Assembly (NCBI GenBank): GCA_001798855.1
Contig: MGQQ01000104.1
Location: 1,093 to 65,092 of the forward strand
DNA from: Deltaproteobacteria bacterium RBG_16_49_23
GTDB taxonomy: Bacteria; Desulfobacterota; BSN033; UBA1163
Reading direction: 5' to 3'
Length of the DNA stretch: 64,000 nt
Shown: positions 1 through 64,000 of the stretch, in pieces
Layout: each line of letters opens with the position of its first letter
Position numbering within the stretch: position 1 is the first letter of the stretch
Notes under the pieces: generated by a model
Told to the model about the DNA's origin: nothing
Seen by the model: only the letters and a program-made list of their open reading frames with translations
Databases searched by the model: none
Translations under genes and position numbers: made by a program

Positions 1-194
1 AACAAAAGATAGTTGAATCCTTTTATATTCTTCACATATATACCCAGATCAACATCGGTCAAGGGTCTCTTTTTGTCTCTTACCAGACCCCCAAAAAGAT
101 AAGCGAAGATAATATTTGGGTCTTCCTTGAAAAGATCGGTTAAGAGATCGATTCGTTGAGGGATGTCTTCTGGTAACTTTTTAAAACGGATCAT
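1..194 (-). CDS. Nucleotidyltransferase-domain (MNT/Pol-beta superfamily) protein. The gene starts at 194 and runs off the window edge, so its C-terminus is missing.
   Basis: Reverse-complement translation gives MIRFKKLPEDIPQRIDLLTDLFKEDPNIIFAYLFGGLVRDKKRPLTDVDLGIYV. It carries the GG...DVDL nucleotidyltransferase motif. Confidence 0.6.
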   Translation of the reverse strand, partial: MIRFKKLPEDIPQRIDLLTDLFKEDPNIIFAYLFGGLVRDKKRPLTDVDLGIYVKNIKGFNYLL

Positions 195-287
195 GTATAA
201 AACATATCACTAAAGGACACAAAATCCAATCCGAATTGCTTCAGGGCAGTGTATTATTTCTTGTGTCAGGGGGGGGTATTTCTTTGA

Positions 288-1439
288 TCATTTCCAAAAC
301 TTTTCTATTAGAATCGGAAGTGAGCTTACGGGTATGGCAGAGATTTTTTCCTCCAGGACATATTCCTGATTCCCGGGATAGACGACCCAGAGATGCTCTA
401 ACTTTAGGTCTTGAATGGCAACAAACATGGAGCGAGTCTGTCCAGGGGCGTCAGAATATTTAAACTCAAACCCAAATCGTTTACTTCCAATCATCACAAG
501 CAAGTCCAGTTCAGCTCCGGAATGAGTTGCCCAGAAATAGATATCCCTCGTTTCAAGCAAGGTTAAGAGCTGTTCAAGGGCAAATCCTTCCCATGAAGCC
601 CCGAGCTTTGGGTGTCCCTGCACATCCGCCCTGGTTTGCAATTGAAGCAGAGTGTGAAGAATTCCACTGTCCCGGATGTATATTTTCGGCGCTTTCACCT
701 GTCTCTTGCTGATATTCTCGAACCAGGAGGGCAGAATTCTAACCATGCAGGTTCCTGCAAGGATGTCAAGGTATCGCCGGACGGTATTCTCCGAAGTCCC
801 CAGGGATCTTGCGAATTCTGCAGCATTCCAAACTTGTCCATGGTAGTGTGCGATCATGGTCCAGAATCGTCTCAAAGTTTCCGCTGGGATTGTGATGCCA
901 AACTGGGGGATGTCCCTCTCGAGAAAAGTGCGGATGAAGTCTTCTCGCCATATCATAGTAGTAGAATCATTAGATGCCAGAAAAGATTTTGGAAATCCGC
1001 CACGAATCCAAAGAGATTCGTGATTCTCAGGGCCCACTTCCCGTAGATCGAAACCTGATAGTTCGACGAAACCGATACGACCCGCAAGGGATTCGGATAC
1101 ATCCTTCACCAGGCGTGGTGAAGCGGAGCCAAGCAAAAGAAACCGGGCTTCATTCTGAGGGCGATCGACCAGAACCCTTAGCAATTCAAATAGCGATGGC
1201 TGGCGCTGGACTTCGTCAACCACTACCAAACCTGAAAGTCCCTCCAATGCCCGCATAGGCACAGATAGGCGGCGGACATCCACAGGATTTTCAAGATCGA
1301 AAAAAGTAGAGTGCTCGTGTTCAGCGATCATCCTTGCCAGCGTAGTCTTGCCACATTGACGGGGCCCAAGAAGGGCAGCGGCCGGATGGACCTTGAACAC
1401 GGTGAAAACCCGATTAAGTGCATGAGGACGTTGAATCAT
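288..1439 (-). CDS. AAA+ ATPase (DUF4143/COG1373-like)
   Basis: 383 aa with a Walker A motif (GPRQCGKTTL) and a Walker B-like motif (LVVVDEVQ). The C-terminal region is typical of the DUF4143 ATPase family. Confidence 0.6.
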   Translation of the reverse strand: MIQRPHALNRVFTVFKVHPAAALLGPRQCGKTTLARMIAEHEHSTFFDLENPVDVRRLSVPMRALEGLSGLVVVDEVQRQPSLFELLRVLVDRPQNEARFLLLGSASPRLVKDVSESLAGRIGFVELSGFDLREVGPENHESLWIRGGFPKSFLASNDSTTMIWREDFIRTFLERDIPQFGITIPAETLRRFWTMIAHYHGQVWNAAEFARSLGTSENTVRRYLDILAGTCMVRILPSWFENISKRQVKAPKIYIRDSGILHTLLQLQTRADVQGHPKLGASWEGFALEQLLTLLETRDIYFWATHSGAELDLLVMIGSKRFGFEFKYSDAPGQTRSMFVAIQDLKLEHLWVVYPGNQEYVLEEKISAIPVSSLPILIEKFWK

Positions 1440-1590
1440 ACCCTAATTTTATCATTGAAAATCGTAATGTCAAGTGAAGATTTTCAATATGTATTTGTTT
1501 AAGAAAGTATCTATTTGGGTGAGTTTTTCCAATAACAAGAGCTTATCATCCACTGCCGTACCTCCCATGCAGAATTTAGAAATTATCTGT

Positions 1591-1660
1591 TGTCATATTA
1601 ATTCAGGTAATGTATATTTTTATTAATTACTAATGAGTCCATAATTGAGAAGACATATTT
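1591..1660. repeat. Repeat family H arm (ttaat..agtccataat.gagaagacata)
   Basis: Related copies are at 13491-13530, 13650-13685 (inverted) and 45141-45180 (inverted). Each is adjacent to a family A GC-rich element. Confidence 0.5.
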
Positions 1661-1676
1661 ATACTGCCCTTCAAAT

Positions 1677-1764
1677 CCCCATCCCCCTCCTAACCTCCCC
1701 CTTGAAGGGGGAGGAACACAACGATTTCCCTCCCCTTCAGGGGGAGGGGATGGGTGGGGGTGGG
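1677..1764. repeat. GC-rich hairpin cluster, repeat family A
   Basis: Two hairpins, cctcccccttgaagggggagg and ccctccccttcagggggaggg, lie inside an outer ccccatcccc...ggggatgggtggggg pairing. Confidence 0.6.
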
Positions 1765-1834
1765 ATTAATCAGATGTTTATTCAATTATAGACCGATTAA
1801 TAAATGCTTAAAAAAGAAGCCGAGTGGTAAAAAA

Positions 1835-2860
1835 ATGCGAGTGGCAATGTATTATAACAACAGGGATGTAAGGCTGGAGGAAATGCCGACTCCAACCGTT
1901 GGCCCTGGAGAATTATTGGTTAAGGTGGTTTCCAGCGGAATCTGCGGCAGTGATGTGATGGAGTGGTACCGGATCAAGAAGGCGCCCCGGGTGCTCGGTC
2001 ATGAGATTGCAGGAGAAATTGCCAAGGTAGGCGAGGGGGTTAAAAATTATAAAATCAATGATCGAGTCTTTGTCTCCCACCATGTCCCCTGTAATACCTG
2101 TCATTATTGTCTGAATAGTCATCACACGGTTTGCGATACCCTTCGGACGACCAACTTCGACCCGGGTGGTTTTGCGGAATATATCCGGGTTCCTGAAATC
2201 AATGTGGACCGGGGCACATTTATATTGCCCGAAGAGATTTCATTTGAGGAGGGAGTCTTCATTGAACCTCTGGCCTGCGTTCTCAGGGGACAGAGATTGG
2301 CAAAGCTAAGACCCGGCCAGAGCGTCTTTGTTATCGGGAGTGGGATCTCCGGAATTCTTCATATCGCGCTGGCAAAAGCATCAGGCGCAGGGAGGGTGAT
2401 TGCGTCCGATATCAATGAATTTCGCCTGAAAGCAGCCAAACGGTTCGGAGCGGATGAGGTCCTTTCTGGAGAAGAGGCGAGTCCAGAAAGGATTCGTCAG
2501 ATCAATCATGGAAGATTGGCGGATCTGGTGATCGTCTGTGCGGGAAGCCTTTCGGCCTATAGACAGGCGCTCGAATGTGTTGACCGGGGAGGAACGGTTT
2601 TATGTTTTGGACTCCTTCAACCGGGAATCGATATTTCTTTTCCGTTTTTCGATTTCTGGAATGACGGAATCACCCTTCTGCCGACTTATGGCGGAGCTCC
2701 CATCGATATTCTTCAGGCCATTGAATTGATTCAGGCTCATCGCCTTCCACTGAAGGAGATGATTACCCATCGTCTCCCTCTGAAAAAGATAGGTCTTGGG
2801 TTTAAACTTGTCTCCGAAGCCAAAGAGTCCATCAAAGTCATCATCGAACCACATCAATAA
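1835..2860 (+). CDS. Zn-dependent alcohol/threonine/sorbitol dehydrogenase family (MDR) oxidoreductase
   Basis: GICGSDVMEW, GHEIAGEIAKVGEGV and GSGISG (Rossmann) motifs. The start was moved to ATG 1835 because the upstream part of the ORF lies in a repeat. Confidence 0.8.
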   Translation: MRVAMYYNNRDVRLEEMPTPTVGPGELLVKVVSSGICGSDVMEWYRIKKAPRVLGHEIAGEIAKVGEGVKNYKINDRVFVSHHVPCNTCHYCLNSHHTVCDTLRTTNFDPGGFAEYIRVPEINVDRGTFILPEEISFEEGVFIEPLACVLRGQRLAKLRPGQSVFVIGSGISGILHIALAKASGAGRVIASDINEFRLKAAKRFGADEVLSGEEASPERIRQINHGRLADLVIVCAGSLSAYRQALECVDRGGTVLCFGLLQPGIDISFPFFDFWNDGITLLPTYGGAPIDILQAIELIQAHRLPLKEMITHRLPLKKIGLGFKLVSEAKESIKVIIEPHQ

Positions 2861-2959
2861 TTAATCAATAATTAATTTGACAGGATAATGATATTTTGAT
2901 AGGAATTTAGTCACCCATATTAACCCTCCTATATTAAGAGGGACCAGGAGTAAACGAGG

Positions 2960-3469
2960 ATGGAAGAAAAAGTGCTTGTGAAAAAGGACCTGGAGGAAAT
3001 ATTTACAGGTTTTGAAAAACGCCAGGATGAGAAATTGAAGGGACTTGAGGTGCGGATAGACCAAAAGATGACTGGCCTTGAGGTACGGATAGATCAAAAA
3101 ATGGCAGGCCTTGAAGCACGGATGGATCAGAAAATAGAAAGCCTTGAAGTACGAATGGATCAAAAAATGACAAGCCTTGAGGGACGAATGGATCAAAAAA
3201 TGACAGGCCTTGAGGCGCGGGTCATCGATCAATTTAATATCATCTCTGAAGGGTTGATGGACCAAATAAATCTTTTAGCAGAGGGGCATACAGGAATTGT
3301 TGAACGGCTTGACCGGATTGAAAAGGAAAATGAACGTCAACATTTAGAAACCCGCGCCCTTGTAAAACTTTCCTTTTCTGAGCTGGATAGGCGACTCACT
3401 GATTTAGAGTCAAAAGTAATGGATTTACAAGAGTGGAGAAAACAAGTTGAATCGAGATTACGGATATAG
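2960..3469 (+). CDS. Coiled-coil protein with tandem 11-aa repeats (hypothetical)
   Basis: 169 aa containing about 6.5 copies of GLEVRIDQKMT-like units. No known catalytic motif. Confidence 0.5.
   Translation: MEEKVLVKKDLEEIFTGFEKRQDEKLKGLEVRIDQKMTGLEVRIDQKMAGLEARMDQKIESLEVRMDQKMTSLEGRMDQKMTGLEARVIDQFNIISEGLMDQINLLAEGHTGIVERLDRIEKENERQHLETRALVKLSFSELDRRLTDLESKVMDLQEWRKQVESRLRI
3043..3240 (+). repeat. 33-bp tandem direct repeat, ~6 copies, coding
   Basis: ggccttgaggtacggatagatcaaaaaatgaca-like units are repeated in-frame within CDS 2960-3469. Confidence 0.8.
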
Positions 3470-3504
3470 AGGGATTAAGTCTTAAAGAAGAGTCCACGGC
3501 TTAA

Positions 3505-4163
3505 TTGCCGTTTAAAGAGATTCCTTCATTCTTCCTCAAGCAACATTCCATGGGTCAGAATTTCCTTGACATTCAGAAGGAATATTTACAAAAAGTTTGG
3601 TTGCGGCCGATTCGAGAACTTGAGAGTCACTTCCTGCCCGATATGACAGAAACTGTCTTCACTTTCAGGCATTCGGAGAGCCCTGCGAACTCCATCCCCC
3701 GGAGATCATTCTTGGTGGCGAACCCCTTCGCAGTGCAGAAGGTATTCTGATTGCCATGTATGCGAGCTTTGTTGCGAACGAGCCGGTTCAACTTAAACCT
3801 TTGAAGTCCTTCAAACAATTTCCAGGAGGGATGGGCTATCAGGGGGCGTTTGCCATGAATGCCGAGAAGGTTCTCCATCCTCATGTCATTGCCATCGAGA
3901 AGCGAAAGGAAGAGATCGTCCTGAGGTTTTCCGGGCATCCTAATCCGGATGCCCCAAGGTGCGATTTCTCTTTTACCCTCTACCCGCTCCCCCGTGTCGC
4001 CCTTTACTACATCTTCAATCTACCCGATGAAGAGTTCCCTGCAAGAGCCACCTGCCTCTTCGCCTCCAATGCAGATCACTTCGTGCCTGTGGCTGGCCTT
4101 GCCGATGTGGCCGAATACACCGCCAAGAAGATCATTCAACTGGTCACAGAAGTGTTGAGCTAA
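3505..4163 (+). pseudogene. Conserved hypothetical gene interrupted by a frameshift near 3640-3660. Possibly DUF3786-like, but this is not verified.
   Basis: ORF 3505-3750 (frame 1) and ORF 3756-4163 (frame 0) overlap. Frame 0 is open from 3624 and reads HFQAFGEPCELHPPEIILGGEPLRSAEGILIAMYASF continuously into the downstream ORF with no in-frame ATG before 3756. Confidence 0.45.
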
Positions 4164-4176
4164 AGAATATACGGGG

Positions 4177-6081
4177 CTACAGGTAACCTTGCTTTTTGAG
4201 ATTGATCATGAGGATGGAGAGGGCAGCGGGAGTGACCCCTGAGATTCTAGATGCCTGACCTAGAGAGATGGGCCTGATTTTAATGAGTTTCTCCGATACC
4301 TCTGTGGAGAGGCCGATGATCGAATGAAAATCAAAATTTTCAGGAAAGTTCACCTCCTCCAGTTTTTTAAATCGCTCGATCAGTTCCATCTGCCTCTTGA
4401 TATAACCGTCATATTTGATCTGAATCTCGACCTGTTCGCACACCTCTTTTTTCAGGCCTTCCAAGTCTTGATCAAAATTTAAAAGGTGCGAAAAATGAAT
4501 TTCAGGCCTTTTCAATAATTCCCGGAGGGAAGCTTCTTTCTTCAGGGAAGTGCATCCCCAATGATGGAGGATTTCATTGTTTTCCCTGGTGGGGGTGACT
4601 TTCGACTCTGAAATTTTAATAAGGGTCTTTTCGATTGCAGACCTTTTCTTTAAAAAGATCCGATAATCCTCTTCTTTTATCAATCCGATTTGATGGCCTA
4701 TTTCTCTCAACCTCAGATCGGCATTATCTTCTCTTAAATGGAGACGATGTTCTGCCCTGGAGGTAAACATTCGGTATGGCTCTGAGGTCCCTTTTGTGAC
4801 CAGGTCATCGATCAATACGCCGATATAGGCATCGGAGCGTTTTAGGACGAGAGGCTCTCTTCCCTCGATATAAAGAGCGGCATTGATTCCGGCCATCACT
4901 CCCTGTGCGGCTGCCTCTTCGTAGCCCGATGTCCCGTTGATCTGTCCGGCGTTGAAGAGCCCTTCAATCTTTTTCGTTTCAAGGGTGGGTTTTAGTTCTG
5001 TCGGATCGACAAAGTCATATTCGATGGCATAACCCGGCCTGATGATCTCGACGTTTTCAAGGCCCCGGATCGATCTCAGCATCTTTATCTGGATGTCGAG
5101 CGGGAGGCTGGTGGAGATTCCATTCGGGTAGATCTCTTTCGTATCTCTTCCATCAGGTTCGAGAAAGATCTGATGCCTCTTCTTCTCTGCAAAACGGACC
5201 ACCTTGTCCTCAATCGAAGGACAGTACCTGGGACCGACTCCTTTAATGATTCCACAATAGAGAGGAGACCGGTCAAGGCCGCTCTTAATAATCTCGTGAG
5301 TGGCCGGGTTTGTATAGGTCATGTAGCAGGGGACCTGTTCCCTTTCGATCTTTTCAGTTGAAAAGGAGAATGGGATCGGAGGTTCATCTCCATACTGAGG
5401 AGTGAGTTCTGAAAAGTCGATGGTATTGCCATCGAGCCTTGGCGTGGTCCCGGTCTTAAGCCTTCCTATGCGAAATCCCAATCTTTTGAGCGATTCGGAT
5501 AAGCCTATGGAAGGAGGGTCGCCTATCCTGCCGGATGGAAAATGGGTCAGGCCGATATGGACAAGACCGTTTAAAAAGGTTCCCGGGGCAAGGATAAGGG
5601 TTTTTCCCTGAATCATATCGTCTGCATCTGTCCTCACTCCAATGACCTTATCCCCGTCAACGATGATCTCTTCAACGGTGGCTTGTTTGACGGTGAGATC
5701 TTTTTGACTCTCCACCGTCTTGATCATTCGGAGCCGGTAGGCCTGGCGGTCCACCTGAGCCCTGGAGGAACGAACCGCCGGTCCTCTTGTGGTGTTGAGC
5801 TGTTTGAACTGGATTCCCGTCTCATCCGTCGCCCTGGCCATTTCTCCGCCCAGGGCATCGATCTCTTTCACCAGGTGACCTTTCGCCAGACCTCCGATGG
5901 CTGGGTTGCAGGACATGTAGCCGATCTGATCGACCTTCTGGGTGATGAGAAGGGTAGGGTGGCCCATCCGGGAACAGGCCAGGGAGGCTTCAATTCCGGC
6001 ATGGCCGCCCCCCGCCACAATCACATCAAAGCGCTTTCGAAACTGGATAGAGAATTGACTCATATGAAATTTATCTTCCAA
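4177..6081 (-). CDS. mnmG: tRNA uridine-5-carboxymethylaminomethyl modification enzyme MnmG/GidA
   Basis: [26 protein letters not shown]-binding N-terminus. The ~630-aa length and overall layout match MnmG. The start may be ATG 6063 (MSQFS). Confidence 0.92.
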
Positions 6082-6090
6082 GTCAGTAAT

Positions 6091-6206
6091 GTGGAATATT
6101 GGAAAACTGGAATATTGGAATAATGAGTTTAGAGAAAGAAAAAGAATTTCTGTTTTGGCCTTAAATTATCATCATTCCATTGTTCCACTATTCCATTATT
6201 CCAGGG
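6091..6206. repeat. Repeat family B, an imperfect palindrome of GGAATA(A/T)TGGAA / TTCCATTATTCC units
   Basis: ggaatattggaaaactggaatattggaataatg ... cattccattgttccactattccattattccag. Copies are at 46749-46870 and 52745-52840. Confidence 0.7.
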
Positions 6207-6237
6207 TATTGTTTGATGGTTGGTGCTTGGGATTTTG

Positions 6238-6957
6238 TTATTCGCTATGCGCTATGCTCCATGCGCTCTGCCCTTTGCGCCGTCCTTTGCCCCGGCAAGC
6301 TTTGACACAGATGCCGCAGATATGATGGCTGAAGTGGAGGGTTTTGGAAAAGACTCTCAACTGCTCGTAGCAAAGGGAATGATCGAAATCTCCCTGTTTT
6401 TCCTTAATGGCTCCTGCAGGACAGACTTTCATGCATGCCCGGCAGGAGCCACAGTCTTTCGCCAGAGGGGAATTGACCTCGAGAGGAAGATCGGTCAGGA
6501 TGGTGACGAGGCGAATTCTGGAGCCGAACTTTTCATTGACGAGGAGATTGTTCCTGCCGATCCAGCCCAGCCCCGCCGCCCTGGCCACATGTTTATGCGA
6601 GAGATGACCTCTCTGGTTTTTCCAATCCACAATCTGTGAAGCAGGGATGGGGAGAGCCTTGTATCCAAGGTCCTGAAGAGTTGAAGACACCCTCAACCCA
6701 ATGGTGTCGAGGAAGATATTGACCCGCTGATAATGATGAAAATAGAGAGGCGTGGGTTGGCGGTCAATCTCTTCCAGAATAGCGTCGGAGAGATGGAATC
6801 CCACGGAGACGGCGAATGGGAGGCGGTCCATGGAAGCGGGCAGGAGAAGAAAGTCCTCTTTTTTGAAAGGGCGAAGATCGGCTACTCCGAAGAGGGAGGC
6901 TCCCCATTCACGGCACAGGGACGTTATCTTTTCAACATTTTCCTTTGGGTTAGTCAT
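6238..6957 (-). CDS. 4Fe-4S ferredoxin-type protein, short epoxyqueuosine-reductase (QueG)-like
   Basis: LFGVADL N-terminal region and C-terminal CGSCRACMKVCP ... CGICVKAC cluster motifs. At 239 aa it is shorter than canonical QueG. Confidence 0.45.
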   Translation of the reverse strand: MTNPKENVEKITSLCREWGASLFGVADLRPFKKEDFLLLPASMDRLPFAVSVGFHLSDAILEEIDRQPTPLYFHHYQRVNIFLDTIGLRVSSTLQDLGYKALPIPASQIVDWKNQRGHLSHKHVARAAGLGWIGRNNLLVNEKFGSRIRLVTILTDLPLEVNSPLAKDCGSCRACMKVCPAGAIKEKQGDFDHSLCYEQLRVFSKTLHFSHHICGICVKACRGKGRRKGQSAWSIAHSE

Positions 6958-6997
6958 AAAATGAATTGTGACTTCTCATTGGATTTATTGCAAGAGG

Positions 6998-7245
6998 CCC
7001 CCTCACCCTTGCCCTCTCCCCCTAGAGACTGTGTAGTAAGTCCGTTCATGGTTCGACAGAGCCTGTCCTGAGCGAACCGTTCACCCTTCGAGAGCCTCAG
7101 GGCGAACGGTGAGTCGAAGGGCCCACCACGAACGGAAAACTACACATTTAAAATCAACTACTTAGCCGTTCGCCCTGAGCGTGTCGAAGGGTGAACGGCG
7201 AATTGCGACACAGTCTCCGAGGGGAGAGGGGAAGGGGTGAGGGGG
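6998..7245. mobile_element. MITE copy 1, ~195 bp core with terminal inverted repeats gagactgtgt.gtaa / ttgcgacacagtctc, nested in a GGGGAGGG-type palindrome
   Basis: The termini and internal sequence are homologous to the reverse complement of 34044-34174. The outer flanks cccctcacccttgccctctcccc / ggggagaggggaaggggtgagggg are themselves inverted. Confidence 0.7.
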
Positions 7246-7252
7246 AAGATTG

Positions 7253-8089
7253 TCAGCGGGATTTAATCTTAAGGTCTTTCATCTTTGTTCGAAGGGTGTT
7301 GCGATTGATCCCCAGAAGCCGGGCGGCAGAGGTCTGAACATGACCGACCTTTTCCATCGCCGATTTGACCAGGATCTTTTCCACGAGTGAAATGATATCG
7401 TCAAGAAGGCCGGTCCTGCTCTTCAACTCCACATAGGGATCAATCCTGTTTAACACCTCTGTCAATCTCTCTTCGAGTACCTCTTCCAATAAAGAAGTTT
7501 TCAATTTTAATTTTCTCGATCCGGCGTGATGTTCCTCTTTCTTCAAATGGTAATTCCTGATGGTTGGGGAGAGGATGGCCGAGAGAACGGACAGGAAATG
7601 GAAATCTTCAGCGAATTCGTTCCTGGCCCCATAGAGAGGGTTGATGTTCATGGCTCCGATGGTTTCACCCTCAACGACGAGAGGGATACAGAGCAACGGC
7701 GGCTGGATTTTGTTTATTTGTTTTGAACTCTTAACGGCTTCCTCATAAAGGGGTTCCTGGTTTACATACTGAATGGGCATGGGTTGCCGTGATCGCAGGA
7801 CCTCGCCGATGACCCCTTTTCTGCTATGACAATGATGGGGATGATTTTCCATTTCGATTCCATAAAGGGCTTCGACATGGAGCAAGTCCTTCTTGACGTC
7901 TCGCAGGATAATCGCTGCATAATCAACGGGAAAATATTGTGAGAGGGTAGCCAATACCCCAAGAAAATATTCCTGAAGTTGAATCTGGGGGGGAAGCAAG
8001 GAGATTTCGTAGAGGCTTCTCAGCTCGGGATTGGTTCGGGGCTTGGCAATTAATGAAGAGGACATTTTTGACTCCTCAATCTTATTCAA
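7253..8089 (-). CDS. GAF-domain transcriptional regulator with C-terminal Fis-type HTH and no AAA+ domain
   Basis: C-terminal TSAARLLGINRNTLRTKMKDLKI matches an HTH_8 helix-turn-helix. The N-terminal ~170 aa are GAF-like. No Walker motifs. Confidence 0.6.
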   Translation of the reverse strand: MNKIEESKMSSSLIAKPRTNPELRSLYEISLLPPQIQLQEYFLGVLATLSQYFPVDYAAIILRDVKKDLLHVEALYGIEMENHPHHCHSRKGVIGEVLRSRQPMPIQYVNQEPLYEEAVKSSKQINKIQPPLLCIPLVVEGETIGAMNINPLYGARNEFAEDFHFLSVLSAILSPTIRNYHLKKEEHHAGSRKLKLKTSLLEEVLEERLTEVLNRIDPYVELKSRTGLLDDIISLVEKILVKSAMEKVGHVQTSAARLLGINRNTLRTKMKDLKIKSR

Positions 8090-8260
8090 TCTTCACAAGG
8101 TGATCATTTGGGTTTAATGGGTATTCCGAGGAAAAATTACCAGACTAATTTAATCAAAATAAAGTCAGATTTCAAGATAATTTTGAGGATTTTTATATTC
8201 TTATGACAAGGGTGCTTTTGACTTGCAGTCCGTTGGTTAATTCATTAAAATGCACATCGT

Positions 8261-9205
8261 ATGGCCGAACGGATTGAAGGGGGTCAGCCCCGGCTGGTCA
8301 TCCTGCTTGGTCCGACCGGAGCGGGGAAGTCGGGCCTGGCCATCGAACTGGCGGAAGCGTTTGGGGGTGAAATCCTCAATGCCGATTCGATGCAGGTCTA
8401 CCGTTATATGGATATCGGCACAGCCAAGCCGACACCGGAGGAACGGCAGAGGATTAAGCACCATCTGGTTGACCTGGTTACTCCCGACCAGCCCTTTCAT
8501 GCAGGCCTCTATCGGACACTCGGGAAAAAGACCATTGATTCATTACATCGAAAAGAGACACCCATCTTTGTCACAGGAGGGACCGGTCTCTATATCAAAG
8601 CCCTGACGCAGGGGCTCTTCGCAGGCCCTAAAATCAATCCCGCCGTTCGAGAGAAGTTGAAGCACGAAGCAGGGGAGAAAGGGGGATACCTCCTTTATCG
8701 TAGATTGAGAGAAGGGGATCCGGAAGCCGCCGCCCGTATTCATTCCAATGATTTATTTCGGATCATACGGGCCCTCGAAGTCTTCGAATCAACCGGCATG
8801 CCTATCTCCTTCTTCAGGAACCAGCATCGGTTTGGTGATCGGCCTTATCTCACTTTGAAGATAGGCATTGAAATAGACAGGGAAAGACTATACCGCCGGA
8901 TTGAGGAGAGGGTGGACCGGATGATCGAGAGAGGCCTCCTTCAGGAAGTGAAAGGATTGCTGGAGATGGGTTACGGACCGGCATTGAAGCCGATGCAGAG
9001 TCTGGGTTATAAACAGATGCTGCAATTTCTTTCGAACCAATTAGAGTGGGATGAGGCCGTGAGACAGATGAAGAGAGATACCCGCCATTACGCCAAGCGG
9101 CAATGGACATGGTTTAAGGCGGACAGAGAGGTCATCTGGCGGGACGCATCCACTGATCGAGCGAAGATATTTGAGGAGGTCAAGTCTTTTCTGAGAGAGC
9201 CCTGA
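8261..9205 (+). CDS. miaA: tRNA dimethylallyltransferase MiaA
   Basis: LVILLGPTGAGKSGLAIELA P-loop followed by DSMQVYRYMDIGTAKP. Confidence 0.92.
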   Translation: MAERIEGGQPRLVILLGPTGAGKSGLAIELAEAFGGEILNADSMQVYRYMDIGTAKPTPEERQRIKHHLVDLVTPDQPFHAGLYRTLGKKTIDSLHRKETPIFVTGGTGLYIKALTQGLFAGPKINPAVREKLKHEAGEKGGYLLYRRLREGDPEAAARIHSNDLFRIIRALEVFESTGMPISFFRNQHRFGDRPYLTLKIGIEIDRERLYRRIEERVDRMIERGLLQEVKGLLEMGYGPALKPMQSLGYKQMLQFLSNQLEWDEAVRQMKRDTRHYAKRQWTWFKADREVIWRDASTDRAKIFEEVKSFLREP

Positions 9206-9248
9206 GGAAATTGCCCGGGCTCTCTTGGAGGGAGGAGGGTAAGCATCT

Positions 9249-9476
9249 ATGATGAAGAATCAGATCAACGCGCAGGATCAATTTCTCAATAAGGTCCGGA
9301 GGGACCGGAGCCCTGTTGTTGTAGAGCTGACTGCCGGTCGCAAACTCGAAGGGGTCATTCACAGTTTTGACAACTTCTGTCTCATCCTTCGAAGCAAGGG
9401 GGATGAATTGATCTATAAGCACGCCATCTCCTCGATTACCACGGGTGAAAAAATAGAATTATTCGAAGAGAAATAG
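9249..9476 (+). CDS. hfq: RNA chaperone Hfq
   Basis: Sm-like sequence with the YKHAISS motif. It sits immediately downstream of miaA, the conserved position. Confidence 0.9.
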   Translation: MMKNQINAQDQFLNKVRRDRSPVVVELTAGRKLEGVIHSFDNFCLILRSKGDELIYKHAISSITTGEKIELFEEK

Positions 9477-9544
9477 GATGAAGGAGAATCCATTCCAAAT
9501 GTCAAAACAGGCCTCCCTCAGGGGGCCTATGGCCTGGACCGACC

Positions 9545-10132
9545 ATGATGAACGAACATGCTCTCAAACCAATACTTGAAGGCATTCTGTTTGTATCGGA
9601 TTCTCCGGTGAAACTGGATGCCCTGACAGAGATTCTCCACGAATGGGACAGGGAAGCCCTTTTAGATGGAATCCAGCAGGTCAAGAAGGGGTACGAGGAG
9701 GATTCGAGAGGGTTGGAACTGGTGGAAGTGGCAGGGGGGTACCAGTTTCGAACAAAACCTCAATGGGCTCAATGGGTCAACCGGCTGAAGAAATCGAAGC
9801 CGGTGAAATTAAGCCAATCCGCGCTGGAGACGCTGGCCATCATTGCCTACCGGCAACCCGTGATCCGGCCGACGATCGAGGAGATCCGGGGAGTGGATTC
9901 GGGATGGGTAATCCGGTCCCTCCTGGAGAAGGGGCTGATACGGATTGTGGGAAGGAAAGAGATTCCCGGACGGCCACTCATTTACGGGACCACCAAAACT
10001 TTTCTCGAACTCTTCAACCTCAATACCCTCTCCGACCTTCCCACCCTTAAGGAAGTCGAGTCCCCTCCGGAGCCGGAAACGATCCTCAAAGAAGAAGGCT
10101 CGCCGCCATCCGCAGATGAAGCGGAACAATAG
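9545..10132 (+). CDS. scpB: Segregation and condensation protein B ScpB
   Basis: ILEGILFVSDSPV and TLAIIAYRQPVIRPTIEEIRGV winged-helix repeats. Confidence 0.85.
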   Translation: MMNEHALKPILEGILFVSDSPVKLDALTEILHEWDREALLDGIQQVKKGYEEDSRGLELVEVAGGYQFRTKPQWAQWVNRLKKSKPVKLSQSALETLAIIAYRQPVIRPTIEEIRGVDSGWVIRSLLEKGLIRIVGRKEIPGRPLIYGTTKTFLELFNLNTLSDLPTLKEVESPPEPETILKEEGSPPSADEAEQ

Positions 10133-10140
10133 GAAACTCC

Positions 10141-10926
10141 ATGGGGTTTGAGAGAATTCAGAAGATACTGGCCAGGGCCGGGGTCGCCTCAAGAAGAGAA
10201 GCAGAGAGAATGGTGCTTGAGGGAAGGGTGGTGGTCAATGGCAAGGTTGTCGATCAGGCCGGTTTCAAAGCCGACCCCCTAAAAGATCATATCAAGGTAG
10301 ACGGGAAAAGGTTATTCCGGCCTGAACCCAAGATCACACTCCTCCTGAATAAACCAAAGGGTTATCTCTCCACCGTTAAAGACCCTGCAAGAAGGCCCAC
10401 GGTCATGGACCTGCTCAAAGGGGTAAAGTGGAGGGTCTATCCACTGGGACGCCTTGATTTCGATGCGGAGGGACTTCTCTTCCTGACCAATGATGGCGAT
10501 CTTGCCTACCAGCTCTCCCACCCGAAGTTTTCAATCCCCAGAACTTACTGGGCCAAAGTGGAAGGTGTTCCTGAGAAGGAGGAGTTGATGAGGTTGAAGA
10601 AGGGAGTGATGCTTGAAGATGGTATGGCGAGGGCTGTCTCTGTCCATATCCTCCGCCAGATGGAGAAGCATAGCTGGGTTGAAGCAGTGGTCACAGAGGG
10701 AAGAAACCGTCTGGTGAAGAGGATGTTTTCAGCCATTGGCCATCCGGTCCGCAAGTTGAAACGGATTCGATTCGGGCCGATCAGGCTGGGAAATCTCCCC
10801 GTCGGCCAGTGCCGCCCTCTTACCGATGAGGAGGTAGAAAAGCTTAAGCAAATCAGTTCGGAGTCCGGAGTTCGGAGAAAAAATGTTATGGCTCATCGTG
10901 GAAGTGAGTGGGTAAAAACCTCATGA
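10141..10926 (+). CDS. rluB: rRNA pseudouridine synthase (RluB/RsuA family)
   Basis: S4 domain RIQKILARAGVASRREAERMV followed by a GRLDFDAEGLLFLTNDG catalytic-Asp motif. Confidence 0.88.
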   Translation: MGFERIQKILARAGVASRREAERMVLEGRVVVNGKVVDQAGFKADPLKDHIKVDGKRLFRPEPKITLLLNKPKGYLSTVKDPARRPTVMDLLKGVKWRVYPLGRLDFDAEGLLFLTNDGDLAYQLSHPKFSIPRTYWAKVEGVPEKEELMRLKKGVMLEDGMARAVSVHILRQMEKHSWVEAVVTEGRNRLVKRMFSAIGHPVRKLKRIRFGPIRLGNLPVGQCRPLTDEEVEKLKQISSESGVRRKNVMAHRGSEWVKTS

Positions 10927-10949
10927 AGATATGGCTATCATCCTTATTA

Positions 10950-11015
10950 TCCCCCTTTGGAAAAGGGGGGCGACCTGCCTGCGCGAAGCCGCTTCGGCGA
11001 AGGCAGGGGGGGGAT
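10950..11015. repeat. Repeat family A element (ccccctttggaaaagggggg plus the cctgcctgcgcgaagccgcttcggcgaaggcagg hairpin)
   Basis: The cctgcctgcgcgaagccgcttcggcgaaggcagg module recurs at 24488, 27528, 45065 and 52620. Confidence 0.7.
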
Positions 11016-11123
11016 TTTAAGAACAAATGTTTTCTAAGGTTCTTCGGTTTTTCGACAGGGAAGTCTTTGAGAGTACGGACGGAGTGATGGAAGGGATATG
11101 GAGTTGTTTATGATTTATAAAAT

Positions 11124-11190
11124 CTCCCCTTACCCCTCTTTTCCAAAGAGGGGTAAAAAAGAGAACTCTTTGTTAAAGAGGGGGTGAGAA
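11124..11190. repeat. Repeat family A element (cccctcttttccaaagagggg hairpin)
   Basis: Opens with aaaatctcccc. The hairpin matches other family A copies. Confidence 0.6.
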
Positions 11191-11278
11191 AAGGCAGAAA
11201 TGCCCCACTCGATTACGCGAAGAGCCATTTTTATAAACCGAACTAATCGCTCTGAACTCCTGACGAAAAGGTTTCAAA

Positions 11279-11851
11279 ATGATTACCGGCATCGAAATTA
11301 AGAGAAAGATGGTTCATCTGGCCACTCTGGTCATTCCAGCCGGCTATGGATTCACCTCCGATACAATCGTTCTGACTTTCCTCATCCCTTTCTTTTTCTT
11401 GTACCTTGTGGTCGATCTTCTTCGCCATTTTCACCCAGGATTGGCTTCCCTGTTCCGGAAGCATTTTTTCGGAAGGGTGCTCAGGGAGGCAGAGAAACCG
11501 ACGCTGATGGGCTCAACCTATTTCCTCTTTTCCTCCATCCTGACGATCCTCCTCTTTCCCAAGCCGATTGCCATTGCAAGTTTGCTGATCCTCATCCTCT
11601 CGGACACGGCGGCGGCTCTTGTGGGAAAAGGTTTTGGAAGAATTCCGGTCTTCGGGAAGACGCTTGAAGGGAGCATGGCCTTCTTCTTCTCCTCTCTTCT
11701 GATCGTCTGGATCTCTCCGGGTCTGGACCGGCTCTCAGGAAGTTTTGCCGCACTTGGAGCCGCGTTGATTGAGGCGCTTCCCATCCCGCTGGACGATAAC
11801 CTCACTATCCCTCTGGTTGCCGGGGCCATCATGTTTTTCGGAACGGGATAA
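11279..11851 (+). CDS. Polytopic membrane protein, CTP-transferase/dolichol-phytol kinase-like (CdsA/SEC59 superfamily)
   Basis: 190 aa with about 6 hydrophobic segments. The LSDTAAALVGKGFG motif resembles cytidylyltransferase-family motifs. Confidence 0.4.
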   Translation: MITGIEIKRKMVHLATLVIPAGYGFTSDTIVLTFLIPFFFLYLVVDLLRHFHPGLASLFRKHFFGRVLREAEKPTLMGSTYFLFSSILTILLFPKPIAIASLLILILSDTAAALVGKGFGRIPVFGKTLEGSMAFFFSSLLIVWISPGLDRLSGSFAALGAALIEALPIPLDDNLTIPLVAGAIMFFGTG

Positions 11852-12710
11852 GGGAGGGAATTTTCTCCAAGCCTGCGAAGATGTTCTTGATCTCATTTTC
11901 CGAGCTAATTTCCGCAATGGCTGAATGGATTTTTAACTCATCAAAAAGAAATGAGAAGGCCTCCTCCGGTCTCTCAGAAAGTCCTCCCTCGGCGAGAGAA
12001 TCGAGGCTGATGACAGGCTTGTCAAACTTTTTGATCATGTCGCATGCCTTATCGAGATCGAAAAGGCTCTTCTTCTTATTGATAGGGATGGCATAACCCG
12101 CTACATCAAGGGGTTTTGCCTTTGGCAAGACAAAGGTCGCCCACTGGCCTGAGAAGATGGGTATGAAACCTTTTCTTCGTGTTTCCGACACCATCTCCTT
12201 CAGGAGGTCGCTCCTTCCCAGCCCCAGGAGCCAGTCGCCATACTTTCCCCCAATCAGAAGAAACGGAACTCCGTTGAGTCGGAAGGTGGAAAGGGCCTGG
12301 TCGAAGCGGTCCGGGTCAAACCTCATCCGGTCAATCTCTTTCTGTGTCAACACTTCACCGAAAGAGCGGCCAGGAAAGAGTTTACCGACCGAATCCGGGG
12401 GGACAACATTTCTTACGATCGTCGAGATCACCTTCGATTCAAACTGACGAAGGGGTTTCCCTGTGAGGGAGACTCCGGACTCCGCTTCAATATGGCCGAA
12501 CCCTTTTAAGGCTTCATCCCCTGTCGACTCCCTTAATGTTTCAAAAGATTCGAGGTGTCGGACTGTGGGGAGATCAAAACACCATGCTCCCATTTCATAG
12601 ACCCTCTCCATCAGGGGATAGATATTCTGAGCGATAGGAGCGGGAGGCCGTATGGCAAAGATGACTCTCGAAATCTTGTTTCTTTCCAAAGTTGCGATGG
12701 GAAGATGCAT
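11829..12710 (-). CDS. Hypothetical protein
   Basis: 293-aa ORF. It overlaps the 3' end of the convergent membrane-protein gene by 23 nt. No recognised motif. Confidence 0.4.
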   Translation of the reverse strand: MHLPIATLERNKISRVIFAIRPPAPIAQNIYPLMERVYEMGAWCFDLPTVRHLESFETLRESTGDEALKGFGHIEAESGVSLTGKPLRQFESKVISTIVRNVVPPDSVGKLFPGRSFGEVLTQKEIDRMRFDPDRFDQALSTFRLNGVPFLLIGGKYGDWLLGLGRSDLLKEMVSETRRKGFIPIFSGQWATFVLPKAKPLDVAGYAIPINKKKSLFDLDKACDMIKKFDKPVISLDSLAEGGLSERPEEAFSFLFDELKIHSAIAEISSENEIKNIFAGLEKIPSLIPFRKT

Positions 12711-12881
12711 TACCCATCATTTTATACTCTTCTTCCCTCTTTTTCAATTACCGTGCCGAGGGACAAGGCAAAGCATTGCCTTTTCATAAAAATTGATTAG
12801 AGAGAATAGAAAAGGAGAAGGTTCTTTTTTGCTATGTTTTTTGCTATTGCCAAGGAATCATTTTTTTGATAATAGAAGACT

Positions 12882-13409
12882 ATGCGATTGGATAAGGGGC
12901 TGAGGGAAGTCTTAAAATTGGGGGTAAAGACGCTGGTCCTTCAGGAGGTTAGATACCTCCGGATGGAGCGGTCCTTCACTCCTGAGATTATACTGGACGA
13001 GGTTTCCCGGTCGATTGCGGAGACGAAGAGGGAGATCGTCGGGTTGACTCGGACCATCAGACCTCAGGAGAGGGCCTCTCTCCTGAGAAGAATGGCCCGG
13101 CAGGCGCTGGATGAAGAGATTGAACGGGCGATTCAACTGAGAAAGAATCGATGTCTCCGCTGTACCCATGGAAGATTTTACGATGAATGCGGAACGGCCT
13201 TTAAGTCTCTTCCAAGCGCTTCTAATCGTGTTTGGGCCATAGGGTGCGATCAGCTTCGTCCCGGCCTCAGAAAATCCTGCCGGAGATTTGTGGAAACCTC
13301 CACCGCCCCCTCACTCGGAGACCACCTTGATGAGATGAACCTCCTCTATGAATTCAGGGATTTGATCGATCGGATCAACGAAATCTGGAAGGACTACCTT
13401 ACGACATAA
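12882..13409 (+). CDS. Hypothetical Cys-containing protein
   Basis: 175 aa with CLRCTHG...C...C...C spacing that could bind a metal. No known family recognised. Confidence 0.4.
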   Translation: MRLDKGLREVLKLGVKTLVLQEVRYLRMERSFTPEIILDEVSRSIAETKREIVGLTRTIRPQERASLLRRMARQALDEEIERAIQLRKNRCLRCTHGRFYDECGTAFKSLPSASNRVWAIGCDQLRPGLRKSCRRFVETSTAPSLGDHLDEMNLLYEFRDLIDRINEIWKDYLTT

Positions 13410-13490
13410 CGCATAGCGCAGAGCGCTTAGCGCATAGCGTCTTAAATCCCAAAGAACAAATCCTAAATCAAATCCAATACTCAAACCTTC

Positions 13491-13685
13491 TTATTAATCA
13501 GTCCATAATAGAGAAGACATACTCTTCTGAAAATCTCCCCTAGCCCCTCTTTGCCCTCCGGGCCAGAGGCCCTATGGGCCGGCGGCCAAAGAGGGTATAA
13601 TTCCTCCCTTTGGAAAAGGGAGGTGAGGAGGGATTTTATAAAATAGTGTCGTTATTATTATGGACTGATTAATAACAAAAAGCTC
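13491..13685. repeat. Composite repeat: family H arm, family A GC-rich core, inverted family H arm
   Basis: ttattaatcagtccataatagagaagacata ... cccctagcccctctttgccctccgggcc...gggattttat ... ttattatggactgattaataa. Confidence 0.65.
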
Positions 13686-13772
13686 TCTTCCCTATTTTTT
13701 AAAGAGAGCTTTTAGATTTGGCTCTTTTTCTTATCGATTACCCTATGCGCCATGCTCTATGCGCTTTGCGTT

Positions 13773-16349
13773 TTAGGCGACTGCTTCTGCCACCAATTCC
13801 GTAATGTCCATCACCTTTATCTTGCCCTTCTTCTCCTTCCGGATTCTAGCGGCAGCCAGCTGGAGATTGCCCTTGCAGGCCGGGCAGGCGGAGACGATCG
13901 TATCCGCACCGACCTCAAGGGCTTCGAGACCTCGCTGATAGGCGATCTCGCCGGAGAGCTCGGTATTGAACGCTTTCATCCCTCCGCCACCCCCGCAACA
14001 TTTGGCCAGTAAACGGTTATTCTTGAATTCGATCAGCGTGACTCCGGGAACTTTCTTGATCAATTCTCTCGGAGGCTCGAAGATATTGAGATGGCGGCCA
14101 AGGTCGCACGGGTCGTGGTAGGCCACCTTCATCGCATTCCCATCCTTGAGCTTCAATTTCCCACTCTGAATCAATTGATCGAGGTAGTCGATTGCATGAA
14201 GCACCGGTGTATTGAAAGAGAGGTGTTTGGGATAAATCTCTTTAAAGGTCTTATAACAGCCTGCACAGGTGGTCATAATCTGCTTGGGTTGAATTTTGGA
14301 GAAAGCCTCGACATTCTTCTTTCCCACCTCCTTGAATTCCTCGGTCCCCACAAGGTAGGAGATATATCCGCAGCAATTTTCGTCTTTTCCCAGGGCGGTA
14401 TATGAGACTCCGGCTCTGTCGAGGATATTCATGAGATTGGGCACCAGGTTGATATCCTGGTAGGAGGCAACGCAGCCGGGAAAGAAGAGGATATCGACCG
14501 GCCCCTTCTTGGGTTGAAAAGTTGACGGATAGACATCGGTCCGCTTCTCCCTGGGTTCTCCGAAGGGGTTCCCGGTCGCTTTCAAATTCTGCATCAGTGT
14601 CTTATGGATTTCAGGAAGAAATCCGGCCTCGACCAGTTTCCGGCGTCCTGCTTCCACAATCTCAGAGACGACCACGCCGGCAGGGCAGGTCGACTTACAG
14701 TTCAGGCAGGTTGTGCAGAGGTAGAATTTTTCCGCCACCTCTTTGGAAGGCTCAAGCAACCCTTTCATCATATAGTAAGCCTGAATAACCCTTCCACGGG
14801 CGTTTTCCGATTCCAGACCCGTACGGGCATAAACCGTACAGCCTGCCCGGCAGAACCCGCAGTTGATGCAGGCAAAGATCTCGTTATCGACCGCCTGCCC
14901 GAAACTCTTGATCTGGTCCGGGGTGTCCACAAATTCTTGATACGTAAAATGGTCGAAAATATCTTTGGCAGCATTGTCAAAGCCCATTTTCCCCGGGTTG
15001 AGTATGTTCTTAGGGTCGAGCGCTTTCTTGATCGTTTTCATCACCTCATGGCTTAGCCCCAGCTCTTTATGAATAAAGGAGGCTTTGGCCACACCGATTC
15101 CATGTTCCGCCGTCAGGGTTCCTTTAAATTTTAAAGTGAGGTCAATAAACTCCTGAGCAATGGGCTTCACTTTTTCCCATTCCTTCTTATTCCGGCCGTC
15201 AATGATCAGGGTGGCATGGAGATTCCCATCGCCGATATGGCCGAAGATGGGGATGGGGAAGTCGTATTTATCGCGGATCTTCTGGAGCTCTCGTATCGTT
15301 TCCGGGATCTTGGACATGGGAACGCCAAAATCCTCCACAAAGGGGATCAGCTTTGCTCCTCTTCTAACTTTCGAAAGGGAAGGCACAAGACCCTGGCGTC
15401 CTGCCCACATCTTTAAGCGTTTTGCCGGGTCGTCATCCCACTGGTTGCCCAGGCCGTTGCATTCCTTTGAGATTCGATCGATCTTCTGGATGTTTTCTTT
15501 GACTGCCTGCTTGTTTCCATCCATCTCGATAAAAAGAAGGCATTCTACATTATCAGGAATATTGAGATCCATGGCCTTATTGACCACATCGATGGAGAGC
15601 CGGTCCAAAATTTCGCAAGAGGAGAGAGGGATGCCCGAGGTGATGATTTCTTCGGCCGCTTTCCCTGCGTCTTCGACCGAAGGAAACCGGGCCTGGGCAA
15701 AGGCAATATATTCCGGTACGGGGAGGACCTTGACCGTGACCTCCGTAATCACCCCGAGGGTTCCTTCGGCACGGCAGAAGAGATGGGCGAGATCGTATCC
15801 AGAAGAGGTTTTGGGAACAATTGAGCCCGTTTTCATGATTCTGCCATCTGCCAGAACAACCTCCAGGCCCATGATGTAGTCTTTGGTTGCGCCATATTTG
15901 ATCGCCCGGTTGCCGCTGGCATTGGTGGAGACCATCCCGCCAATGGAGGCAATGGTGGCGCTTCCGGGATCGGGTGGAAAGAAATGGGTAGGAGCAAGGG
16001 CGTTGTTCAAATGCTGGCAGATGACCCCCGGCTCCACAACAGCATAGCCATCCATTTTCTGGATCTCTTTGATCTTATTCATCCGGCTGACATCGAGGAT
16101 GATGCCCCCGAAACAGGCCAGGACAGCGCCGGTCGTGCTGGTTCCCGATCCCCTGGGGATGATCTTGATATCGTTTTCAGAGGCAAATTTGAGAATCTTT
16201 GACACCTCCTCGGTCGTCTTCGCAAAGACGATGGCATCGGGAATGCCCTCATGGACAGACATGTCCCGCGAAAAGCAGAGCCGTTCGATCTGATCCGTCT
16301 TCACATTCTTCTCGCCTACGATGTTGATCAATTCTTTGATGGTATCCAC
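13773..16349 (-). CDS. Fused FAD-linked oxidase (GlcD-like) and Fe-S/CCG-domain (GlcF/GlpC-like) oxidoreductase, YdiJ/D-2-hydroxyacid dehydrogenase-like
   Basis: N-terminal FAD_binding_4-like region (KIIPRGSGTSTTGA). The C-terminal part has CxxCxxCxxxCP ferredoxin motifs and CCG motifs (CCGGGGG). Confidence 0.75.
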   Translation of the reverse strand: MDTIKELINIVGEKNVKTDQIERLCFSRDMSVHEGIPDAIVFAKTTEEVSKILKFASENDIKIIPRGSGTSTTGAVLACFGGIILDVSRMNKIKEIQKMDGYAVVEPGVICQHLNNALAPTHFFPPDPGSATIASIGGMVSTNASGNRAIKYGATKDYIMGLEVVLADGRIMKTGSIVPKTSSGYDLAHLFCRAEGTLGVITEVTVKVLPVPEYIAFAQARFPSVEDAGKAAEEIITSGIPLSSCEILDRLSIDVVNKAMDLNIPDNVECLLFIEMDGNKQAVKENIQKIDRISKECNGLGNQWDDDPAKRLKMWAGRQGLVPSLSKVRRGAKLIPFVEDFGVPMSKIPETIRELQKIRDKYDFPIPIFGHIGDGNLHATLIIDGRNKKEWEKVKPIAQEFIDLTLKFKGTLTAEHGIGVAKASFIHKELGLSHEVMKTIKKALDPKNILNPGKMGFDNAAKDIFDHFTYQEFVDTPDQIKSFGQAVDNEIFACINCGFCRAGCTVYARTGLESENARGRVIQAYYMMKGLLEPSKEVAEKFYLCTTCLNCKSTCPAGVVVSEIVEAGRRKLVEAGFLPEIHKTLMQNLKATGNPFGEPREKRTDVYPSTFQPKKGPVDILFFPGCVASYQDINLVPNLMNILDRAGVSYTALGKDENCCGYISYLVGTEEFKEVGKKNVEAFSKIQPKQIMTTCAGCYKTFKEIYPKHLSFNTPVLHAIDYLDQLIQSGKLKLKDGNAMKVAYHDPCDLGRHLNIFEPPRELIKKVPGVTLIEFKNNRLLAKCCGGGGGMKAFNTELSGEIAYQRGLEALEVGADTIVSACPACKGNLQLAAARIRKEKKGKIKVMDITELVAEAVA

Positions 16350-16848
16350 GGTTTCCTCCCTTTCTAATAAATGTTAAGCACGAATATCGAAGCTCGAAAT
16401 TCGTTACAAATCCGAATGACCAAAATGCAAATGATCACTTTGTGATATTCTCTCCGCCCGGTTCTTTTTCAAAGAGGAACTTGAAATGGGGATCGAGATC
16501 TCTTGAATAGATCATATTATATGAATGCAATGCTAAAGTTGAAATGTCAACTGATAAAAGTTCTTTTTATCACAATGTATTCCGGGGAGAAACCGTAACA
16601 CCCTGTTAAAGCTCGCAGGGCAAGGCCCTGCCGCAGGAGCCTTGCATGAGAGGCGACCCTAAAGGGCTGCCCTACGATTAAATTTATAAAATCGCTCAAT
16701 TTAGGTAAAAATTATTTGAGCAAAAATTCACAGGTTGTATATAATATTTATATAGTTCGGTCAAGCCCTTTTGGGGCCAGATAAAAAAAACTTGTTAACT
16801 TACGATTTTTATTGTATATAGCCACAAAAAAAGAAAGGAGGTCTTTTA

Positions 16849-17277
16849 ATGAAAATCGAAGGCTATCTATTTCCTGATGATCTGTACTACCACAAAGAAC
16901 ATTTCTGGGCCAGGGTTGAAGGAAATACGGTCACCGTGGGCACAACCGATTTTGCTCAGAAGTTAGCTGGCGATATTGTCTTTGTTGAGCTTCCCTCTTC
17001 GGGCAAAACGATTGAGCAAGGGAAACCCTGCGGGTCGATGGAATCTGGAAAGTGGGTCGGGAGAATCTATGCTCCTATCTCCGGAAAAGTGGAGTCCTCC
17101 AATGAGGAACTGGAAGATTCTCCTGAGCTGGTCAACGAAAGCCCCTACGAGAAAGGATGGATATTTAAGGTCAGCCCCTCCAATCTTCAGGAAGACCTCA
17201 AGAACTTAATGAAGGTGGATGCATTAGGAGATTTCATCAAGTCGGAAGTCGAGCGGGTAAAGAAGACGAAGGGATAG
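16849..17277 (+). CDS. Glycine-cleavage H-protein-like lipoyl-carrier protein
   Basis: GcvH fold signature (HFWARVEGNTVTVGTTDFAQ). The SMESGKWVGRIYAPISGKV stretch aligns with the ESVK lipoyl-lysine region of GcvH. Confidence 0.7.
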   Translation: MKIEGYLFPDDLYYHKEHFWARVEGNTVTVGTTDFAQKLAGDIVFVELPSSGKTIEQGKPCGSMESGKWVGRIYAPISGKVESSNEELEDSPELVNESPYEKGWIFKVSPSNLQEDLKNLMKVDALGDFIKSEVERVKKTKG

Positions 17278-17374
17278 AAACGTTTCTTAGAGAAATTGAC
17301 CTTGAATTGTATTATAGTTTTAGGGGGGCTGAATTAAAGAATCGACAGGGGTTTCAGCTCCTCTAAACTTTTAT

Positions 17375-18559
17375 ATGGATCTCTCCAAATTATCCCCCAA
17401 ACAGTTACTGGAAATCGATGCCTGCACCCGCTGCGGTGAGTGTCTCCGTTTCTGCCCGATTTACTCCCAGAAAGGCGAAGAGGGGATCAACCCGAGGGGG
17501 AAAATCCAGGCGATAAAAAAATTCATCAGGGCACAGTACGGCCTATTGGCAAAGCTGTTTGGGCCGAGGAAATTGAGCGAGGAGGATTTAAAGAAGTTTT
17601 CTGAAATGGTCTATCGGTGCACCCTGTGCGGAGAGTGCGGCTTACAGTGTCCTGTCTCCATCGATTCGAGAAGCCTCTGGCTTGCCCTGAAAGAGGTTCT
17701 GGTTGACCTGGGCCACTACCCCAAAAACATCGAACTGATGAAGAACAATGTCCTATCCAAGTACAACATCTCCGGCGAGGACAATGCTTTAAGAGTAGAA
17801 TGGCTGGAAGCCATGGAGGGTCTCCCGGATCACCAGTATCAAAAGGAGAAGGCAGAGGTCGTCTTTTTTGTAGGGTGTGTCTCCTCTTACTACCCCATGG
17901 CTCACAAAATTCCTCAAAGTTTTATCAGGATTCTGGATCGTTTAAAGATCGATTTTACCCTTCTGGGAGGGGCGGAGTGGTGTTGCGGGTTTCCCCTCAT
18001 CGGTGCGGGTTTCAAAAAAGAGGTTCAGAAGTTGATCCGGCATAATATCGAAGGGGTAAAAGAGAAAGGGGCGGATTCTGTCATCTTCTCCTGCCCTTCG
18101 TGTTACCATACCTGGCATGAGGATTATAAGACCGATTTAAAACTCTTCGATTCCACACAATTTATTTTAAAGCTGATTCAAGAGGGAAGGATTTCGTTTA
18201 AAGAGGGAAGGGTAAAGGTCACCTATCATGATCCCTGTGACCTGGGAAGGGCCAGCGGCATCTACGAAGCTCCCAGAGCGATTCTTCGGGCCATGCCAGG
18301 GGTGGAATTAGTTGAACTGCCTAACCATGCGGAGAAGTGTAAGTGCTGCGGCGGAGGAGGCCTTCTTGAAATGGTCGACCCAGAACTGGGAGCCGCTCTT
18401 GCCAGAGAGAAGATCAAGGAGATTCAAGGAACCGGAGCAGAGCTCGTGGTTACTTCCTGCCAGCAGTGTGTCCGGACCATCCTATCCACTTCTCGAAGAA
18501 TGAAAATTCCATTAAAGACCTCCTACATCACGGAATTCGTTCTGAAGCAGATGGCGTAA
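17375..18559 (+). CDS. HdrD/GlpC-like Fe-S protein with two [4Fe-4S] motifs and two CCG domains
   Basis: CTRCGECLRFCP and CTLCGECGLQCP ferredoxin motifs. CCG domains are VGCVSS...EWCCGFP and SCPSCYH...CKCCGGGG...SCQQC. Confidence 0.75.
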   Translation: MDLSKLSPKQLLEIDACTRCGECLRFCPIYSQKGEEGINPRGKIQAIKKFIRAQYGLLAKLFGPRKLSEEDLKKFSEMVYRCTLCGECGLQCPVSIDSRSLWLALKEVLVDLGHYPKNIELMKNNVLSKYNISGEDNALRVEWLEAMEGLPDHQYQKEKAEVVFFVGCVSSYYPMAHKIPQSFIRILDRLKIDFTLLGGAEWCCGFPLIGAGFKKEVQKLIRHNIEGVKEKGADSVIFSCPSCYHTWHEDYKTDLKLFDSTQFILKLIQEGRISFKEGRVKVTYHDPCDLGRASGIYEAPRAILRAMPGVELVELPNHAEKCKCCGGGGLLEMVDPELGAALAREKIKEIQGTGAELVVTSCQQCVRTILSTSRRMKIPLKTSYITEFVLKQMA

Positions 18560-18606
18560 ACGTTATTTAACAGTCTCAAAATAGTTAAGGCATCGATTTG
18601 TAAAAT

Positions 18607-18678
18607 CCCTCCTAACCTCCCTTTTCCTAAGGGAGGGATTACCCCTCTTTGGCAAAGAGGGGGGAGGGGAGATTTTCC
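18607..18678. repeat. Repeat family A element
   Basis: aaaatccctcctaacctcccttttcctaagggagggattacccctctttggcaaagaggggggaggggagattttcc. A near-copy without the second hairpin is at 51681-51728. Confidence 0.7.
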
Positions 18679-18730
18679 AATGTTTATGTCAATTCAATTT
18701 TGAGATTGTTAATACATCAAGAGTGTTTTT

Positions 18731-19573
18731 ATGGATAAACACACCGTTTTTTATGCCATGTTCATTCCTTCCATGCTCCTTTTTCTCCTGGGAATGTGGT
18801 TCAGAGTAAGCCTTTATCTGCACGGAACATTGGAGGGTGCGGAAGGCCTGGGTGCATGGGGAAAGGTGAGGGTTCTTTCAGGGAGAGGATGGAAGGGCTT
18901 CTGGAATAGACCCTGCTGGTATATGAGGACTCTTGTCGTTGAGGTGATCTTCCACAGGAAACTTTTCAATCAGTCCTTCTACCGCTGGCTTGCTCATACC
19001 CTGCTCGTCTTCGGATTTATTGCGACCTTTGCTGTTGATATGATCAAAGGGTTTACAACAGGGTATCTTGTCGAATGGAGCCGGTCGATTCCCTTCTTCT
19101 CTTTTGCCCGCACCTTTGAAACAGGACCGATTCGTCCTTTTCTCGACTTTTCCCTGGAATTTTTCAGTTTTCTTATCCTGGTCGGATGCGTGCTAGCCAT
19201 CATCCGGCGTTTCTTTATCCGGCCCGACCAATTGAAAACAGAGGAGGAAGACATCGTAACCCTGTTCTTCATCCTCTATCTGGAATTGTCCGGGTTTTTC
19301 ATCGAGGGATATCGAATTGCTCACCCTGAGGTCGTGGCTAATCAAGTCTACATGGCTAACTTCACGCCCGTTAGCGCTAACAACTGGATATCCTTCTTCG
19401 GATACTTCTTATCCTTTTTCATGAAAGGGATCCACCTCAATCCTCATTTTCTCTGGTACGCCCATGTCATCCCATGCCTTGTCTGGTTTGTTTACATCCC
19501 GCATTCCAAGCTGCTCCATATCTTCACTTCATCGGTGACAGTGATCGCAGACAGAGCGAAAGAAAAGCTTTAA
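18731..19573 (+). CDS. NarI/DsrM/HdrE-like integral membrane di-haem cytochrome b
   Basis: 280 aa with about 5 transmembrane helices and conserved His residues. It lies immediately downstream of the HdrD-like gene, the typical DsrMK/HdrDE arrangement. Confidence 0.55.
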   Translation: MDKHTVFYAMFIPSMLLFLLGMWFRVSLYLHGTLEGAEGLGAWGKVRVLSGRGWKGFWNRPCWYMRTLVVEVIFHRKLFNQSFYRWLAHTLLVFGFIATFAVDMIKGFTTGYLVEWSRSIPFFSFARTFETGPIRPFLDFSLEFFSFLILVGCVLAIIRRFFIRPDQLKTEEEDIVTLFFILYLELSGFFIEGYRIAHPEVVANQVYMANFTPVSANNWISFFGYFLSFFMKGIHLNPHFLWYAHVIPCLVWFVYIPHSKLLHIFTSSVTVIADRAKEKL

Positions 19574-19665
19574 CCCCTCCCTACCTCCCAATCTAACGCC
19601 CCCATCCATCTTCCCCCTCTTAAGGTAAGAGGGGGAAGGGGAGTTATAAGGGGAGGCGAGGTGGG
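19573..19665. repeat. Repeat family A element
   Basis: cccctccctacctccc...ccccctcttaaggtaagagggggaaggggag. Confidence 0.55.
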
Positions 19666-19865
19666 GTTATGAATTTTTCTATCGATGGCACCAATGTAAG
19701 GACAATTTTAGAAGCTCTCGTCGATAACTTATTGTAATTTTAGAGAAAAAATTGATACTTGACAAAATAATATAATGATGATAAAGAATGTAAAAATTAT
19801 CACAAGCAATAAAAGTCTCCCTATTCCTCATGTTTTCAGGAGCAGGGAACCTAAAGGAGGATATT

Positions 19866-21443
19866 ATGACGGTCAGCAAATGGATGACAGCAGGAACGGT
19901 TCTGAAGATGATGGCCATGCAAAATCCGGATAAGCCCGGTGCGGCCGATAAGTTTCGAAAAATGACATTTAAGGAGTGGAATGATCGAAGTTGCCGGTTT
20001 GCCAACGCTTTGAATAAACTGGGCGTAAAGAAAGGAGAGCGCTTCGCCATCCTGGCCTATAACTGTGTGGAGTGGCTGGAATTCTATGCGGGTTCCTCCA
20101 AAGGAGGACAGGTGACTGTTCCGGTCATGTTCCGGCTTGCTCCCCCTGAAATCGAATACGTGGTGAAGCACTCCGATTCGAAGGCCTTCATCGTTGCAAA
20201 AGAGTTTGTTTCTGTTGTGAACTCCATTCGCAATAACCTTCCCAATATACCGCCCGCAAATTATATCTACTTTGGAGATGGTCAGACGCCGGACGGATAC
20301 CAGTCTTATGAATCGCTTCTTGCAAAGGCTTCCCCTGAAGAGCCGGATGTGGTGGTTGATGCAGAGGATATGTGGAACATTATGTATACCTCAGGGACGA
20401 CCGGCAAACCGAAAGGGGTTGTCAGGACCCACGAAGGGAATCTATCGCAGTATATCTTAAACGGAATCAATATGGGCTTAAGACCGGATGATTGTGTCAT
20501 GCTGGTTATGCCCATGTGCCATATCAATTCCATCTACTATTCTTTTACCTACACTTATGTGACGGGAAGGGTTTTTGTCTACAATATGATCAGTTTCGAC
20601 CCCATCGATCTGTTGAAGACGATCGAAAGGGAGAAGATCACCTTTACCTCTCTTGTCCCTACCCATTACATCATGATGCTCTCCCTTCCGGATGAGGTGA
20701 AGAAGAACATCGATGTCAGATCCATCCGGCAGCTTCTCATCTCCTCAGCACCTGCGCGAAAAGACACAAAGGTCGCCATTATGGATTATTTCAAGAATGC
20801 AGAGCTCTGGGAGGCTTATGGCTCAACGGAAGCCGGATTGGTGACCCTGCTTCGACCCGAGGAACAGTTTAAGAAGCTGGGCTCCATTGGAAGGGAGATC
20901 TGGGGGACAGACCGGATTAAAATTCTTGATGAAAATGGCAAGGAGGTCGAGAGAGGACAGGTGGGAGAGCTTTATTCGAGGACGCCTCATGTTTTCAAAG
21001 AGTACTGGAAGGACCCCGAGAAGACAAAAACGGTCTTCAAAGGGGAGTGGTTTACGGCAGGGGATATGGCCTGCCAGGATGAGGACGGTTATTTTACCCT
21101 GGTCGATCGAAAAGCAAATATGATCATTACCGGCGGAGAAAATGTCTTTCCTTCAGAGGTGGAGAATTTGCTGGGTTCCCATCCTGCCGTCAAATATGTG
21201 GCTGTCATCGGGATTCCCCATGAGAAATGGGGCGAGGCGATTAAGGCGATTGTCACCGTCCATCAAGGAAAGACGGTGACGGAGAAAGAACTGGTTGACC
21301 ACTGCCGGGGAAAGATCGCAGGATACAAAATTCCCAAGTCGGTCGATTTCATCAAGGACGAAGAGATGCCCATGACCCCGACCGGAAAGATCCTCCATCG
21401 CATTTTAAGGGAGAAATACGGGAAATGGAGCGATATGAAGTAA
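19866..21443 (+). CDS. AMP-forming acyl-CoA synthetase/ligase
   Basis: AMP-binding motif YTSGTTGKPKGV and the C-terminal GEWFTAGD...ITGGENV region. RBS aaaggagga lies before ATG 19866. Confidence 0.85.
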   Translation: MTVSKWMTAGTVLKMMAMQNPDKPGAADKFRKMTFKEWNDRSCRFANALNKLGVKKGERFAILAYNCVEWLEFYAGSSKGGQVTVPVMFRLAPPEIEYVVKHSDSKAFIVAKEFVSVVNSIRNNLPNIPPANYIYFGDGQTPDGYQSYESLLAKASPEEPDVVVDAEDMWNIMYTSGTTGKPKGVVRTHEGNLSQYILNGINMGLRPDDCVMLVMPMCHINSIYYSFTYTYVTGRVFVYNMISFDPIDLLKTIEREKITFTSLVPTHYIMMLSLPDEVKKNIDVRSIRQLLISSAPARKDTKVAIMDYFKNAELWEAYGSTEAGLVTLLRPEEQFKKLGSIGREIWGTDRIKILDENGKEVERGQVGELYSRTPHVFKEYWKDPEKTKTVFKGEWFTAGDMACQDEDGYFTLVDRKANMIITGGENVFPSEVENLLGSHPAVKYVAVIGIPHEKWGEAIKAIVTVHQGKTVTEKELVDHCRGKIAGYKIPKSVDFIKDEEMPMTPTGKILHRILREKYGKWSDMK

Positions 21444-21499
21444 GACCCGGTCCGGGAAAGGTTCCAGGCCCAAGTGAATTTGCCTTGGGCCATTTTATG

Positions 21500-21845
21500 T
21501 AACCCCTCAGGTGTGAAAAAATTGGCGCCCTGTGCCTCGGCCCACAGGGTTGTGGGTCTTGTCCAAGCTTTAGAAGGCGGGTCATTAGATGTTACGGGTA
21601 ACCTTCGTTTTCAGTAAGATAGCGGTATGACCCAGGTTTAGGCAACGTAGTTTAATATTAGAGGTTCCGCCCTAAAGCTTCTCCAATCCCCCCAACCCTG
21701 TAGGCCGGAACAATGCCGATTCTGGAAATGTAATTTTTTCACACCTTCTCGGTTTTGGGGTGATATTTGACCCGATAGGGTCGGAAGGTTCTCCGGAAGA
21801 ACCTCCCGACCCTTTTCTGTCTCTTTAACTGAGGGGTTACCTTTT
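21500..21845. other. Highly structured non-coding region with nested inverted repeats, either an ncRNA or a mobile-element candidate
   Basis: Outer gtaacccctcag ... ctgaggggttac, inner gtgtgaaaaaatt ... aattttttcacac. Inside are several further palindromes (ccctgtg..cacaggg; aagctttagaaggcgg..ccgccctaaagctt; gttacgggtaac). A terminator-like hairpin gggtcggaaggttctccggaagaacctcccgaccctttt follows. Confidence 0.4.
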
Positions 21846-21944
21846 TATTAAATTTACTCTTGAAAAATATCGCATGATAGGCTATGTTTCTGAAATCCAA
21901 GGGTTCCAAAATCCTTGGTTTCATTTTGTGAGGGTTTGTAACGT

Positions 21945-23543
21945 ATGCTGAGAAACCTGAAGTGGCGATTGATTATTTATGCGGGGACGACGGTTTTTGC
22001 GGTTCTCCTCTTTTTGCCGACTATCACTCCCGAGTTGCCTGCCTGGTTTTATAAAATCATCCCCACAGAAAAGGTTCACCTCGGCCTCGACCTGCAGGGT
22101 GGGATGCATCTCATCCTCGAGGTGGAGGCGGAGAAGGCGGTCGAGAGTTATGTGGAGAGGGTCAAGAATAATCTGAGGGATGATCTGCGAGACAAGGGAA
22201 TCCCCGTCGGAAAACTGGAGAGGGAGAAGAGCAATCAGATCGTTCTTGAGGTTTCGGGCGATAAGGGTAAATGGGAAAAGATCCTGAGCCAGCGTTATGC
22301 TGTCATGCAGGAGCTTTCCTCGACCCCCCTTGATAAAGGGATATGGAGGGTTGCGCTTGTCCTGGACAGCAGGCAGGCCGATCAAGTGAGAAAGAGCGCC
22401 ATCGATCAGGCCCTGGAGACCATCCGGAACCGGATCGATCAGTTCGGCGTGGCCGAACCCGAAATCACCCTCCAGGGAACAGACCGCATTTTGATTCAAC
22501 TCCCCGGGATTAAAGATCCCCAGAGGGCCATCGACCTCATCGGCCGGACCGCCTTGCTGGAATTTAAACTGGTGGATGAAGAGGGGAATCTTGATGAGGC
22601 ATTGAAAGGGAATCTTCCCGAGAGCAGCATCATCCTCTATCAAAGGTTTGTTGATCCAAAAACAGGGGGAGTGAAAAGGACTCCCTTTCTTCTGAAAGAA
22701 AAGACCCTGATGACTGGCGAGGTATTAAAAGATGCCCGGGTGGCCATCGAGACCCAATTCAATGAGCCCTATGTGGCCCTGGAATTTGATGATATCGGGG
22801 CCAAGCTCTTCGAGCAGATTACCGGAGCCAATGTGAAGAGGAGATTGGCCATCATCCTCGATGACAATGTCTATTCCGCTCCGGTCATTCAGGAGAGGAT
22901 TGCCGGGGGAAGGGCTCAGATTACCGGCCGTTTCGATATGAAGGAAGCAGGAGATCTGGCCATTGTGCTCAGGGCAGGCGCCTTGCCCGCACCGGTCAAG
23001 ATCATCGAGCAGAGAAGCGTGGGGCCGTCGCTGGGACAGGACTCCATCCGGAAAGGAATTATCTCCACCCTGATCAGCGCCGCCCTAATCGCATGCTTTA
23101 TGGTATTCTATTATCGCGCCTCGGGCGTTGTTGCTGATATTGCTCTGATCCTCAATATCGTCTTTGTGATGGGAACGCTTGCGATTTTTCGAGCCACGCT
23201 CACCCTTCCAGGGATTGCGGGCCTTGTCCTTTCGATCGGAATGGCGGTGGATGCCAACATTTTAATTCACGAAAGGATCAAGGAGGAGTTGAGGTGGGGG
23301 AAGACGGTCCGGGCCGCCATCGATGAGGGGTATCGACGGGCCTTCATCACCATTTTGGACTCGAATTTGACCACGTTGATCGCCGCCCTCTTCCTCTATC
23401 AATTCGGCACGGGTCCGGTGAGGGGATTTGCCGTCACTTTGTGCATCGGGCTTTTAGCCAATATCTTCACGGCTGTTTATGTGACCAGATGGATCTTCGA
23501 TTTTCTCACCCTTAAGGTGAATGTCAAGCGGTTGAGCATTTGA
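21945..23543 (+). CDS. secD: Protein translocase subunit SecD
   Basis: N-terminal TM helix, a large periplasmic domain and a C-terminal six-TM bundle with GIAGLVLSIGMAVDANI. Confidence 0.9.
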   Translation: MLRNLKWRLIIYAGTTVFAVLLFLPTITPELPAWFYKIIPTEKVHLGLDLQGGMHLILEVEAEKAVESYVERVKNNLRDDLRDKGIPVGKLEREKSNQIVLEVSGDKGKWEKILSQRYAVMQELSSTPLDKGIWRVALVLDSRQADQVRKSAIDQALETIRNRIDQFGVAEPEITLQGTDRILIQLPGIKDPQRAIDLIGRTALLEFKLVDEEGNLDEALKGNLPESSIILYQRFVDPKTGGVKRTPFLLKEKTLMTGEVLKDARVAIETQFNEPYVALEFDDIGAKLFEQITGANVKRRLAIILDDNVYSAPVIQERIAGGRAQITGRFDMKEAGDLAIVLRAGALPAPVKIIEQRSVGPSLGQDSIRKGIISTLISAALIACFMVFYYRASGVVADIALILNIVFVMGTLAIFRATLTLPGIAGLVLSIGMAVDANILIHERIKEELRWGKTVRAAIDEGYRRAFITILDSNLTTLIAALFLYQFGTGPVRGFAVTLCIGLLANIFTAVYVTRWIFDFLTLKVNVKRLSI

Positions 23544-23556
23544 GTGAGTCACTTCT

Positions 23557-24468
23557 ATGGAGTTGATTAGACCAGGAACACATTTTGACTTTATCGGAAA
23601 GAAAAAATTTACGGTCTGGGTTTCGGCATTCGCCATTTTCTTGAGCCTGGGGTCCATCTTTCTGCACGGCGGATTGAGATACGGGGTCGATTTTGCAGGG
23701 GGCGTATTGATCCAGATCCGGTTTTCTCAGACAGTGGATATCTCCGATATTCGTAACGCCCTGGAAACGATGGGATCGAAGGATGCGATGGTTCAAAAGT
23801 TCGGAGGGGAGAATGAATTTTTGATCCGGGTTGAAAAGGGCGGAGAGGATCTCGAGAAGATGTCAAAGGCCATTCAGGATTCCCTTCAGGAGCGATTCAA
23901 GGGGAAGGATCTGGAGATCCGCAGGGTGGAGGTGGTCGGCCCAAAAGTGGGGAAGGATTTGAAGACTAAGGCGCTCTGGGCAGTATGTCTCTCCTTTGTC
24001 GCCATACTCGTCTTTGTCGCCTGGAGATTCAAGCAGATCTCTTTCGGATTGGGAGGGATCGCGGCCCTGGTCCACGACATCATCATCACTTACGGAGCCA
24101 TATCGATCGCCGATCTCGAGTATTCCTTGCCTCTGATGGCGGTGATCCTGACGATCATCGGATTCTCGATTAATGATACCATCGTCATCTTTGACCGGGT
24201 TCGGGAGAATATCAAGAAGATGAGGAAAGAGAACCTTGAGACCGTCTTCAATACAAGCATCAACGAAACCCTTGGTCGAACTATTCTCACCTCAGGAACG
24301 GTCATGATGGTGGTGCTTATTCTCTTCTTCTTCGGAGGTCCGGTCATCCATGATTTTGCCCTTACGCTCATCGTAGGGTTGATTTCCGGAACCTATTCAA
24401 CGATCTATGTGGCCAGCCCGGTCGTTTTATTCTGGGACAAACAATTCACACGGAAAAAGAAACGCTGA
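23557..24468 (+). CDS. secF: Protein translocase subunit SecF
   Basis: Immediately follows secD. GVDFAGG and IGFSINDTIVIFDRVREN motifs. Confidence 0.9.
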   Translation: MELIRPGTHFDFIGKKKFTVWVSAFAIFLSLGSIFLHGGLRYGVDFAGGVLIQIRFSQTVDISDIRNALETMGSKDAMVQKFGGENEFLIRVEKGGEDLEKMSKAIQDSLQERFKGKDLEIRRVEVVGPKVGKDLKTKALWAVCLSFVAILVFVAWRFKQISFGLGGIAALVHDIIITYGAISIADLEYSLPLMAVILTIIGFSINDTIVIFDRVRENIKKMRKENLETVFNTSINETLGRTILTSGTVMMVVLILFFFGGPVIHDFALTLIVGLISGTYSTIYVASPVVLFWDKQFTRKKKR

Positions 24469-24477
24469 TCTCTTATT

Positions 24478-24560
24478 CCTCTCCCCTTGCGCCTGCCTGC
24501 GCGAAGCCGCTTCGGCGAAGGCAGGGGAGAGGGGAAGGGTGAGGGTAAGGGTGAGGGGAA
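24478..24560. repeat. Repeat family A element
   Basis: ctccccttgcgcctgcctgcgcgaagccgcttcggcgaaggcaggggagaggggaagggtgagggtaagggtgagggg. Confidence 0.7.
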
Positions 24561-24619
24561 AGATAAATCCTTGACAGTTATTATTATAATATCTTAAATT
24601 TCCTATTTAAGGTGATTCT

Positions 24620-25048
24620 ATGAAGACGTATCAGGCTAAAAAAGAGGAAGTGGAACATCAGTGGTATCTCGTGGATGCCGAAGGAAAGGTGCTGGGAAGA
24701 TTGGCCTCCGAACTGGCAAAGATATTAAGAGGCAAGAATAAACCTATCTATACCCCCCATGTGGACACAGGCGATTTCGTCATTGTCGTCAATGCCGGTA
24801 AGGTGGCGCTGACCGGAAAGAAGTTGAAAGACAAGATCTACTATCATCATACGGGCTATCCGGGAGGCATTAGAGAGATGAACGCTGAAAAATTATTGGC
24901 CAAGAAGCCCACCGAGATGATCCGGATCGCGGTGAAGGGGATGCTGCCTAAAAACAGCCTGGGCCGGCAGGTGATCCAGAAATTGAAGATCTATGCCGGG
25001 GCCAAACATCCCCACGAAGCCCAGAAACCCGTTCCACTTGAAATTTGA
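24620..25048 (+). CDS. rplM: 50S ribosomal protein L13
   Basis: [16 protein letters not shown]...GDFVIVVNA signature. Confidence 0.92.
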
Positions 25049-25081
25049 AGCTTCGTATATTTCGTAGATAAGGAGAAAAAA

Positions 25082-25471
25082 GTGGCAGAACCCATTTATG
25101 CAACAGGAAAGAGAAAGACATCGATTGCCAGGATATGGCTGGAGCCGGGCGAGGGGAAGTTCGTGGTCAACGAAAGGGCCCTGAAGGAATATTTCGGACG
25201 GGAGACCTGCGAGATGGTCATCATGCAGCCCTTCGATCTGACAGGAACCCGTAACCAATTCGATGTGAAAGCCAATGTCCATGGAGGAGGGATTTCCGGT
25301 CAATCCGAGGCCGTCCGTCATGGGATTTCGAAAGCCCTGCTCCAGGTCAATTCGGAGTTCAAGGATGCCCTGAAAAAGGGCGGCCTTTTGACAAGGGATT
25401 CAAGGATCAAAGAGCGTAAGAAATACGGGTTAAGGGGAGCCAGGCGAAGACCCCAATACTCCAAACGATAA
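25082..25471 (+). CDS. rpsI: 30S ribosomal protein S9
   Basis: C-terminal KKYGLRGARRRPQYSKR. Confidence 0.92.
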   Translation: MAEPIYATGKRKTSIARIWLEPGEGKFVVNERALKEYFGRETCEMVIMQPFDLTGTRNQFDVKANVHGGGISGQSEAVRHGISKALLQVNSEFKDALKKGGLLTRDSRIKERKKYGLRGARRRPQYSKR

Positions 25472-25495
25472 TTTTATGACCACATGGATTTAGAT

Positions 25496-25527
25496 AAAAG
25501 GGAGGCCATCACGCCTCCCTTTTATGT
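25496..25527 (+). terminator. Rho-independent terminator after rpsI
   Basis: aaagggaggccatcacgcctccctttt followed by atgttc. GC stem plus T-run. Confidence 0.6.
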
Positions 25528-25730
25528 TCTCATATTTATCACAACTATTTCGTTCCAGGTTTTACTCCTACCCCAATAATTTCTCCTCCTGCCCCACAGG
25601 GTTTTCATTTTAATATTAACCGGAGCAATGATCAGAAATTCTTGACTTCTTTACACAAATTTTAATACACTCTTTAATAATAAAGGGCAAAATTTGTCAG
25701 GGGGATGGGGATACTGGCTTTTCTTCCAGA

Positions 25731-25802
25731 TTCGGGATATCCGCAATACTTCGGATATCACCCCAAATTTATGGGTATATCCGAACCTGTTCGGTAATAC
25801 CC
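25731..25802 (+). promoter_or_regulatory. Four phased direct repeats TTCGG(G)ATAT(C)C about 50-100 bp upstream of the TA operon, a putative operator/iteron array
   Basis: ttcgggatatccg, ttcggatatcacc, tgggtatatccg and ttcggtaataccc at ~20-bp spacing. A ttgact -35-like hexamer lies upstream at ~25655. Confidence 0.35.
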
Positions 25803-25849
25803 AAGTTAGGCGCTCATTGGTCACCAGAATAATATGTTAAGAGAAAAGC

Positions 25850-26158
25850 ATGGAAATAGAGAGAATTAGGGTTAAAATAGGCAGTGGAGAATATCACTTT
25901 TCTGATCATGCTGTGAAAAGAATGATCAAAAGGTCCATTGATCGAGTTGAGATTGAAGATACGGTATTAGCCGGAGAGATTATCGAAGAATACCCTGATG
26001 ACAAGTATTTTCCAAGCTGCCTTATCTATGGGAGGACGAAATCTGGTCGGCATCTTCATGTTCAGCTTTCACTTCCTCCGACAGTTGTTATTATTACGGC
26101 ATATGACCCGGATGAGACCGAATGGATAGATTATAGAATTAGGAGGAAAAAGGAATGA
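25850..26158 (+). CDS. DUF4258-like small protein, putative type II toxin
   Basis: 102 aa, HFSDHAVKRMIKRSI...YGRTKSGRHLHV. It overlaps the downstream Zn-ribbon gene by 4 nt. Confidence 0.5.
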   Translation: MEIERIRVKIGSGEYHFSDHAVKRMIKRSIDRVEIEDTVLAGEIIEEYPDDKYFPSCLIYGRTKSGRHLHVQLSLPPTVVIITAYDPDETEWIDYRIRRKKE

Positions 26159-26388
26159 AATGTGTTTTTTGTGGCGGTGAAACAAAGAAAATGTTGGTCA
26201 CTTTCAGTTACGAAGAGGAAGATAGGCTTTTTCTTGTTGAACATGTCCCCGCTGAGGTCTGTGAACGATGTGGAGAGAAGACCTATTCTCCCGATGTTAC
26301 TGATGAGTTATTGAAGTTTGCGAAAGACAAGTTTAAGCCTGTCAAAATACTTGAAGTGCCCGTTTTTAATTTCGCAGAAAATTTTTAA
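26155..26388 (+). CDS. YgiT/MqsA-type zinc-ribbon protein, putative antitoxin
   Basis: CVFCGG...CERCGE four-Cys zinc ribbon in 77 aa. Translationally coupled to the upstream gene. Confidence 0.5.
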   Translation: MKCVFCGGETKKMLVTFSYEEEDRLFLVEHVPAEVCERCGEKTYSPDVTDELLKFAKDKFKPVKILEVPVFNFAENF

Positions 26389-26691
26389 CGTTGGTGACCA
26401 ACGGCGTATAACATGTTGCAAAAGACTAACGGTCAAACTTTTCAGGCTTCTTTTGCAACGAAAACGTTATCTGCTCAGTGCGGGGAGGAAAAAAGAGAAA
26501 GAAAGGAAGAGATTGACCCAGAAAGTAACATCCTTCATCCCATAAATTTAGTTTCCCCTCTGCCTGCGGCAGGCAGGTAAGCTCCCAAAAGGAAGAGCAC
26601 CCACTAACCTCTCCAATTTTTCAGAGCTCTCATGATGACCTCTTGACAATATACAAAGATTGTATGTATATTGTTATTGACAGGAGGTAAG

Positions 26692-26940
26692 ACGATGAAG
26701 TCCAGTACGGTGAATATCTCTTTCAACAATGAGCTCCTGAAGCAAATCGATCAGGTGGCACGGGAGGAATCTCGGTCGCGTTCCGAACTCATTCGGGAAG
26801 CAGCCAGAGGCTACATTGAGCGAAGGCATCTTTGGAGGCAAGTGTTTAACCTAGGCAAAACGAAAGTTGCCAAACAGGGGATTGTGGAATCCGATATCGA
26901 GTCTGAAATTGCAGCCTACCGCAGAGAGAAGAAGGGATAG
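26692..26940 (+). CDS. Ribbon-helix-helix (CopG/VapB-like) antitoxin
   Basis: RHH fold signature VNISFNNELLKQIDQVAREESRSRSELIREAARGYI. The stop overlaps the start of the PIN gene. Confidence 0.7.
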   Translation, partial: TMKSSTVNISFNNELLKQIDQVAREESRSRSELIREAARGYIERRHLWRQVFNLGKTKVAKQGIVESDIESEIAAYRREKKG

Positions 26941-27353
26941 TGCTCAGAGTCGTTTTGGATACGAATGTTCTGATCTCGGCCATTCATTTCGGGGGCAAAC
27001 CCAGACAGATTCTGGAGAAAACCATCCGTAGGGATATTCAACTGTGCCTATCAGAACCCATTCTGGAAGAACTCAAAGGGGTATTGCGAAGGCCAAAGTT
27101 TGACTACTCTCCTGAGGCAGTCCAGGTCATCCTCACGGAACTTATCGGCATTTCAGATTTCGTGAATCCTTCAAAGACACTCGGCATTGTTTCAGAAGAT
27201 GCTGAGGACAATAGAATCCTGGAATGCGCCGTGGAAGCTGGAGCGAATTATATTATTACAGGAGATATTCATCTGTTGAAGTTAGGTGGATACCGGGATA
27301 TAAAGATTCTCAATGCAGTTGCTTTTTTAGAGGAAATCTCTTCAGGGACATAG
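26940..27353 (+). CDS. vapC: PIN-domain ribonuclease toxin (VapC family)
   Basis: VVLDTNVLISA N-terminal acidic motif and a conserved ITGD near the C-terminus. Confidence 0.75.
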   Translation: MLRVVLDTNVLISAIHFGGKPRQILEKTIRRDIQLCLSEPILEELKGVLRRPKFDYSPEAVQVILTELIGISDFVNPSKTLGIVSEDAEDNRILECAVEAGANYIITGDIHLLKLGGYRDIKILNAVAFLEEISSGT

Positions 27354-27394
27354 GAAAGGAAGTATCACTTTAGTGCTTTGAGAAAAAATATCTA

Positions 27395-27572
27395 ATCCCC
27401 CTTCATCCCCCTTTGGTCTCCGACCCAGAGCGGTCTCTGACCTGGGGGGCAAAAGGGGGAAATTCCTTTTCCTCCCTTTGGCCGCCGGCCCATAGGGCCT
27501 CTGGCCCGGAGGGCAAAGGGAGGTGGCCTGCCTGCGCGAAGCCGCTTCGGCGAAGGCAGGGGAGGGATTTTA
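27395..27572. repeat. Repeat family A composite element, multiple hairpins
   Basis: ccccctttggtctccgacc...ggccgccggcccatagggcctctggcccggagggcaaagggagg...cctgcctgcgcgaagccgcttcggcgaaggcaggggagggatttt. Confidence 0.7.
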
Positions 27573-27615
27573 CAGGCCTTTTTCAAACAGCTAAATTGTT
27601 ACGAAAGGAAGATCC

Positions 27616-28656
27616 ATGAAAACACGAGTGGGTATTATTGGGGCGACAGGTTATACGGGAGTCGAACTGCTCCGGCTCCTCCTCCATCATCCCGGGGTGG
27701 AGGTGACGGCGCTGACCTCACAAAAGTATGCCGGGGTTCCGATCAGCCAGGTTTTTCCGTCCCTGACAAAACGGTTCCAGTTAAAGTGCGAAGAGCTGGC
27801 TGTGGAACAGATTTCAAAAAAAGCGGACTTTATCTTTTCGGCAGTCCCCCATAAGACCGCCATGGAGAAGGTCCCCCTATTTTACCGGTCAGGCAAGAGA
27901 GTGGTCGATCTGAGCGCCGATTTCCGGTTGAAAGACCCTGAGGTATATGAACGCTGGTACCAGAAGCATACGGCTCCGGATCTTCTTAGCGAATCCGTCT
28001 ATGGACTCCCGGAGCTCCATCGGGATAAGATCAGGGGCGCAAAGATTGTTGGAAATCCGGGCTGCTACCCGACAGGCGCCTTGATCGGTTTAATTCCCTT
28101 GCTCAAGAAAGGACTCATCTCTCCTGAGGGCATCATTGTCGATTCCAAATCGGGCGTCAGCGGCGCAGGCCGGGATGTGGTTCTCGAATCGCTCTTCTGC
28201 GAGGTGAACGAAGGAGTGAAAGCCTATAAGATTTTTGCACACCGGCACACCCCGGAAATTGAGCAGGAGTTGAGCCTTCTTGCTCAAAAAAAGATTACGG
28301 TCACCTTTGTCCCCCACCTCATTCCGATGGACAGGGGAATTCTGACGACCCTCTATGTCCATTTAATAAAAAAGATGAATACCGAAGAGCTTTTAAATGC
28401 TTTTCAGGAATATTATGACGGGGAGCCCTTTGTCCGGATTTTTCCGAAAGGCAAACTCCCCAACACCAAAGATGTCAGAGGGTCCAATTTCTGCGATATC
28501 GGCGCAGTGGTGGGTGAGGTCGATGGACGGGCCGTTATTGTCACAGCCATTGATAACCTGGTGAAGGGGGCTTCCGGTGAAGCCATTCAAAATATGAATA
28601 TCATGCTGGGATACCCCGAAACCTTGGGTCTCGATGTGGCGCCTCTCTCTCCGTAA
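27616..28656 (+). CDS. argC: N-acetyl-gamma-glutamyl-phosphate reductase
   Basis: [12 protein letters not shown]-terminus and GCYPT active-site Cys region. Confidence 0.92.
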
Positions 28657-28705
28657 AAAACCTACCTCCATTTGCCCGGAAGGCGCCCTCGAACCATGAA
28701 AATGG

Positions 28706-28850
28706 ATTAGGGTAAGGGTTAAGGCAAGGAAGCCGGTTTCGGTTAGGTGTTAGGGTCAGGTACAGTTTCTTAAAACCGTCACCTTAACCCATTGACCAAA
28801 CTGGCATCCTAACCCTGACCCTTGCCGACACTGACACTGACACTTTTGTT
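28706..28850. repeat. Repeat family F, a palindromic element (ttagggtcagg / cctaaccctgaccc; ggttaagg / ccttaacc)
   Basis: Imperfect long palindrome centred near 28775, with ctgacactgacact at the 3' edge. Confidence 0.5.
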
Positions 28851-28871
28851 CTCTGAGCAAAGGAGGAGTGA

Positions 28872-30323
28872 ATGGCGAGCGTTCTTACTCCGACTGAGGA
28901 GCACGGGCTGCGAGGCTTTGGCCTCGATAGCCGGATACGGGGTGTTTTCTACAATCTTTCAGCCAGGACATTGCAAGAGCTGAGCGTTCGTGTTTCCGAG
29001 GAGGCGCGTAAACGGCAGTTGATCTATTGCCGGGATGGCTTAGAGGAAGTGATCCATATCATGTTGAGGCCAACCGGCGCAATGCCCGATCAAATCGCCT
29101 ATTGTCACATTGTTTCGCTTGTGCTGCTCAACGCCTTCAAACGCCTTCCTGACCTTTATCTCCAGGACTTTGCGGTCCGTGAAGTCGTTCCCCTTATGCC
29201 TGAGGAAGAAAGGTGGTTGTGGGATATTTGGGGACCCGGCCAGCGGGAGAACAATCCCATCTTAGGACGACTCGATGCGACGGTAGACTTTACCAGCCCG
29301 ATGTGGAAGGACACCCTGCACATTATTGAACCCAACTTGAGCAGTGTGGGCGGGATTCACATCGGGCCGAGCTGCGAGCGATTAGTGGCTGATGTGATCC
29401 TCCCTGTTGTCCGGGAGGCCATTCCAAACCTGCATCTGGATTGCAGCCTGGACTTGCGGGAGACGTTCCTCCAGGAAATCCAAGATCACCTGGAGGCCAT
29501 TGGGCGGCCCGGTGGCGCCATTTGCCTCATTGATCCCAAATACGCAGGCGATGGGCCTCTGGAGTTTCCCGCCCTGGTCGAGCATTACCGCGAGATGCAC
29601 GGGATTAAGATCGTTTATGCCGATGCGAATGAACTCTATGTCAAAAATGGGGAAGTCATGTACGAAGACTCCCCCATCACGATTGCCTACCGGGGATATG
29701 AAGTCCGTGATCTTCTTGACATGGAGAAGGAAGAAGGATTGGATACCCGGCCTTTTAAAATTCTGTTCCGGGAGAACCGGATCATCTCTTCCATCGCAGG
29801 AGACTTTGACCACAAAAGCTCCATGGAGATCCTCACGGACCCGCAGTTCACCTTAAAGTATTTCACGGCCGATGAGCGGCGCTATTTCCGTCGGCACGTG
29901 CTTTGGACACGCCTGCTCCGTGATTGTCGAACCACAGACCCCGAAGGACAGCCCATTGATTTACTAGAATGGGTTCGCCGCAACCAGGATATCCTTGTGA
30001 TCAAGCCAAATCGGTCCTATGGAGGAGACCGGGTGATCATCGGCCCATCCGTTAGCGAGGGAGAATGGGAGAATGCGATTGAGGGAGCCCTGCATGGAGA
30101 GCTCTTTGTCGTTCAGAGGCTGGCGCATATCACGGTGAGTGAATTCCCGGCCATCGATCCGGAAGGCAGAGTGACCATTGAGCCGTTCTATACGGTGGTT
30201 GGTTTTGTTCCAACGAAGTATGGCGTAGCGGTCATCGGCAGGGCTTCTCAAAATCAGGTGGTCAATGTTGCCCGGGGCGGGGGCGCCTATGCCGTGCTCA
30301 TCGGCCAGTATGCCAACACATGA
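28872..30323 (+). CDS. ATP-grasp-like protein, probably circularly permuted (COG2308-like), standalone
   Basis: 483 aa. A VIKPNRSYGGDRVIIG ATP-grasp-like motif sits near the C-terminus rather than centrally. No adjacent alpha-E or transglutaminase partner genes. Confidence 0.4.
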   Translation: MASVLTPTEEHGLRGFGLDSRIRGVFYNLSARTLQELSVRVSEEARKRQLIYCRDGLEEVIHIMLRPTGAMPDQIAYCHIVSLVLLNAFKRLPDLYLQDFAVREVVPLMPEEERWLWDIWGPGQRENNPILGRLDATVDFTSPMWKDTLHIIEPNLSSVGGIHIGPSCERLVADVILPVVREAIPNLHLDCSLDLRETFLQEIQDHLEAIGRPGGAICLIDPKYAGDGPLEFPALVEHYREMHGIKIVYADANELYVKNGEVMYEDSPITIAYRGYEVRDLLDMEKEEGLDTRPFKILFRENRIISSIAGDFDHKSSMEILTDPQFTLKYFTADERRYFRRHVLWTRLLRDCRTTDPEGQPIDLLEWVRRNQDILVIKPNRSYGGDRVIIGPSVSEGEWENAIEGALHGELFVVQRLAHITVSEFPAIDPEGRVTIEPFYTVVGFVPTKYGVAVIGRASQNQVVNVARGGGAYAVLIGQYANT

Positions 30324-30326
30324 CAC

Positions 30327-32966
30327 GTGATAAAAAAATCTGTTAGATTATCTTCTCAAATGGCCACCAAACCTTTAACCCCGATGATTAAGCAGTATCT
30401 GCAGATCAAGAGCCAGTATCCCGATTCTATTCTCTTCTTCCGAATGGGCGACTTCTATGAGATGTTTTTTGAAGACGCCCAGGTGGCCTCGAAGGAATTA
30501 GGCATCGCATTGACTTCGAGGGACAAAGGACACAAAGACAGCATCCCGCTCTGCGGGGTTCCCCACTTCACAGCCGAAACGTATATTTCCAAACTTCTTC
30601 AAAAGGGGCATAAGGTCGCCCTCTGCGACCAGGTGGAGGATCCGAAACTGGCCAAAGGGATTGTGAAGCGGGAGGTCGTCAGGATCTTCACACCGGGCCT
30701 CACCATGGACTCCATCCACCTGGGCGCCGGCGAGAATAATTACCTCATGGGTTTCTGTGCGGAAGGGGAGGTCTTCGGCCTTGCCTTTCTCGATATCTCC
30801 ACCGGCGAATTGAAAGCCTGCCAGGTTTCAGGATTCGAACCCTTCCTGAACGAAGCGCTCCGGAATGAACCGAAGGAGATTCTCACCTTCCATCGTTTTC
30901 AAGAACACCCCTGCTTTGCCGCCTTTAAAAAGAGCTTTGAAAATGGCCTGTTCAATTTTCTGGAGGATTCGAAATTTGACTCTTCCCATCCCCTCCATGA
31001 AGCCAGCGGGGATTCGATTCCCCGTGAATTTCCTCTGGCGGCCATGGCTACGGAGATGGTTCTGCTTTATGCGGAAGAGAATCAGAAGAGGCCTCTTTCC
31101 CATATCCGCTCCATCACCTTCTATCAGGTTCAGGACTTCATGATCATCGACGAAGTGACGAAGCGAAACCTGGAGATGACTCATACCCTCTTCGATCAGG
31201 GGAAGAAGGGGTCTCTCTTCTGGGCGCTGGATGAAACGGCGACCGCCATGGGGAGCAGGAAACTGAAACAGTGGCTGAATTATCCCCTGATGGATATCGT
31301 GGAGATTGAACGCCGGCTGGAGAGCATTTCCGAATTGAAGGAGAAGAAGATCGAGAGAAAACGGGTGAGGGAGCCTTTAAAAGGGATTCAGGATATTGAA
31401 AGGCTCGCCTCCCGGATCTTCCTCGGACATGCCAATGCCCGGGACCTCGTCGGATTAAAAAATTCCCTCCGCCACCTGCCCGATCTGAAAATCCTTCTCC
31501 AGGCCTTTACCTCCTCGCTCCTTAAAGGAGTTGCCGGGGAGATAGAAGGTTTTGAAAGCCTTTTCCTGCTTCTGGAATCCTCCATCGTTGAGAATCCTCC
31601 CCTCACGGTGAAAGAGGGGGGCATCATCAAATCCCACTTCAACAAAGAACTGGATGAATTAAGGGAGATCGGCCGGGAAGGGAAGAAGTGGATTGTTCAA
31701 TTAGAGGCCGGTGAGAGAAAGAAGACAGGGATCTCTTCTCTAAAGATTCGCTACAATCAGGTCTTCGGATATTACATTGAAGTGACCAAGAGCAATCTCC
31801 ACCTCGTCCCTGACCACTACATCAGAAGACAGACACTGGTCAATGCCGAACGGTTCATAACACCGGAGCTAAAGGAGTTCGAGACCAGGGTGCTGGGCGC
31901 AGAAGAGGCGATCTGCCAGCTCGAATACAGGCTCTTTGAGGAGATACAGATGAAGGTTTCCGAGGAGACGCCAAAGCTCCAGAAGACAGCCTCCGGTATT
32001 GCTGTGATCGATGTCTTATGTTCCATGGCCGAAGTGGCAGACCGGAACGATTATTGCCGGCCCATCATCGACGAGGGTGAAGAGATTGTGATTCAGGATG
32101 GCAGGCACCCGGTTCTTGAGCGGATGTTCCTTTCCGAGAGATTTGTTCCCAATGATACTATCCTCGATCATCAAGAAAACCAGATCCTCATCATCACCGG
32201 GCCGAATATGGCAGGCAAATCGACCTATTTGAGACAGGTGGCGATCATCATCCTGATGGCGCAAATGGGAAGTTTCGTCCCTGCGAGCGAAGCCCGGATC
32301 GGACTGGTGGATCGGATCTTCACCCGGATCGGCGCTCTGGACAATATCATGCGGGGCCAGAGCACCTTCATGGTGGAGATGATGGAGACCGCCCGCATCC
32401 TCCAGCAGGCCACCTCAAGAAGTTTCGTCGTTCTCGATGAGGTCGGAAGGGGGACAAGCACTTTTGACGGATTGAGTATTGCCTGGGCCGTGGTAGAGCA
32501 TCTCCATGATCATCCCCTTCTCAGGCCGAGGACCCTCTTTGCGACGCACTACCACGAATTAACGGAATTGGCCCTGACCAAGGAGAGGGTGAAGAATTAC
32601 AATATGGCGGTGAAGGAATGGGGAGGGGAAATCATCTTTCTCAGGAAGGTGGTGGAAGGGGGAGCCAACCGGAGTTATGGGATTCAGGTGGCCCGGCTGG
32701 CAGGCCTTCCCGCAAAGGTAATTGACCGGGCCAAGGAGATTCTCTCCAATCTTGAGAGGGGGGAGTTTGATTCAATGGGCATGCCTAAAATTGCTAAGTC
32801 GAAGGTTGCAACTTCAAAACCCAGGATCCCGATTCAGCCATCCCTCTTTTCCCAGACGGATCCCATCCGATCGGAATTGAAAAAGATCGATCCCGATCAA
32901 TTGACCCCTCTCGAGGCGCTAAATATTTTAAATGAACTTAAAAAGAGAGCAGAAAAGGAAGAATAG
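30327..32966 (+). CDS. mutS: DNA mismatch repair protein MutS
   Basis: TPMIKQYLQIK and GDFYEMFFEDA mismatch-binding domain. Walker A motif GPNMAGKST, and DEVGRGTSTFDG. Confidence 0.93.
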   Translation: MIKKSVRLSSQMATKPLTPMIKQYLQIKSQYPDSILFFRMGDFYEMFFEDAQVASKELGIALTSRDKGHKDSIPLCGVPHFTAETYISKLLQKGHKVALCDQVEDPKLAKGIVKREVVRIFTPGLTMDSIHLGAGENNYLMGFCAEGEVFGLAFLDISTGELKACQVSGFEPFLNEALRNEPKEILTFHRFQEHPCFAAFKKSFENGLFNFLEDSKFDSSHPLHEASGDSIPREFPLAAMATEMVLLYAEENQKRPLSHIRSITFYQVQDFMIIDEVTKRNLEMTHTLFDQGKKGSLFWALDETATAMGSRKLKQWLNYPLMDIVEIERRLESISELKEKKIERKRVREPLKGIQDIERLASRIFLGHANARDLVGLKNSLRHLPDLKILLQAFTSSLLKGVAGEIEGFESLFLLLESSIVENPPLTVKEGGIIKSHFNKELDELREIGREGKKWIVQLEAGERKKTGISSLKIRYNQVFGYYIEVTKSNLHLVPDHYIRRQTLVNAERFITPELKEFETRVLGAEEAICQLEYRLFEEIQMKVSEETPKLQKTASGIAVIDVLCSMAEVADRNDYCRPIIDEGEEIVIQDGRHPVLERMFLSERFVPNDTILDHQENQILIITGPNMAGKSTYLRQVAIIILMAQMGSFVPASEARIGLVDRIFTRIGALDNIMRGQSTFMVEMMETARILQQATSRSFVVLDEVGRGTSTFDGLSIAWAVVEHLHDHPLLRPRTLFATHYHELTELALTKERVKNYNMAVKEWGGEIIFLRKVVEGGANRSYGIQVARLAGLPAKVIDRAKEILSNLERGEFDSMGMPKIAKSKVATSKPRIPIQPSLFSQTDPIRSELKKIDPDQLTPLEALNILNELKKRAEKEE

Positions 32967-32989
32967 GAATTACAAATCCAAATTTCAAA

Positions 32990-33262
32990 ATCCAAATGTC
33001 AAATGAATGTCAAAGTTCAAAATCAGATAACAATTTAACGTTTTAATAATGAAGTCTGATCAGGATATGGAAACCCAAATCCCCCTCGGTCCCCTTTTTG
33101 CAAAGGGGGAAGTATCTCTCCTCCCTTTGGCAAAGGGAGGGGGGAGGGATTTTATGGAGCCTTTTACAAACCGCTATAGTGTTATAAAATCAGGAATTTT
33201 AATATTTGAACTTTAGGTTTGATTTGGCATTTGAACTTTGGCATTTGGCATTTTTGGATTTA
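32990..33262. repeat. Composite repeat: family G inverted arms (tccaaatgtcaaatg.../...catttgaactttggcatttgg) around a family A core at 33078-33155
   Basis: Arms are caaagttcaaa / ttgaactttgg. The core is ccccctcggtcccctttttgcaaaggggga...tccctttggcaaagggagggggg. Confidence 0.55.
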
Positions 33263-33267
33263 AGGAA

Positions 33268-33936
33268 ATGATCGACTTTTCAAAAGTGAGATTGAAGATG
33301 GTGGAGGAGCAGATCGCGGCGCGGGGGATCAAGGATTCCCGGGTGATTGCTGCTATAAAGAAGGTTCCCCGCCATCTCTTTGTCGAGGAGGCGCTCCAGA
33401 GCCAGGCTTACAGTGACCATCCCCTTCCTATCGGAGAGAAGCAGACCATTTCTCAACCCTATATGGTTGCCCTGATGACCGAGGCCATGGAGTTAAAGGG
33501 CAAGGAGAGAATTCTTGAGATCGGCGCAGGCTCGGGTTACCAGACAGCCATCCTGGCCGAGCTGGCCCAGGAAGTCTTTTCCGTCGAAAGGATTCGTTCC
33601 CTGGCCATCAGGGCCAGGAAGTTGCTCTATGAACTGGGATATTTCAATGTGGAGATCAAGATCTTTGATGGCACCTATGGATGGGCAGAGAAAAGTCCTT
33701 TTGACGCCATCACCGTTACCGCCGGGTCTCCGGATATTCCCCAACCTTTCTATGACCAGCTGTCCATGGGAGGAAGGCTGGTCATCCCGGTGGGAGACGC
33801 CGATGCTCAGGACCTCTTTCGAATTACGAAGACCGAAGGGGGAATGAAGAAGGAAAACCTGGGCGGTTGCCGATTTGTTAAATTGATCGGGAGATATGGC
33901 TGGGAAGACGAGGGAATAATGAACGATGAACAATGA
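33268..33936 (+). CDS. pcm: Protein-L-isoaspartate O-methyltransferase
   Basis: TISQPYMVA and [16 protein letters not shown]-binding motifs. Confidence 0.9.
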
Positions 33937-34029
33937 ACGATGAACGAAGCCGGTCGATCCCCCGCCGTTTCTGAAATAAATTTTACATGATGAATACGTC
34001 ATCCACGAACCATGAAAATATGACAAATT

Positions 34030-34190
34030 CCCCTCCCCATTGGAGACTGTGTCGTAATTAGCCATTCGCCCTTCGACACACTCAGGACGAACGGCTAAGT
34101 GATTGATTTTTAAAGTCCCGTAATCCGTTCGTAGTGAGGTTCTCGAACCATGAACGGACTTACGACACAATCTCCATGGGAGAGGAGGTA
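34030..34190. mobile_element. MITE copy 2 (internally shorter), inverted relative to copy 1
   Basis: ggagactgtgtcgtaa ... ttacgacacaatctcc. The reverse complement aligns with 7024-7219 apart from a ~60-bp internal deletion. Confidence 0.7.
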
Positions 34191-34381
34191 TTTTCAAGGT
34201 AACCCCCCTTATCAGCCCCACTTTTCAACAACAATATTGGCCATCCGTCTGGAAATAATTTGATCATCATTAGGGTTTCAAACCTGCAGAATTGCGTTAA
34301 CTCTCTGAAGTCATAGGATTATCTTGGATTAACCGTTTTGGCTTGATTTTTGCTTTTTAAAAGTCGGACATACAAATTTTT

Positions 34382-34876
34382 TTGGGAAGGTCTGAAATGA
34401 ACCTCATCGGTCCAAGAAGATTGATCTTTTTTTCTGTCTTGGTATTCCTGCTTTTATCTGTCACCTGGGAGGTTTCAGCAATCTTTGCTTCCCCGAAGGT
34501 CGGAACCGTTCAGAAGGTGATCGGAACAGCGACTGTTGTCAGACAGGGAAAAACAATACCTGCAATCATGGGCCTGGAGATATGGGAGAACGATACACTC
34601 CGCACCGATCCTAACGGATACATGGGCGTGGTTTTTAGTGACGATACCTTATTATCATTGGGGCCTGAAAGCGTCTTAGTTATCGATAAGTTTATGTTTG
34701 TCCCAAAGCAGGGTAAATTTTCAATCGTTCTCAGGATGATCAAGGGAACGGCCGCTTATCTTTCGGGACTCATTTCGAAGCTTGCGCCGGAGTCAGCCTA
34801 TTTTGAGACTCCGACTGCTTCGATCGGCATCCGGGGAACAAAATTCGTTGTGAAGGTTGAAGAGGAGAAGAATTAA
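34382..34876 (+). CDS. FecR-domain secreted protein
   Basis: Signal peptide followed by a FecR-like beta-rich domain (VVRQGKT...WENDTLRTDPNG). Confidence 0.55.
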   Translation: MGRSEMNLIGPRRLIFFSVLVFLLLSVTWEVSAIFASPKVGTVQKVIGTATVVRQGKTIPAIMGLEIWENDTLRTDPNGYMGVVFSDDTLLSLGPESVLVIDKFMFVPKQGKFSIVLRMIKGTAAYLSGLISKLAPESAYFETPTASIGIRGTKFVVKVEEEKN

Positions 34877-34911
34877 CAACGTTTCTTGATGCGGAAAGCA
34901 GGGCGAAAAGA

Positions 34912-35556
34912 ATGAGACTCCCGAAGATTCTTTTTATTGCATGGATTCTATGGTTTGCCCTGACCGGTTGCAGTGCAAAACGGGATGTCATTGTTCCATC
35001 CCAGGCGAGCCGGGACCTGATCCTGCTCCTCCCCGACCCGGATGGCAAGGTAGGAACGGTCCATGTGGCGACCAAGGGAGGCTCTCAGATACTCGACAAG
35101 CCAGGATACGCAGTCGAGGTCGAAGATATCAGTAAACCGCCATCCGTTCCCAGACCCGTAGAAGAGAAAGAGATGGGGGATCTCTTCGGCCATCTCCTCT
35201 CGGCGCAGCCGGACCCGGCAAGCCGGTTTATCTTATTCCTTTTCTACTTTGAGCACGATACAGCGAAACTCACCCATGAATCGAAGGCTCTGATGGCTGA
35301 AGTTCTGAGGACTATCAAAAGTCGTAAGTCCGGCGAAGTCTTTGTGGTTGGTCATACCGATCTTGTGGGAACAGAGGGATACAACACGGCGCTCTCTTCA
35401 AGGCGGGCAAACCACGTCCGGGGACTGCTCGTTTCAAACGGCATTAAGCCGAACGCGCTTCTCGTTTCATTTTACGGCAAGGCAAGACCGCTGGTGCCCA
35501 CGAAAGATGAGGTTCCTGAACCCCGTAACCGGAGAGTCGAAGTCATTGTCAGATAA
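34912..35556 (+). CDS. OmpA/MotB-domain lipoprotein
   Basis: Lipobox LTGCS. C-terminal OmpA domain (FEHDTAKL...GHTDLVGTEGYNTALSSRRA..RRVEVIV). Confidence 0.8.
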   Translation: MRLPKILFIAWILWFALTGCSAKRDVIVPSQASRDLILLLPDPDGKVGTVHVATKGGSQILDKPGYAVEVEDISKPPSVPRPVEEKEMGDLFGHLLSAQPDPASRFILFLFYFEHDTAKLTHESKALMAEVLRTIKSRKSGEVFVVGHTDLVGTEGYNTALSSRRANHVRGLLVSNGIKPNALLVSFYGKARPLVPTKDEVPEPRNRRVEVIVR

Positions 35557-35584
35557 CTCACACCCTCTCATTGTATCCCTGTGA

Positions 35585-37597
35585 TTGAAATGCATGGCAC
35601 CCAGGAGGAGCGAGAAAAAGAGCGTTAAAAGAGGCCGAAGAAAGAATCTGACCATTCTTTTTTACGGTGTCCTCTTCTCAGCCCTTCTCTTTTCTCTAAA
35701 TCTTGTCCATCCTTCTCTGACCGACTTTCTTCATTATCAATTTTACGACTTCCTGCTCTCGGCAAACAAGGGGGAACCTTCTTCTGTTCCTGTCATCGTT
35801 GATATTGATGAAAAGAGCCTCCAGCAACACGGCCAGTGGCCCTGGCCCCGCTACCGGATTGCCATTCTGTTAGATAAGTTGAGAGATCATGGAGCTTTGA
35901 GCATTGGCCTCGATATGCTCTTCGCAGAAGAGGACAGGGCTTCCATCCACACAATAAAGAAAGAGTTTCTTCGCGACTTCGGGGTCGATCTCGGATTCAG
36001 GGGCATTCCCCAAAATCTCATGGATAATGATCGGATATTGGCAGAGGCTCTTTCAAGAGGGCCTGTTCTACTGGGTTATCAATTCCTTTTCGAGGAAGAT
36101 TCTGACCGGGAAAGCTGCTTGCTTCATCCATTACATGTCAACAGGCTGGGACACGGGAGGGAAGGGGAGGATTCTCCGCAGTTCATCCGTGCCCGCAGTG
36201 TATCCTGTAATCTGAAGATGTTCTCCCAGGCGGCAGCGGGTTCCGGTTTCTTCAATATTTCTCCGGACAAAGACGGTATCCTGAGGCGCGTGCCCCTGTT
36301 CATCGAACACAAAGGAAAAATGTTTCCCAGTCTCGCATTAATCACGCTGATGAAAGCCTGGGGTGTAAACGACGTCGTGCTGAAGACAGACAGGAATGGT
36401 GGGAACTCGTTATATCTGAATCAAACAACGATCCCCCTGAGCTCAAAAGGGACTCTTCCGATCCGCTTCCGCGGGAGAGGCAGGACCTTTGACTACGTTT
36501 CAGCAGCCGACATCCTGTCCAATCGCATCCCGGATGGGAAAATACGGGGGAAGATCGTTTTCATTGGAACTTCTGCGTCGGGCCTGAAAGAACTCAAGTC
36601 CACCCCCTTTGATCCTGTTTTTCCGGGGGTGGAGGTCCACGCAACCGTTGTCGATAATATCATCAAAAGAGATTTCATCTCTCGACCGAAATGGGCAGCG
36701 GCCGTGGAATCCCTGGGAGTGATCGTCTTCGGCTTCATTTCTGCGTTGATTCTGGCAGGAACAGGAGCGGGTTGGAGCTCACTCCTTCTTGGAATCGCCG
36801 GGGCGACCGTCTGGCAGGCTTCAGCCTGGATCTTTCGAAATGAAGGTATTTTCATTTCACCTGTGGTGATCCTGCTTGTTCTGGTTTCCAACTTTTCCAT
36901 CCTCACCTTTTTCAGATTCTGGCGTGAGGAGCAACGGGTTAAAGAGCGCACGCGCGAGATTGCCATGGTTCAGGAGGCGACGATTGAAAGCATGTCCTCC
37001 CTGACAGAAACGCGGGATCCGGATACAGGCGAGCATATTAAACGGACGCAGAACTATATCCGGCTCCTTGCTGAATATTTGAAGGACCACCCCGAATTTG
37101 GCGCCTTCCTGGACGATGAGACAATCGACCTTTTATGGAAGTCCGCTCCGCTCCACGATATCGGCAAGGTGGGGGTTGCAGACAGAATCTTACTGAAACC
37201 CGGGAAGTTGACCGACCAGGAATTTGAAGAGATGAAACAGCATACGGTCTATGGCCGCGACACCATACTAGCCGCTGAACGAAAGCTTGGAAAGATATCC
37301 TTTCTGCGCGTTGCCCGGGAAATTGCTTACACCCACCATGAACGGTGGGATGGGTCCGGATACCCGGAAGGCCTCAGGGGGGAGGAGATTCCAGTGCCGG
37401 GCAGGCTCATGGCTCTGGTTGATACCTATGACGCAATAACGAGCAAGCGCATCTACAAATCGCAACTCCCCCATGAAAAAGCCGTCGAAATCATCATCGA
37501 AGCCAGAGGGACACAGTTTGATCCAGCCGTCGTGGATGCCTTCGTCGAAGTCAAAAACGATTTCCGTCAGATCGCCCTGACCTACGCCGACGCCTAA
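35585..37597 (+). CDS. CHASE2-sensor HD-GYP phosphodiesterase
   Basis: N-terminal TM plus CHASE2-like periplasmic region with further TM helices. C-terminal HDIGKVGV...HHERWDGSGYP HD-GYP motifs. Confidence 0.8.
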   Translation: MKCMAPRRSEKKSVKRGRRKNLTILFYGVLFSALLFSLNLVHPSLTDFLHYQFYDFLLSANKGEPSSVPVIVDIDEKSLQQHGQWPWPRYRIAILLDKLRDHGALSIGLDMLFAEEDRASIHTIKKEFLRDFGVDLGFRGIPQNLMDNDRILAEALSRGPVLLGYQFLFEEDSDRESCLLHPLHVNRLGHGREGEDSPQFIRARSVSCNLKMFSQAAAGSGFFNISPDKDGILRRVPLFIEHKGKMFPSLALITLMKAWGVNDVVLKTDRNGGNSLYLNQTTIPLSSKGTLPIRFRGRGRTFDYVSAADILSNRIPDGKIRGKIVFIGTSASGLKELKSTPFDPVFPGVEVHATVVDNIIKRDFISRPKWAAAVESLGVIVFGFISALILAGTGAGWSSLLLGIAGATVWQASAWIFRNEGIFISPVVILLVLVSNFSILTFFRFWREEQRVKERTREIAMVQEATIESMSSLTETRDPDTGEHIKRTQNYIRLLAEYLKDHPEFGAFLDDETIDLLWKSAPLHDIGKVGVADRILLKPGKLTDQEFEEMKQHTVYGRDTILAAERKLGKISFLRVAREIAYTHHERWDGSGYPEGLRGEEIPVPGRLMALVDTYDAITSKRIYKSQLPHEKAVEIIIEARGTQFDPAVVDAFVEVKNDFRQIALTYADA

Positions 37598-37737
37598 AGC
37601 AAACATCTCGATTCCGGTTTCTTCGGATAGGATAATATTTGCCTTCAACAGCAGGACCAATCACCGCTGCTTTCTTCTCAAGAGATTTAATCCAACATAT
37701 TTTCTTTTTGCATCCGCATTGTTTTTGGGGTATCTTT

Positions 37738-37906
37738 ACCCCGTTAGAAAGAAGAAGACTTTCTAACGGGGTTTACTATCTATAGTGAATGACTTAAAAA
37801 AGTTGTCACCCTGAGCACTCACGAAGGGTCTCACGGTCTTGTGATTCTTCACTTCGCTCAGAATGACAGCTGTAAGAATGTTACATTACTTAAGTCGTTC
37901 ACTATA
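37738..37906. repeat. Composite repeat: family C hairpin (ccccgttagaaa...tttctaacgggg) plus MITE-like unit with TIRs tatagtgaatgacttaa / ttaagtcgttcactata
   Basis: Seen directly. The internal ccctgagc..cgaaggg motif is shared with the 7.0 kb MITE. Confidence 0.6.
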
Positions 37907-37931
37907 AAAGATTAGAAAGTCAAAAGAATTT

Positions 37932-38942
37932 ATGCGAGTTTTAGCGATTGAGACGTCGTGTGATGATACCGGGGCGGCGGTTGTTCTGAACGGAAGGAAA
38001 ATCCTCTCCAATGTGGTCTCATCACAGATCTCTGTCCATCAGAAGTACGGTGGAGTCGTTCCGGAGCTGGCTTCGAGAAAACATATCGAAGCAATCGTCC
38101 CCATGGTCAACGAGGCTCTGGAGCGGGCAGGGGTCTCCCTGAAAGAGATCGATGGTATTGCGGTCACTCAGGGGCCAGGTCTTGTGGGGTCCCTCCTGGT
38201 GGGCCTCTCATTTGCGAAATCCTTATCCTTTGCTTCAGGAGCGCCCCTCATAGGAGTGAATCATATTGAAGCGCACCTCTCGGCCATTTTTCTCGAGGAG
38301 AAAGCCCCGCGATTCCCTTTTATCGGTCTGGTGGTTTCCGGGGGCCACACGTCTCTCTTCCGTGTGGATGGGTTCGGAAAATATATAAGATTAGGGCAGA
38401 CGCGAGACGATGCGGCAGGAGAGGCTTTTGATAAAGTCGCAAAACTGCTGGGACTGGGATATCCCGGCGGACCGATCATTGATGAACTTTCGATGACAGG
38501 GAATCCAAAGGCGATCCGGTTTCCAAGGGCCTCCCTCGGGAAGGATTCGTTTGATTTCAGTTTCAGCGGGGTGAAGACAGCAGTAGTCAATTTCGTGAAG
38601 GCTCATCCCGCACCGCCTGGAGGTTTTCCGGAAGAGATGGTCCGCAATATCGTTTCCAGTTTTCAGGAGGCAGTTGTTGATGTCCTGGTGAAAAAGACTT
38701 TTCAGGCGGCCCAACACCAGGGTTTGAAGAGGGTGGTTCTCTCAGGAGGGGTAGCTGCCAATCGGGTTCTCCGGCAAAGAATGGAAGAAGAAGCATCAAA
38801 ACAGAAGATACGGGTCCATATTCCCTCTCCTGCCTTCTGCACGGACAATGCAGCCATGGTGGGTGTGGTTGGATATGAATATTTGAAGCGGGGTGTTCGA
38901 TCACCTTATTCACTCAATGCCTTTTCCAATTTACCACTTTAA
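37932..38942 (+). CDS. tsaD: tRNA N6-adenosine threonylcarbamoyltransferase TsaD
   Basis: MRVLAIETSCDDTGAAVV N-terminus and the typical Kae1/TsaD layout. Confidence 0.92.
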   Translation: MRVLAIETSCDDTGAAVVLNGRKILSNVVSSQISVHQKYGGVVPELASRKHIEAIVPMVNEALERAGVSLKEIDGIAVTQGPGLVGSLLVGLSFAKSLSFASGAPLIGVNHIEAHLSAIFLEEKAPRFPFIGLVVSGGHTSLFRVDGFGKYIRLGQTRDDAAGEAFDKVAKLLGLGYPGGPIIDELSMTGNPKAIRFPRASLGKDSFDFSFSGVKTAVVNFVKAHPAPPGGFPEEMVRNIVSSFQEAVVDVLVKKTFQAAQHQGLKRVVLSGGVAANRVLRQRMEEEASKQKIRVHIPSPAFCTDNAAMVGVVGYEYLKRGVRSPYSLNAFSNLPL

Positions 38943-38949
38943 GATATTG

Positions 38950-39040
38950 CTCCCTCTCCCTTGACGGGAGAGGGTTGGGGTGAGGGTGAAAACGTTTTCC
39001 CCCTCCTCATTATCTCCTCCCGCCAGGGGAGGAGAAATAT
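38950..39040. repeat. Repeat family A element (ctctcccttgacgggagag plus ctcctcccgccaggggaggag)
   Basis: Related to 39929-40024 and 53610-53722. Confidence 0.65.
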
Positions 39041-39065
39041 TTTAGTGAAATATTTGATTGCTTTA

Positions 39066-39905
39066 ATGTCATCCATCCGACAAGAACTCAAAGAATATGG
39101 CTTATCCCCCAGAAAGAGACTCGGTCAGCATTTTCTTGTTGATCGAAACATTTTAGATAAAGTGATTCGGACTGCCGGGGTTCATAAGGAGGATGTGGTT
39201 CTGGAAGTTGGTCCGGGACTCGGCGAGATGACACTTGCATTAGCCCAGAAGGCCGGAAAGGTGATCGCTGTTGAGATCGATTCAAAGCTGGTTGAGATTT
39301 TGAGGAAGAAGATGTCGGATCTCCCCAATGTGAAGATCATTTTTGGAAATATCTTAAGGGTTGATTTCGGCTCGTTATTCCGTCTGGCGGGAAAGCCTCT
39401 GAAAGTCGTGGCCAATCTTCCCTATCAGATTTCAACCCCCCTGCTTTTTCGTTTCATCGAATCAAGGAAGTTCTTTTCCAGCCTGACGCTGATGTTGCAG
39501 AGGGAGGTGGTTGAACGGATGATCTCCCCTCCCGGCGTGAAAGGGTATGGCGCCTTATCCATCTTTATCCAGATGGTTTCCCATCCATCCATCCAATTTT
39601 TTATCAAACCTTCTGCCTTCTTTCCTCCTCCCAAAGTTGAATCCGCTGTTGTCCAAATCGTCTGGAGAGATGATTTGATGGTTAAAGCGGAGGATGAGGA
39701 TTGGTTCAAAAAAGTGGTGAAGGCAAGCTTTAGCCATCGGAGAAAAACACTGATCAATTCCCTGAAACACTCCGGCCTTTCTCTCCCTCCCTTGCCGGAG
39801 AAGAAAATGGAGGCGATAGGGATTGACCCCCAAAGAAGGCCTGAAACCCTTTCCCTAAATGAATTTGTCCATCTATCAGAGGTTCTTATGGACAATGGAC
39901 GTTGA
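39066..39905 (+). CDS. rsmA: 16S rRNA (adenine1518/1519-N6)-dimethyltransferase RsmA/KsgA
   Basis: KRLGQHFLVD and VLEVGPGLGEMT SAM-binding motifs. The start was moved to ATG 39066 because the ORF-track start lies in a repeat. Confidence 0.9.
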   Translation: MSSIRQELKEYGLSPRKRLGQHFLVDRNILDKVIRTAGVHKEDVVLEVGPGLGEMTLALAQKAGKVIAVEIDSKLVEILRKKMSDLPNVKIIFGNILRVDFGSLFRLAGKPLKVVANLPYQISTPLLFRFIESRKFFSSLTLMLQREVVERMISPPGVKGYGALSIFIQMVSHPSIQFFIKPSAFFPPPKVESAVVQIVWRDDLMVKAEDEDWFKKVVKASFSHRRKTLINSLKHSGLSLPPLPEKKMEAIGIDPQRRPETLSLNEFVHLSEVLMDNGR

Positions 39906-39928
39906 ACGATGGGAATGACTAAGTATTA

Positions 39929-40024
39929 CCCTCCCCCTTGACGGGGGAGGGTAAGGGTGGGGGTGATGCATGAGTCCCCCCTCACCTCAATCCTCTCCCG
40001 CAAAGGGGAGAGGAAGTATTTTAG
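39929..40024. repeat. Repeat family A element
   Basis: ccctcccccttgacgggggagggtaagggtgggggtga...cctctcccgcaaaggggagagg. Confidence 0.65.
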
Positions 40025-40121
40025 GCGGCTATTTTCCATGTAAGTGGAAAAGGTAGATTCTATTTGAAAATTCCCTGAGGGATGATTATTTTAAATTGAA
40101 ATTGTCGCGGGGGGTACCATA

Positions 40122-42713
40122 ATGAATATAGACAAATTGACTTTAAAAGCTCAGGAGGCGTTGCAGGCCGCCAAAGGTGTCGCTGAGCAGAGAAGCCATC
40201 AGCAGATCGATGTGGAGCAGCTTCTGTACGCCCTTCTGATGCAAAAAGAGGGGATCGTGATTCCCATCATCCAGAAACTGGGGGCCAATCCGAATCTCAT
40301 CGCCTCCCAACTGGAAGTGGAATTAAATCGCATTCCCAAGGTGACCGGGGCCGGAGTAGGGCAGGCCTACCTTTCGAGCCGGCTCAATGAGATCTTGAAT
40401 GCGGCCTGGAAAGAGGCTGAGAGATTGACGGATGAGTATCTTTCCACCGAGCACCTCCTCATTGCCATTGCCGATGAAAAGGGGGGCGCGGCCTCGCAAA
40501 TCCTCCAGAGAAACGGGGTGACGAAGGACGCCATCTTCAGGGTGATGCAGGAGATCCGTGGATCTCACCGGGTGACCGACCAGAACCCGGAAGAGAAGTA
40601 TCAGGCCCTGAAGCGGTACAGCAGGGACCTCACAGAAGAGGCAAGAAAGGGAAAGCTCGATCCTGTGATCGGGAGGGACGATGAGATCCGGAGGGTCGTT
40701 CAGGTTCTCTCACGGAGGACGAAGAATAATCCGGTCCTGATCGGCGAGCCGGGAGTGGGGAAGACAGCGATTGTCGAGGGGCTGGCCCAGAGAATCGTCA
40801 AGGGCGATATCCCCGAGACCCTGAAGAACAAGAGACTGGTTGCGCTCGATCTGGGCGCCCTGATCGCCGGCGCGAAATTCCGAGGAGAGTTCGAAGAGAG
40901 ATTGAAGGCTGTTCTAAAAGAAATCACATCGGCCGCAGGCAATATCATCCTCTTCATTGATGAGCTCCATACACTGGTGGGGGCCGGCGCCGCAGAAGGA
41001 GCGATCGATGCCTCCAATATGCTCAAGCCCGCCCTGGCAAGGGGGGAGTTGCGGTGTGTGGGCGCCACCACGCTCAACGAATACAGGAAGTATGTGGAGA
41101 AGGATGCCGCCCTTGAGAGGAGATTTCAGCCGATCTTTGTGGCCCAGCCTTCGGTAGAGGATACGATTGCGATCTTAAGAGGATTGAAGGAGAGATACGA
41201 GGTCCACCACGGCGTCAAGATCAAGGACTCGGCCATCATTTCCGCCGCCATGCTCTCCCACCGTTACATCTCGGACCGCTTCCTTCCGGATAAGGCGGTC
41301 GATCTGATCGATGAGGCGGCATCGAAGCTGAGAATCGAGATCGACAGCGTGCCCATGGAGATCGACGAGGTCCAGCGAAGGGTGATGCAGCTTGAGATTG
41401 AGCGGCAGGCCCTGAAGAAAGAGAAGGATAAAGCCTCTGTCGAGAGATTGAAGAAGCTTGAGGAGGAGCTGGCAGATCTGAAGAACGATGTCCAGGAGAA
41501 AAAACTGAGGTGGGAGACCGAGAAGAAGGCCATTTCGCGAATTCGGCAGATCAAGGAACAGATAGAGAAGACGAAACAGATGATGAAGGAGGCGGAGCGC
41601 GAGGCCGACTACTCGAAGCTGGCCGAGTTGCAATATGGCGAGATGACCCACTTCGAAAAGGAGCAGAAACAGGAAGAGGAGAGACTTGCCGGGATTCAGA
41701 AGGCAGGAAAGATGCTCAAAGAGGAAGTGGATGAAGAGGATGTGGCTGAGGTCGTCTCCAAATGGACGGGCATTCCTGTCTCAAAGATGCTGGAAGGGGA
41801 AGTGGAGAAACTGATCCGCATGGAGGAGAGGCTGAGGCAGAGGGTGGTGGGCCAGGAGGATGCGATTGTTGCCGTCTCGAATGCAGTGCGGAGGGCAAGG
41901 GCAGGGTTGCAGGATCCCAACCGGCCCATCGGCTCCTTCATTTTTATGGGGCCGACCGGTGTGGGAAAGACAGAGCTGGCCCGCGCCCTGGCCGAATTTC
42001 TCTTCGATGATGAGCAGGCCATGGTCAGGATCGACATGTCCGAATTTATGGAGAAGCATTCCGTGGCGCGGCTCATCGGAGCGCCGCCCGGATATGTGGG
42101 CTATGAGGAAGGAGGATTTCTGACGGAGGCGGTCAGGAGAAGACCTTACTCCATTGTCCTGATGGATGAAATTGAGAAAGCCCATGCGGAGGTATTCAAC
42201 ATTCTTCTTCAGATTCTCGATGACGGGCGGTTGACCGATGGGCACGGAAGGACAGTCGATTTTAAGAATACGGTGGTGATCATGACTTCCAACATCGGAA
42301 GCCAGTGGATCGTGGATCTGGGAGAGAAAGATTATGAGGAGATGAGGCGGCGGGTGATGGAAGCGGTGAAGGTCCAGTTTAAACCGGAATTTCTGAATCG
42401 GGTTGATGAGTTGATCATCTTCCATGGTCTCGGAATGGAAGAGATTAAAGCAATCGTTGAAATTCAGGCAAAAAAACTTGAAAAGAGATTGCTCGAAAGG
42501 CGGATAGCCCTGAAGATGACCGAAAAAGCAAAGGAATTTCTTGCAAAAGAAGGATTCGATCCTGCTTATGGCGCCCGTCCACTTAAGCGTGTGATTCAAA
42601 AGGAGGTTCAGGATAGACTGGCAATGAAAATATTGGAAGGCAAATTTAAGGAAGGGGATACGATCATCGTGGACATGGATAACAGGAAAGGGGAACTGGT
42701 ATTCAAGGCATAG
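40122..42713 (+). CDS. clpB: Chaperone ClpB
   Basis: Two AAA+ modules (GEPGVGKT; GPTGVGKT) separated by a long coiled-coil middle domain. 863 aa. Confidence 0.95.
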
Positions 42714-42809
42714 AGCGATAACTTAATAATTTTCTTGACAATAATCAAAAAAGCGGCTATACATACAGGGAAATTTGAATGGTTGTTGAAGTGCAAGGAG
42801 GAGGTTATT

Positions 42810-42884
42810 AGGCACGTAGCTCAGGGGGAGAGCGCTACCTTGACGCGGTAGAAGTCTGGGGTTCAAATCCCCACGTGCCTACCA
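42810..42884 (+). tRNA. tRNA-Val (anticodon GAC)
   Basis: Manual cloverleaf fold: acceptor aggcacg/cgtgcct, D-stem gctc/gagc, anticodon stem ctacc/ggtag with loop ttGACgc, T-arm tgggg-ttcaaat-cccca, 3' ACCA. Confidence 0.85.
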
Positions 42885-42897
42885 TTTTAACCTGTTT

Positions 42898-42966
42898 ACC
42901 CCGTTAGAAATAATGCCCCGCTTCTCTGTAGCGGGGTTCAATGCCCCGCTGGAATTTCTAACGGGG
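42898..42966. repeat. Repeat family C hairpin element (ccccgttagaaa ... tttctaacgggg)
   Basis: Outer 12-bp inverted termini with an inner ccccgcttctctgtagcgggg hairpin. Copies at 37738 and within pheT at 48105. Confidence 0.7.
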
Positions 42967-43023
42967 TTTATTAAGAAGTGGAAGATAAGTTATTGAGAAA
43001 AAAGACTTTTTAAGACAAAAAAA

Positions 43024-43068
43024 TTGAAGAGGCATCATTCATTTTGCTCGTGGGTGATGCCTCTTCAA
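43024..43068 (+). promoter_or_regulatory. Perfect 14-bp-stem hairpin in the thrS leader
   Basis: ttgaagaggcatca-N17-tgatgcctcttcaa followed by tttcaattc. It ends 18 nt before the thrS ATG. Confidence 0.35.
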
Positions 43069-43085
43069 TTTCAATTCAGACGGAA

Positions 43086-44972
43086 ATGGAAGAGAGCATC
43101 ACAATCTCATTGCCCGATGGTGTAAAGAGAATCGTACCCAAAGGAACGAAACTCATCGAATTTGCCGATGAAGGGGCAGCAGCCGCTCAGATGGACGGCG
43201 CCCTGGTGGACCTTTCGAAATCACTGGAAAGAGATGCGTCGATCTCTTTCATCTCCGTCCATTCGAGAAAGGGGCTTGAGATTTTACGCCATTCCGCCGC
43301 TCATGTGATGGCGCAGGCGGTGAAAGAACTTTTCCCTTCTGTGAAGCTCACTTTTGGTCCATCGACGGAAAGCGGTTACTATTACGACTTCGATTATGAG
43401 AAGACCTTTACTCCCCAGGATCTCGAGTCCATTGAAAAGAGAATGGAAGAGATCGTCAAAAAGGATGAGCCCTTTATTCGAAATGAGGTTTCAAAGGAGG
43501 AGGCCGTCTTAACATTTAAAAAGATGGGAGAAGATTATAAAGTGGAGCACCTCGAAGACCTTCCTCATCGTGTCTCTCTCTATCGCCACGGTTCTTTCGT
43601 AGATCTGTGCGAGGGGCCCCACCTTCCCTCAACCGGGAAGATCAAGGCGTTCAAGCTCTTAAATGTATCAGGAACCTACTGGCGGGGAGATGCCCGGAAT
43701 CAGGTGCTTCAGCGGATTTACGGAACAGCGTTCCCGGATGCTCAGGGGTTGAAAGATTATCTGCATATGCTTGAGGAGGCCAGGAAACGGGATCACCGGA
43801 AGCTGGGAAGAGAACTCGATCTTTTTAGCCTCAGTGAGGAGGCCGGTCCGGGTCTGGTAATCTATCATCCCAGGGGCGCCCTCCTCAGGACGACCCTGGA
43901 AGATTTTGAGAGAAAGGAACATCTGAAGCGGGGCTATCAGATCGTCATCGGTCCCCAGCTTCTCAAACTGGATCTGTGGAAGCGATCCGGACATTTTGAA
44001 AACTACCGGGACAAGATGTATTTCACCAAGGTGGAGGATGCGGAATACGGAATTAAACCCATGAACTGCCTGGCTCATATGTTGATCTATAAATCGCAGA
44101 TCAGAAGCTATCGGGATCTTCCTCTTCGCTACTTTGAATTAGGCACGGTCCATCGCCATGAAAAATCCGGGGAACTCCACGGGCTTCTTCGGGTGAGAGG
44201 TTTTACTCAGGACGATGCCCATATCCTCTGCCGCCCGGATCAACTGAACGATGAGATCTATGCGATCATTGAATTCGTCGATGATGTGATGAAGGTTTTC
44301 GGTTTCGAATACGAGATGGAGTTGTCCACCCGGCCGGAGAAGTCCATTGGAACCGATGAAGACTGGGAGAAAGCGACCGAGGCCTTGTTCAATACCCTCA
44401 AGGGGAAGAATCTTCCCTTTGAGATCAACGAAGGGGACGGAGCCTTTTATGGTCCCAAGATCGATGTGAAGCTCAAGGATGCCCTGAACCGGAGGTGGCA
44501 ATGCGCCACCATTCAGGCTGACTTCGCCATGCCCGAGAGATTCGATCTCACCTATATCGGAAGCGATGGAGAGCGGCACCGGCCTGTGATGCTCCACCGT
44601 GTGATCCTCGGAGCCATGGAGAGGTTTATCGGAGTGCTGATCGAGCATTATGCCGGGGCTTTTCCTGTCTGGCTCGCCCCTGTCCAGGCCATCCTTCTGA
44701 CGGTGACGGAACGGCATATCCCCTATGCGGAGAAGGTATATCACCAGTTGATCCGGAAGGGGATCCGGGTCGAAAGGGATTTCAGGAATGAGAAGTTGGG
44801 ATTTAAAGTCCGTGAGGCGCAGGTTCAGAAGATTCCCTATATGCTGGTGATAGGCGATCGGGAAGAGAAGGAGGAGACTGTCTCTCCACGTAAACGGAGC
44901 GGCGAAACGATCGGCTCAATGAGCGCGGAGGACTTGATCCGCCTGGTCGAATCGGATTATCCAAATTTGTAA
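43086..44972 (+). CDS. thrS: Threonine--tRNA ligase
   Basis: TGS domain N-terminus (ITISLPDG), class II motifs and an [11 protein letters not shown] zinc site. Confidence 0.93.
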
Positions 44973-45180
44973 CTCCCCTTTCCTCCCTTTGCCCTCCGGG
45001 TCGGAGACCACTCTGGGTCGGAGACCAAAGGGAGGAATTACCCCTCTTTGGTAAAGAGGGGCGACCTGCCTGCGCGAAGCCCCGCCTCCAGAAGCCTTGC
45101 GGAGGGCAGGCGCTTCGGCGAAGGCAGGGGGGAGATTTTCAGAAGAGTATGTCTTCTCAATTATGGACTCCTTAGTAAAA
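44973..45180. repeat. Composite repeat: family A core plus inverted family H arm
   Basis: cccctttcctccctttgccctccgggtcggagacc...cctgcctgcgcgaagcc..ggcgaaggcaggggggagatttt then cagaagagtatgtcttctcaattatggactcc. Confidence 0.65.
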
Positions 45181-45202
45181 TCAAAAATTAAAATAGAAGG
45201 AG

Positions 45203-45736
45203 GTGGGATTTATCAGTAGGGATGTACGCGTTAATCGCGAGATTCGGGCGAGGGAAGTCAGGGTGATCGACTCTGAAGGAAAACAGTTGGGGATTTTGCC
45301 GTTGGTAGAGGCCCTTCGGGCGGCTGTCAATGCCGATTTGGACCTGGTGGAGGTTTCGCCGAAATCAGATCCGCCGGTCTGCCGCATCATGGACTTTGGG
45401 AAGTTCAAATATCAGCAGAGCAAAAAGGCCCACGGGGCGAAGAAGAAACAGGCTGTGGTCCATCTCAAGGAAGTGAAGTTGAGGTCCAAGACAGAGGAAC
45501 ACGACCTCCAGTTTAAGCTCCGGCATATGGAGCGTTTTTTAAAAGAGGGGAATAAGATTAAGGTCACCATCATCTTCAGGGGAAGGGAGATCGCCCATTC
45601 CGACCTGGGAAAGCAGATGATGGCACGGGTGGCAGAACAGGCGAAAGAATGGGGTAAAATCGAACAGCCTGCTAAGTTTGAAGGCAGAAATTATGTGATG
45701 ATCCTGGCTCCCCTGCCGAGCCAGAAGCCAGCATAA
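45203..45736 (+). CDS. infC: Translation initiation factor IF-3
   Basis: INREIRAREVRVIDSEG...LDLVEVSP. A non-ATG start (GTG 45203) is typical for infC. Confidence 0.9.
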   Translation: MGFISRDVRVNREIRAREVRVIDSEGKQLGILPLVEALRAAVNADLDLVEVSPKSDPPVCRIMDFGKFKYQQSKKAHGAKKKQAVVHLKEVKLRSKTEEHDLQFKLRHMERFLKEGNKIKVTIIFRGREIAHSDLGKQMMARVAEQAKEWGKIEQPAKFEGRNYVMILAPLPSQKPA

Positions 45737-45802
45737 TCTTCAATTGCCGAATGCTGAATGCGGATTGCGGAGTAAAATAAACAATCAGTTTTTAATTCTG
45801 AA

Positions 45803-45880
45803 TTCCGCACTTCCCCTTGTCATAAGGGAAAGAGTAACCCCCCTTCATCCCCCCTTAAATTAAGGGGGGACAGAGGGGAG
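45803..45880. repeat. Repeat family A-like hairpins
   Basis: ccccttgtcataagggaaag and cccccttaaattaagggggg. Confidence 0.5.
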
Positions 45881-45917
45881 TTAATGAGACTGTGATTGAT
45901 ATCAAAAGGAGGTCACT

Positions 45918-46115
45918 GTGCCAAAATTAAAGACGAACCGGGGAGCGGCAAAACGATTTAAAAAGACCGGGACCGGAAAAGTGAAGGCGAAGAGCGCGTT
46001 TGCCAGGCATATCCTGACAAAGAAGTCGGCCAGCCGGAAGCGAGGCCTCAGAAGGCCCAAGATGGTCAGCAAGACAAATGTGAAAGGGATCGAGAGAATG
46101 CTCCCCTATATTTAA
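45918..46115 (+). CDS. rpmI: 50S ribosomal protein L35
   Basis: [21 protein letters not shown]. Confidence 0.92.
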
Positions 46116-46117
46116 GC

Positions 46118-46300
46118 AAAAATATTTGAAATTTCCCCAATATTATCCCTCCCCCTTTGACGGGGGAGGGTGAGGGTGGGGGGGGACGAAAGAAACTAAA
46201 TTCTCCCTCCCCTTCATCCCCTCCACCAGGGGAGGGGAGATTTTTTTGGGATTTTTCTGTATGTTAGAGATAAAATCTCAGAATTCAATTTGTAAGGCTA
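46118..46300. repeat. ~170-bp repeat, copy 1 (family J), between rpmI and rplT
   Basis: aatatttgaaatttcccc...ccctccccctttgacgggggagggtgagggtgg...ggggaggggagattttt...ttagagataaaatctcag is near-identical in order and sequence to 51748-51930. Confidence 0.7.
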
Positions 46301-46353
46301 ATGAGTTTGAAGGAAATGATTGATCTTACTTTATTTCAGGAGGATGAACGACG

Positions 46354-46728
46354 ATGCCACGGGTAAAAGGTGGACCGAAGACCAAAGCGAGAAGAAAAAA
46401 GGTCCTAAAAATGGCCAAAGGCTATGTGGGAGGAAGGAGCCGGCTCTATCGGACAGCCGTGGATGCTGTCCATCGTGCCCTTGCTTATGCTTATCGGGAC
46501 CGCAGGACAAGGAAGAGGGATTTTAGGAGGTTGTGGATCACCCGGATCAATGCAGCGGCAAGGATCCACGGCCTTTCATACAGCCGTCTGATGGATGCCT
46601 TGAAGAAAGCCCATATCGAATTGGACCGGAAGATATTGGCCGATCTGGCAGTGAGCGACCCCGGCGCCTTTTTGAAGATTGTTGATCTGGCCAAAGCCGG
46701 CGTTGGGACAACGAACATTAAACGATGA
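46354..46728 (+). CDS. rplT: 50S ribosomal protein L20
   Basis: [24 protein letters not shown]. Confidence 0.92.
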
Positions 46729-46748
46729 ACTGTGAACCAAACCCACTG

Positions 46749-46870
46749 GAAGGATGGAATAATAGAAAAAGAGAGAAAATGGAACAATGGAATAGTGGAA
46801 TAATGGAACAATGGGAAGTACGAAATCCAAATAGGTTTACCTAACATTCCAATATTCCAATCTTCCATCT
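46749..46870. repeat. Repeat family B copy
   Basis: ggaaggatggaataatag...ggaacaatggaatagtggaataatggaacaatggg ... cattccaatattccaatcttcc. Confidence 0.7.
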
Positions 46871-46881
46871 ATGTTCCTCAG

Positions 46882-47922
46882 GTGGGTCTTCAAAGGAAGA
46901 GATCGTTGAAAGAAGAGCTGGAAAAGATTCGAGAGGAGTGCCAGGCCGCCCTCTCTCTGGCCAAGACGGAGCCGGAGATCTCCGAAATCCGGATCAGGAT
47001 ATTGGGGAGGAAGGGAAGCCTGACCCAACTACTCAAGCGTTTGGGAACGCTTCCCGAAGCTGAGCGAAGAGAGATCGGCCGAAGGGCGAATGAGATCAAA
47101 GAGGATCTGGAGGCAAGGATTGAGGAAGGTCTCCTCCATATCCAGGAACACGAGAGAAGGGAATCGCTTGAAAAGGAGAGGATCGATGTGACCCTTCCAG
47201 GCAGGAGGATGGTTTCCGGAAGAAAGCATCCCCTCACCCAAATCCTCGATGAGATCATCCATATCTTCTCGCGGCTGGGCTTTGAGGTGGTTGAAGGCCC
47301 GGAAGTGGAACTGGACTATTACAATTTTGAAGCCCTCAACATTCCAAAGGGACATCCCGCCAGGGAGATGCAGGCCACCTTCTTTATTTCGGAGGATGTG
47401 GTTTTGAGAACGCATACCTCGCCTGTCCAGGTAAGGACAATGGAAAAAAAGAGGCCGCCTGTCCGCATGATCTGTCCGGGAGCGGTCTACCGTTGCGATT
47501 CGGATCCGACACACTCTCCCATGTTTCATCAGGTCGAAGGCCTCCTGGTGGACAGGGGAATCACGTTTTCCGACCTTAAAGGCGTATTAACCGTCTTTGT
47601 CCACCAGATGTTTGGAAGAGAGACAAGACTGAGGTTCCGTCCCAGTTTCTTTCCCTTCACGGAGCCGAGCGCGGAGATCGACATCGAGTGCTTTATTTGC
47701 GGGGGAAAGGGATGCGGGGTCTGCTCAAACACGGGATGGCTCGAAATTTTAGGCTCCGGCATGGTCGATCCGGCGGTCTACCGGTTCGTGGACTACGACC
47801 CTGAAGAGGTGACCGGCTTTGCCTTTGGCATGGGGATCGAGCGGATTGCGATGCTGAAGTATGGCATCAACGACATCCGCCTTTTCTTTACAAACGATCT
47901 GAGGTTCCTTAGACAATTCTGA
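46882..47922 (+). CDS. pheS: Phenylalanine--tRNA ligase alpha subunit
   Basis: Class II motifs ([14 protein letters not shown]; [20 protein letters not shown]). Confidence 0.93.
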
Positions 47923-47945
47923 GAGAAGGAAATTCGAAAGTCCGT

Positions 47946-48048
47946 GAGAGCGTAAGGCGCAAGTCGCAAGGGGTTTAAACTCCTTACCCCTAACGCCTTA
48001 CACCTAACGAATAGAAGATTTCGATATTCGGATTTAGGATTTAGGGGC
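47946..48048. repeat. Repeat family E, copy 1, upstream of pheT
   Basis: gagagcgtaaggcgcaagtcgcaaggggtttaaactccttacccctaacgccttacacctaacgaatagaa is ~93% identical to the reverse complement of 50646-50714. It is followed by ttcgatattcggatttaggatttagggg. Confidence 0.75.
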
Positions 48049-50637
48049 ATGAAGGTTAGTCTCAACTGGCTCAGGGATTACGTGGACATCCGGATGGGGG
48101 TTCACCCCGTTAGAAATTCCAACGGGGCATTACCCCCCCCCGGAATTATTCTAAAATCTAACCCCGCTACAGCCGCCGGCCCAGGCTCCGCCCCAGAGGG
48201 AGGGCCTCCCTCCGGGGCAGAAGCCCTTCCGGGGCGGAGCCTGGCCCGGAGGGAGCAGCGGGACATTATTTCTAACGGGGTGAAGGAGTTAATCAACCTT
48301 CTGACCATGGGAGGGTTAGAGGTTGAAGCGGCCACACCAACAGGCCAGGGATTTGAGAAGATCGTTGTGGCTGAGATTGAATCCATCCGGAGGCACCCCA
48401 GTGCGGACCGTCTTTCCCTGGTCGAGGCGAAAACCTCCGGAGAGAAATTTTCGATCGTCTGCGGCGCCACGAATATCCGTGAAGGGCAGAGAGTTCCGCT
48501 GGCCCTGGTCGGAACGAAACTCCCCGGCGGCCTTGAGATCAAGAGGTCGAAGATCAGAGGGGAGGTTTCCGAGGGAATGCTCTGTTCGGAGATCGAGCTG
48601 GGTTTGGGTCAGGATGCCACCGGGATCATGATCCTCGACCGCGACGCCCCCCTGGGCGTGAGCGTGGGGGAGACCCTCGGATTGACGGATACGATTCTCG
48701 ATATCAGCATCACACCCAATCGTCCGGATTGCCTCTGTGTGATCGGAGTGGCAAGAGAGATTGCGGCTCTTACACATCAGAAGATGAAGTATCCGGGCCT
48801 GTCGCTTTCCGACACGGGAAAAGAGATTCACCAAAAAACGTCCGTGACCCTTCTGGACCCGGACCTCTGTCCCCGATATGTGGCGCGCATGATCGAAGGG
48901 GTGAAGATCGGCCCCTCTCCGCACTGGATCCGAAACCGGCTGGAGAAGGCAGGCATTCGCTCCATCAATCAAGTCGTCGATGTGACCAACTATGTGATGA
49001 TGGAGTATGGCCAGCCCCTCCACGCTTTCGATTTTGAACTGCTGGAGGAGGGGAGAATTGAGGTCCGGAGAGCCCGGAAGGACGAGGGGTTTACCACACT
49101 GGACGGAGTCAAGAGAGTCCTTGATGAAGAGATGCTCATGATCTGCGATGGAGTTAAACCGGTGGCCATTGCCGGTGTGATGGGAGGGCTCAACTCGGAG
49201 ATCAGGGCCGAGACCCGGACCGTCCTTCTGGAGAGCGCCTACTTCCATCCGATGAATAATCGAAGGACTTCTAAAAGGCTCGGTTTTGAGACAGAAGCCT
49301 CCTACCGGTTCGGAAGGGGGATTGATTACGGAGGATGTCTGAATGCGGCCAACCGCGCAGCCTCATTGATTGCCGAACTGGCGGGAGGCAAGGTCGTTGA
49401 AGGCGTGGTGGATGCTTATCCGAATCCCATCCGGCCCAATCCGATCCGTTTGAGCATCCTCAACGCCAATCGGATCCTGGGGACAGAGATCCCGGCCCAA
49501 CAGGTCAGGGTTTATCTGGAGGATCTGGAACTGGATGTCCGTGTAGAGGATGAAGCGACCCTGAGCGTAACCCCCCCTTCCTTTCGTGGCGATATCGAGA
49601 GGGAGATCGATCTGATTGAGGAGGTGGCGCGCATGGATGGATATGAGAAGATCCCGCTCACTCTTCCGAAGGGGCCTCCTTCTCCCGAAGAGATGAGCCG
49701 GGAGTTGATCCTTGAGCAGAAGGCAAAAGATCACCTCATCCAGCATGGTTACAACGAGGTGATCACTTATAGCTTTACGGCCCCCCGCTCTTTGAATGGG
49801 CTCGGCCTCTCTCCGGACGATCCGAGGGGGAAGTTCCTTCCCATCCTGAACCCTCTGACAGAGGATTCTTCCGTGATGAGAACCTCATTGATACCGGGCT
49901 TGATGGAGACCGTCCGGTATAATATCTCTTATAAGAATGTCAACCTCAGAATCTTCGAGTTGAAAAGGGTCTATCTGACCGCTGAAGGGGAACGACTTCC
50001 AAGAGAGGTTAAATATCTGACAGGCCTGGCCATGGGAATGGAAGGGGATCCCCATTGGGCCTCTTTAACCAGGCCGGTCGATTTTTACGATGTCAAGGGT
50101 TGCATCGAGGATCTCTTCGAAGGGTTGCAGGTCAAAGGGGTAAAGTTTGACAGGGCTGAGGATGTTCCCTATCTTCATCCCGGAAAGGCATCGAAGGTCC
50201 TTCTCGGAAAAGAGGTTCTGGGCGTTCTGGGCGAAGTCCATCCCCATGTATTGGCCCATCATGAGATTCACGGGAAGGTCTATCTCTTCGAGATCGATTT
50301 CGGCCGGATGGTGAACTATGCCGTAGAGGAAAGGAGATTCCGGCCCTTGCCGAAATTTCCCGCAGTCCACCGGGACCTCTCCATCGTGGTTGAGGATCAT
50401 CTTGAAGCGGAAAAAGTGGAAGAGGCCATCCGGATGCTTCCGCAGCCTTTTATCGACGAAGTCAATCTCTTCGATGTCTATCAGGGGGCGCCTGTTCCTC
50501 AAGGGAAGAAGAGCCTCTCCTATCGCATCCGGTATCAAGCCAATGACCGGACCCTGACAGACGATGAAGTGAACCAATATCACGAGAAGGTCATCTCCCG
50601 GTTGAGGGAAATCTTTAAGGCCGAATTGAGAGGATAA
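48049..50637 (+). CDS. pheT: Phenylalanine--tRNA ligase beta subunit, with an in-frame ~60-aa insertion near the N-terminus
   Basis: MKVSLNWLRDYVDI ... LTMGGLEVE N-terminus and B3/4 and B5 domains. C-terminal FDVYQG ... anticodon-binding-like domain. 862 aa. Confidence 0.9.
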   Translation: MKVSLNWLRDYVDIRMGVHPVRNSNGALPPPGIILKSNPATAAGPGSAPEGGPPSGAEALPGRSLARREQRDIISNGVKELINLLTMGGLEVEAATPTGQGFEKIVVAEIESIRRHPSADRLSLVEAKTSGEKFSIVCGATNIREGQRVPLALVGTKLPGGLEIKRSKIRGEVSEGMLCSEIELGLGQDATGIMILDRDAPLGVSVGETLGLTDTILDISITPNRPDCLCVIGVAREIAALTHQKMKYPGLSLSDTGKEIHQKTSVTLLDPDLCPRYVARMIEGVKIGPSPHWIRNRLEKAGIRSINQVVDVTNYVMMEYGQPLHAFDFELLEEGRIEVRRARKDEGFTTLDGVKRVLDEEMLMICDGVKPVAIAGVMGGLNSEIRAETRTVLLESAYFHPMNNRRTSKRLGFETEASYRFGRGIDYGGCLNAANRAASLIAELAGGKVVEGVVDAYPNPIRPNPIRLSILNANRILGTEIPAQQVRVYLEDLELDVRVEDEATLSVTPPSFRGDIEREIDLIEEVARMDGYEKIPLTLPKGPPSPEEMSRELILEQKAKDHLIQHGYNEVITYSFTAPRSLNGLGLSPDDPRGKFLPILNPLTEDSSVMRTSLIPGLMETVRYNISYKNVNLRIFELKRVYLTAEGERLPREVKYLTGLAMGMEGDPHWASLTRPVDFYDVKGCIEDLFEGLQVKGVKFDRAEDVPYLHPGKASKVLLGKEVLGVLGEVHPHVLAHHEIHGKVYLFEIDFGRMVNYAVEERRFRPLPKFPAVHRDLSIVVEDHLEAEKVEEAIRMLPQPFIDEVNLFDVYQGAPVPQGKKSLSYRIRYQANDRTLTDDEVNQYHEKVISRLREIFKAELRG
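48105..48280. mobile_element. Family C repeat element inserted in-frame inside pheT
   Basis: Bounded by ccccgttagaaa / tttctaacgggg, identical to the termini of the intergenic copies at 37738 and 42898. Contains a long internal inverted repeat gcccaggctccgcccc...ggggcggagcctggcc. It encodes a Pro/Gly/Ala-rich segment absent from canonical PheT N-termini. Confidence 0.65.
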
Positions 50638-50645
50638 ACCCCATT

Positions 50646-50752
50646 TTCTATTCGTTAGATGTAAGGCGTTAGGGGTAAGGAGTTCAAACCCCTTGCGACC
50701 TGCGCCTGACGCTCTAACGTTTTTTCGGATTTCGGGCTTCGGATTTAGACTC
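50646..50752. repeat. Repeat family E, copy 2 (inverted), downstream of pheT
   Basis: ttctattcgttagatgtaaggcgttaggggtaaggagttcaaaccccttgcgacctgcgcctgacgctc then ttcggatttcgggcttcggatttagactc. Confidence 0.75.
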
Positions 50753-50788
50753 AAGCATGAAGGCTTCGGAGAAAGGAGGATGAGGGCC

Positions 50789-51082
50789 ATGACGAAGGTT
50801 GATATTGTGGAGGCCATTTACGAGAAGGTCGGGTTTTCTAAGAAAGAGGTGGCCAAGATTGTGGAGTCCATCTTCGATATCATCAAGGAGCATCTCCAGC
50901 GCGATGACAAGATCAAGATCTCGGGTTTTGGGAATTTTGTCATCCGGAACAAGAGGTCGAGGCGGGGCCGCAACCCCCAGACCGGGGATGACATCGAAAT
51001 CACTCCGAGACGGATTTTAACCTTTAAACCGAGTCAGGTGTTGAAGGCCGGCCTCAACCGAAAAGAGACACCGGCGGAATAG
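50789..51082 (+). CDS. ihfA: Integration host factor alpha subunit (HU/IHF family)
   Basis: MTKVDIVEAIYEKVGFSKKEVAKIVE...GFGNFVIRNKRSRRGRNPQTGDDIEI. It follows pheT, the conserved position for ihfA. RBS aaggagg lies upstream. Confidence 0.8.
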   Translation: MTKVDIVEAIYEKVGFSKKEVAKIVESIFDIIKEHLQRDDKIKISGFGNFVIRNKRSRRGRNPQTGDDIEITPRRILTFKPSQVLKAGLNRKETPAE

Positions 51083-51099
51083 AGTGCTCCCCTGAATGA

Positions 51100-51127
51100 G
51101 TAGGGAACGCATATATGCGTTCCCTAC
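51100..51127. promoter_or_regulatory. Perfect 28-bp palindrome
   Basis: gtagggaacgcatatatgcgttccctac. No T-run follows it. Located between ihfA and the merR-family gene. Confidence 0.3.
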
Positions 51128-51232
51128 CGACGTGTTCAAACGGAGGGAGTGCTCAGGAATGGGGCTTCAAATGGTCCGGAGTGAACCGGCGCCCATGAGC
51201 CACTCTTTGTTCATTTCCATCCCTGTGGGGGG

Positions 51233-51661
51233 ATGGCGAGGTTGGCAGTGCGAGGTGATAAGACTGTGACCAGATTACTGAGGAAGCAAGAAGAGGAATA
51301 TCCCATCTCCCAGGAGAGGCTCTATTACCGGATTGGAGAGGTGAGCCGAATCACGGGGATCAAGCCGCATGTGCTCCGCTACTGGGAGTCGGAGTTCAGA
51401 GTGATCAAACCCCATAAAGGAGGGTCCCTCCAGCGCCTCTACCGGAGAAAGGATCTGGACCTCATCCTGAAAATCAGAAAACTCCTCTATGAAGAAGGAT
51501 TCACCATCTCCGGAGCGAAAAAGAAGATCAGAGACCTCGAGCGCGCAGAGAACAACAGGGTAAAGCTGAGGTTGGTTGAGAAGAGATCGGGCGGCAAAGA
51601 TCACGACCTGCTGCTGGCGGTCCGGGAAGAACTGAGAGGGATTCGAGGATTGCTGGAGTAG
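51233..51661 (+). CDS. MerR-family transcriptional regulator
   Basis: YRIGEVSRITGIKPHVLRYWESEF helix-turn-helix typical of the MerR family. Confidence 0.8.
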   Translation: MARLAVRGDKTVTRLLRKQEEEYPISQERLYYRIGEVSRITGIKPHVLRYWESEFRVIKPHKGGSLQRLYRRKDLDLILKIRKLLYEEGFTISGAKKKIRDLERAENNRVKLRLVEKRSGGKDHDLLLAVREELRGIRGLLE

Positions 51662-51680
51662 ACACCATAAACCGATTTGT

Positions 51681-51728
51681 AAAATCCCTCATGACCTCCC
51701 TTTTTCTAAGGGAGGGGGGAGATTTTCC
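51681..51728. repeat. Repeat family A element, short copy of the 18607 element
   Basis: aaaatccctcatgacctccctttttctaagggaggggggagattttcc, followed by caatgattatgtcagtttaattc as at 18679. Confidence 0.7.
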
Positions 51729-51747
51729 AATGATTATGTCAGTTTAA

Positions 51748-51930
51748 TTCTATCCAAAGATATTTGAAATTTCCCAATAATCCCCTCCCCCTTCGACGGG
51801 GGAGGGTTAGGGTGGGGGTGGACAAAATAGAGACCATTGGGTCCCCCCTTCCCTTCATCCCCTCCCGCCGAGGGGAGGGGAGATTTTTGGGAAACATTTC
51901 AGAGAAAGTTAGAGATAAATTCTCAGACTT
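51748..51930. repeat. ~170-bp repeat, copy 2 (family J), upstream of the ybjQ-like gene
   Basis: agatatttgaaatttcccaataatcccctcccccttcgacgggggagggttagggtggggg...ggggaggggagatttttggg...ttagagataaattctcag. Confidence 0.7.
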
Positions 51931-51990
51931 TCTGGTGTAAGTATTAAGACTGCTAATCATTTCCGGGCGGATCAGGAAGAGAAGGAATTT

Positions 51991-52470
51991 ATGAACTGGG
52001 TTGTCAGTTGTACGGCTTGTGGTAGTTCTTATGTCCATGAGTCGGGCCAAAGCCTCCCTGATATGTGTCCCGCCTGCACGGAGAAGAGGAAGAAAGAGGT
52101 AAAAAAATTTCTGGAGAAGGAGCAGAAGCGGAAAGAGATCATAACGGTTCATGCCTCCGATTTTGCCAATCGAAAAATTGTGAGAACACTGGGCATAGTG
52201 ACTCATGAACATATTTTTGGAGTTGGCTTGGTTCAAGATCTGGATTTGAAGAGGTTTAACGGAGGCGTGTCCATCTCCTGGGAGGAGAAGGTAAGGGGCG
52301 GAAGAGACCTCTGTATCCGGTCGATTGAAGATGAGGCGATTGAGATGGGGGGAAATGGAGTGATCGGAGTGGATGTGATCTACCAGGTTCTCAGTACGCA
52401 TAATGATATGGTGATGTGGCTGGTGGCAGCCAGAGGGACTGCCGTGATTATCGATGAAAGAGGTTTCTGA
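51991..52470 (+). CDS. YbjQ/DUF74-family protein with N-terminal Cys4 zinc ribbon
   Basis: CTACGS...CPAC ribbon. The C-terminal NGVIGVDVIYQ...AARGTAV region is typical of the YbjQ heavy-metal-binding-like domain. Confidence 0.55.
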   Translation: MNWVVSCTACGSSYVHESGQSLPDMCPACTEKRKKEVKKFLEKEQKRKEIITVHASDFANRKIVRTLGIVTHEHIFGVGLVQDLDLKRFNGGVSISWEEKVRGGRDLCIRSIEDEAIEMGGNGVIGVDVIYQVLSTHNDMVMWLVAARGTAVIIDERGF

Positions 52471-52700
52471 AATCCTTCCTGAGGGAAGAATTTCCCCTCT
52501 TTAGCCGCCGGCCCGTGGGGCCTCTCTCCGAGCCATGAGGCTCTCTGAGCCGGTGGCTGACCCGGAGGGCAAGGAGGGGATAGGGGAGATTTTTATAATA
52601 TACGTAGCGCCCTCATTTACCTGCCTGCACGAAGCCCGCCTCCAGAAGCCTTGCGGAGGGCAGGCGTTTCGGCGAAGGCAGGTTGAGGGCGGAATCCGTT
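52470..52700. repeat. Repeat family A composite element
   Basis: cccctctttagccgccggcccgtggggcctctc...cccggagggcaaggagggga...cctgcctgcacgaagcccgcctccagaagccttgcggagggcaggcgtttcggcgaaggcagg. Confidence 0.7.
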
Positions 52701-52744
52701 CCGCTCAATTTCAGTCTGGACATTTATGATGAAATTGAATATAC

Positions 52745-52840
52745 TAAAAACATGTTGGAATAATGGAATTATGGAATGATGGATGGATGGGATGAAAACC
52801 CAATATTCCAGTATTCCATTCTTCCACCATTCCAGCTTTT
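52745..52840. repeat. Repeat family B copy, immediately 5' of tRNA-Pro
   Basis: ttggaataatggaattatggaatgatgg ... caatattccagtattccattcttccaccattccag. Confidence 0.7.
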
Positions 52841-52843
52841 TAT

Positions 52844-52921
<78 letters not shown>

Positions 52922-53245
52922 TTTTTTTAAATTCCTTCCTTAATTAAAATCTAAATTGAGCGATTCTTTTTGAAATACCCTGTAGCCGCAGGCTTCAGCC
53001 TGCGTTTTCAAATCACCCATCGGGTGATTTGTAGGGCAAGACTTCAGCCTGAGAAAGCGTTTCGTGTCCACTATTGACACCGGGGGTCAACTTGAAATGA
53101 GAAAGAACCGAAAATGATATGCGATAGGGCGGCATGGATAGAGTGCCACTCTGTTAAGATGATAGGGAAACCGGTGGAGGTTGTTGCCGGGTATTCCCAA
53201 TCAAAAGAGGGGTGAGCTTATTAGCCTCACTCATCGGAGATTTAA

Positions 53246-53608
53246 ATGGGGATGACTCTGCTTAAAAATGAAAAGGATGCCCTTACAGACCTCAAGGAAG
53301 AGATATCAAAGAAATATAAATTGCTCTGGATGAAACTTATTGGCTCTAAAGCAAGAGGAGACTTTGATGAAGAATCAGATATTGATATTGTAATTGCCCT
53401 TGAAAATACTGACTGGGATATTGAAAGGGATATATTCGAAACATGTTTTTATTTAGGTTTAAAATACGACATCGTTATTTCACCAATCATTTATTCTGAG
53501 AAAGATATCAATGATACATTCACTCTAATAACCCCATTTTACAGAACAGTTGAGTCAGAGGGCATCCTGATATCAAGCCCAAATCCCGATTTAGAAATTT
53601 CAAAATAG
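53246..53608 (+). CDS. Nucleotidyltransferase-domain protein (MNT-type), orphan
   Basis: GSKARGDFDEESDIDIVI motif. No HEPN partner gene downstream. AT-richer than the core genes. Confidence 0.65.
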   Translation: MGMTLLKNEKDALTDLKEEISKKYKLLWMKLIGSKARGDFDEESDIDIVIALENTDWDIERDIFETCFYLGLKYDIVISPIIYSEKDINDTFTLITPFYRTVESEGILISSPNPDLEISK

Positions 53609-53609
53609 T

Positions 53610-53722
53610 TCCCTCTCCCTTGACGGGAGAGGGTTAGGGTGAGGGTGAGGGTGAGGGTGAATAGTTCACCTTTAAGGTTACCCCTCCCCCTCGCCCCCTC
53701 CCGCAAGGGGAGGGGGATTTAC
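53610..53722. repeat. Repeat family A element with (gtgaggg)n run
   Basis: ccctctcccttgacgggagagggttagggtgagggtgagggtgagggtgaa...cccctccccctcgccccctcccgcaaggggagggggattt. Confidence 0.7.
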
Positions 53723-53803
53723 CTGAAAAACAATTTTCTACCTCTGTTTTAGGGTGAAGGAAGAGATCAAGGCGCTCATTGAATATAGGCTTCAAGAATT
53801 TAA

Positions 53804-53960
53804 CTTGGAGCAGGTTTTCATCCTGACCTTACGGGCAGGGAGAATATCCTTATAAATGGTGTTCTTCTTGGTCTTACAAAAGATGAAATCTTAGAGAAAA
53901 TGGAAGAGATTATAGCCTTTTCTGAGGTAGCGGCCATTTGCCTCGATCGCCATGACCCCC
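53804..53960 (+). pseudogene. Remnant of a Wzt/TagH-type ABC ATPase gene. Only the central segment survives.
   Basis: The open frame from 53804 reads LGAGFHPDLTGRENILINGVLLGLTKDEILEKMEEIIAFSE, matching the GFHPELTGRENI region of TagH/Wzt and the paralog at 56855. Walker A upstream and the signature and Walker B motifs downstream are absent. Confidence 0.6.
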
Positions 53961-54222
53961 CGCCTTTAATATCTCGGTTCAAATCTCTTTCCTGTAATTG
54001 TTTTGCAAATTATTTATTGACTTCTATGAACAGTTTGGCTATGAATAATGACAATCATTGGGAAATACACGGGGGGGGCATCCAAATCACCATGATCTAC
54101 CCCGGAAAAGGGGAGGGGTTTGATCATACTCCAACCTTTTAAATTGATTTTGAAGAGAAAAATAGTAATTAAAAATTATTAGGGACTCTATTTACTATCA
54201 GCTCCAATAACCTGAAATAAGT

Positions 54223-55185
54223 ATGGTTTCTATCATTATTCCAAACTGGAACGGCAAAAAGTTTCTAACAAAATGCCTTGAATCCCTCAGACTTCAAACC
54301 TATCGAGACCTTGAAGTTATTCTTGTTGACAACGCTTCTACGGATCGATCCATTGAATTCGTGAAAGCATCTTTTCCCGAAGTCAAGATTGTTCAGCTTG
54401 AGATGAACAGGGGATTCTCCGGAGCTGCGAATGAAGGGATCAGGGCCGCGAAGGGCGAATTCATTGCGTTATTGAACAATGATGCCATAGCGGATCCGCA
54501 TTGGATTGAAGAACTGGTAAAGGGAATGAGCTCATCGATGCAAATCGGCTTCTGCGCACCCAAAATCCTTCGGCTCTCAAACGGGGCCAATGTTGACACA
54601 GCAGGAGATAGTTATACCCGGTACGGAGTTGCCATCAAAAGAGGAAAAAATGGCAACAGGAACATATATCCCCAACGGCAATTTGTATTCGGCGCAAGCG
54701 CTGCGGCTGCCCTTTATCGGAAATCGATGCTGGATGAGATTGGCTATTTTGACGAGGACCTCTTTTGTATTTACGAGGACGTGGACTTAAGTTTCAGAGC
54801 GCAGTTGGCAGGGTTCCAATGTCTCTATGTTCCAACTGCTGTTGTTTATCATCTCGTTGGAGGGACTGCGGGGACAAATAATGAGTTCACTCTCTATTAC
54901 GGGCAGAGGAACCTCGAGTCTGTTTTCTTTAAAAATATGCCTCTGGAACTCCTGATTCAGTATCTTCCCCTTCACCTGGGGTACAACTGTTTAGCCTTTA
55001 TACACCATATCTTCAAGAAGAATGGGAAGGTATTTCTCCAGTCAAAGATCGATGCCCTGAAACAGATAGGATCCACCTTTCAAAAAAGAAAGACCGTTCA
55101 AGGGAAGAAGAGAGTTTCATCTCTCTATTTGAGAACGCTCTTTGACAAACGATCTCTCCTCCAACACAGGGTGAAGGCTGGTTAA
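54223..55185 (+). CDS. Family 2 glycosyltransferase
   Basis: VSIIIPNWNGKKFL...VILVDNASTD...LLNNDA (DxD region). Confidence 0.85.
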   Translation: MVSIIIPNWNGKKFLTKCLESLRLQTYRDLEVILVDNASTDRSIEFVKASFPEVKIVQLEMNRGFSGAANEGIRAAKGEFIALLNNDAIADPHWIEELVKGMSSSMQIGFCAPKILRLSNGANVDTAGDSYTRYGVAIKRGKNGNRNIYPQRQFVFGASAAAALYRKSMLDEIGYFDEDLFCIYEDVDLSFRAQLAGFQCLYVPTAVVYHLVGGTAGTNNEFTLYYGQRNLESVFFKNMPLELLIQYLPLHLGYNCLAFIHHIFKKNGKVFLQSKIDALKQIGSTFQKRKTVQGKKRVSSLYLRTLFDKRSLLQHRVKAG

Positions 55186-55188
55186 CCG

Positions 55189-55956
55189 ATGGATTTTTCT
55201 GTTATCATTGTCACACACAACTCTGAGAAATATATTTTGGACTGTTTGAACTCAATAGCCAAGTCCGCTTATGAACTCAAACATGAAATTTTTGTCATTG
55301 ATAACAATTCGAGAGATCGAACAAAATACCTTGTCAAACAATCCGAGCACGACCTCACTCTCATTGAAAACCCCGAAAACCTTGGATTTGCAAAAGCTGT
55401 AAATATGGGCTTGAAGAAGAGCTCCGGAGAATTTCGGCTCCTTATCAATCCTGATGTCACCCTTAAATCGGATTCTCTTGCTCCCATCATCGATTTCATG
55501 AGAAATAATCCAAAGATAGGGATATGCGGGTGCAAACTTCTAAATGGCGACGGGTCCCTTCAGTATTCGAAAGGGTCTTTTCCAACTCTTTTCTCAACAT
55601 TTTACAGAATGGTTCTTCCCCGAAAAATGAGGAAATATCATCTGTGGGGATATAAAAAAGCTGGGAGGTGCGATTGGGTCACAGGGGCCTTCATGCTTCT
55701 TCGGGATCGCGTCATAGAGGATGTAGGTTATCTGGACGAAAGGTACTTCATCTATTACGAGGACGTGGATTATTGTTTCCGGACCAAGAAGGCGGGATGG
55801 CATACCTATTATTCTCCTGAGATCAGCGCTTTTCACCTGAGTCCTCATGCATTGTCAGGAAAGGGAATTGAAATAGAGAACCGCATTCGGGAAAGCCGCC
55901 TCCGTTATTTCAAGAAGCACGCATTTTTCCCTTCGTACCGAAAAGCACAAAACTGA
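55189..55956 (+). CDS. Family 2 glycosyltransferase
   Basis: FSVIIVTHNSEKYI...FVIDNNSRD...LINPDV. Confidence 0.85.
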   Translation: MDFSVIIVTHNSEKYILDCLNSIAKSAYELKHEIFVIDNNSRDRTKYLVKQSEHDLTLIENPENLGFAKAVNMGLKKSSGEFRLLINPDVTLKSDSLAPIIDFMRNNPKIGICGCKLLNGDGSLQYSKGSFPTLFSTFYRMVLPRKMRKYHLWGYKKAGRCDWVTGAFMLLRDRVIEDVGYLDERYFIYYEDVDYCFRTKKAGWHTYYSPEISAFHLSPHALSGKGIEIENRIRESRLRYFKKHAFFPSYRKAQN

Positions 55957-56032
55957 GAGAGGTGTTGGGTCGACTCTAAAAAAAATCCCAATGAGAATTG
56001 GCAAACGAACCTTCTCTGGAAAGATTTAAAGG

Positions 56033-56836
56033 ATGGAACAGACGACCAATAGAAAGGTATTCGAGGAAGTCATTCAGGCGGCCCGTTTGTGGCCCATCTG
56101 GTTAAGGATCGGACTTCAGGATATCCGGATGAGGTATCGTCGATCAGCAGTGGGCGTTGGATGGATTTTCATCAATCTTGCAATTATGATTATTGCAGTG
56201 GGCATCGTGTATGGTAACTTGCTTGGTCAGGAATTAAAAGAATTCTTACCTTTTTTGACTATAGGTCTCATTTCATGGGGATACATAACTTCCTCCATCG
56301 TCGAGGGAGGGAATGCCTTTGTCATATCGGAAGGATATATCAAACAGATTGGCCTTCCAATCTATATATATATTTTTCGATTCCTTGTAAGCATTACTAT
56401 AACGATGCTTATAAGCCTTCCTGCATACTTAGTCATCGCATTCATTTATTCAGTACAGTTCGGATTGGGAACCCTGTGGGCACTCCTGGGATTTGTTTTG
56501 TTAAGCATCGTTTCCTTCTTGATGATTGCGATTTTTTCTCATCTCAACGCCCGATTCAGAGATGCTTCGCATATTGCTTCTGTATGCTTACAGGTAATGT
56601 TCTTCATTACTCCCATTATCTGGCCGCCGGAAGTCTTGCGCAAACGGGGTATCGACTGGATCATCGATTTCAACCCGTTCTATCATCTCCTGGAGATCGT
56701 TAGGCGCCCATTGACGATGTCTGAGCCCGCGACATTCATCAATTATATCGCAGTCGCTATTTTCATTATCCTGTTATCGATGATTGCATGGATGTTTACT
56801 AAACGATTGAGCCAGCGGATAGCTTTTTTGCTTTAA
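56033..56836 (+). CDS. ABC-2 type polysaccharide exporter permease (Wzm/TagG-like)
   Basis: Six predicted TM helices and an ABC-2 family layout. Sits directly upstream of the ATPase gene. Confidence 0.8.
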   Translation: MEQTTNRKVFEEVIQAARLWPIWLRIGLQDIRMRYRRSAVGVGWIFINLAIMIIAVGIVYGNLLGQELKEFLPFLTIGLISWGYITSSIVEGGNAFVISEGYIKQIGLPIYIYIFRFLVSITITMLISLPAYLVIAFIYSVQFGLGTLWALLGFVLLSIVSFLMIAIFSHLNARFRDASHIASVCLQVMFFITPIIWPPEVLRKRGIDWIIDFNPFYHLLEIVRRPLTMSEPATFINYIAVAIFIILLSMIAWMFTKRLSQRIAFLL

Positions 56837-56854
56837 TGAGAAGGGATTCCAGAA

Positions 56855-57598
56855 ATGCCTTCCATTTTTCTTAATGACATTAATGTTAAGTTCATTGTGG
56901 ATGCTGAAATGACCAAGACTATCAAGTCAACAGTCGCCCAGTTTCTGCGTCCCCGTAAGACTACGCCCAGAATTGTTCATGCCTTGCAGTCGGTGTCCCT
57001 CTCGATCCGAGATGGTGAAAGAGTGGGACTGATCGGTCCAAACGGGGCTGGCAAGAGCACCCTCTTGAAAGTGATGGCGAGAATTTATCCGCAGAATGGA
57101 GGAGAAGCCTTGATCGAAGGGCATGTGTGCCCCCTCTTTGAATTTATCACAGGATTTGAGATGGAGGCGACGGGATGGGACAACATTCGAACTCGCGCCC
57201 TGTTACTGGGAATATCGCCGAAAGAAATCGAAAACAAAATAGAAGAGATTGCTGAATTCACGAATCTGGGTGAATTTCTTGATATGCCTGTGCGCTGTTA
57301 TTCCTCAGGGATGTTACTCCGTTTAGCTTTTGCTACATCGACGGCAGTAGATCCCGAGATTCTTCTTTTGGACGAGGTGATGGCCGCCGGAGACGCTGCT
57401 TTTATTCAGCAGGCGAGAAAGCGGATGGATCATTTAATGAAACGTGCAAGTATCGTAGTATTTGCAACTCACAGTTTGAACGTGCTGCCAAGCTTTTGTG
57501 AACGAACCATCTGGCTGGACCATGGGCGGGTGATGTTGGATGGTCCAACTCCTGAAGTTATCAGTGCCTATGAGCGATCTATTTTAATCCGGCAGTAG
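56855..57598 (+). CDS. ABC transporter ATP-binding protein (Wzt/TagH/KpsT-like)
   Basis: Walker A motif GPNGAGKST, signature YSSGMLLRL and Walker B motif LLLDEV. Confidence 0.85.
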   Translation: MPSIFLNDINVKFIVDAEMTKTIKSTVAQFLRPRKTTPRIVHALQSVSLSIRDGERVGLIGPNGAGKSTLLKVMARIYPQNGGEALIEGHVCPLFEFITGFEMEATGWDNIRTRALLLGISPKEIENKIEEIAEFTNLGEFLDMPVRCYSSGMLLRLAFATSTAVDPEILLLDEVMAAGDAAFIQQARKRMDHLMKRASIVVFATHSLNVLPSFCERTIWLDHGRVMLDGPTPEVISAYERSILIRQ

Positions 57599-57664
57599 TG
57601 CGCTTGCGATGTTGCGACAGGTGAGTGTGGATCAATTCATGTCTGGTGTTGGAGGATTGAGCAG

Positions 57665-58801
57665 ATGGACCCTATCAATCTTTTCATTCCCACTTTCAGA
57701 GTGGAAGAGACATTAACCCAGATTCGAGAGTGTCTGGAGAAGGGGTGGACCGGACTGGGTTTTAAAACTGTGGAGTTCGAAGAAGCCTGGAAAGAATACA
57801 CGGGGCTTCCGAATGCGCACTTTCTGAATTCTGCGACTGCAGGACTGCACCTGGCCATTCGTCTGTTGAAAGAGGAGGGGAAATGGCAAGAGGGCGACGA
57901 GATCATAACCACCCCTCTCACCTTTGCCTCGACGAATCATGCGATCCTTTACGAAAAACTTCACCCCGTATTTGCCGATATTGATGAATATCTCTGCCTG
58001 GATCCAAACTCTGTCAAAGAGAGAATTTCATCCCGAACGCGAGCCATGATGTTTGTAGGAATGGGTGGAAATACGGGACGGTTGGACGAGATTGCGGGCA
58101 TCTGTCGGCAGCATAAGCTAAAATTAATTCTTGATGCCTCCCATATGTCGGGGACGCGTTTACGCGGCGCCCATGTTGGTGGAGAAACAGATGTCTCCGT
58201 TTTTAGCTTTCAGGCAGTCAAGAATCTTCCCACTGCCGACTCAGGGATGATCTGTTTCAGTGACGTCGCCTTAGATAATGAAGTGCGGAAATGGACCTGG
58301 CTTGGTATTGATAAAGATACGTTTTCCCGGACCCTTGCCAAGGGGACATACAAATGGTATTACGAAGTGGTCCACGAGGGATTCAAATACCATGGAAACT
58401 CAGTCATGGCAGCTATTGGACTCGTCTCTCTCAAATATCTCGATCAGGACAATGCCTTTCGCCGCCAAATTGCTGCCTGGTATGATGAACGCCTTCAGGG
58501 TGAATCCAGAATCCAGCGAGTTCCCGTGGCTCCAGGATGTTTGTGTTCACGTCACCTTTATCAAATCCTCGTAGAAAACCGAGACGAAGTGATGCTTGCT
58601 CTGAACGACGCCAAAATCTATCCAGGGGTCCATTATCGCGATAATACCCTTTATAGAATGTACAGCTATGCAAATGGGTCTTGTCCTCATTCCATGGAAG
58701 CAAGCGAACGAGTCATTTCTCTACCGATGCATTTACGTCTGACGTATCATGATGTTCAGCGAGTCTGTGATGCCTTGATTGAAATTGTGAATCGCAAATA
58801 A
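57665..58801 (+). CDS. DegT/DnrJ/EryC1/StrS-family PLP-dependent sugar aminotransferase
   Basis: Fold-type I aminotransferase layout. A candidate lysine is in SFQAVKNL. Confidence 0.8.
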   Translation: MDPINLFIPTFRVEETLTQIRECLEKGWTGLGFKTVEFEEAWKEYTGLPNAHFLNSATAGLHLAIRLLKEEGKWQEGDEIITTPLTFASTNHAILYEKLHPVFADIDEYLCLDPNSVKERISSRTRAMMFVGMGGNTGRLDEIAGICRQHKLKLILDASHMSGTRLRGAHVGGETDVSVFSFQAVKNLPTADSGMICFSDVALDNEVRKWTWLGIDKDTFSRTLAKGTYKWYYEVVHEGFKYHGNSVMAAIGLVSLKYLDQDNAFRRQIAAWYDERLQGESRIQRVPVAPGCLCSRHLYQILVENRDEVMLALNDAKIYPGVHYRDNTLYRMYSYANGSCPHSMEASERVISLPMHLRLTYHDVQRVCDALIEIVNRK

Positions 58802-58802
58802 C

Positions 58803-59327
58803 ATGAGTGGGATTTTCGTGACAAAACGGAAAATTTCTCCTATTGAGAACGGTCGGATTCGCCTCCGCTTGATCGAGGAATCCGATTTGCCGATGACGCT
58901 CGCCTGGCGCAGCCAGGATCGCATCAGGAAATGGTTTCTCCATTCAGAGATCGTTTCATCCGAACAACACGAGGAATGGTTTAGCCAGTATTCGCAACGT
59001 GATGATGATTATCTGTTTATCATTGAAGAAATCCGGGATTTAAAGAAGCCTGTCGGGCAGATTTCCATTTACAAAATAGATTGGGAGGGAAAGCGTGCGG
59101 AGTTCGGGAGGTTGATGATCGGTGAAAAAGAGGCAAGAGGGAAGGGGATCGCCCGCGAAGCCACGGGCTTGATCTTGAACTTCGCTTTCGAAAACCTGGG
59201 ATTGGACGAAGTGGAACTGGTGGTCAAAAAAGATAATAAACCAGCGGTTACAATCTATCGTGATTTTGGTTTTAATGAAATTCATGAGTCCAGCGGGTTG
59301 AAGAAAATGGTGAAAGTGAAAAATTAA
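58803..59327 (+). CDS. GNAT-family N-acetyltransferase
   Basis: Acetyl-CoA-binding-like motif (RGKGIAREA). Confidence 0.7.
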   Translation: MSGIFVTKRKISPIENGRIRLRLIEESDLPMTLAWRSQDRIRKWFLHSEIVSSEQHEEWFSQYSQRDDDYLFIIEEIRDLKKPVGQISIYKIDWEGKRAEFGRLMIGEKEARGKGIAREATGLILNFAFENLGLDEVELVVKKDNKPAVTIYRDFGFNEIHESSGLKKMVKVKN

Positions 59328-59424
59328 CTTCTTGATTTCAATTTGCCAATCCGCCGGGTTCAGGCAGGTCTTTAGAATTCACATTTTGATAGCCCCATAC
59401 TATAATGCAAAAAGAGGTCTACCG

Positions 59425-59847
59425 ATGGATAGAAGAGCTATAATTTGGTTATCCATCTTCTTGATATGTGCCTTTTTACTTCCGTCGTGCAGTCAAGAGC
59501 CGGCAGGCATTAAACCCAATACTCTTCCTACGGGGTCTTTCGATGCAGTTAACTATGAGAACGAATCCTTTCGCGCCGTGGGATGGGCGGCTGATGAGGA
59601 AGATGGTTCCCCGGTGAAAAAGGTTACTGTCTATGTGGACGATAAGTCCATTGGTGATGCAAAATTAGGCTTCGATAGACCCGGGGTTGCCACTGAAATG
59701 AAACAGGCCAAATGGGGAAAATCCGGATGGGAAATAATAGCGAACATTTCTTTGGCCAAAGGCATTCACGTCACGTATGCTGTTGCCATGGACAAAAAAG
59801 GAGCTACCTCAAAACTATTCCATGAGAAGAAATTTGAGGCGAAATAG
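59425..59847 (+). CDS. Hypothetical lipoprotein
   Basis: Signal peptide with LLPSCS lipobox. RBS aagagg lies before ATG 59425. Confidence 0.5.
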   Translation: MDRRAIIWLSIFLICAFLLPSCSQEPAGIKPNTLPTGSFDAVNYENESFRAVGWAADEEDGSPVKKVTVYVDDKSIGDAKLGFDRPGVATEMKQAKWGKSGWEIIANISLAKGIHVTYAVAMDKKGATSKLFHEKKFEAK

Positions 59848-59945
59848 AAATTAACCCCATCGCATTTAGGCAAGGGAGACCATTTGCTGTGTAGTTTACG
59901 AAGACGGTGGAGATTACCGGACATCAAAAAAAGGGATGAGATAGC

Positions 59946-60935
59946 ATGAACTGGACAGGCAAGAAAGTGTTCGTTACTGGCGCGGGAGGGTTCATTGGGA
60001 GCCATTTATGTGAGACGCTGCTGGAGTTGGGGGGAGATGTCACTGCCATGATTCATTATAATTCGCGGAATGATTGGGGCAATTTAGAATTTCTTCCGCC
60101 CCATTCCAAAAGTGCGTTGAAAGTTATTGCGGGGAACATCGAGGATGCCGCATTTGTCTCGCGCCAGATAAGGGGCAGCCAGGTCGTTTTTCACCTGGCC
60201 GCGCTGATTGCCATCCCGTATTCATACCATGCACCCATGAGTTATGTCCGTACGAACGTGGAAGGAACTGGCAATGTGCTGGAGGCAGCCCGTACGTACG
60301 AGGTGGAACGGATGGTTCATACCTCGACTTCGGAGACTTATGGGACGGCAATCTATACGCCAATCGATGAAAAACACCCTCTTCAAGGTCAGTCGCCCTA
60401 TTCAGCCTCCAAAATCGGAGCAGACAAACTGGCGGAAAGCTATTACCTGGCATTCGGCCTGCCGGTGGCGATTATCCGTCCGTTTAATACCTTCGGTCCC
60501 CGCCAGTCCGCCCGCGCCGTTATTCCGACAATTATCACACAAGCCCTGACACAACCGGAAATCCGGTTAGGCTCGCTCAATCCAGTACGCGATTTGAGCT
60601 TCGTCAAGGATACAATCATGGGGTTTATCAAAGTAGGGGAATCAGAGCAGGCAATTGGCGAGATTATCAATATAGGGACAGGATTGGGAATCGAAATCGG
60701 TGATCTGGCGACAAAGATCTTGAAATTAACGGGCGTGGATAAACCAGTGACCCTGGACGAACAGCGTTTACGTCCGGAGAAGAGCGAAGTTTACCGGCTG
60801 ATTTGCGATAACCGTAAGGCCCTTGAGAAAACAGGATGGACGCCTGCCTATTCATTTGAGAAAGGACTCGAAGCCACGGTCGATTTCATCACACGGCATA
60901 TTCATCTTTATAAACCTAACGAATTTGTTTGCTGA
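59946..60935 (+). CDS. NAD-dependent sugar epimerase/dehydratase (SDR family)
   Basis: VFVTGAGGFIGSH Rossmann motif and YSASK catalytic motif. Confidence 0.8.
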   Translation: MNWTGKKVFVTGAGGFIGSHLCETLLELGGDVTAMIHYNSRNDWGNLEFLPPHSKSALKVIAGNIEDAAFVSRQIRGSQVVFHLAALIAIPYSYHAPMSYVRTNVEGTGNVLEAARTYEVERMVHTSTSETYGTAIYTPIDEKHPLQGQSPYSASKIGADKLAESYYLAFGLPVAIIRPFNTFGPRQSARAVIPTIITQALTQPEIRLGSLNPVRDLSFVKDTIMGFIKVGESEQAIGEIINIGTGLGIEIGDLATKILKLTGVDKPVTLDEQRLRPEKSEVYRLICDNRKALEKTGWTPAYSFEKGLEATVDFITRHIHLYKPNEFVC

Positions 60936-60943
60936 GGTCACGT

Positions 60944-61669
60944 ATGAAAGCGGTCATTTTAGCAGGAGGCAAGGGTACACGCCTTCGGCCTTATACGACG
61001 GTCATCCCTAAACCTCTCCTACCTGTTGGGAACTACCCCATTTTGGAGATTATCCTGAAACAGCTCAGAGGATTTGGCGTTCATGAGGTTGTTCTGGCAG
61101 TCGGCCATATGGCACAGTTGTTTCAAGCTTTTTTCCAGGATGGTCAACGATATGGACTGAAGATCCGCTACTCTCTGGAGACAAAATCATTGGGCACAGC
61201 CGGTCCGCTTTCGTTGTTGATGGATGAAATGAAAGAGGATTTCCTCGTAATGAACGGTGACTTGCTGACAACCCTGAACTTTCGCCGGATGTTTGAGTAC
61301 CACTGCCACCAAGGGGCGGCAGCAACCATTGGACTCTACCAGCGTGAAGTAAAGATAGATTTCGGCGTGGTGGAGACGAACCATGATAACCGATTGAGTA
61401 AATACACTGAAAAACCGGTGTTTAAATTTAGCGTAAGCATGGGGGTGAATGTCTTGAACCCAAAGGTGGTACGCCCCTACTTGATTCCCGGAAGGTTTCT
61501 TGACTTACCTGACCTGATGGTTCATCTTCGAGACGACGGATATCCAGTATACTGTTACAGCGAGCCCTGTTTCTGGCTGGACATCGGCCGGGAAGATGAT
61601 TACCAAAAAGCTAATGAGATTTTTGAATCCCATATGAATGAGTTTATCTCTGATGGAAGCCTGCCGTGA
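60944..61669 (+). CDS. Sugar-phosphate nucleotidyltransferase
   Basis: MKAVILAGGKGTRLRP...KPLLPV motif. Confidence 0.85.
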   Translation: MKAVILAGGKGTRLRPYTTVIPKPLLPVGNYPILEIILKQLRGFGVHEVVLAVGHMAQLFQAFFQDGQRYGLKIRYSLETKSLGTAGPLSLLMDEMKEDFLVMNGDLLTTLNFRRMFEYHCHQGAAATIGLYQREVKIDFGVVETNHDNRLSKYTEKPVFKFSVSMGVNVLNPKVVRPYLIPGRFLDLPDLMVHLRDDGYPVYCYSEPCFWLDIGREDDYQKANEIFESHMNEFISDGSLP

Positions 61670-62595
61670 ACGTATTAGTAACGGGCGCCAGCGGATTCAG
61701 TGGTACACATCTGCTTCGCTTGCTGCAGAGTGAGAGGGTAAATATTTTTACCCATGGCCCGGTGAAAGGGATCCTGGGCAGACATTTTGATACCCCTGTA
61801 CATGATCTCCATGCTTTAGTCGACGTTGTCCGTCATGCGCAGCCTGATTATGTTTTCCATTTGGCCGGAATTGCCAGTGGGGAGAATTATTCGGATTTTT
61901 ATTCAGTCAATACTCTGTATGCAGCTAATCTTTTGCGGGCGCTGGAGATCGCAGGGTGGCAGGACTCTCCAGTGCTGCTCGTTGGCAGCGCAGCGGAGTA
62001 TGGAGTAATTCAATGTGACGAATTGCCTATAACTGAAGAGACGCCAGCGCGCCCATATAGCCATTACGGTGTGAGCAAACTGGCGCAGACTCAACTGGGG
62101 CTGACACTGTCACGGAGTGGTCGCAAACTGGTCATGACACGCCCTTTCAACATTATTGGATGTGGGATGGGCGATCATCTTTCGGTGAAGAGTTTTGCCC
62201 TTCAGGTGGCCGCGATCATCGTCAAGAAACGTCCCCCGGTGATCCGGGTGGGTAATCTTTCGAGTTCCAGAGACTTTGTGGACGTAAAAGAAACTGTCAA
62301 AATCTATTGGCAGCTGATCCAGACGCCAGCTGCACATTGCCAGGTGATAAACATCTGTTCGGGAAAACAAATCATCATGAAGGAACTGCTGCATAAGCTA
62401 ATAGAGTTCTCTGGCATGGCTATTGAAATCCGGGAGGACCCGAGTCGCTTCAAGCCCATTGATGTCCCTTCTCATTACGGTAGCCCTGAGAAACTGCGCT
62501 CAATCTTAGGCCTAACTCCCGTAAAAAACGTTAATGATACCTTAAAAGAGATTTTGGATGAATTAATAATCTCTATGCAGAAAGACCGCGTATAG
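61666..62595 (+). CDS. NAD-dependent epimerase/dehydratase/reductase (SDR family)
   Basis: VLVTGASGFSGTH Rossmann motif and YGVSK catalytic motif. Confidence 0.8.
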   Translation: MNVLVTGASGFSGTHLLRLLQSERVNIFTHGPVKGILGRHFDTPVHDLHALVDVVRHAQPDYVFHLAGIASGENYSDFYSVNTLYAANLLRALEIAGWQDSPVLLVGSAAEYGVIQCDELPITEETPARPYSHYGVSKLAQTQLGLTLSRSGRKLVMTRPFNIIGCGMGDHLSVKSFALQVAAIIVKKRPPVIRVGNLSSSRDFVDVKETVKIYWQLIQTPAAHCQVINICSGKQIIMKELLHKLIEFSGMAIEIREDPSRFKPIDVPSHYGSPEKLRSILGLTPVKNVNDTLKEILDELIISMQKDRV

Positions 62596-62616
62596 AATAC
62601 CCTTTTAGGACCATAC

Positions 62617-64000
62617 GTGAAATTCGCCGATTTCTTGACAGACCGAATCATTTTACAGAATGGTCAACGCCAGGCCGATCCCCGTGTAAGTATCATCATG
62701 CCGACTTACTGTCGAAACGCTGAGGGGTTGCTCCGGCCATGCATCGAATCGGTGCTGGCACAGACGTTCAAAGATTTTGAGTTTATTATTGTGGATGATG
62801 GTTCCACCGACGGCTCGGAAGAAGTTATCCGAGGATATATGGAACGGGAACCACGGATCGTTTACGTGCGCCATTCCATGAATTGTGGCCTCCCTGCGTT
62901 ACGGACGGATGAAGGAATTTTGCTGGCGAGAGGACCGTACGTTGGCTTTATCTTCGATGACAATACATGGAAGGCTGACGCGCTGGAACAGATGGTTAGA
63001 GGAATCGAGGCAAGCGGGGCGGACATTGTTTATGGCAATGCCATCCTGGCGCAGGGAGGTGGGGAGAATCGAATCTTTGGCAATCTGCCGCTGACAGTTG
63101 AACTCCTGCAAAACTTCAACACTATTTTAAACGCAGCAGTGCTTTGCCGGCAGAAGTTCTTTGAGCATTATGGCTTGTACGACCCCCATTTGCTCATCCG
63201 GCGCATTTGCGACTGGGATCTTTGGCTTCGGGCCCTGAAGGGGGGGGCAAACGTTCAGCACATTGATCACGTATTGAGCATCGAACATGGCCTGGTTTCG
63301 AAGTCTTCACTCGGCAATACGGTCAAGTGGGATTATAAGGCAAGCGTAGCCTACATTCAGGATGAAACACGGCTTGATGAACGCACGGCTGCCTTGCGAC
63401 CCGGAAATATTCTTACTTACGATGTCTTTGATCCTGAACGGGCGTTGCCTTATGTACGCGACTTTAAGGAATGGGACGCCATTGAGGCGGCCGTTTACAG
63501 ACCCTATCTGGACACGCATTGCCAGGTACGGTTTGAGCACCTGATCCGTGATAACCGCCGCCATGACCCGGAATTGTATGGTTATTCGCTCAATGCAGAA
63601 AATCCCATCTTCCGCGATCGCAAACGTATACTCCTAGTGGCAAACCGCTACGAACGAGTTGTTCAAGACTGGTGGAAGGCACTGTCACAGGATAGGAACC
63701 ATATTGTGATGAGTTGCAATGAGATGGGGGTATCGTCTTTTAACCCGGCAGATGTAGATTGGGTCATCCTTTTTGACTGCACGGCAGAGATGCTGGTCCG
63801 GTTTTCCCGGCAGTGTGCCGAAACGGGTGTACCCGTGACTTATATGGTACTGCACGGAATGGATAGAGTTTTCACCAGTCCAAATAACCCATTACGAGGT
63901 TTGGATCTAATGCATAATGAGACTGTGCGCAACTATCTTGGCACAGAAGTTTATTTATCTCATCCGGAAACACCCTGGCCTGACAGGCTGCGGTCAGGAG
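62617..64000 (+). CDS. Family 2 glycosyltransferase, N-terminal domain, with an additional C-terminal region. Partial: it continues past the window end.
   Basis: The open frame from 62596 reads VSIIMPTYCRNAEG...IIVDDGSTDGS, a GT2 signature. There is no stop before 64000. The start is probably GTG 62617 or TTG 62635. Confidence 0.7.
   Translation, partial: MKFADFLTDRIILQNGQRQADPRVSIIMPTYCRNAEGLLRPCIESVLAQTFKDFEFIIVDDGSTDGSEEVIRGYMEREPRIVYVRHSMNCGLPALRTDEGILLARGPYVGFIFDDNTWKADALEQMVRGIEASGADIVYGNAILAQGGGENRIFGNLPLTVELLQNFNTILNAAVLCRQKFFEHYGLYDPHLLIRRICDWDLWLRALKGGANVQHIDHVLSIEHGLVSKSSLGNTVKWDYKASVAYIQDETRLDERTAALRPGNILTYDVFDPERALPYVRDFKEWDAIEAAVYRPYLDTHCQVRFEHLIRDNRRHDPELYGYSLNAENPIFRDRKRILLVANRYERVVQDWWKALSQDRNHIVMSCNEMGVSSFNPADVDWVILFDCTAEMLVRFSRQCAETGVPVTYMVLHGMDRVFTSPNNPLRGLDLMHNETVRNYLGTEVYLSHPETPWPDRLRSG

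Follow-up and report, generated by a model that had tools for sequence, protein, structure and literature searches.

A lipoyl-protein-linked, Hdr-type membrane redox module proposed from a divergent bacterial locus and related gene clusters

Gene content and motifs of the divergent locus

Heterodisulfide-reductase-type (Hdr-type) iron-sulfur enzymes act on CoM-S-S-CoB in methanogens, and a locus of the uncultured anaerobic bacterium Deltaproteobacteria bacterium RBG_16_49_23 raises the question of which disulfide they act on in non-methanogens. In this locus, which lies in a 64,000-nucleotide stretch of contig MGQQ01000104.1 (hereafter the window), a GcvH-like protein is followed by an HdrD-like protein and a membrane cytochrome b, and a FAD-oxidase/CCG fusion is encoded divergently. 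The initial annotation proposed that the lipoyl disulfide of the GcvH-like protein is the substrate of a membrane-bound lipoyl-protein:quinone oxidoreductase of an unusual DsrMK-like type, which the fusion could feed with electrons from a hydroxyacid. ORF analysis together with Pfam and NCBIfam profile searches confirmed the underlying observation, as all four genes, their motifs and the AT-rich divergent spacer are present as described, and these are long ORFs with strong profile matches and not chance features. The features of the locus are the following:

12882..13409 (+): 175-aa Cys-containing ORF without a Pfam or NCBIfam match, convergent with the FAD-oxidase fusion; a possible accessory gene of uncertain membership.
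13773..16349 (-): 858-aa fusion of a GlcD-type FAD-linked 2-hydroxyacid dehydrogenase (residues ~30-455) with a full-length HdrD-like module (residues 490-858), here called FADox-CCG.
16350..16848: divergent spacer of 499 bp, with a GC content of 0.39-0.40 against 0.49 for the window.
16438..16515 (-): relic of the first 26 codons of an hdrC gene (MIYSRDLDPHFKFLFEKEPGGENITK, then a stop), lying, together with the upstream block to ~16575, between the FADox-CCG start and gcvH.
16590..16680 (no strand assigned): GC-rich structured element inside the AT-rich spacer.
16781..16848 (+): conserved gcvH leader/promoter block.
16849..17277 (+): 142-aa H-protein of a "GKW-type" subfamily, with predicted lipoyl-lysine K68 (codon AAG at 17050-17052).
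17375..18559 (+): 394-aa HdrD-like cytoplasmic subunit.
18731..19573 (+): 280-aa NarI/HdrE/EMO-type membrane cytochrome b (CytB) with about five TM helices.
19830..21443 (+): 537-aa AMP-binding acyl-CoA-ligase-type enzyme (AMP-binding, 4.7e-80), a constant neighbour whose membership in the system is uncertain.

The 858-aa protein matched FAD_binding_4 (3.8e-42), FAD-oxidase_C (3.5e-64), Fer4_8 and two CCG stretches (2.2e-31), and its C-terminal half is 32% identical to the HdrD-like protein over 393 aa (E 1e-49). Its description as YdiJ-like in the initial annotation holds for domain architecture only, since the YdiJ model scored 245 bits against a cutoff of 1350 and the closest model was GlcD (412.6 against 567.9). 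The HdrD-like protein matched Fer4_8 and two CCG stretches (1.7e-34), and no signal peptide or transmembrane domain was noted in it, although without an explicit scan for either. Both CCG proteins carry two CxxCxxCxxxC motifs, corresponding to cubane [4Fe-4S] clusters, and two complete C-X32-35-CC-X34-36-CxxC motifs for non-cubane clusters. The best PDB match of the HdrD-like protein was EtfD (9ojn, E 1.3e-36), but Cys204 is kept where EtfD has Thr539. According to PMC13083937 and bioRxiv 10.64898/2026.08.18.745454, catalytic Hdr keeps both motifs while the ETF-oxidising EMO/EtfD enzymes do not.

The cytochrome b was recognized by Nitrate_red_gam (PF02665) with 26.0 bits against a gathering score of 22.9. 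An AF2 model (pLDDT 68.7, pTM 0.67) compared with Foldseek gave EtfD (prob 1.00) and NarI (prob 0.97-0.99) as top hits. Only H89, H245 and H263, the proposed haem ligands, are conserved across 25-51% identical homologs, a pattern of the HdrE/EMO type that equals H87/H233/H251 of SaEMO (bioRxiv 10.64898/2026.08.18.745454), and a menaquinone site is proposed in this subunit. The protein belongs to a tight clade with a large gap to other relatives. The membrane pair is closer to HdrDE/EMO-EtfD than to DsrMK, which amends the initial annotation.

The 142-aa protein matched GCV_H (6.5e-44) and scored above the cutoffs of TIGR00527 (143 bits against 115.85) and PRK01202. K68, within SMESGKW, aligns with the lipoyl-lysine of the E. 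coli and T. thermophilus H-proteins, but E. coli Glu-14, Ser-67 and Asp-68, which hold and release the aminomethyl arm in canonical H-protein (PMC7733448), are replaced by Phe, Gly and Arg. ESGKWVGR, in the form E(S/T)GKW(V/L)G(R/K), was found in all 55 GcvH copies with a complete match in loci of the related genomes described below. Furthermore, in 43 independent metagenome sequences the position of E. coli Glu-14 is never Glu, although it was not constrained by the search pattern. In Caldisericia the GKW-type gene coexists with a canonical gcvH-gcvPA-gcvPB operon.

Conservation of the linkage between GcvH and CCG/Hdr modules

To investigate whether this arrangement is conserved, we compared loci (numbered L001 onwards) from 47 related species genomes, referred to as the clade, and from more distant lineages. 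Conserved linkage to the Hdr-like genes and conservation of the lysine had been named beforehand as the points on which the idea would stand or fall, and both held, as the linkage persists through rearrangements in the 47 genomes and K68 is invariant. In 37 of 41 informative clade loci (about 90%) a CCG protein is encoded within 10 kb, usually in the next gene, in at least seven architectures. The HdrD plus cytochrome b trio is only one variant, occurring in 13 of 47 species, so that the conserved unit is GcvH plus some CCG/Hdr module. In sister genomes the same GcvH is paired instead with HdrABC(-MvhD), NuoEF-Fdh-HdrABC or Mo-pterin/NrfD/CCG modules, and CytB occurs with FADox-CCG and without HdrD in L001-L003 and L023. 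FADox-CCG is 82-86% conserved in nine clade loci, and the 175-aa ORF co-occurs with it at 51-59% identity in L001-L004, L012, L021, L023, L024 and L050. The clade loci share ancestry and are thus not independent observations, and four of them (L018, L030, L043 and L046) have no CCG protein within reach, three of which place GcvH next to a formate-hydrogenlyase-like module with a gap of 300 nt or more. The AMP-binding gene is adjacent to gcvH or to cytB in most clade loci where that flank is present.

GcvH changes strand to lead whichever module is present, with gaps to the next gene of 14-100 nt in many loci, and it keeps its own leader. In blastn comparisons this leader is 75-93% identical to the region directly upstream of gcvH in more than 35 clade loci of all arrangement types; read by eye, it contains TTGTTA-17 nt-TATATA (16792-16820) and a GGAGG ribosome-binding site, while predicted promoter-like sites lie at 16716-16756. 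The same analysis showed that 16436-16575 is 72-84% identical to the hdrC 5' end plus upstream region of the HdrCBA-type loci L005, L010, L011, L013, L015, L017, L019, L054 and L056, and tblastn with L005 HdrC gave 58% identity over 26 aa (E 3e-8). This hdrC relic shows that a module was swapped at this site. The GC-rich element has an MFE of -36.4 kcal/mol (z = -2.77; 0 of 200 shuffles fold as well), but it was not conserved in related loci, not repeated in the window and matched no Rfam family.

Independent lineages whose GcvH is 43-53% identical build the same parts into single operons, often together with lipoate-protein ligases (LplA): CytB-FADox-FeS/CCG-GcvH-HdrD-LplA in L096; FADox-CCG-GcvH-HdrD-CytB in L077; Lpd, then an LplA/radical-SAM fusion, then c-haem-CytB-GcvH-HdrD in L083 and L094; Lpd-GcvH-LplA-FADox-CCG in L108; fumarase-GcvH-LplA-HdrCB-HdrA-FrdBA in Aerophobetes; and GcvH-LplA-LutA/B-like in L055. 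An ANL-family enzyme, only 25% identical to the AMP-binding protein of the window, also follows HdrD in L083 and L094. In L062 an H-protein gene overlaps an Lpd-type disulfide oxidoreductase gene, showing the simplest form of the same pairing. However, only 15 of 27 non-clade loci of at least 5 kb show LplA, CCG or Lpd, and the Caldisericia GKW-type genes have no CCG neighbour. With respect to the glycine cleavage system, no gcvT, gcvP, lpd or lipoylation gene was found in the Pfam-scanned ORFs of the window, and no gcvP, lpd, lipoate ligase or lipoate synthase lies within 10 kb in the clade loci, a search that did not include gcvT.

A proposed lipoyl-protein-centred redox system and its alternatives

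All these data suggest that the locus encodes a lipoyl-protein-centred, Hdr-type redox system, a reading to which we assign a probability of roughly 0.55. The interpretation of the initial annotation is thus partly supported: its core idea, that lipoyl-GcvH is the redox partner of the CCG enzymes, is supported by comparative genomics, without biochemical or expression evidence. In this view, GKW-type GcvH, through a lipoyl group on Lys68, would serve as a protein-bound dithiol/disulfide carrier, the counterpart of CoM-S-S-CoB in methanogens or DsrC in sulfate reducers. The HdrD-like subunit would sit on the five-helix cytochrome b and connect the lipoyl/dihydrolipoyl couple to the menaquinone pool, whereas the FADox-CCG fusion would connect a 2-hydroxyacid/2-oxoacid couple to the same carrier and, in relatives that lack HdrD, may connect directly to the cytochrome b. 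The gene content, the cluster motifs, the altered arm-binding residues, the conserved and re-invented linkage and the linkage to lipoate ligases in other lineages are shown by our analysis, while lipoylation, docking of the lipoyl arm at the CCG site, quinone reactivity and the direction of electron flow are matters of inference. Standard potentials (lipoamide about -290 mV, menaquinone about -74 mV) favour flow from dihydrolipoyl to menaquinone at the membrane module, and hydroxyacid-to-lipoyl transfer is uphill by about 100 mV at standard potentials, so the feeding direction suggested in the initial annotation is doubtful. In addition, the closest solved relative of both HdrD and CytB is EtfD, whose non-cubane clusters only relay electrons, and GcvH scores above the canonical GcvH equivalog cutoff, so a glycine-cleavage role is not excluded.

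An alternative that we consider unlikely is that FADox-CCG, with or without HdrD, docks on CytB as an ordinary membrane-bound D-lactate/glycolate:menaquinone oxidoreductase, GcvH being the housekeeping glycine-cleavage H-protein kept there by inherited synteny next to a variable energy-gene hotspot. In favour of this, GcvH passes the TIGR00527 and PRK01202 cutoffs, its position beside an AMP-ligase-secDF-rplM-rpsI-argC-mutS block is fixed across the clade, and the other flank is variable and in three loci holds the hydrogenase module with no CCG protein. CytB occurring with FADox-CCG in the absence of HdrD, and the HdrD paralogy of the C-terminal half of the fusion, also fit this view. Against it are the strand changes and short operonic gaps of GcvH, the replaced aminomethyl-binding residues and the absence of gcvT and gcvP within the limits given above. 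Furthermore, unrelated lineages place the same GcvH subtype between FADox-CCG and HdrD and add LplA, which synteny inheritance cannot explain.

Slightly less likely still, HdrD and CytB could form a split ETF:menaquinone oxidoreductase of the EMO/EtfD type that serves fatty-acid beta-oxidation together with the adjacent acyl-CoA ligase, in which the CCG clusters only relay electrons from ETF and GcvH is a bystander or has an accessory role. The EtfD matches of both subunits, in the case of CytB to the EtfD membrane domain, the three-His pattern and the constant acyl-CoA ligase neighbour are in line with this, as are L018, with acyl-CoA dehydrogenase-EtfB-EtfA directly upstream of GcvH-CytB, and L005 and L019, with an acyl-CoA dehydrogenase nearby. 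However, both CCG motifs are complete, whereas the characterised EMOs have lost a distal-cluster Cys, and etfAB is absent from the window and from 46 of 47 clade loci. This model does not explain the invariant GcvH at the head of the operon, the LplA fusions in L096 and L094, or GcvH pairing with soluble HdrCBA when HdrD and CytB are absent.

Equally unlikely is that the same chemistry serves glycine metabolism, with Hdr modules replacing the NAD-linked L-protein (Lpd) and coupling glycine cleavage or reductive glycine synthesis to quinone, ferredoxin or formate. In favour of this, the protein is an H-protein by profile, Caldisericia GKW-type genes sit beside gcvH-gcvPA-gcvPB, and the Lpd neighbours in L062, L094 and L108 show that these GcvHs are serviced by disulfide oxidoreductases. 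Against it, the aminomethyl cavity residues are replaced, no P-protein gene is linked in any of about 47 clade loci or in 25 of 27 non-clade loci (nor a T-protein gene in the Pfam-scanned ORFs of the window), and the operon partners are fumarase/Frd, hydroxyacid dehydrogenases and Hdr, not C1 enzymes.

Relation to known Hdr-type systems

The idea is not wholly new. In the established sHdr-LbpA system of sulfur oxidisers (Cao et al. 2018, PMC6067878), a GcvH-like single-lipoyl-domain protein is genetically tied to Hdr-like CCG proteins and, in many lineages, to a dedicated lipoate-protein ligase, but sHdr is soluble, serves sulfur oxidation and is linked to DsrE/TusA sulfurtransferases and radical-SAM LipS proteins, and LbpA has two extra conserved Cys. 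Here the protein has a single Cys and a different lysine context (GKW), there are no sulfurtransferases, and the partners include a membrane HdrD/cytochrome b and a hydroxyacid dehydrogenase fusion. HdrDE of cytochrome-containing methanogens shares the two-subunit architecture, in which a cytoplasmic subunit with two cubane clusters and two complete non-cubane sites sits on a five-helix NarI-type cytochrome b with a similar three-His pattern and links a membrane quinone-like carrier to a disulfide. Its substrate is CoM-S-S-CoB and its carrier methanophenazine, whereas in this bacterium the candidate substrate is a protein-bound lipoyl disulfide of much lower potential, so the favoured direction would be reversed.

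In DsrMK(JOP)-DsrC of sulfate reducers, a membrane cytochrome b plus a CCG subunit likewise acts on the sulfur centre of a small carrier protein that is also served by soluble Hdr-type complexes. However, the HdrD-like protein scored 105 bits against a cutoff of 400 on the DsrK model, no dsr genes are in the window, and the proposed carrier is a lipoyl H-protein, not DsrC with two Cys. EMO/EtfD ETF:(methyl)menaquinone oxidoreductases (PDB 9OJN; bioRxiv 10.64898/2026.08.18.745454; PMC13083937) share the module order (NarI-like TM, HdrC-like, non-cubane domain) and the His triad, but they are single fused polypeptides that take electrons from ETF, while here there are two polypeptides and etfAB is not linked except in L018. 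TfrB of the thiol:fumarate reductase TfrAB of methanogens was the best-scoring NCBIfam model for both CCG proteins (176-178 bits, below the cutoff of 385). The window has no fumarate reductase flavoprotein, but the Aerophobetes operons, which combine GKW-GcvH, LplA, HdrCB and FrdAB-like genes, follow the same logic of a thiol donor feeding fumarate reduction, although the thiol would be dihydrolipoyl-GcvH and not CoM-SH/CoB-SH.

Lastly, gcvH was observed inside an Ehe-HdrBC-SdhA-HdrA2B2C2-GcvH cluster of Culexarchaeia, in an organism without CoM/CoB, with the speculation that GcvH carries the unknown disulfide (Kohtz et al. 2022, PMC9723716). That case is archaeal and hydrogenase-linked and rests on a single-lineage observation, without subfamily definition, lipoate-ligase linkage or a membrane HdrD/cytochrome b. 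Most likely, lipoyl-GcvH is the dithiol/disulfide carrier that links these modules to menaquinone, and the related gene clusters in several phyla suggest that the lipoyl protein is the long-unknown disulfide on which Hdr-type enzymes act in non-methanogens.

The redox genes and their intergenic region

The four genes described by the initial annotation were all found in place, together with their motifs and the AT-rich spacer between the divergent transcripts, and the observation on which that annotation rested is confirmed. The window matches a MAG named 'Deltaproteobacteria bacterium RBG_16_49_23', with the membrane protein 100% identical. The features of the locus that are referred to in what follows are:

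12882-13409: a 175-aa Cys-containing ORF with no family match
13525-13636: a weak Moco-riboswitch-like match
minus strand: an 858-aa protein with FAD_binding_4, FAD-oxidase_C, a dicluster ferredoxin domain and two CCG stretches (FADox-CCG)
16350-16848: the divergent spacer, 499 bp
16438-16575, minus strand: a relic of the hdrC 5' end (16438-16515) plus its upstream region
16590-16680: a GC-rich structured element
16781-16848, plus strand: the gcvH leader
142-aa protein: a GCV_H protein (GcvH), with the predicted lipoyl-lysine K68 encoded at 17050-17052
394-aa protein: a dicluster ferredoxin domain and two CCG stretches (HdrD-like)
280-aa protein: a match to Nitrate_red_gam (CytB)
19830-21443: an ANL-family AMP-binding ligase

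Both CCG proteins carry two CxxCxxCxxxC motifs and two complete C-X32-35-CC-X34-36-CxxC motifs, as expected for HdrD/HdrB-type proteins. In the HdrD-like protein the ferredoxin cysteines lie at 17/20/23/27 and 82/85/88/92 and the CCG motifs at 168-243 and 288-365, and the fusion has equivalent sets. Residues 490-858 of the fusion are a full-length paralog of the HdrD-like protein (32% identity, E 1e-49). The fusion had been called YdiJ-like, but this holds for its architecture only, since the YdiJ model scores 245 against a cutoff of 1350 and YdiJ orthology was rejected on this basis. The closest curated model is GlcD (TIGR00387), which also scores below its cutoff (412.6 against 567.9), so that neither model reaches the level at which a substrate could be assigned. 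The 175-aa ORF at 12882-13409 co-occurs with the FADox-CCG gene in nine related loci.

The spacer has a GC content of about 0.39-0.40, against 0.49 for the window, and holds a relic of the first 26 codons of hdrC, followed by a stop, on the minus strand together with the hdrC upstream region. This means that an HdrCBA module was replaced by the FADox-CCG gene at this exact site, and the FADox-CCG gene now lies downstream of the former hdrC control region, about 90 nt downstream of the old hdrC start. In addition, a block of about 60 nt directly upstream of gcvH (16781-16841) is conserved (75-93%) in more than 35 loci of all arrangement types related to this one, indicating that gcvH carries its own leader or promoter whatever module follows. 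Read by eye, the leader contains TTGTTA-17-TATATA and GGAGG, and it matches no Rfam family. By contrast, the GC-rich structured element at 16590-16680 (z = -2.8 against shuffles) is not conserved in relatives and is not repeated in the window. An Rfam scan of 13300-20000 found nothing near gathering scores; the Moco-riboswitch-like match at 13525-13636, downstream of the FADox-CCG stop, scores 22.8 bits against 36 (E 0.058) and is probably due to chance. Terminator-like sites are not enriched (9 found, 11.2 expected) and say nothing about operon structure. A search with the proteins at the two window edges returned only a 5-kb contig for one of them and no record for the other.

A distinct H-protein subtype and its genomic context

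The 142-aa protein passes the curated cutoffs for glycine cleavage H-proteins (PF01597, 149 bits; TIGR00527, 143.1 against 115.85; PRK01202, 155 against 117). K68 aligns with the lipoyl-lysine at the hairpin position of the solved E. coli and T. thermophilus H-proteins, and it is invariant in the three sets of sequences that we compared (26, 55 and 43 sequences). Its surroundings differ, however, since canonical ESVK-A-A-S-D is ESGK-W-V-G-R and canonical HEW near the N-terminus is HFW. In E. coli H-protein, Glu-12 and Glu-14 lock the aminomethyl nitrogen in the cavity, while Ser-67, Asp-68 and Tyr-70 guide its release (PMC7733448). Here Glu-12 and Tyr-70 are kept, but Glu-14 is Phe, Ser-67 is Gly and Asp-68 is Arg, and these replacements are invariant in a 26-sequence clade alignment apart from Tyr at position 19 in one clade locus (L033; loci recovered in our scans are numbered with the prefix L). 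The signature E(S/T)GKW(V/L)G(R/K), which we use to define a GKW-type subfamily, occurs in every clade GcvH copy with a complete match (55 of 55) and also in GcvH genes from Caldisericia and another lineage. In 43 metagenome sequences found through that motif, the Glu-14 position, which was not part of the search pattern, is never Glu and is M, F, L or Y in 41 of them.

In Caldisericia the GKW-type gene lies divergent from a canonical gcvH (ESVKAATD)-gcvPA-gcvPB operon, so it is a paralog that can coexist with a normal H-protein. These genomes carry three GcvH-like genes side by side (L057:9090-10399; also L058-L061, L063, L079 and L080): the canonical one heading gcvPA-gcvPB, a weak 122-aa GcvH-like gene (ETSKKGD) and the divergent GKW-type gene, followed by large ORFs (880-914 aa and others) that have no Pfam match and look like surface proteins. 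Regarding linkage to the glycine cleavage system, no gcvT, gcvP or lpd was found among the Pfam-scanned ORFs of the 64-kb window, and no GcvPA, GcvPB or Lpd lies within 10 kb in the clade loci. The protein is also not an LbpA of the sHdr sulfur-oxidation systems. It lacks the two strictly conserved Cys near the N- and C-termini that define LbpA (PMC6067878), having a single Cys (C61) that is also present in E. coli GcvH and absent from other GKW-type proteins, and no shdr genes, single-domain sLplA, radical-SAM LipS1/2 or DsrE/TusA sulfurtransferases were found in the window or the clade loci, although other lineages do link two-domain LplA genes.

The membrane subunit forms a tight clade: among 1.84 billion representatives at 50% identity there is essentially one full-length cluster, and the next relatives are at most 36% identical. 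A GcvH-centred scan of species-representative genomes returned 54 loci, 47 of them from the clade; all are uncultured MAGs labelled Syntrophaceae, Thermodesulfobacteriota or Syntrophorhabdus. In most clade loci where that flank is present, gcvH lies beside an AMP-binding ligase-secDF-rplM-rpsI-argC-mutS block, whereas the other neighbour varies.

Arrangements on the variable side of gcvH in the 47 clade loci
GcvH-HdrD-CytB: 13
GcvH-CytB without HdrD: 4
GcvH-HdrC-HdrB-HdrA: 10, plus 1 with an insert, plus 5 with a divergent HdrCB
GcvH-NuoE-NuoF-FdhA-HdrCBA: 4
GcvH-Mo-pterin/FeS/NrfD, followed where the contig is long enough by a 678-696-aa Fer4+CCG protein: 4
GcvH-FADox-CCG: 2
GcvH followed by a formate-hydrogenlyase-like module with no CCG protein: 3
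Locus ending at gcvH (L056): 1

In the GcvH-HdrD-CytB loci the divergent partner is either FADox-CCG or HdrCBA-FlpD. Counting complete CCG motifs, 37 of 41 informative loci have one within 10 kb, the exceptions being L018, L030, L043 and L046. In the last three of these (for example L030:11158-19334) gcvH is followed, after a gap of 300 nt or more, by an FdhA-like Mo-pterin protein, a Fer4_22 protein, HycI and Ech/formate-hydrogenlyase-type subunits, with no CCG protein within reach. We also considered that GcvH might be a static positional anchor, but this was rejected because it changes strand so that it leads whichever Hdr module is present, with gaps of 14-100 nt to HdrD, CytB or HdrC in many loci, and because it is rebuilt into operons in unrelated lineages. 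Some of the partner proteins are themselves unusual. In L005 (59-4510) and equivalents in L011, L013, L015, L017 and L019, the HdrA partner is a giant protein of 1344-1483 aa with an N-terminal Fer4_20/Pyr_redox_2 (GltD/NfnB-like) part, followed by FlpD, which is reminiscent of HdrL-type NAD(P)H-linked HdrA fusions. The 678-696-aa proteins next to Mo-pterin/FeS/NrfD genes (L021:3113-5170, L036:10365-12455, L041:15734-17770) have an N-terminal region of about 290 aa without Pfam match, followed by Fer4 and two CCG domains, and are possibly fused EMO/HmcF-like transmembrane modules.

Because the clade loci share ancestry, we searched metagenomes for the non-clade motif variant, which returned 46 stretches with GcvH 43-53% identical to that of the window. 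Several of them rebuild the same parts as single operons, and further loci show related pairings.

Gene order around GKW-type and related H-proteins outside the clade
L096: NarI-like CytB, GlcD-like FAD oxidase, Fer4+CCG, GcvH, HdrD-like, LplA-DUF116 fusion
L077: FADox, FeS-CCG, GcvH, HdrD, CytB
L083 and L094: Lpd-like, LplA-catalytic/radical-SAM fusion, multihaem-c/NarI fusion, GcvH, HdrD, AMP-binding enzyme
L108: Lpd, GcvH, LplA, FADox, FeS-CCG
Six or more loci, plus the NCBI-named Aerophobetes locus L111: malic enzyme, fumarase alpha/beta, GcvH, LplA, HdrC, HdrB, HdrA-like, FrdB-like, FrdA-like
L055: GcvH, LplA (overlapping), LutA-like CCG, LutB-like, Ldh_2
L110 (Altiarchaeales): GcvH with HdrC-like and CCG proteins and an LplA
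L062 (Bathyarchaeia): an H-protein overlapped by an Lpd-type oxidoreductase gene

The Aerophobetes-type operon (L067, L078, L081, L086, L104 and L111, for example L111:6511-15537), in which the fumarase is class I, looks like a lipoyl-protein version of thiol:fumarate reductase, and L069, L097 and L101 add methylmalonyl-CoA mutase and MeaB upstream. The fusions found next to GKW-type GcvH (L094:4425-7781 and L096:1011-2582) comprise a multihaem cytochrome c (c7/c3) joined to the NarI-like cytochrome b, an LplA catalytic domain joined to a radical-SAM domain, and LplA joined to DUF116. Furthermore, an ANL-family AMP-binding ligase follows the module both in the clade (19830-21443 in the window) and in the very distant lineage of L083 and L094 (L094:57-1853; 25% identity). 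It could represent fatty-acid activation linked to the module or, by analogy, a lipoate/octanoate-activating enzyme. The clade loci have no LplA nearby.

Neighbours of the GKW-type gcvH in the 27 non-clade loci of at least 5 kb
LplA-type ligase: 11
Complete CCG motif: 11
Fumarase: 10
Canonical gcvP: 2
Any of LplA, CCG or Lpd: 15

The association is therefore frequent and was re-invented in several lineages, but it is not universal.

The HdrD-like protein and the cytochrome b

The HdrD-like protein scores below every equivalog cutoff, TfrB being the best at 176 bits. Orthology to DsrK of DsrMKJOP was rejected, since the DsrK model (NF045796) scores 105.1 bits against a cutoff of 400 and no dsr genes were found in the window. 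The best solved relative is M. smegmatis EtfD (E 1.3e-36), with HdrB far behind. The EtfD and EMO papers provide a discriminator in this regard, as catalytic Hdr keeps two complete non-cubane sites while EtfD has Thr (Thr539) in place of one Cys and SaEMO lacks a Cys ligand (PMC13083937; bioRxiv 10.64898/2026.08.18.745454). The window protein keeps that Cys (Cys204; WCCG aligns with ETCTG), and the HdrD homologs in L077, L083, L094 and L096 also keep both motifs. In addition, EMO/EtfD enzymes are single fused polypeptides linked to etfAB and acyl-CoA dehydrogenase, whereas here there are two separate genes and no etfAB in the window, and only L018 has ACAD-EtfBA adjacent.

CytB matches the NarI family (PF02665) just above Pfam's gathering score (26.0 bits against 22.9), and a sequence search of the PDB with its profile gave no hit at E <= 1; only fold comparison gave relatives. 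The AF2 model has moderate confidence (pLDDT 68.7) and shows five long predicted helices, which fit five TM helices, plus two connecting helices after TM I and TM IV, the layout described for EMO. Foldseek ranked the EtfD membrane domain (prob 1.00) and NarI (prob 0.97-0.99) first, but with E >= 0.018. Across homologs 25-51% identical only three His (H89, H245 and H263) are conserved, with 18-residue spacing between the last two, and H75 is clade-specific, while classical NarI has four His haem ligands, two on TM2 and two on TM5. The same triad is reported for SaEMO (H87, H233, H251) and modelled for HdrE. HdrDE/EMO-type thus describes the pair better than the DsrMK-type label of the initial annotation.

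A proposed lipoyl-protein partner for Hdr-type modules

The interpretation originally offered for this locus is supported only in part. Our analysis establishes the parts and their motifs, the altered arm cavity of the H-protein, the conserved and re-invented linkage to CCG modules, and the presence of lipoate ligases and Lpd as neighbours in other lineages. From these data we infer that GcvH is lipoylated, that its dithiolane is opened and closed at the non-cubane clusters of HdrD and of the FADox-CCG fusion, and that CytB exchanges electrons with menaquinone. We place the probability that lipoyl-GcvH is the functional partner of the CCG modules at about 0.55. On textbook potentials (lipoamide about -290 mV, menaquinone about -74 mV) the membrane module should run from dihydrolipoyl to quinone, whereas hydroxyacid-to-lipoyl transfer would be uphill, since lactate/pyruvate is about -190 mV. 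The proposal that a hydroxyacid feeds electrons into the system is therefore its weakest link, and where HdrD is missing (clade loci L001-L003 and L023) the fusion may instead dock directly on CytB.

Three other explanations were considered, and each has some support. The locus could encode an ordinary hydroxyacid:quinone oxidoreductase with a bystander housekeeping GcvH, in line with the fixed synteny and the hydrogenase-type exceptions. Alternatively, the membrane pair could be a split EMO for beta-oxidation, as suggested by the EtfD similarity, the ligase neighbour and the L018 locus (4644-11558), where a sigma-54 activator, acyl-CoA dehydrogenase, EtfB and EtfA lie directly upstream of GcvH-CytB with no HdrD or CCG gene within 10 kb, which is the strongest hint for an ETF-linked (EMO-like) role of the cytochrome b. 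Hdr modules could also act as L-protein substitutes in glycine metabolism, a view supported by the Caldisericia context. None of them explains the LplA-containing operons in distant lineages together with the complete CCG motifs and the altered cavity.

The sHdr-LbpA pairing is established in sulfur oxidisers (PMC6067878), and Kohtz et al. 2022 noted a gcvH inside an archaeal Ehe-HdrBC-SdhA-HdrA2B2C2 cluster and speculated that it carries the unknown disulfide (PMC9723716). Our searches of the paper library found no description of a bacterial membrane HdrD/cytochrome b paired with a GcvH, nor of the GKW-type subfamily. A broader possibility, which we regard as doubtful on present evidence, is that GKW-type lipoyl-GcvH may be the general, so far unidentified thiol/disulfide substrate (a bacterial heterodisulfide) of Hdr-like CCG enzymes in many non-methanogenic anaerobes. 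In this view one lipoyl protein would serve membrane HdrD-cytochrome b, bifurcating HdrABC-type complexes, TfrAB-like fumarate reductases, and GlcDF- and LutAB-type hydroxyacid dehydrogenases across Desulfobacterota, Aerophobetes, Altiarchaeales, WOR-3 and others.

Hdr-like CCG proteins are among the most abundant redox modules in anaerobic bacteria and archaea, but outside methanogens (CoM-S-S-CoB), sulfate reducers (DsrC) and sulfur oxidisers (LbpA) their substrate is unknown, as is stated explicitly for an archaeal case (PMC9723716). A recognisable H-protein subfamily that sits at the head of many different Hdr-type operons, often with its own lipoate ligase, gives a concrete candidate that is cheap to test. 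Since every database sampled currently annotates it as plain GcvH, metabolic reconstructions of these uncultured anaerobes may wrongly infer glycine cleavage and miss an electron-transfer hub. A quinone-linked dihydrolipoyl-protein oxidase would also be a new kind of energy-conserving entry point into the menaquinone pool.

Follow-up and report, generated by a model that had tools for sequence, protein, structure and literature searches.

Among the small repeats of bacterial genomes, ERIC sequences occur in both orientations, and BIMEs have been linked to mRNA stabilisation and attenuation. ERIC is an imperfect palindrome of about 127 nt found in transcribed intergenic regions, often in operons; it is highly conserved between species, its presence varies at orthologous sites, and no transposase is known for it (PMC10969869). 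In Yersinia, ERIC has an orientation-dependent effect on mRNA via RNase E, and intercistronic palindromes of the ERIC and Correia kinds act on mRNA by way of RNase E or RNase III (PMC10969869). Correia elements, as covered in a review of MITEs, can also undergo inversion (PMC10969869). REP units measure 20-40 nt, bear a GTAG or CGTC tag and are associated with RAYT transposases (PMC3733652). Heptamers are a feature of other repeats. In Geobacter metallireducens, multicopy intergenic sequences are abundant, and some of their families contain four heptanucleotide repeats (PMC2700814). Similarly, repeats of the heptamer TAACTGA are found in Beggiatoaceae and cyanobacteria just 5' of start codons, including those of ribosomal-protein operons, and a post-transcriptional mode of action has been put forward for them (PMC4679880).

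We describe here an inverted repeat that brackets pheT in a 64-kb window, the window being the whole stretch of DNA analysed. The bracket is very probably made up of two members of a dispersed repeat family of the ERIC/BIME type, which is non-coding and imperfectly palindromic. The repeat is best read as a non-autonomous, intergenic element of uncultured Syntrophales-type Thermodesulfobacteriota. The family is apparently undescribed and of an ordinary kind; in a full-text literature search, no paper was found to print the sequence strings of the element. On this reading, pheT is bracketed incidentally, and the pair is not a device.

Two Copies of One Repeat around pheT

The gene order thrS-infC-rpmI-rplT-pheS-pheT-ihfA-merR-ybjQ is kept in relatives. 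Within it, copy A is located in the spacer from the pheS stop codon (47920-47922) to the pheT ATG (48049), and copy B in that from the pheT stop codon (50635-50637) to the ihfA ATG (50789) (Table 1). Core and profile searches agree that the window holds these two members of the family only. A 34-nt core, searched with at most one mismatch, occurs exactly twice in the 64 kb and was matched in none of 100 shuffles of the window. Together, the copies form inverted arms of 91 nt each (47929-48019 and 50643-50733), which are 89% complementary and spaced 2623 nt apart. The inverted repeat reported in the preliminary description is thus borne out, at coordinates that were right to within 1 nt, and is longer than had been claimed.

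Table 1. Repeat copies and flanking genes at the pheT locus, in window coordinates.
Feature	Position	Strand	Evidence or remarks
pheS	46882..47922	+	Pfam tRNA-synt_2d, Phe_tRNA-synt_N; start codon uncertain, relatives 338 aa
Copy A, full profile match, fills the pheS-pheT spacer	47923..48050	+ (sense)	nhmmer, 116.9 bits vs 31.5 on the reverse strand
Copy A left outer arm, truncated, ggaaattcgaaagt	47928..47941	+	Family alignment
Copy A core, imperfect heptamer-built hairpin CCGTGAGAGCGTAAGGCGCAAGTCGCAAGGGG-TTTAAA-CTCCTTACCCCTAACGCCTTACACCTAACGAAT	47942..48012	+	Sequence, family alignment
Copy A right outer arm, agatttcgatattcggatttaggatttagg, the earlier "direct motif"	48016..48045	+	Sequence, alignment
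pheT, bracketed gene, 862 aa	48049..50637	+	Pfam B3_4, B5, tRNA_synthFbeta, FDX-ACB, tRNA_bind; homologues
Copy B, pheT-ihfA spacer	50649..50751	- (antisense)	nhmmer, 82.4 bits on - vs 17.3 on +
Copy B core hairpin	50650..50721	-	Sequence, family alignment
Copy B left outer arm, gtctAAATCCGAAGCCCGAAATCCGAAaaaa on the - strand	50720..50750	-	Sequence, alignment
ihfA/HU-family gene, directly 3' of copy B	50789..51082	+	Pfam Bac_DNA_binding; exact protein also on contig L001

The two copies differ in the arms that they have kept. Relative to the left-arm consensus AAATTCGAAGCACGAAATYYAGAATT, copy A retains a single unit, which begins 5 nt past the pheS stop codon. Its core corresponds to the conserved block of the family alignment and has a minimum free energy of -26.2 kcal/mol as sense RNA. 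Its right outer arm, whose consensus GGATTTCGATATTCGGATTTCGGATTT most full-length copies possess, stops 3 nt short of the pheT ATG, and the AGGA/AGGGG within this arm is probably the pheT ribosome-binding site. A motif resembling an IHF site in the right arm, WATCAANNNNTTR, was judged by eye to be a poor fit and was discarded. In copy B, the right outer arm, beside the pheT stop codon, is missing or degenerate, and the left arm reads ttttttcggatttcgggcttcggatttagac on the + strand, which is the second "direct motif" of the earlier account. The sequence of copy B is identical in an independently assembled contig (L114). Both copies form stable hairpins, with a folding z of -3.5 for the copy B region, and read by eye, the copy B hairpin on the + strand is followed by a G and six T residues (T6 at 50720-50725).

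A ttcggattt motif had also been noted in direct orientation next to the inverted repeat. It is real, the stretches at 48017-48037 and 50728-50748 being 86% identical, but it is not a separate feature, as it belongs to the outer inverted arm of the repeat. Copy A keeps the right outer arm and the inverted copy B the left one; since the repeat is palindromic and has arms, two inverted copies show arm motifs in direct orientation too.

The window also carries several other families of small palindromes, which insert beside or into each other. Related small palindromes of this genome lie in frame within pheT.

Architecture of the Repeat Family

Members of the family are imperfectly palindromic elements of about 75-143 nt, and full copies with arms measure about 130-143 nt. 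The core is a hairpin of approximately 70 nt built of 7-nt units, with three to four CGYRAGG units on its 5' side and four CCTTACN/CCTAACG units on its 3' side. It may be enclosed by outer inverted arms, AAATYCGAAGCACGAAAT ... ATTTCGATATTCGGATTT, made of GAAATCC/GGATTTC-type heptamers. These arms are present in many copies, many others are without one or both, and the ends are fuzzy. In four cases (L026, L029, L068, and L117), the same arms enclose a different, AT-rich core, and core-only copies are found at etfB-etfA. Since the same arms flank an exchangeable core and core-only copies exist, the family is modular. The heptamers contain stop codons in all frames, and the element is non-coding. 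In the family alignment, a conserved GTAG/CGTC tag is absent from both ends of the core.

Distribution, Placement, and Orientation

The core 20-mer was found at 12 loci in genomes and 100 in metagenomes; by our own estimate, roughly one occurrence would be expected by chance in the genome collection. With a cut-off of 65 bits, a profile search yielded 52 matches of common architecture; about 50 are distinct, and some do not have the exact 20-mer. The carriers are deltaproteobacterial metagenome-assembled genomes (MAGs), of several named lineages, and metagenomes. Copies are thus abundant outside the window, where the preliminary description had left it to a wider search whether any existed. 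About half of the matches to the search pattern were generic CGTGAGG/CCTTACC heptamer hairpins and not members of the family; they come from Nitrospirota, Nitrospinota, Aminicenantes, Firmicutes and others, and were excluded by profile score. No matches were found in plasmid, phage and viral collections by blastn and a scan of viral contigs, nor in 5,426 E. coli genomes (28 Gb) by blastn with word size 11.

In the parts sampled, a MAG or contig carries up to 2-3 copies, and the host has 2 in 64 kb. Two loci (L038 and L062) have two copies each in the same orientation, and the other family members are likewise single or in the same orientation. In relatives sampled through pheT, no copies were found in about 43 kb.

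About 35 or more different junctions are occupied, including rplW-rplB, etfB-etfA, fixC-fixX, livH-livM and a site upstream of a tRNA. Nearly all copies follow a stop codon and precede the next ribosome-binding site, usually with the stop codon 0-25 nt before the element and a Shine-Dalgarno sequence and ATG 10-30 nt after it. With gene calls made by ORF heuristics and not taken from curated annotation, 24 copies are intercistronic in the sense orientation versus 2 in the antisense orientation (p = 1e-5). Copy A thus has the usual orientation of the family, and copy B is one of the rare antisense copies. In seven cases, a copy separates two convergent genes.

In the ORF lists inspected, no transposase or RAYT gene was noticed beside the copies. 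Similarly, neither a target-site duplication nor sharp termini could be found in the extended family alignment or by comparing the filled window with the empty site of a relative (L115). As no transposase, defined termini or target-site duplication has been identified, mobility of the element is deduced solely from its pattern of presence and absence.

Gain and Conservation among Relatives

Presence of the element is polymorphic at orthologous sites. In L115, whose PheT is 87% identical, the pheT-ihfA spacer is only 28 nt long and empty of the element, and in L117 and L118 different small palindromes occupy both the pheS-pheT and the pheT-ihfA junctions. Since these junctions of close relatives are empty or otherwise occupied, both copies of the window appear to be lineage-specific gains. 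Copies A and B are moreover reciprocal nearest neighbours within the family (91.7%). Given this kinship, and since relatives have no copies at these sites, they probably arose by spread within the lineage. That the bracket results from two insertions of a small element, one of the possibilities raised in the preliminary description, is thus supported by the about 50 copies found elsewhere, the state of the junctions in relatives and the kinship of A and B.

Where the element occupies orthologous sites, its identity is 0.79-0.90, versus 0.42-0.77 (about 60%) at flanking third codon positions. This excess over synonymous sites could reflect concerted evolution or ascertainment by the conserved 20-mer; it was also seen in copies that had not been selected by the pattern.

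RNA Structure

The core folds more stably as antisense than as sense RNA (-30.7 vs -27.5 kcal/mol, p = 4e-5). A sense-specific RNA structure, as assessed by a G.U asymmetry test, was rejected on this ground, the antisense strand being the better folder. The RNAalifold consensus is weak, at -4.4 kcal/mol, with essentially no covariation, in an alignment whose right arm is fixed by the search pattern and whose heptamers allow several pairing registers. Neither copy matched Rfam, at gathering thresholds or at E <= 10. A scan for consensus signals called no sigma-70 promoter or canonical terminator at either copy; the U-tract of copy B was read by eye, because the stem and loop limits of the scan miss its bulged hairpin of 65 nt.

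Origin and Possible Roles of the pheT Bracket

An inverted repeat around a gene may suggest an invertible segment, and the preliminary description had proposed inversion of pheT. The 91-nt arms would then be recombination sites that flip the gene, in the manner of phase variation or by frequent RecA-mediated exchange. At 89% identity, 91 nt is enough for occasional homologous recombination, and the inversion reported for Correia elements provides a precedent (PMC10969869). However, neither Pfam searches nor the gene order in relatives reveals a recombinase or invertase gene near pheT, and the orientation of pheT is unchanged in L114, which is from the same strain and a different sample and is the only independent assembly. 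The other family members, single or in the same orientation, are unlike the inverted pheT pair. Inversion would also leave a subunit of an essential aminoacyl-tRNA synthetase antisense to its own operon and thereby uncouple it, and frequent recombination or gene conversion would not be expected to leave the arms 11% divergent. Programmed inversion is therefore extremely unlikely, and the reading of pheT as an invertible segment is removed; rare RecA-mediated inversion of the segment may occur.

Transcription signals duplicated at both ends of pheT, whether as an intrinsic terminator acting in both directions or as a promoter cassette, are an unlikely explanation as well. The stable hairpins of both copies and the seven copies between convergent genes are consistent with termination, and of the earlier suggestion that the element bears a promoter or terminator, what stands is the hairpin of copy B with its G and T6 on the + strand. 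Against it, neither copy gave a consensus promoter or terminator call, a U-tract after the hairpin is absent from copy A and most of the family, and the strong orientation bias mismatches a symmetric bidirectional terminator. Most copies lie within operons that need their downstream cistron expressed, such as rplW-rplB, etfB-etfA and pheS-pheT, where termination would be harmful. A dedicated cis-regulatory RNA controlling pheT and ihfA, such as a riboswitch, a ribosomal-protein leader or a T-box-like structure, would agree with an element that is sense-oriented directly 5' of start codons and conserved above synonymous sites. It is very unlikely, given that the genes downstream have no function in common (ribosomal protein, ETF, ABC permease, NUDIX, tRNA, and others), that copy B is antisense to ihfA, and that the closest relatives do without the element at these junctions; the Rfam, covariation and strand results reported above also speak against a structured RNA. 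RNase III processing stalks flank 16S and 23S rRNA, and a long-range stalk resembling them might form at pheT if copies A and B paired over about 95 bp with pheT in the loop; cleavage of the duplex would free the pheT mRNA. The predicted duplex reaches -153 kcal/mol, compared with -34.7 and -37.5 for the local hairpins, a figure that leaves aside the cost of loop closure and kinetics. The otherwise rare orientation of copy B would fit such a stalk, for which the cleavage of Correia-containing transcripts by RNase III is a precedent (PMC10969869). Nevertheless, it is quite unlikely: the local hairpins form first during transcription, translating ribosomes oppose pairing over 2.6 kb, no other family locus has an inverted pair (those of L038 and L062 share their orientation), and relatives do without either copy.

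The reading as two copies of a dispersed repeat leaves room for a role of the element in mRNA. From its operon context, the element would be co-transcribed with the operon, and is predicted to form, in the transcript, an intercistronic stem-loop that follows the stop codon of one cistron and precedes the ribosome-binding site of the next. There, selection might act at the RNA level, through the stability or processing of mRNA segments or through tolerance of translational coupling, which would account for the approximately 10:1 sense bias and for conservation above synonymous sites. Copy B, with its long hairpin followed by G and U6 on the + strand, may attenuate transcription past pheT. That the family goes beyond selfish DNA and is an orientation-specific intercistronic RNA module retained by its hosts, to which the pheT pair could add an RNase III stalk that excises the pheT message, is a rather doubtful but tenable proposition. 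If it holds, the heptamer hairpin would set the relative mRNA stability, processing or translation of adjacent cistrons, and the operons concerned would include the subunit pairs rplW-rplB, etfB-etfA and pheS-pheT.

Significance

The repeat family accounts for three oddities of the locus: pheT has long spacers on both sides, an inverted repeat is present, and a motif recurs in direct orientation. It is also widely distributed, in syntrophic deltaproteobacteria that have received little study. Such a family matters for annotation, since repeats inflate intergenic spacers and can supply ribosome-binding sites. With its sense bias, conservation, heptamers, modular arms and exchangeable core, it is well suited to asking whether ERIC-like palindromes are parasites, tolerated passengers or mRNA elements that have been recruited.

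Comparison with Known Repeat Systems

The family resembles ERIC in its length of approximately 130 nt with arms, its intergenic location, its conservation and the failure to find a transposase. Its placement is also that of ERIC, with 24 or more copies between co-directional genes where a stop codon and the next start are close. It differs in sequence, with no blastn match in E. coli genomes, which carry ERIC copies (PMC10969869), in the phylum of its host, and in being built of heptamers, modular with an exchangeable core, and biased roughly 10:1 toward the sense orientation. With BIMEs, it shares a mosaic or modular make-up of small palindromic units and a location in intercistronic and 3' regions. 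In contrast with REP units and REPINs, its core is about 70 nt long, no tag is present, no RAYT was noticed, and there is no sequence similarity in E. coli.

Like the MITEs Correia/NEMIS, RUP and Nezha, the elements are small, non-coding and multicopy, in many copies have outer inverted arms, lie beside gene starts, and are gained or lost between close relatives (PMC10969869). Unlike them, they end in fuzzy heptamer arrays and not in sharp terminal inverted repeats, and neither a target-site duplication nor a cognate IS transposase was found; a transposase-bearing IS bounded by AAATCCGAAGCACGAAAT...ATTTCGTGCTTCGGATTT would make the family a true MITE. Also similar are the Geobacter sequences, as multicopy intergenic elements with heptamers in some families, and heptamer repeats such as TAACTGA, found near gene starts, and the STRRs of cyanobacteria. 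The Geobacter heptamer, GGACCGG, and TAACTGA differ in sequence from CGYRAGG/CCTTACN, and while both are direct tandem heptamers, the family that flanks pheT is characterized by an inverted pair of heptamers that forms a hairpin.

An inverted repeat around pheT

In the window, which is dense overall in short interspersed palindromic repeat families, pheT is bracketed by two opposite-orientation copies of one such repeat, copy A, in sense orientation, and copy B. The identities of pheS, pheT and ihfA were confirmed with Pfam. The inverted arms delimited by a repeat finder agree with the preliminary description of pheT-flanking repeats, and their 34-nt core has two occurrences in the window, allowing up to one mismatch, whereas 0 of 100 dinucleotide-preserving shuffles gave any match. 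A profile search of the 64-kb window detected no copies beyond A and B. The direct motif also reported for the two copies is real, and arises because A keeps its right arm and the inverted copy B its left arm.

Coordinates of the repeats and associated features (L-numbers are comparison loci from genomes or metagenomes)
Feature	Location	Coordinates	Remarks
Inverted arms	window	47929-48019 / 50643-50733	91 nt, 89% complementary, separation 2623 nt
Copy A	window	between pheS stop (47920-47922) and pheT ATG (48049)	
Copy B	window	between pheT stop (50635-50637) and ihfA ATG (50789)	
Copy A right arm	window	48016-48045	
Copy B left arm	window	50720-50750	ttttttcggatttcgggcttcggattt on + strand
Direct motif	window	48017-48037 / 50728-50748	86% identity
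G+T6 after copy B hairpin	window	50720-50725	+ strand
pheT in-frame insertion	window	48100-48279	inner hairpin 48163-48262
Relative of pheT insertion	window	42887-42967	~81 nt, directly after tRNA-Val
CCTGCCTGCGCGAAGCCGCTTCGGCGAAGGCAGG family	window	e.g. 10959-11019, 24477-24537, 27512-27572, 45050-45140, 52635-52682	
CCCTCCCCCTTGACGGGGGAGGG...GGGGAGGGGAG family	window	e.g. 38930-39048, 39907-40025, 46126-46251, 51762-51892, 53589-53728	
Solo arm-like motif	window	16383-16416	cgaatatcgaagctcgaaattcgttacaaatccgaa, directly before possible ATG at 16416
Solo arm-like motif	window	32974-32993	ggattttgaaatttggattt, - strand
AT-rich-core elements	L117; L026; L029; L068	6465-6594; 5032-5157; 967-1083; ~3480-3587	
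Split pheT call	L114 (ENA ERZ4902961)	1795-4383	768 aa + 83-aa FDX-ACB fragment
Sense element before tRNA gene	L080; L094	~674-804; 5436-5561	tRNA gene ggggtgtcgtcaagcggtaagacac...

A dispersed and modular family

Exact matching of the core 20-mer CCTTACCCCTAACGCCTTAC to a set with one genome for each species found 12 loci, about one chance match being expected by our own estimate. The whole architecture of ~100-130 nt is common to six of these, all in deltaproteobacterial MAGs (three in Syntrophaceae UBA2208, one in a Thermodesulfobacteriota MAG and two in 'delta proteobacterium' MAGs). A slightly degenerate core scan of metagenome contigs yielded 100 loci, and an nhmmer profile trained on 20 clear members gave 52 matches at a threshold of at least 65 bits, ~50 of them distinct and some of them second copies without the exact 20-mer, in a family whose sampling was ascertained via that conserved 20-mer. 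Forward-strand profile scores are ~4x those of the reverse strand, so that the orientation of copies is unambiguous.

The conserved core in the family alignment is CCGTGAGAGCG-TGAGGCGYAAGTCGYAAGKGG-TTTA-CCCCTTACCCCTAACGCCTTACYCCTTRCGAAT, with three to four CGYRAGG heptamers opposite four CCTTACN/CCTAACG heptamers, and many copies have outer inverted arms composed of GAAATCC/GGATTTC-type heptamers (left, AAATTCGAAGCACGAAATYYAGAATT; right, GGATTTCGATATTCGGATTTCGGATTT). Because the arms also flank an AT-rich core at four loci and core-only copies exist at etfB-etfA, the element is modular; it belongs to a dispersed, modular, palindromic family. The second element type, with the same outer arms (AAATCCGAAGCACGAAAT...ATTTCGATATTCGGATTT) around an AT-rich palindromic core, also ends just before a Shine-Dalgarno sequence (SD) and ATG, and in L117 it occupies the spacer that holds copy B in the window. 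The two solo arm-like motifs, which have no core, may be what is left of former copies, or may belong in their own right to an arm-bearing superfamily. At L002-L004, L009, L011, L013 and many of L014-L113, hairpins or tandem arrays of similar heptamers (CGTGAGG/GGTAAGG opposite CCTTACC/CCTGACG) are found in unrelated phyla, among them Nitrospirota, Nitrospinota, Aminicenantes and Syntrophomonadaceae, and in numerous metagenome contigs, all devoid of the rest of the element.

Gain and loss at the pheT junctions

Orthologous loci were reached via PheT homologues, and both junctions were compared.

Contents of the two junctions in the window and its relatives
Locus	PheT identity	pheS-pheT	pheT-ihfA
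Window		copy A (126 nt)	copy B (151 nt)
L114 (same strain, other sample)	100%	identical to window	identical to window
L115	87%	74 nt, hairpin repeat CCCTCCCC/GGGGAGGG, unrelated	28 nt, element absent
L117	85%	68 nt, other small hairpins	227 nt, different AT-rich core, same AAATCCGAA...TTCGGATTT arms
L118	84%	184 nt, element with GTTCGGAG-type arms	65 nt, small hairpin insert of ~37 nt

These varied contents identify both spacers as hot spots for independent insertions of small palindromes, and both window copies as lineage-specific gains. The proposal that small elements had inserted here is supported by a family of ~50 distinct copies and by relatives without A or B at the same junctions. Each of the two copies has the other as its closest match in the family (core identity 91.7%; next best, 89% and 86%), which indicates copying within the lineage. 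The split pheT call in L114, where the junction sequences are nonetheless identical to those of the window, is probably explained by an indel introduced during assembly or by a frameshift at strain level, close to the 3' end of the gene.

The window's pheT contains an in-frame insertion of exactly 60 codons, placed after ...DYVDIRMG; the insertion is itself palindromic, with a perfect 17-nt inverted repeat (TTCACCCCGTTAGAAAT/ATTTCTAACGGGGTGAA) at its bounds. Nearly all relatives have 802 residues and lack it, and in one lineage (P0002, 83% identical) a shorter version of 37 aa occupies this position, implying that the window's insertion holds a second, nested palindrome of ~69 nt. Rickettsia palindromic elements offer a parallel for such in-frame insertion, here into an essential gene. 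At least two other GC-rich interspersed palindrome families, CCTGCCTGCGCGAAGCCGCTTCGGCGAAGGCAGG and CCCTCCCCCTTGACGGGGGAGGG...GGGGAGGGGAG, populate many window spacers. In other contigs (L008, L017, L025, L110, L075), members of the former lie within the outer arms of the element that flanks pheT, so that the insertions are nested.

Position, orientation and conservation

In named MAGs, the element lies at the junctions rplW/rplB, etfB/etfA, fixC-like/fixX-like, livH/livM and cinA-like/NUDIX, co-oriented with the genes at every one. Family-wide, a stop codon usually precedes the element by 0-25 nt, and SD and ATG follow it within ~10-30 nt. The family is biased to the sense orientation: in a strand-symmetric ORF test, with metagenome contig genes called by ORF heuristics, 24 copies were sense-intercistronic versus 2 antisense (binomial p = 1e-5), and 5 further copies were ambiguous (4 apparently sense). 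Copy B is among the rare antisense copies. Sense copies also directly precede tRNA genes at two loci, so the element is not confined upstream of protein-coding genes.

The same sites are occupied in diverged contigs at etfB-etfA (L007, L024, L038, L097), rplW-rplB (L012, L083) and in three further groups. Element identity there is 0.79-0.90, against 0.42-0.77 (mostly ~0.6) at third codon positions of flanking genes, and copies that the 20-mer did not pick out behave alike. Change in the element is therefore slower than at neutral sites, a difference that could stem from selection or from copies being homogenised to a family consensus under constraint.

RNA folding and possible roles

Copies A and B each fold into a long bulged hairpin. 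A conserved, strand-specific RNA fold was not supported, as the sense core folds less stably than the antisense core (mean -27.5 vs -30.7 kcal/mol, n = 50, p = 4e-5) and RNAalifold gave a weak consensus structure devoid of covariation, in part owing to the right arm being fixed by the search pattern and to slipped pairing registers permitted by the heptamers. Neither copy matched an Rfam family. As to the promoter or terminator activity first suggested, a consensus scan with bounded stem and loop lengths called no signal of either kind at copy A or B. The + strand hairpin of copy B with its G+T6 resembles an intrinsic terminator or attenuator 3' of pheT.

The element would be co-transcribed with its operon, forming an intercistronic hairpin that the cell may merely put up with or may exploit in translational coupling or in the processing or stability of mRNA. 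Downstream of pheT, copy B may act as a transcriptional attenuator. The preliminary description had also proposed the repeats as an inversion substrate. Programmed inversion of the pheT segment is unlikely, since Pfam revealed no recombinase among neighbouring genes, the independent assembly L114 has the window's orientation, and a polarity effect on an essential gene would be lethal. More speculatively, A and B might pair on a shared transcript into a duplex of ~95 bp, like an rRNA processing stalk. Its predicted energy is -153 kcal/mol vs ~-72 kcal/mol for two local hairpins, but kinetics and translation oppose such pairing, and the family contains no such inverted pairs elsewhere.

Relationship to known repeats

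A full-text literature search found no published sequence of the element. Blastn searches of plasmids, phages and E. coli genomes drew no match, so that on sequence it is not a member of the repeats compared below, and viral contigs gave no match either. REP sequences differ by their GTAG/CGTC tag, which is absent here, and no RAYT was noticed in inspected flanks. Among MITE hallmarks, no target-site duplication was seen in the family alignment or between filled and empty sites, and no cognate transposase was noticed in those flanks. Multicopy intergenic sequences, some of them in families with four heptamers, are abundant in Geobacter metallireducens (PMC2700814), and in Beggiatoaceae and cyanobacteria TAACTGA heptamer repeats precede start codons (PMC4679880). 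Also near are BIMEs and the classical MITEs, among them Correia with its RNase III cleavage and IHF site (PMC10969869), and the nearest functional analogue is ERIC, imperfect palindromes of ~127 bp in transcribed intergenic regions with cross-species conservation, no known transposase and, in Yersinia, RNase E-dependent effects on mRNA (PMC10969869).

What the first reader, a model, noticed from the sequence alone, without database searches (positions are those of the whole stretch)
48105..48280. Palindromic repeat element inserted in-frame inside the essential pheT gene
The 862-aa PheT ORF begins canonically (MKVSLNWLRDYVDI), then reads ~60 aa of Pro/Gly/Ala-rich low-complexity sequence (GVHPVRNSNGALPPPGIILKSNPATAAGPGSAPEGGPPSGAEALPGRSLARREQRDIISNG) before resuming the conserved ELINLLTMGGLEVE block. 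Bacterial PheT normally has only ~10 residues between these two blocks. The nucleotide segment has the same termini (ccccgttagaaa ... tttctaacgggg) as the intergenic hairpin elements at 37738-37773 and 42898-42966. It also carries a long internal inverted repeat (gcccaggctccgcccc...ggggcggagcctggcc). A MITE-like element therefore appears to have landed in an aminoacyl-tRNA synthetase gene and been tolerated as an in-frame insertion. It may form a large RNA hairpin inside the pheT mRNA.
Basis: partly seen in the sequence, partly recalled or inferred. Interest (0 to 1): 0.7.

Follow-up and report, generated by a model that had tools for sequence, protein, structure and literature searches.

The report
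Mobile palindrome read through inside pheT
A 176-base palindromic mini-transposon sits in-frame inside the essential phenylalanyl-tRNA synthetase beta gene, and it belongs to an apparently undescribed family, found in many bacterial phyla, that often lodges in-frame in housekeeping genes and can disappear without a scar.

Summary
Window 48105-48280 is a 176-nt element with perfect 13-nt inverted ends (CCCCGTTAGAAAT). It adds exactly 60 codons to pheT between RMGV and KELINLL. 107 of the 120 closest orthologues are 801-803 aa and read straight through.

It is a non-autonomous transposon (MITE). Two more copies lie in the window. A 4-bp target duplication (T-N-N-A) is perfect in 34/55 and 62/89 copies. 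Three clean filled/empty sites exist among relatives, and an independent assembly carries the identical insert.

- Identical ends with unrelated 0-370-nt interiors occur in Thermodesulfobacteriota, Planctomycetota, Omnitrophota, many Patescibacteria and Gammaproteobacteria.
- About 10% of copies lie deep inside real genes (UvrA, IF-2, ProB, FolD, PheS, PheT, NadE and others). All have a 3n length and almost all are read as xPVRN...ISNGV.
- Empty pheT alleles that are 99% identical to filled ones nest among filled alleles, implying seamless loss or allele exchange.

Translation of the insert is inferred, not shown. No transposase was found. In-frame MITEs are already known (Rickettsia RPEs), so this is a new member of a known kind with unusual breadth.

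The parts
48049..50637 (+). pheT ORF (862 aa including the 60-aa insert). The host gene is intact and under purifying selection.
   Evidence: all five PheT Pfam domains in the orthologues; codon-position identity to L001 is 0.905/0.927/0.71.
48105..48280 (.). The element, end to end (176 nt). It is read in-frame as PVRNSNG...DIISNG. Only 2 of its 6 frames are stop-free.
48105..48117 (+). Left terminal inverted repeat, CCCCGTTAGAAAT.
   Evidence: Identical in 145 unique copies from many phyla.
48268..48280 (+). Right terminal inverted repeat, ATTTCTAACGGGG.
48101..48104 (+). Left 4-bp flank TTCA, at the position of the target-site duplication. Here it is the reverse complement of the right flank, not a direct copy.
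   Evidence: The same TTCA/TGAA pattern occurs in L075.
48281..48284 (+). Right 4-bp flank TGAA. It matches the native GTG AAG (Val-Lys) of empty orthologues.
48173..48253 (.). Nested 81-nt (27-codon) palindromic segment at the apex, 81% GC. It is absent from the canonical 94-95-nt copies of this subfamily and encodes the Pro/Gly/Ala-rich part of the insert.
42899..42966 (.). 68-nt copy of the same subfamily in opposite orientation, 14 nt 3' of tRNA-Val, flanked by TTTA/TTTA. The site is empty in relatives L002 and L004.
37739..37771 (.). 33-nt minimal copy (two ends plus a 9-nt loop), flanked by TTTA/TTTA, intergenic.

Best explanation
**What it is.** Window 48105-48280 is a non-autonomous DNA transposon (MITE). 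It consists of two perfect 13-bp terminal inverted repeats (CCCCGTTAGAAAT) around a variable interior.

**Insertion.** It inserted at a T-N-N-A tetranucleotide (native GTG AAG, Val-Lys) in codons 18-19 of pheT, with the 4-bp staggered-cut duplication typical of the family.

**Why the gene stays open.** Element plus duplication is 180 nt (3n), and the element lacks stop codons in the frame used. The gene therefore stays open and the ribosome reads through. This yields a PheRS beta subunit with a 60-residue Pro/Gly/Ala-rich, probably disordered, loop just before the first helix of the N-terminal B1 domain.

**Why the family tolerates genes.**
- Its ends are stop-free in two of three frames.
- In the favoured frame they encode a hydrophilic [N/H/Y/D]-PVRN ... 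ISNG-V.
- Selection removes every genic copy that is not 3n and stop-free.

**Mobilisation.** It must occur in trans, by an enzyme not identified here. My best guess is a DDE transposase of the IS1380/piggyBac type, whose chemistry naturally gives 4-bp duplications and footprint-free excision.

**Shown:** the insertion and its boundaries, family membership, the target duplication, polymorphism, cross-phylum spread, the in-frame rule, and nesting of empty alleles among filled ones.

**Inferred:** translation of the insert, its neutrality, and the enzyme class.
For: **Insertion versus empty site.**: empty L004 reads GGGGTAAAGGAG; filled L001 reads GGGGTAAA|CCCC..GGGG|TAAAGGAG.

**Family.**

**Target duplication.** Perfect 4-bp flanks in 34/55 copies against 3/55 in a shifted control; none extends to 5 bp. 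Replicated at 62/89. A G just outside the target is preferred: 39/106 against 16% background, p = 2e-7.

**Mobility.** Three filled/empty sites exist within 10 kb among relatives. Contigs break at the element.

**Not an artefact.**

**Cross-phylum spread.** 51 pairs in 116 genome loci against 2 pairs in 120 viral control loci.

**In-frame habit.**
- All 15 copies at least 60 codons deep in ORFs are 3n.
- Pfam confirms hosts whose domains are split by the insert.
- Residue-level gaps appear against solved ProB and UvrA.
- About 20 Pfam-supported hosts are read as PVRN..ISNG against 1 in the other open frame.

**Host gene functional.** Third-codon identity is 0.71 against 0.91-0.93 at positions 1 and 2.

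**Insert drifts about neutrally once resident.** 5.6% divergence against 8.3% at silent sites.

**Seamless loss or exchange.**
- P0203 (empty) is 99.0% identical to P0002 (filled).
- P0189 (empty) is 98.4% identical to P0184 (filled).
- P0002 and P0184, both filled, are only 95.3% identical.
- These figures come; the empty site is exact.

**Background.** piggyBac excises without a footprint through 4-nt flank hairpins (PMC5861402). IS1380 is its prokaryotic counterpart (PMC5718144).
Against: - There is no proteomic or RNA evidence that the insert is translated. The argument is evolutionary (frame and stop-codon filter).
- No autonomous element and no transposase was found in 1.57 Mb of element-bearing DNA.
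- Copies of 24-33 nt that appear mobile are awkward for a paired-end dsDNA transpososome.
- The window's own flanks (TTCA/TGAA) are not a direct duplication.
- The target is T-N-N-A, not strict TTAA.
- The structure model was unusable (pLDDT 45), so surface exposure of the loop is not demonstrated.
- Nesting of empty among filled alleles could reflect homologous recombination between strains rather than excision.
Confidence: 0.8

Rival explanations
1. The element is removed or skipped at the RNA or translation level (self-splicing, processing, or ribosomal bypass of the hairpin), so mature PheT is normal. The direct GGGGT words on both sides could serve as take-off and landing sites.
For: The mRNA is predicted to form an extremely stable compound hairpin (-116 kcal/mol, z = -7.4). 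GGGGT occurs on both sides of the element. Palindromic mobile elements bypassed by the ribosome are known from yeast mitochondria (my own knowledge, not checked here).
Against: - If the insert were skipped, frame and stop codons would not matter.
- Yet both pheT variants (111 and 180 nt) and all 15 deep genic copies are 3n and stop-free. They use essentially one of the two open frames.
- No Rfam family, ribozyme or intron model matches.
- Interiors are unrelated between copies, so no conserved catalytic RNA can exist.
Confidence: 0.05
2. One ancient insertion in the common ancestor of the window lineage and the P0002 lineage, followed by many precise losses. Under this view the two occupied lineages were not hit independently at the same site.
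For: The two copies share the same site, orientation and subfamily modules. Seamless loss or exchange is evidently frequent within the P0002 clade, so many losses are not implausible.
Against: - The shared modules are 61/63 and 23/25 identical, while the host genes are only 71% identical at third codon positions.
- Within one clade the resident element drifts about as fast as silent sites, so an ancient copy should be far more diverged.
- The flanks follow each lineage's local sequence: TAAA where relatives have GTAAAG, TGAA where they have GTGAAG.
- Filled alleles are polyphyletic.
Confidence: 0.25
3. The family is moved, or maintained, by a host Xer-type tyrosine recombinase, or by another structure-specific enzyme acting on the hairpin or cruciform, rather than by a DDE transposase. 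This would be analogous to REP/REPIN elements and their single-copy RAYT gene.
For: - No transposase or autonomous copy was found.
- Units of 24-33 nt, essentially one hairpin, recur and can be identical in different phyla.
- 3 of the 5 XerA/C/D-type genes in the sampled loci have an element 83-433 nt upstream, in two phyla, against about 0.1-0.25 expected.
- Abutting elements form a 13-4-13 palindrome resembling a recombinase core site.
Against: - A strict 4-bp duplication with a two-fold symmetric target (G-TNNA-C) is the classic signature of a staggered DDE strand transfer.
- Tyrosine recombinases use 6-8-bp overlaps and do not duplicate targets (my own knowledge).
- The Xer association rests on three cases.
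Confidence: 0.12
4. The extra segment is an adaptive, functional addition to PheRS (a new domain or regulatory loop), not a tolerated parasite.
For: The segment is fixed in two assemblies that differ by 1%. It has persisted across about 5% divergence in the P0002 clade. RPE inserts have been proposed as raw material for protein evolution (PMC10969869).
Against: - Its length and sequence differ between lineages (37 versus 60 aa).
- It evolves at about the silent rate and faster than the protein: 4/37 aa changes against 95% identity in the flanks.
- It is lost repeatedly.
- It is absent from 107 of 120 orthologues.
- Its sequence is low-complexity.
Confidence: 0.05

Closest known systems
Rickettsia palindromic elements (RPE; Ogata et al. 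2000, as summarised in PMC10969869)
   Same: Short palindromic repeats that sit in-frame inside unrelated housekeeping genes, encode a recurrent peptide and are tolerated as extra protein segments. Intergenic copies also occur.
   Different: - RPEs are about 100-150 bp and confined to Rickettsia and its relatives. As far as I know they are not described with sharp terminal inverted repeats plus target duplications.
- This family has perfect 13-bp ends and a 4-bp duplication.
- Its sizes go down to 24 nt and its interiors are unrelated.
- It occurs in at least six phyla.
- No sequence comparison with RPE consensus sequences was possible here.
Bacterial MITEs in general (Correia/NEMIS, Nezha, ERIC, Coxiella QMITE1/2; PMC10969869, PMC5896051)
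   Same: Non-coding, with terminal inverted repeats, target-site duplications and strong hairpins. They are multi-copy, polymorphic between strains, and occasionally form in-frame fusions.
   Different: - Most described bacterial MITEs have a TA duplication (PMC5896051) and are restricted to a species or genus.
- Here the duplication is 4 bp (T-N-N-A).
- The ends are identical across phyla.
- About 10% of copies are deep in genes.
- The family-wide length distribution is biased to 3n.
piggyBac superfamily and the prokaryotic IS1380 family (PMC5861402, PMC5718144)
   Same: Ends begin with CCC. The duplication is 4 bp and T/A-rich with T...A at its edges. Empty sites are seamless, as expected from piggyBac's footprint-free excision through 4-nt flank hairpins.
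   Different: The target is not strictly TTAA. No IS1380/piggyBac-like transposase, and no full-length element with these ends, was found. The link is an inference from end and duplication features only.
REP/REPIN elements and RAYT transposases
   Same: Very short palindromic units that are abundant in genomes. They are possibly mobilised by a single-copy host-encoded enzyme rather than by an IS.
   Different: REPs are extragenic, species-specific, carry a conserved 5' GTAG-type tetranucleotide and make no target duplication. This family makes a 4-bp duplication, enters genes and spans several phyla.

Membership tests
MITE (non-autonomous terminal-inverted-repeat transposon) | Short, with no coding capacity of its own. 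| tested here: met
   Sizes run from 24 to 393 nt, and 176 nt here. The only ORFs called on intergenic copies are 41-110-aa spurious calls.
MITE (non-autonomous terminal-inverted-repeat transposon) | Terminal inverted repeats shared by all copies. | tested here: met
   CCCCGTTAGAAA(T) is perfect at both ends in 145 unique copies.
MITE (non-autonomous terminal-inverted-repeat transposon) | Target-site duplication of fixed length. | tested here: met
   The duplication is 4 bp: perfect in 34/55 and 62/89 copies, against 3/55 in a shifted control, and never 5 bp. The window's pheT copy is an exception (TTCA/TGAA).
MITE (non-autonomous terminal-inverted-repeat transposon) | Filled and empty sites among close relatives. 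| tested here: met
   Three sites show this: within pheT, at the pheT stop codon, and 3' of tRNA-Val.
MITE (non-autonomous terminal-inverted-repeat transposon) | A related autonomous IS with the same ends that encodes the transposase. | tested here: inconclusive
   - There are no 0.5-4.5-kb pairs of ends with a transposase in 356 loci. L018 and L275 are two short copies bracketing ordinary genes.
- No multi-copy long ORF was found.
Rickettsia palindromic elements (RPE) | Palindromic repeat inserted in-frame in protein-coding genes and encoding a recurrent peptide. | tested here: met
   xPVRN...ISNGV in UvrA, IF-2, ProB, FolD, PheS, PheT, NadE and others.
Rickettsia palindromic elements (RPE) | Sequence similarity to the RPE-1 to RPE-10 consensus sequences; Rickettsiales hosts. 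| not tested
   No RPE consensus sequences were available to the tools. The hosts here are Thermodesulfobacteriota, Planctomycetota, Omnitrophota, Patescibacteria and Gammaproteobacteria, so it works like an RPE but is not filed as one.
piggyBac / IS1380-type element | Ends starting CC(C) and a 4-5-bp duplication. | tested here: met
piggyBac / IS1380-type element | Strict TTAA target (piggyBac proper). | tested here: not met
   The duplications are TAAA/TTTA (16), TGAA/TTCA (7), TCAA/TTGA (5) and others. No perfect duplication was TTAA.
piggyBac / IS1380-type element | A DDE transposase of that family is associated with the ends. | tested here: inconclusive
   None was found. No targeted search with an IS1380 transposase was run.
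REP / REPIN-RAYT | Extragenic, no target duplication, conserved 5' tetranucleotide, RAYT gene flanked by REPs. | tested here: not met
   Genic copies are common and a 4-bp duplication is present. No HUH gene was noticed near the copies.
Self-splicing intron, intein or known structured RNA | Match to a curated RNA family, or a conserved catalytic core. | tested here: not met
   Rfam at gathering thresholds finds only two tRNAs. The permissive scan gives only generic hairpin matches at 10-25 bits, against gathering scores of 45-100. Interiors are unrelated between copies.
Integron attC site | Arms ordered 5'-RYYYAAC ... GTTRRRY-3', with AAC/GTT towards the inside of the hairpin. | tested here: not met
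   By inspection, the order here is 5'-CCCCGTTAGAA ... TTCTAACGGGG-3', the opposite polarity, and the seventh positions do not fit.

The most novel reading that the evidence does not exclude
The CCCCGTTAGAAAT elements would be a pan-bacterial class of 'protein-compatible' micro-transposons, possibly one of the most widely distributed MITE families.
- Their mobile unit can be as small as a single 24-33-nt hairpin.
- They are moved by an enzyme that is not a conventional IS-borne transposase. Candidates are a conserved host-encoded or Xer-linked recombinase, or a piggyBac-like enzyme acting on hairpins, either of which excises seamlessly.
- Their sequence and length have been shaped at the family level by selection for being translatable, so that essential genes serve as safe, reversible landing sites.
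Probability: 0.25. Interest if true: 0.85.

Novelty: new member of a known kind. Interest (0 to 1): 0.62.

Why it matters
- **Scope.** It extends the Rickettsia RPE phenomenon, selfish palindromes living inside essential proteins, from one intracellular genus to free-living and ultra-small bacteria of many phyla, with a single recognisable end sequence.
- **Annotation.** It gives annotators a simple diagnostic (xPVRN...ISNGV, or CCCCGTTAGAAAT inverted pairs) for odd insertions and mis-called starts. GenBank starts this very PheT inside the element.
- **Protein tolerance.** It offers a natural experiment on which loops of UvrA, IF-2, PheRS, ProB, FolD and others tolerate 10-60 extra residues.
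- **Mechanism.** It poses a concrete open question: which enzyme keeps 13-bp ends identical across phyla, moves units of about 30 nt, and leaves no scar? A bacterial footprint-free cut-and-paste system would also be of practical interest.

Tried and rejected
- **AlphaFold2 of the 862-aa PheT** with a 28-sequence alignment gave mean pLDDT 45 and was unusable. I used sequence alignment to solved PheRS chains instead.
- **Peptide searches for other hosts.** The word-indexed search and the exhaustive HMMER search of 1.84 billion representatives returned almost only 41-110-aa spurious ORFs over intergenic copies. Representatives at 50% identity hide insert-bearing alleles, so these searches say little about genic frequency.
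It was reused as an independent sample of copies.
- **Viral-contig scan** found essentially only singleton chance hits (2 pairs in 120 loci). It served as a negative control; no vector was found.
- **Autonomous-element hunts.**
  - Long pairs of ends.
  - DNA inward of unpaired ends, which turned out to be decayed short copies.
  - L018 and L275, which are two copies bracketing ordinary genes.
  - Multi-copy ORF clustering.
  - All were negative.
- **Rfam** and **verbatim literature searches** for the end sequences found nothing relevant.
- **Classical terminator role** for the intergenic copies: not flagged by the consensus scan.
- **GGGG next to the target as a strong hotspot** that would explain reuse of the pheT site: only marginal (3/106, including the pheT site itself).
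- **attC, intron, intein and CRISPR-repeat readings** were rejected on anatomy.
- The exact window protein is not on record in the contig index.
Full report
**1. The observation**

- The + strand ORF at 48049-50637 encodes an 862-aa PheT. It begins MKVSLNWLRDYVDIRMGV, continues with HPVRNSNGALPPPGIILKSNPATAAGPGSAPEGGPPSGAEALPGRSLARREQRDIISNGV, and resumes with KELINLLTMGGLEVE.
- Of the 120 closest database proteins (72-100% identity), 107 are 801-803 aa and read ...DIRMG[V/L]KELINLL.... The window therefore has exactly 60 extra residues.
- The 12-mer CCCCGTTAGAAA occurs six times in the 64 kb, always as inverted pairs: 37739/37771, 42899/42966 and 48105/48280. The chance expectation is 0.29. 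Relaxed matching adds nothing above chance.
- The terminal inverted repeat extends into the flanks to 17 perfect bp. There is an inner 38-nt inverted repeat.
- The RNA is predicted to fold at -116.2 kcal/mol, z = -7.4.
- The coordinates given are exactly the end-to-end limits of the element.

**2. It is an insertion with clean boundaries**

- The empty site in relative L004 reads GTGGGGGTAAAGGAG. The filled site in L001 (protein P0002, which carries a shorter 37-aa version at the same position) reads GGGGTAAA|CCCC...107 nt...GGGG|TAAAGGAG. That is a 4-bp duplication of TAAA and +111 nt, or 37 codons.
- In the window the element (176 nt) plus one flank copy adds 180 nt, or 60 codons. Its flanks are TTCA and TGAA. 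The right flank matches the native GTG AAG. The left flank is its reverse complement rather than a direct copy.
- An independent ENA assembly, 99.06% identical over 4.6 kb with 42 mismatches, carries the identical element and flanks. This excludes an assembly artefact.
- P0204 (OGP75044.1) equals window PheT residues 66-862. The source is therefore Deltaproteobacteria bacterium RBG_16_49_23, and the public annotation starts the protein inside the element.

**3. It is a mobile family**

- Both intergenic copies in the window are flanked by TTTA/TTTA.
- The tRNA-Val copy shares its ends and subterminal modules with the pheT copy, in opposite orientation.
- Among close relatives there are three clean filled/empty sites:
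  - within pheT;
  - at the pheT stop codon, filled in L001, L004, L362 and L364 and empty in L002;
  - 3' of tRNA-Val, filled in the window and empty in L002 and L004.
These hold 51 inverted pairs 24-393 nt apart.
- By contrast, 120 viral-contig loci with 123 end matches hold only 2 pairs. Pairing is therefore not a by-product of the search.
- About 30 'unpaired' ends have a partner with 1-2 mismatches.
- Flanks are perfect 4-bp direct repeats in 34/55 copies, against 3/55 in a shifted control, and never 5 bp. The commonest are TAAA/TTTA, TGAA/TTCA and TCAA/TTGA.
- An independent metagenome sample gives 62/89.
- A G just outside the target is preferred: 39/106 against 16%, p = 2e-7. This suggests a two-fold symmetric G-TNNA-C target.

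**4. Breadth**

- The paired copies come from MAGs labelled Thermodesulfobacteriota, Deltaproteobacteria or Syntrophaceae; Pirellulales, Phycisphaerae or Sedimentisphaerales; Omnitrophota; many Patescibacteria (Saccharibacteria, Moran-, Nealson-, Komeili-, Jorgensen-, Giovannoni- and Doudnabacteria, and Kazan); Gammaproteobacteria; KSB1; and Stahlbacteria. Some lie on contigs of 0.3-2 Mb.
- Interiors are unrelated: 117 clusters for 145 unique insertions. Their GC content tracks the host's (r = 0.41, p = 3e-6). The 12-13-nt ends are identical throughout.
- Rfam has no such family. The end sequences appear verbatim in no paper of the searchable library, apart from unrelated primers.

**5. In-frame residence is a habit of the family**

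- Of the 145 unique insertions, 15 lie at least 60 codons deep in ORFs that read through them. All 15 have (length + 4) divisible by 3.
- Pfam confirms the hosts, with domains split by the insert:
  - From: UvrA, IF-2, an IorA-like TPP enzyme, ArsA, ProB, an AIR-synthase-like protein, FolD, KdsB and a PyrK-like protein. One search also shows PheT hit again at a different site (the B5 domain) in an Omnitrophota MAG.
  - From: PheS, NAD synthase, a radical-SAM enzyme, an ABC ATPase and V-ATPase subunit E.
- Alignments to solved structures break exactly at the insert. In ProB, 27 query residues face 6 in the chain. UvrA resumes right after ...ISNGA.
- For the window PheT, alignment to E. coli PheT (3pco_B) resumes at query residue 80, equal to chain residue 20. 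This places the insert before the first helix of domain B1.
- Nearly all genic copies are read as [N/H/Y/D]PVRN...ISNG[V/A].
- This follows from the sequence. One frame of each end contains TAG or TAA. One gives PVRN/ISNG. One gives the hydrophobic TPLE/FLTG.
- In the PVRN frame, the last G of the end plus the T-initial duplication always makes a GTN (Val) codon.
- The other open frame was seen once, in a prepilin-like signal peptide (L071).
- The bias to 3n lengths extends to the whole family: 65/117 subfamilies (p = 7e-7), and 44/91 among non-genic singletons (p = 0.002).
- In the window copy, only 2 of 6 frames are open.

**6. History at the pheT site**

- On a pheT tree the filled alleles are polyphyletic. 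The window pairs with the empty P0003 (87.7%). P0002 pairs with the empty P0005 and P0004.
- Window and L001 pheT DNA are 84.7% identical, and 71% at third positions. Yet the shared element modules are 61/63 and 23/25 identical. The flanks follow each lineage's local sequence.
- This favours two separate acquisitions at the same tetranucleotide, or homogenisation, over one ancient insertion. I put the ancient-insertion rival at 0.25.
- Inside the single cluster at ≥90% identity around P0002 there are 839-aa filled alleles and 802-aa empty alleles:
  - P0203 (empty) is 99.0% identical to P0002 (filled).
  - P0189 (empty) is 98.4% identical to P0184 (filled).
  - P0002 and P0184, both filled with the same insert type, are only 95.3% identical.
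- The empty site is exact.
- Among filled alleles that share the insertion, the element has diverged 5.6%, against 8.3% at silent sites. It therefore drifts about neutrally.
- So the element has been lost seamlessly, or exchanged by recombination, several times.
- The host gene stays under purifying selection.

**7. Anatomy of the window copy**

- Canonical copies of this 'delta-type' subfamily are 94-95 nt (L033, L066, L102). They have conserved left (about 60 nt) and right (about 25 nt) modules and a small apical hairpin.
- The window copy carries an extra 81 nt (27 codons, 81% GC) at 48173-48253 in that apex. This piece is unique to the window and its sister assembly.
- L001 carries 12 extra nt at the same place.
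- Every step kept the frame.

**8. Mechanism**

- **Shown:** a cut with 4-bp stagger at T-N-N-A, identical 13-bp ends, mobility, and seamless empty sites.
- **Inferred:** mobilisation in trans by a DDE transposase.
- Ends starting with CCC, a 4-bp T/A-rich duplication and scar-free loss resemble piggyBac and its prokaryotic counterpart IS1380 (PMC5861402, PMC5718144). With that chemistry, the two donor flanks carry complementary 4-nt overhangs whatever the duplicated word is, so exact repair is the default.
- This is a hypothesis. No autonomous copy or transposase was found, and TTAA is not the target.
- Three observations do not fit comfortably:
  - Units of 24-33 nt appear mobile. The same 32-nt element occurs in a Saccharibacteria MAG and a Planctomycetia MAG.
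  - Imperfect flank pairs are mostly two different legitimate T-N-N-A words, and double mismatches are as frequent as single ones.
  - Three of the five Xer-type recombinase genes in the sampled loci have an element 83-433 nt upstream.

**9. Comparison and verdict**

- In-frame palindromic elements are established for Rickettsia (RPEs) and seen for other MITEs (PMC10969869, PMC5896051). The kind is therefore known.
- This family meets the MITE criteria except for a demonstrated autonomous parent. It works like an RPE but is not one by host range or anatomy.
- I rate it a new member of a known kind. Its unusual phylogenetic breadth and a family-wide signature of selection for translatability raise its interest.

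Noticed in passing
window 47929-48019 and 50643-50733: A different repeat: a 91-nt inverted repeat, 89% complementary, brackets the whole pheT gene, with one arm in the pheS-pheT spacer and the other just after the stop codon. Relatives have much shorter spacers (75 and 14 nt, against 127 nt here). Only these two copies occur in the window.
   Followed up: partly
window 48241-50637 (GenBank OGP75044.1 = P0204): The public annotation of this protein (798 aa, Deltaproteobacteria bacterium RBG_16_49_23) starts inside the element (MARREQRDIISNGVKEL...). It therefore loses the conserved N-terminal 18 residues. The start call is an artefact caused by the insert.
   Followed up: yes
L049:6067-6135, L119:3953-4053, L083:1843-1903: In three loci from two phyla, an element lies 83-433 nt upstream of a XerA/C/D-type tyrosine recombinase gene. 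These are 3 of the 5 such genes in 1.57 Mb of element-bearing DNA. From about 250 insertions, roughly 0.1-0.25 would be expected by chance.
   Followed up: partly
L008:7826-7878 and L252:5700-5749: PheRS is hit repeatedly. An Omnitrophota PheT carries a copy in its B5 domain, and a metagenomic PheS carries one in the class II core domain. Together with the pheT B1 site, that makes three different PheRS sites.
   Followed up: partly
L046:112-143 and L106:225-256: Identical 32-nt elements (CCCCGTTAGAAATCAAAGATTTTCTAACGGGG) occur at different loci in a Saccharibacteria MAG and a Planctomycetia MAG.
   Followed up: no
L018:2166-5034 and L275 (minus strand, 2,866-nt span): Two short copies bracket ordinary genes: a 686-aa secreted protein in L018, and CheY-like and CheB genes in L275. 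L275 has matching outer TTTA flanks, so it may be a composite mobile unit or simply two independent insertions.
   Followed up: partly
L242-L361: 35 of 130 sampled copies abut another copy's end and share a single 4-bp word (...CTAACGGGG-TNNA-CCCCGTTAG...). Elements therefore often land on the duplicated target of a resident copy, forming a 13-4-13 palindrome.
   Followed up: partly
L363:1, L011:1-94, L078:1389-1482: Contigs start or end at, or within a few bases of, an element. L363 begins 5 nt after the pheT element boundary. The repeat, or its filled/empty polymorphism, breaks short-read assemblies.
   Followed up: no
window 48101-48104 / 48281-48284; L075, L019, L033, L052: In 5 of 55 copies the two 4-bp flanks are reverse complements (TTCA/TGAA, TTTA/TAAA) instead of direct repeats, which lengthens the stem. 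Possible causes are donor-flank carry-over, hairpin-templated correction, or chance among the commonest target words.
   Followed up: partly
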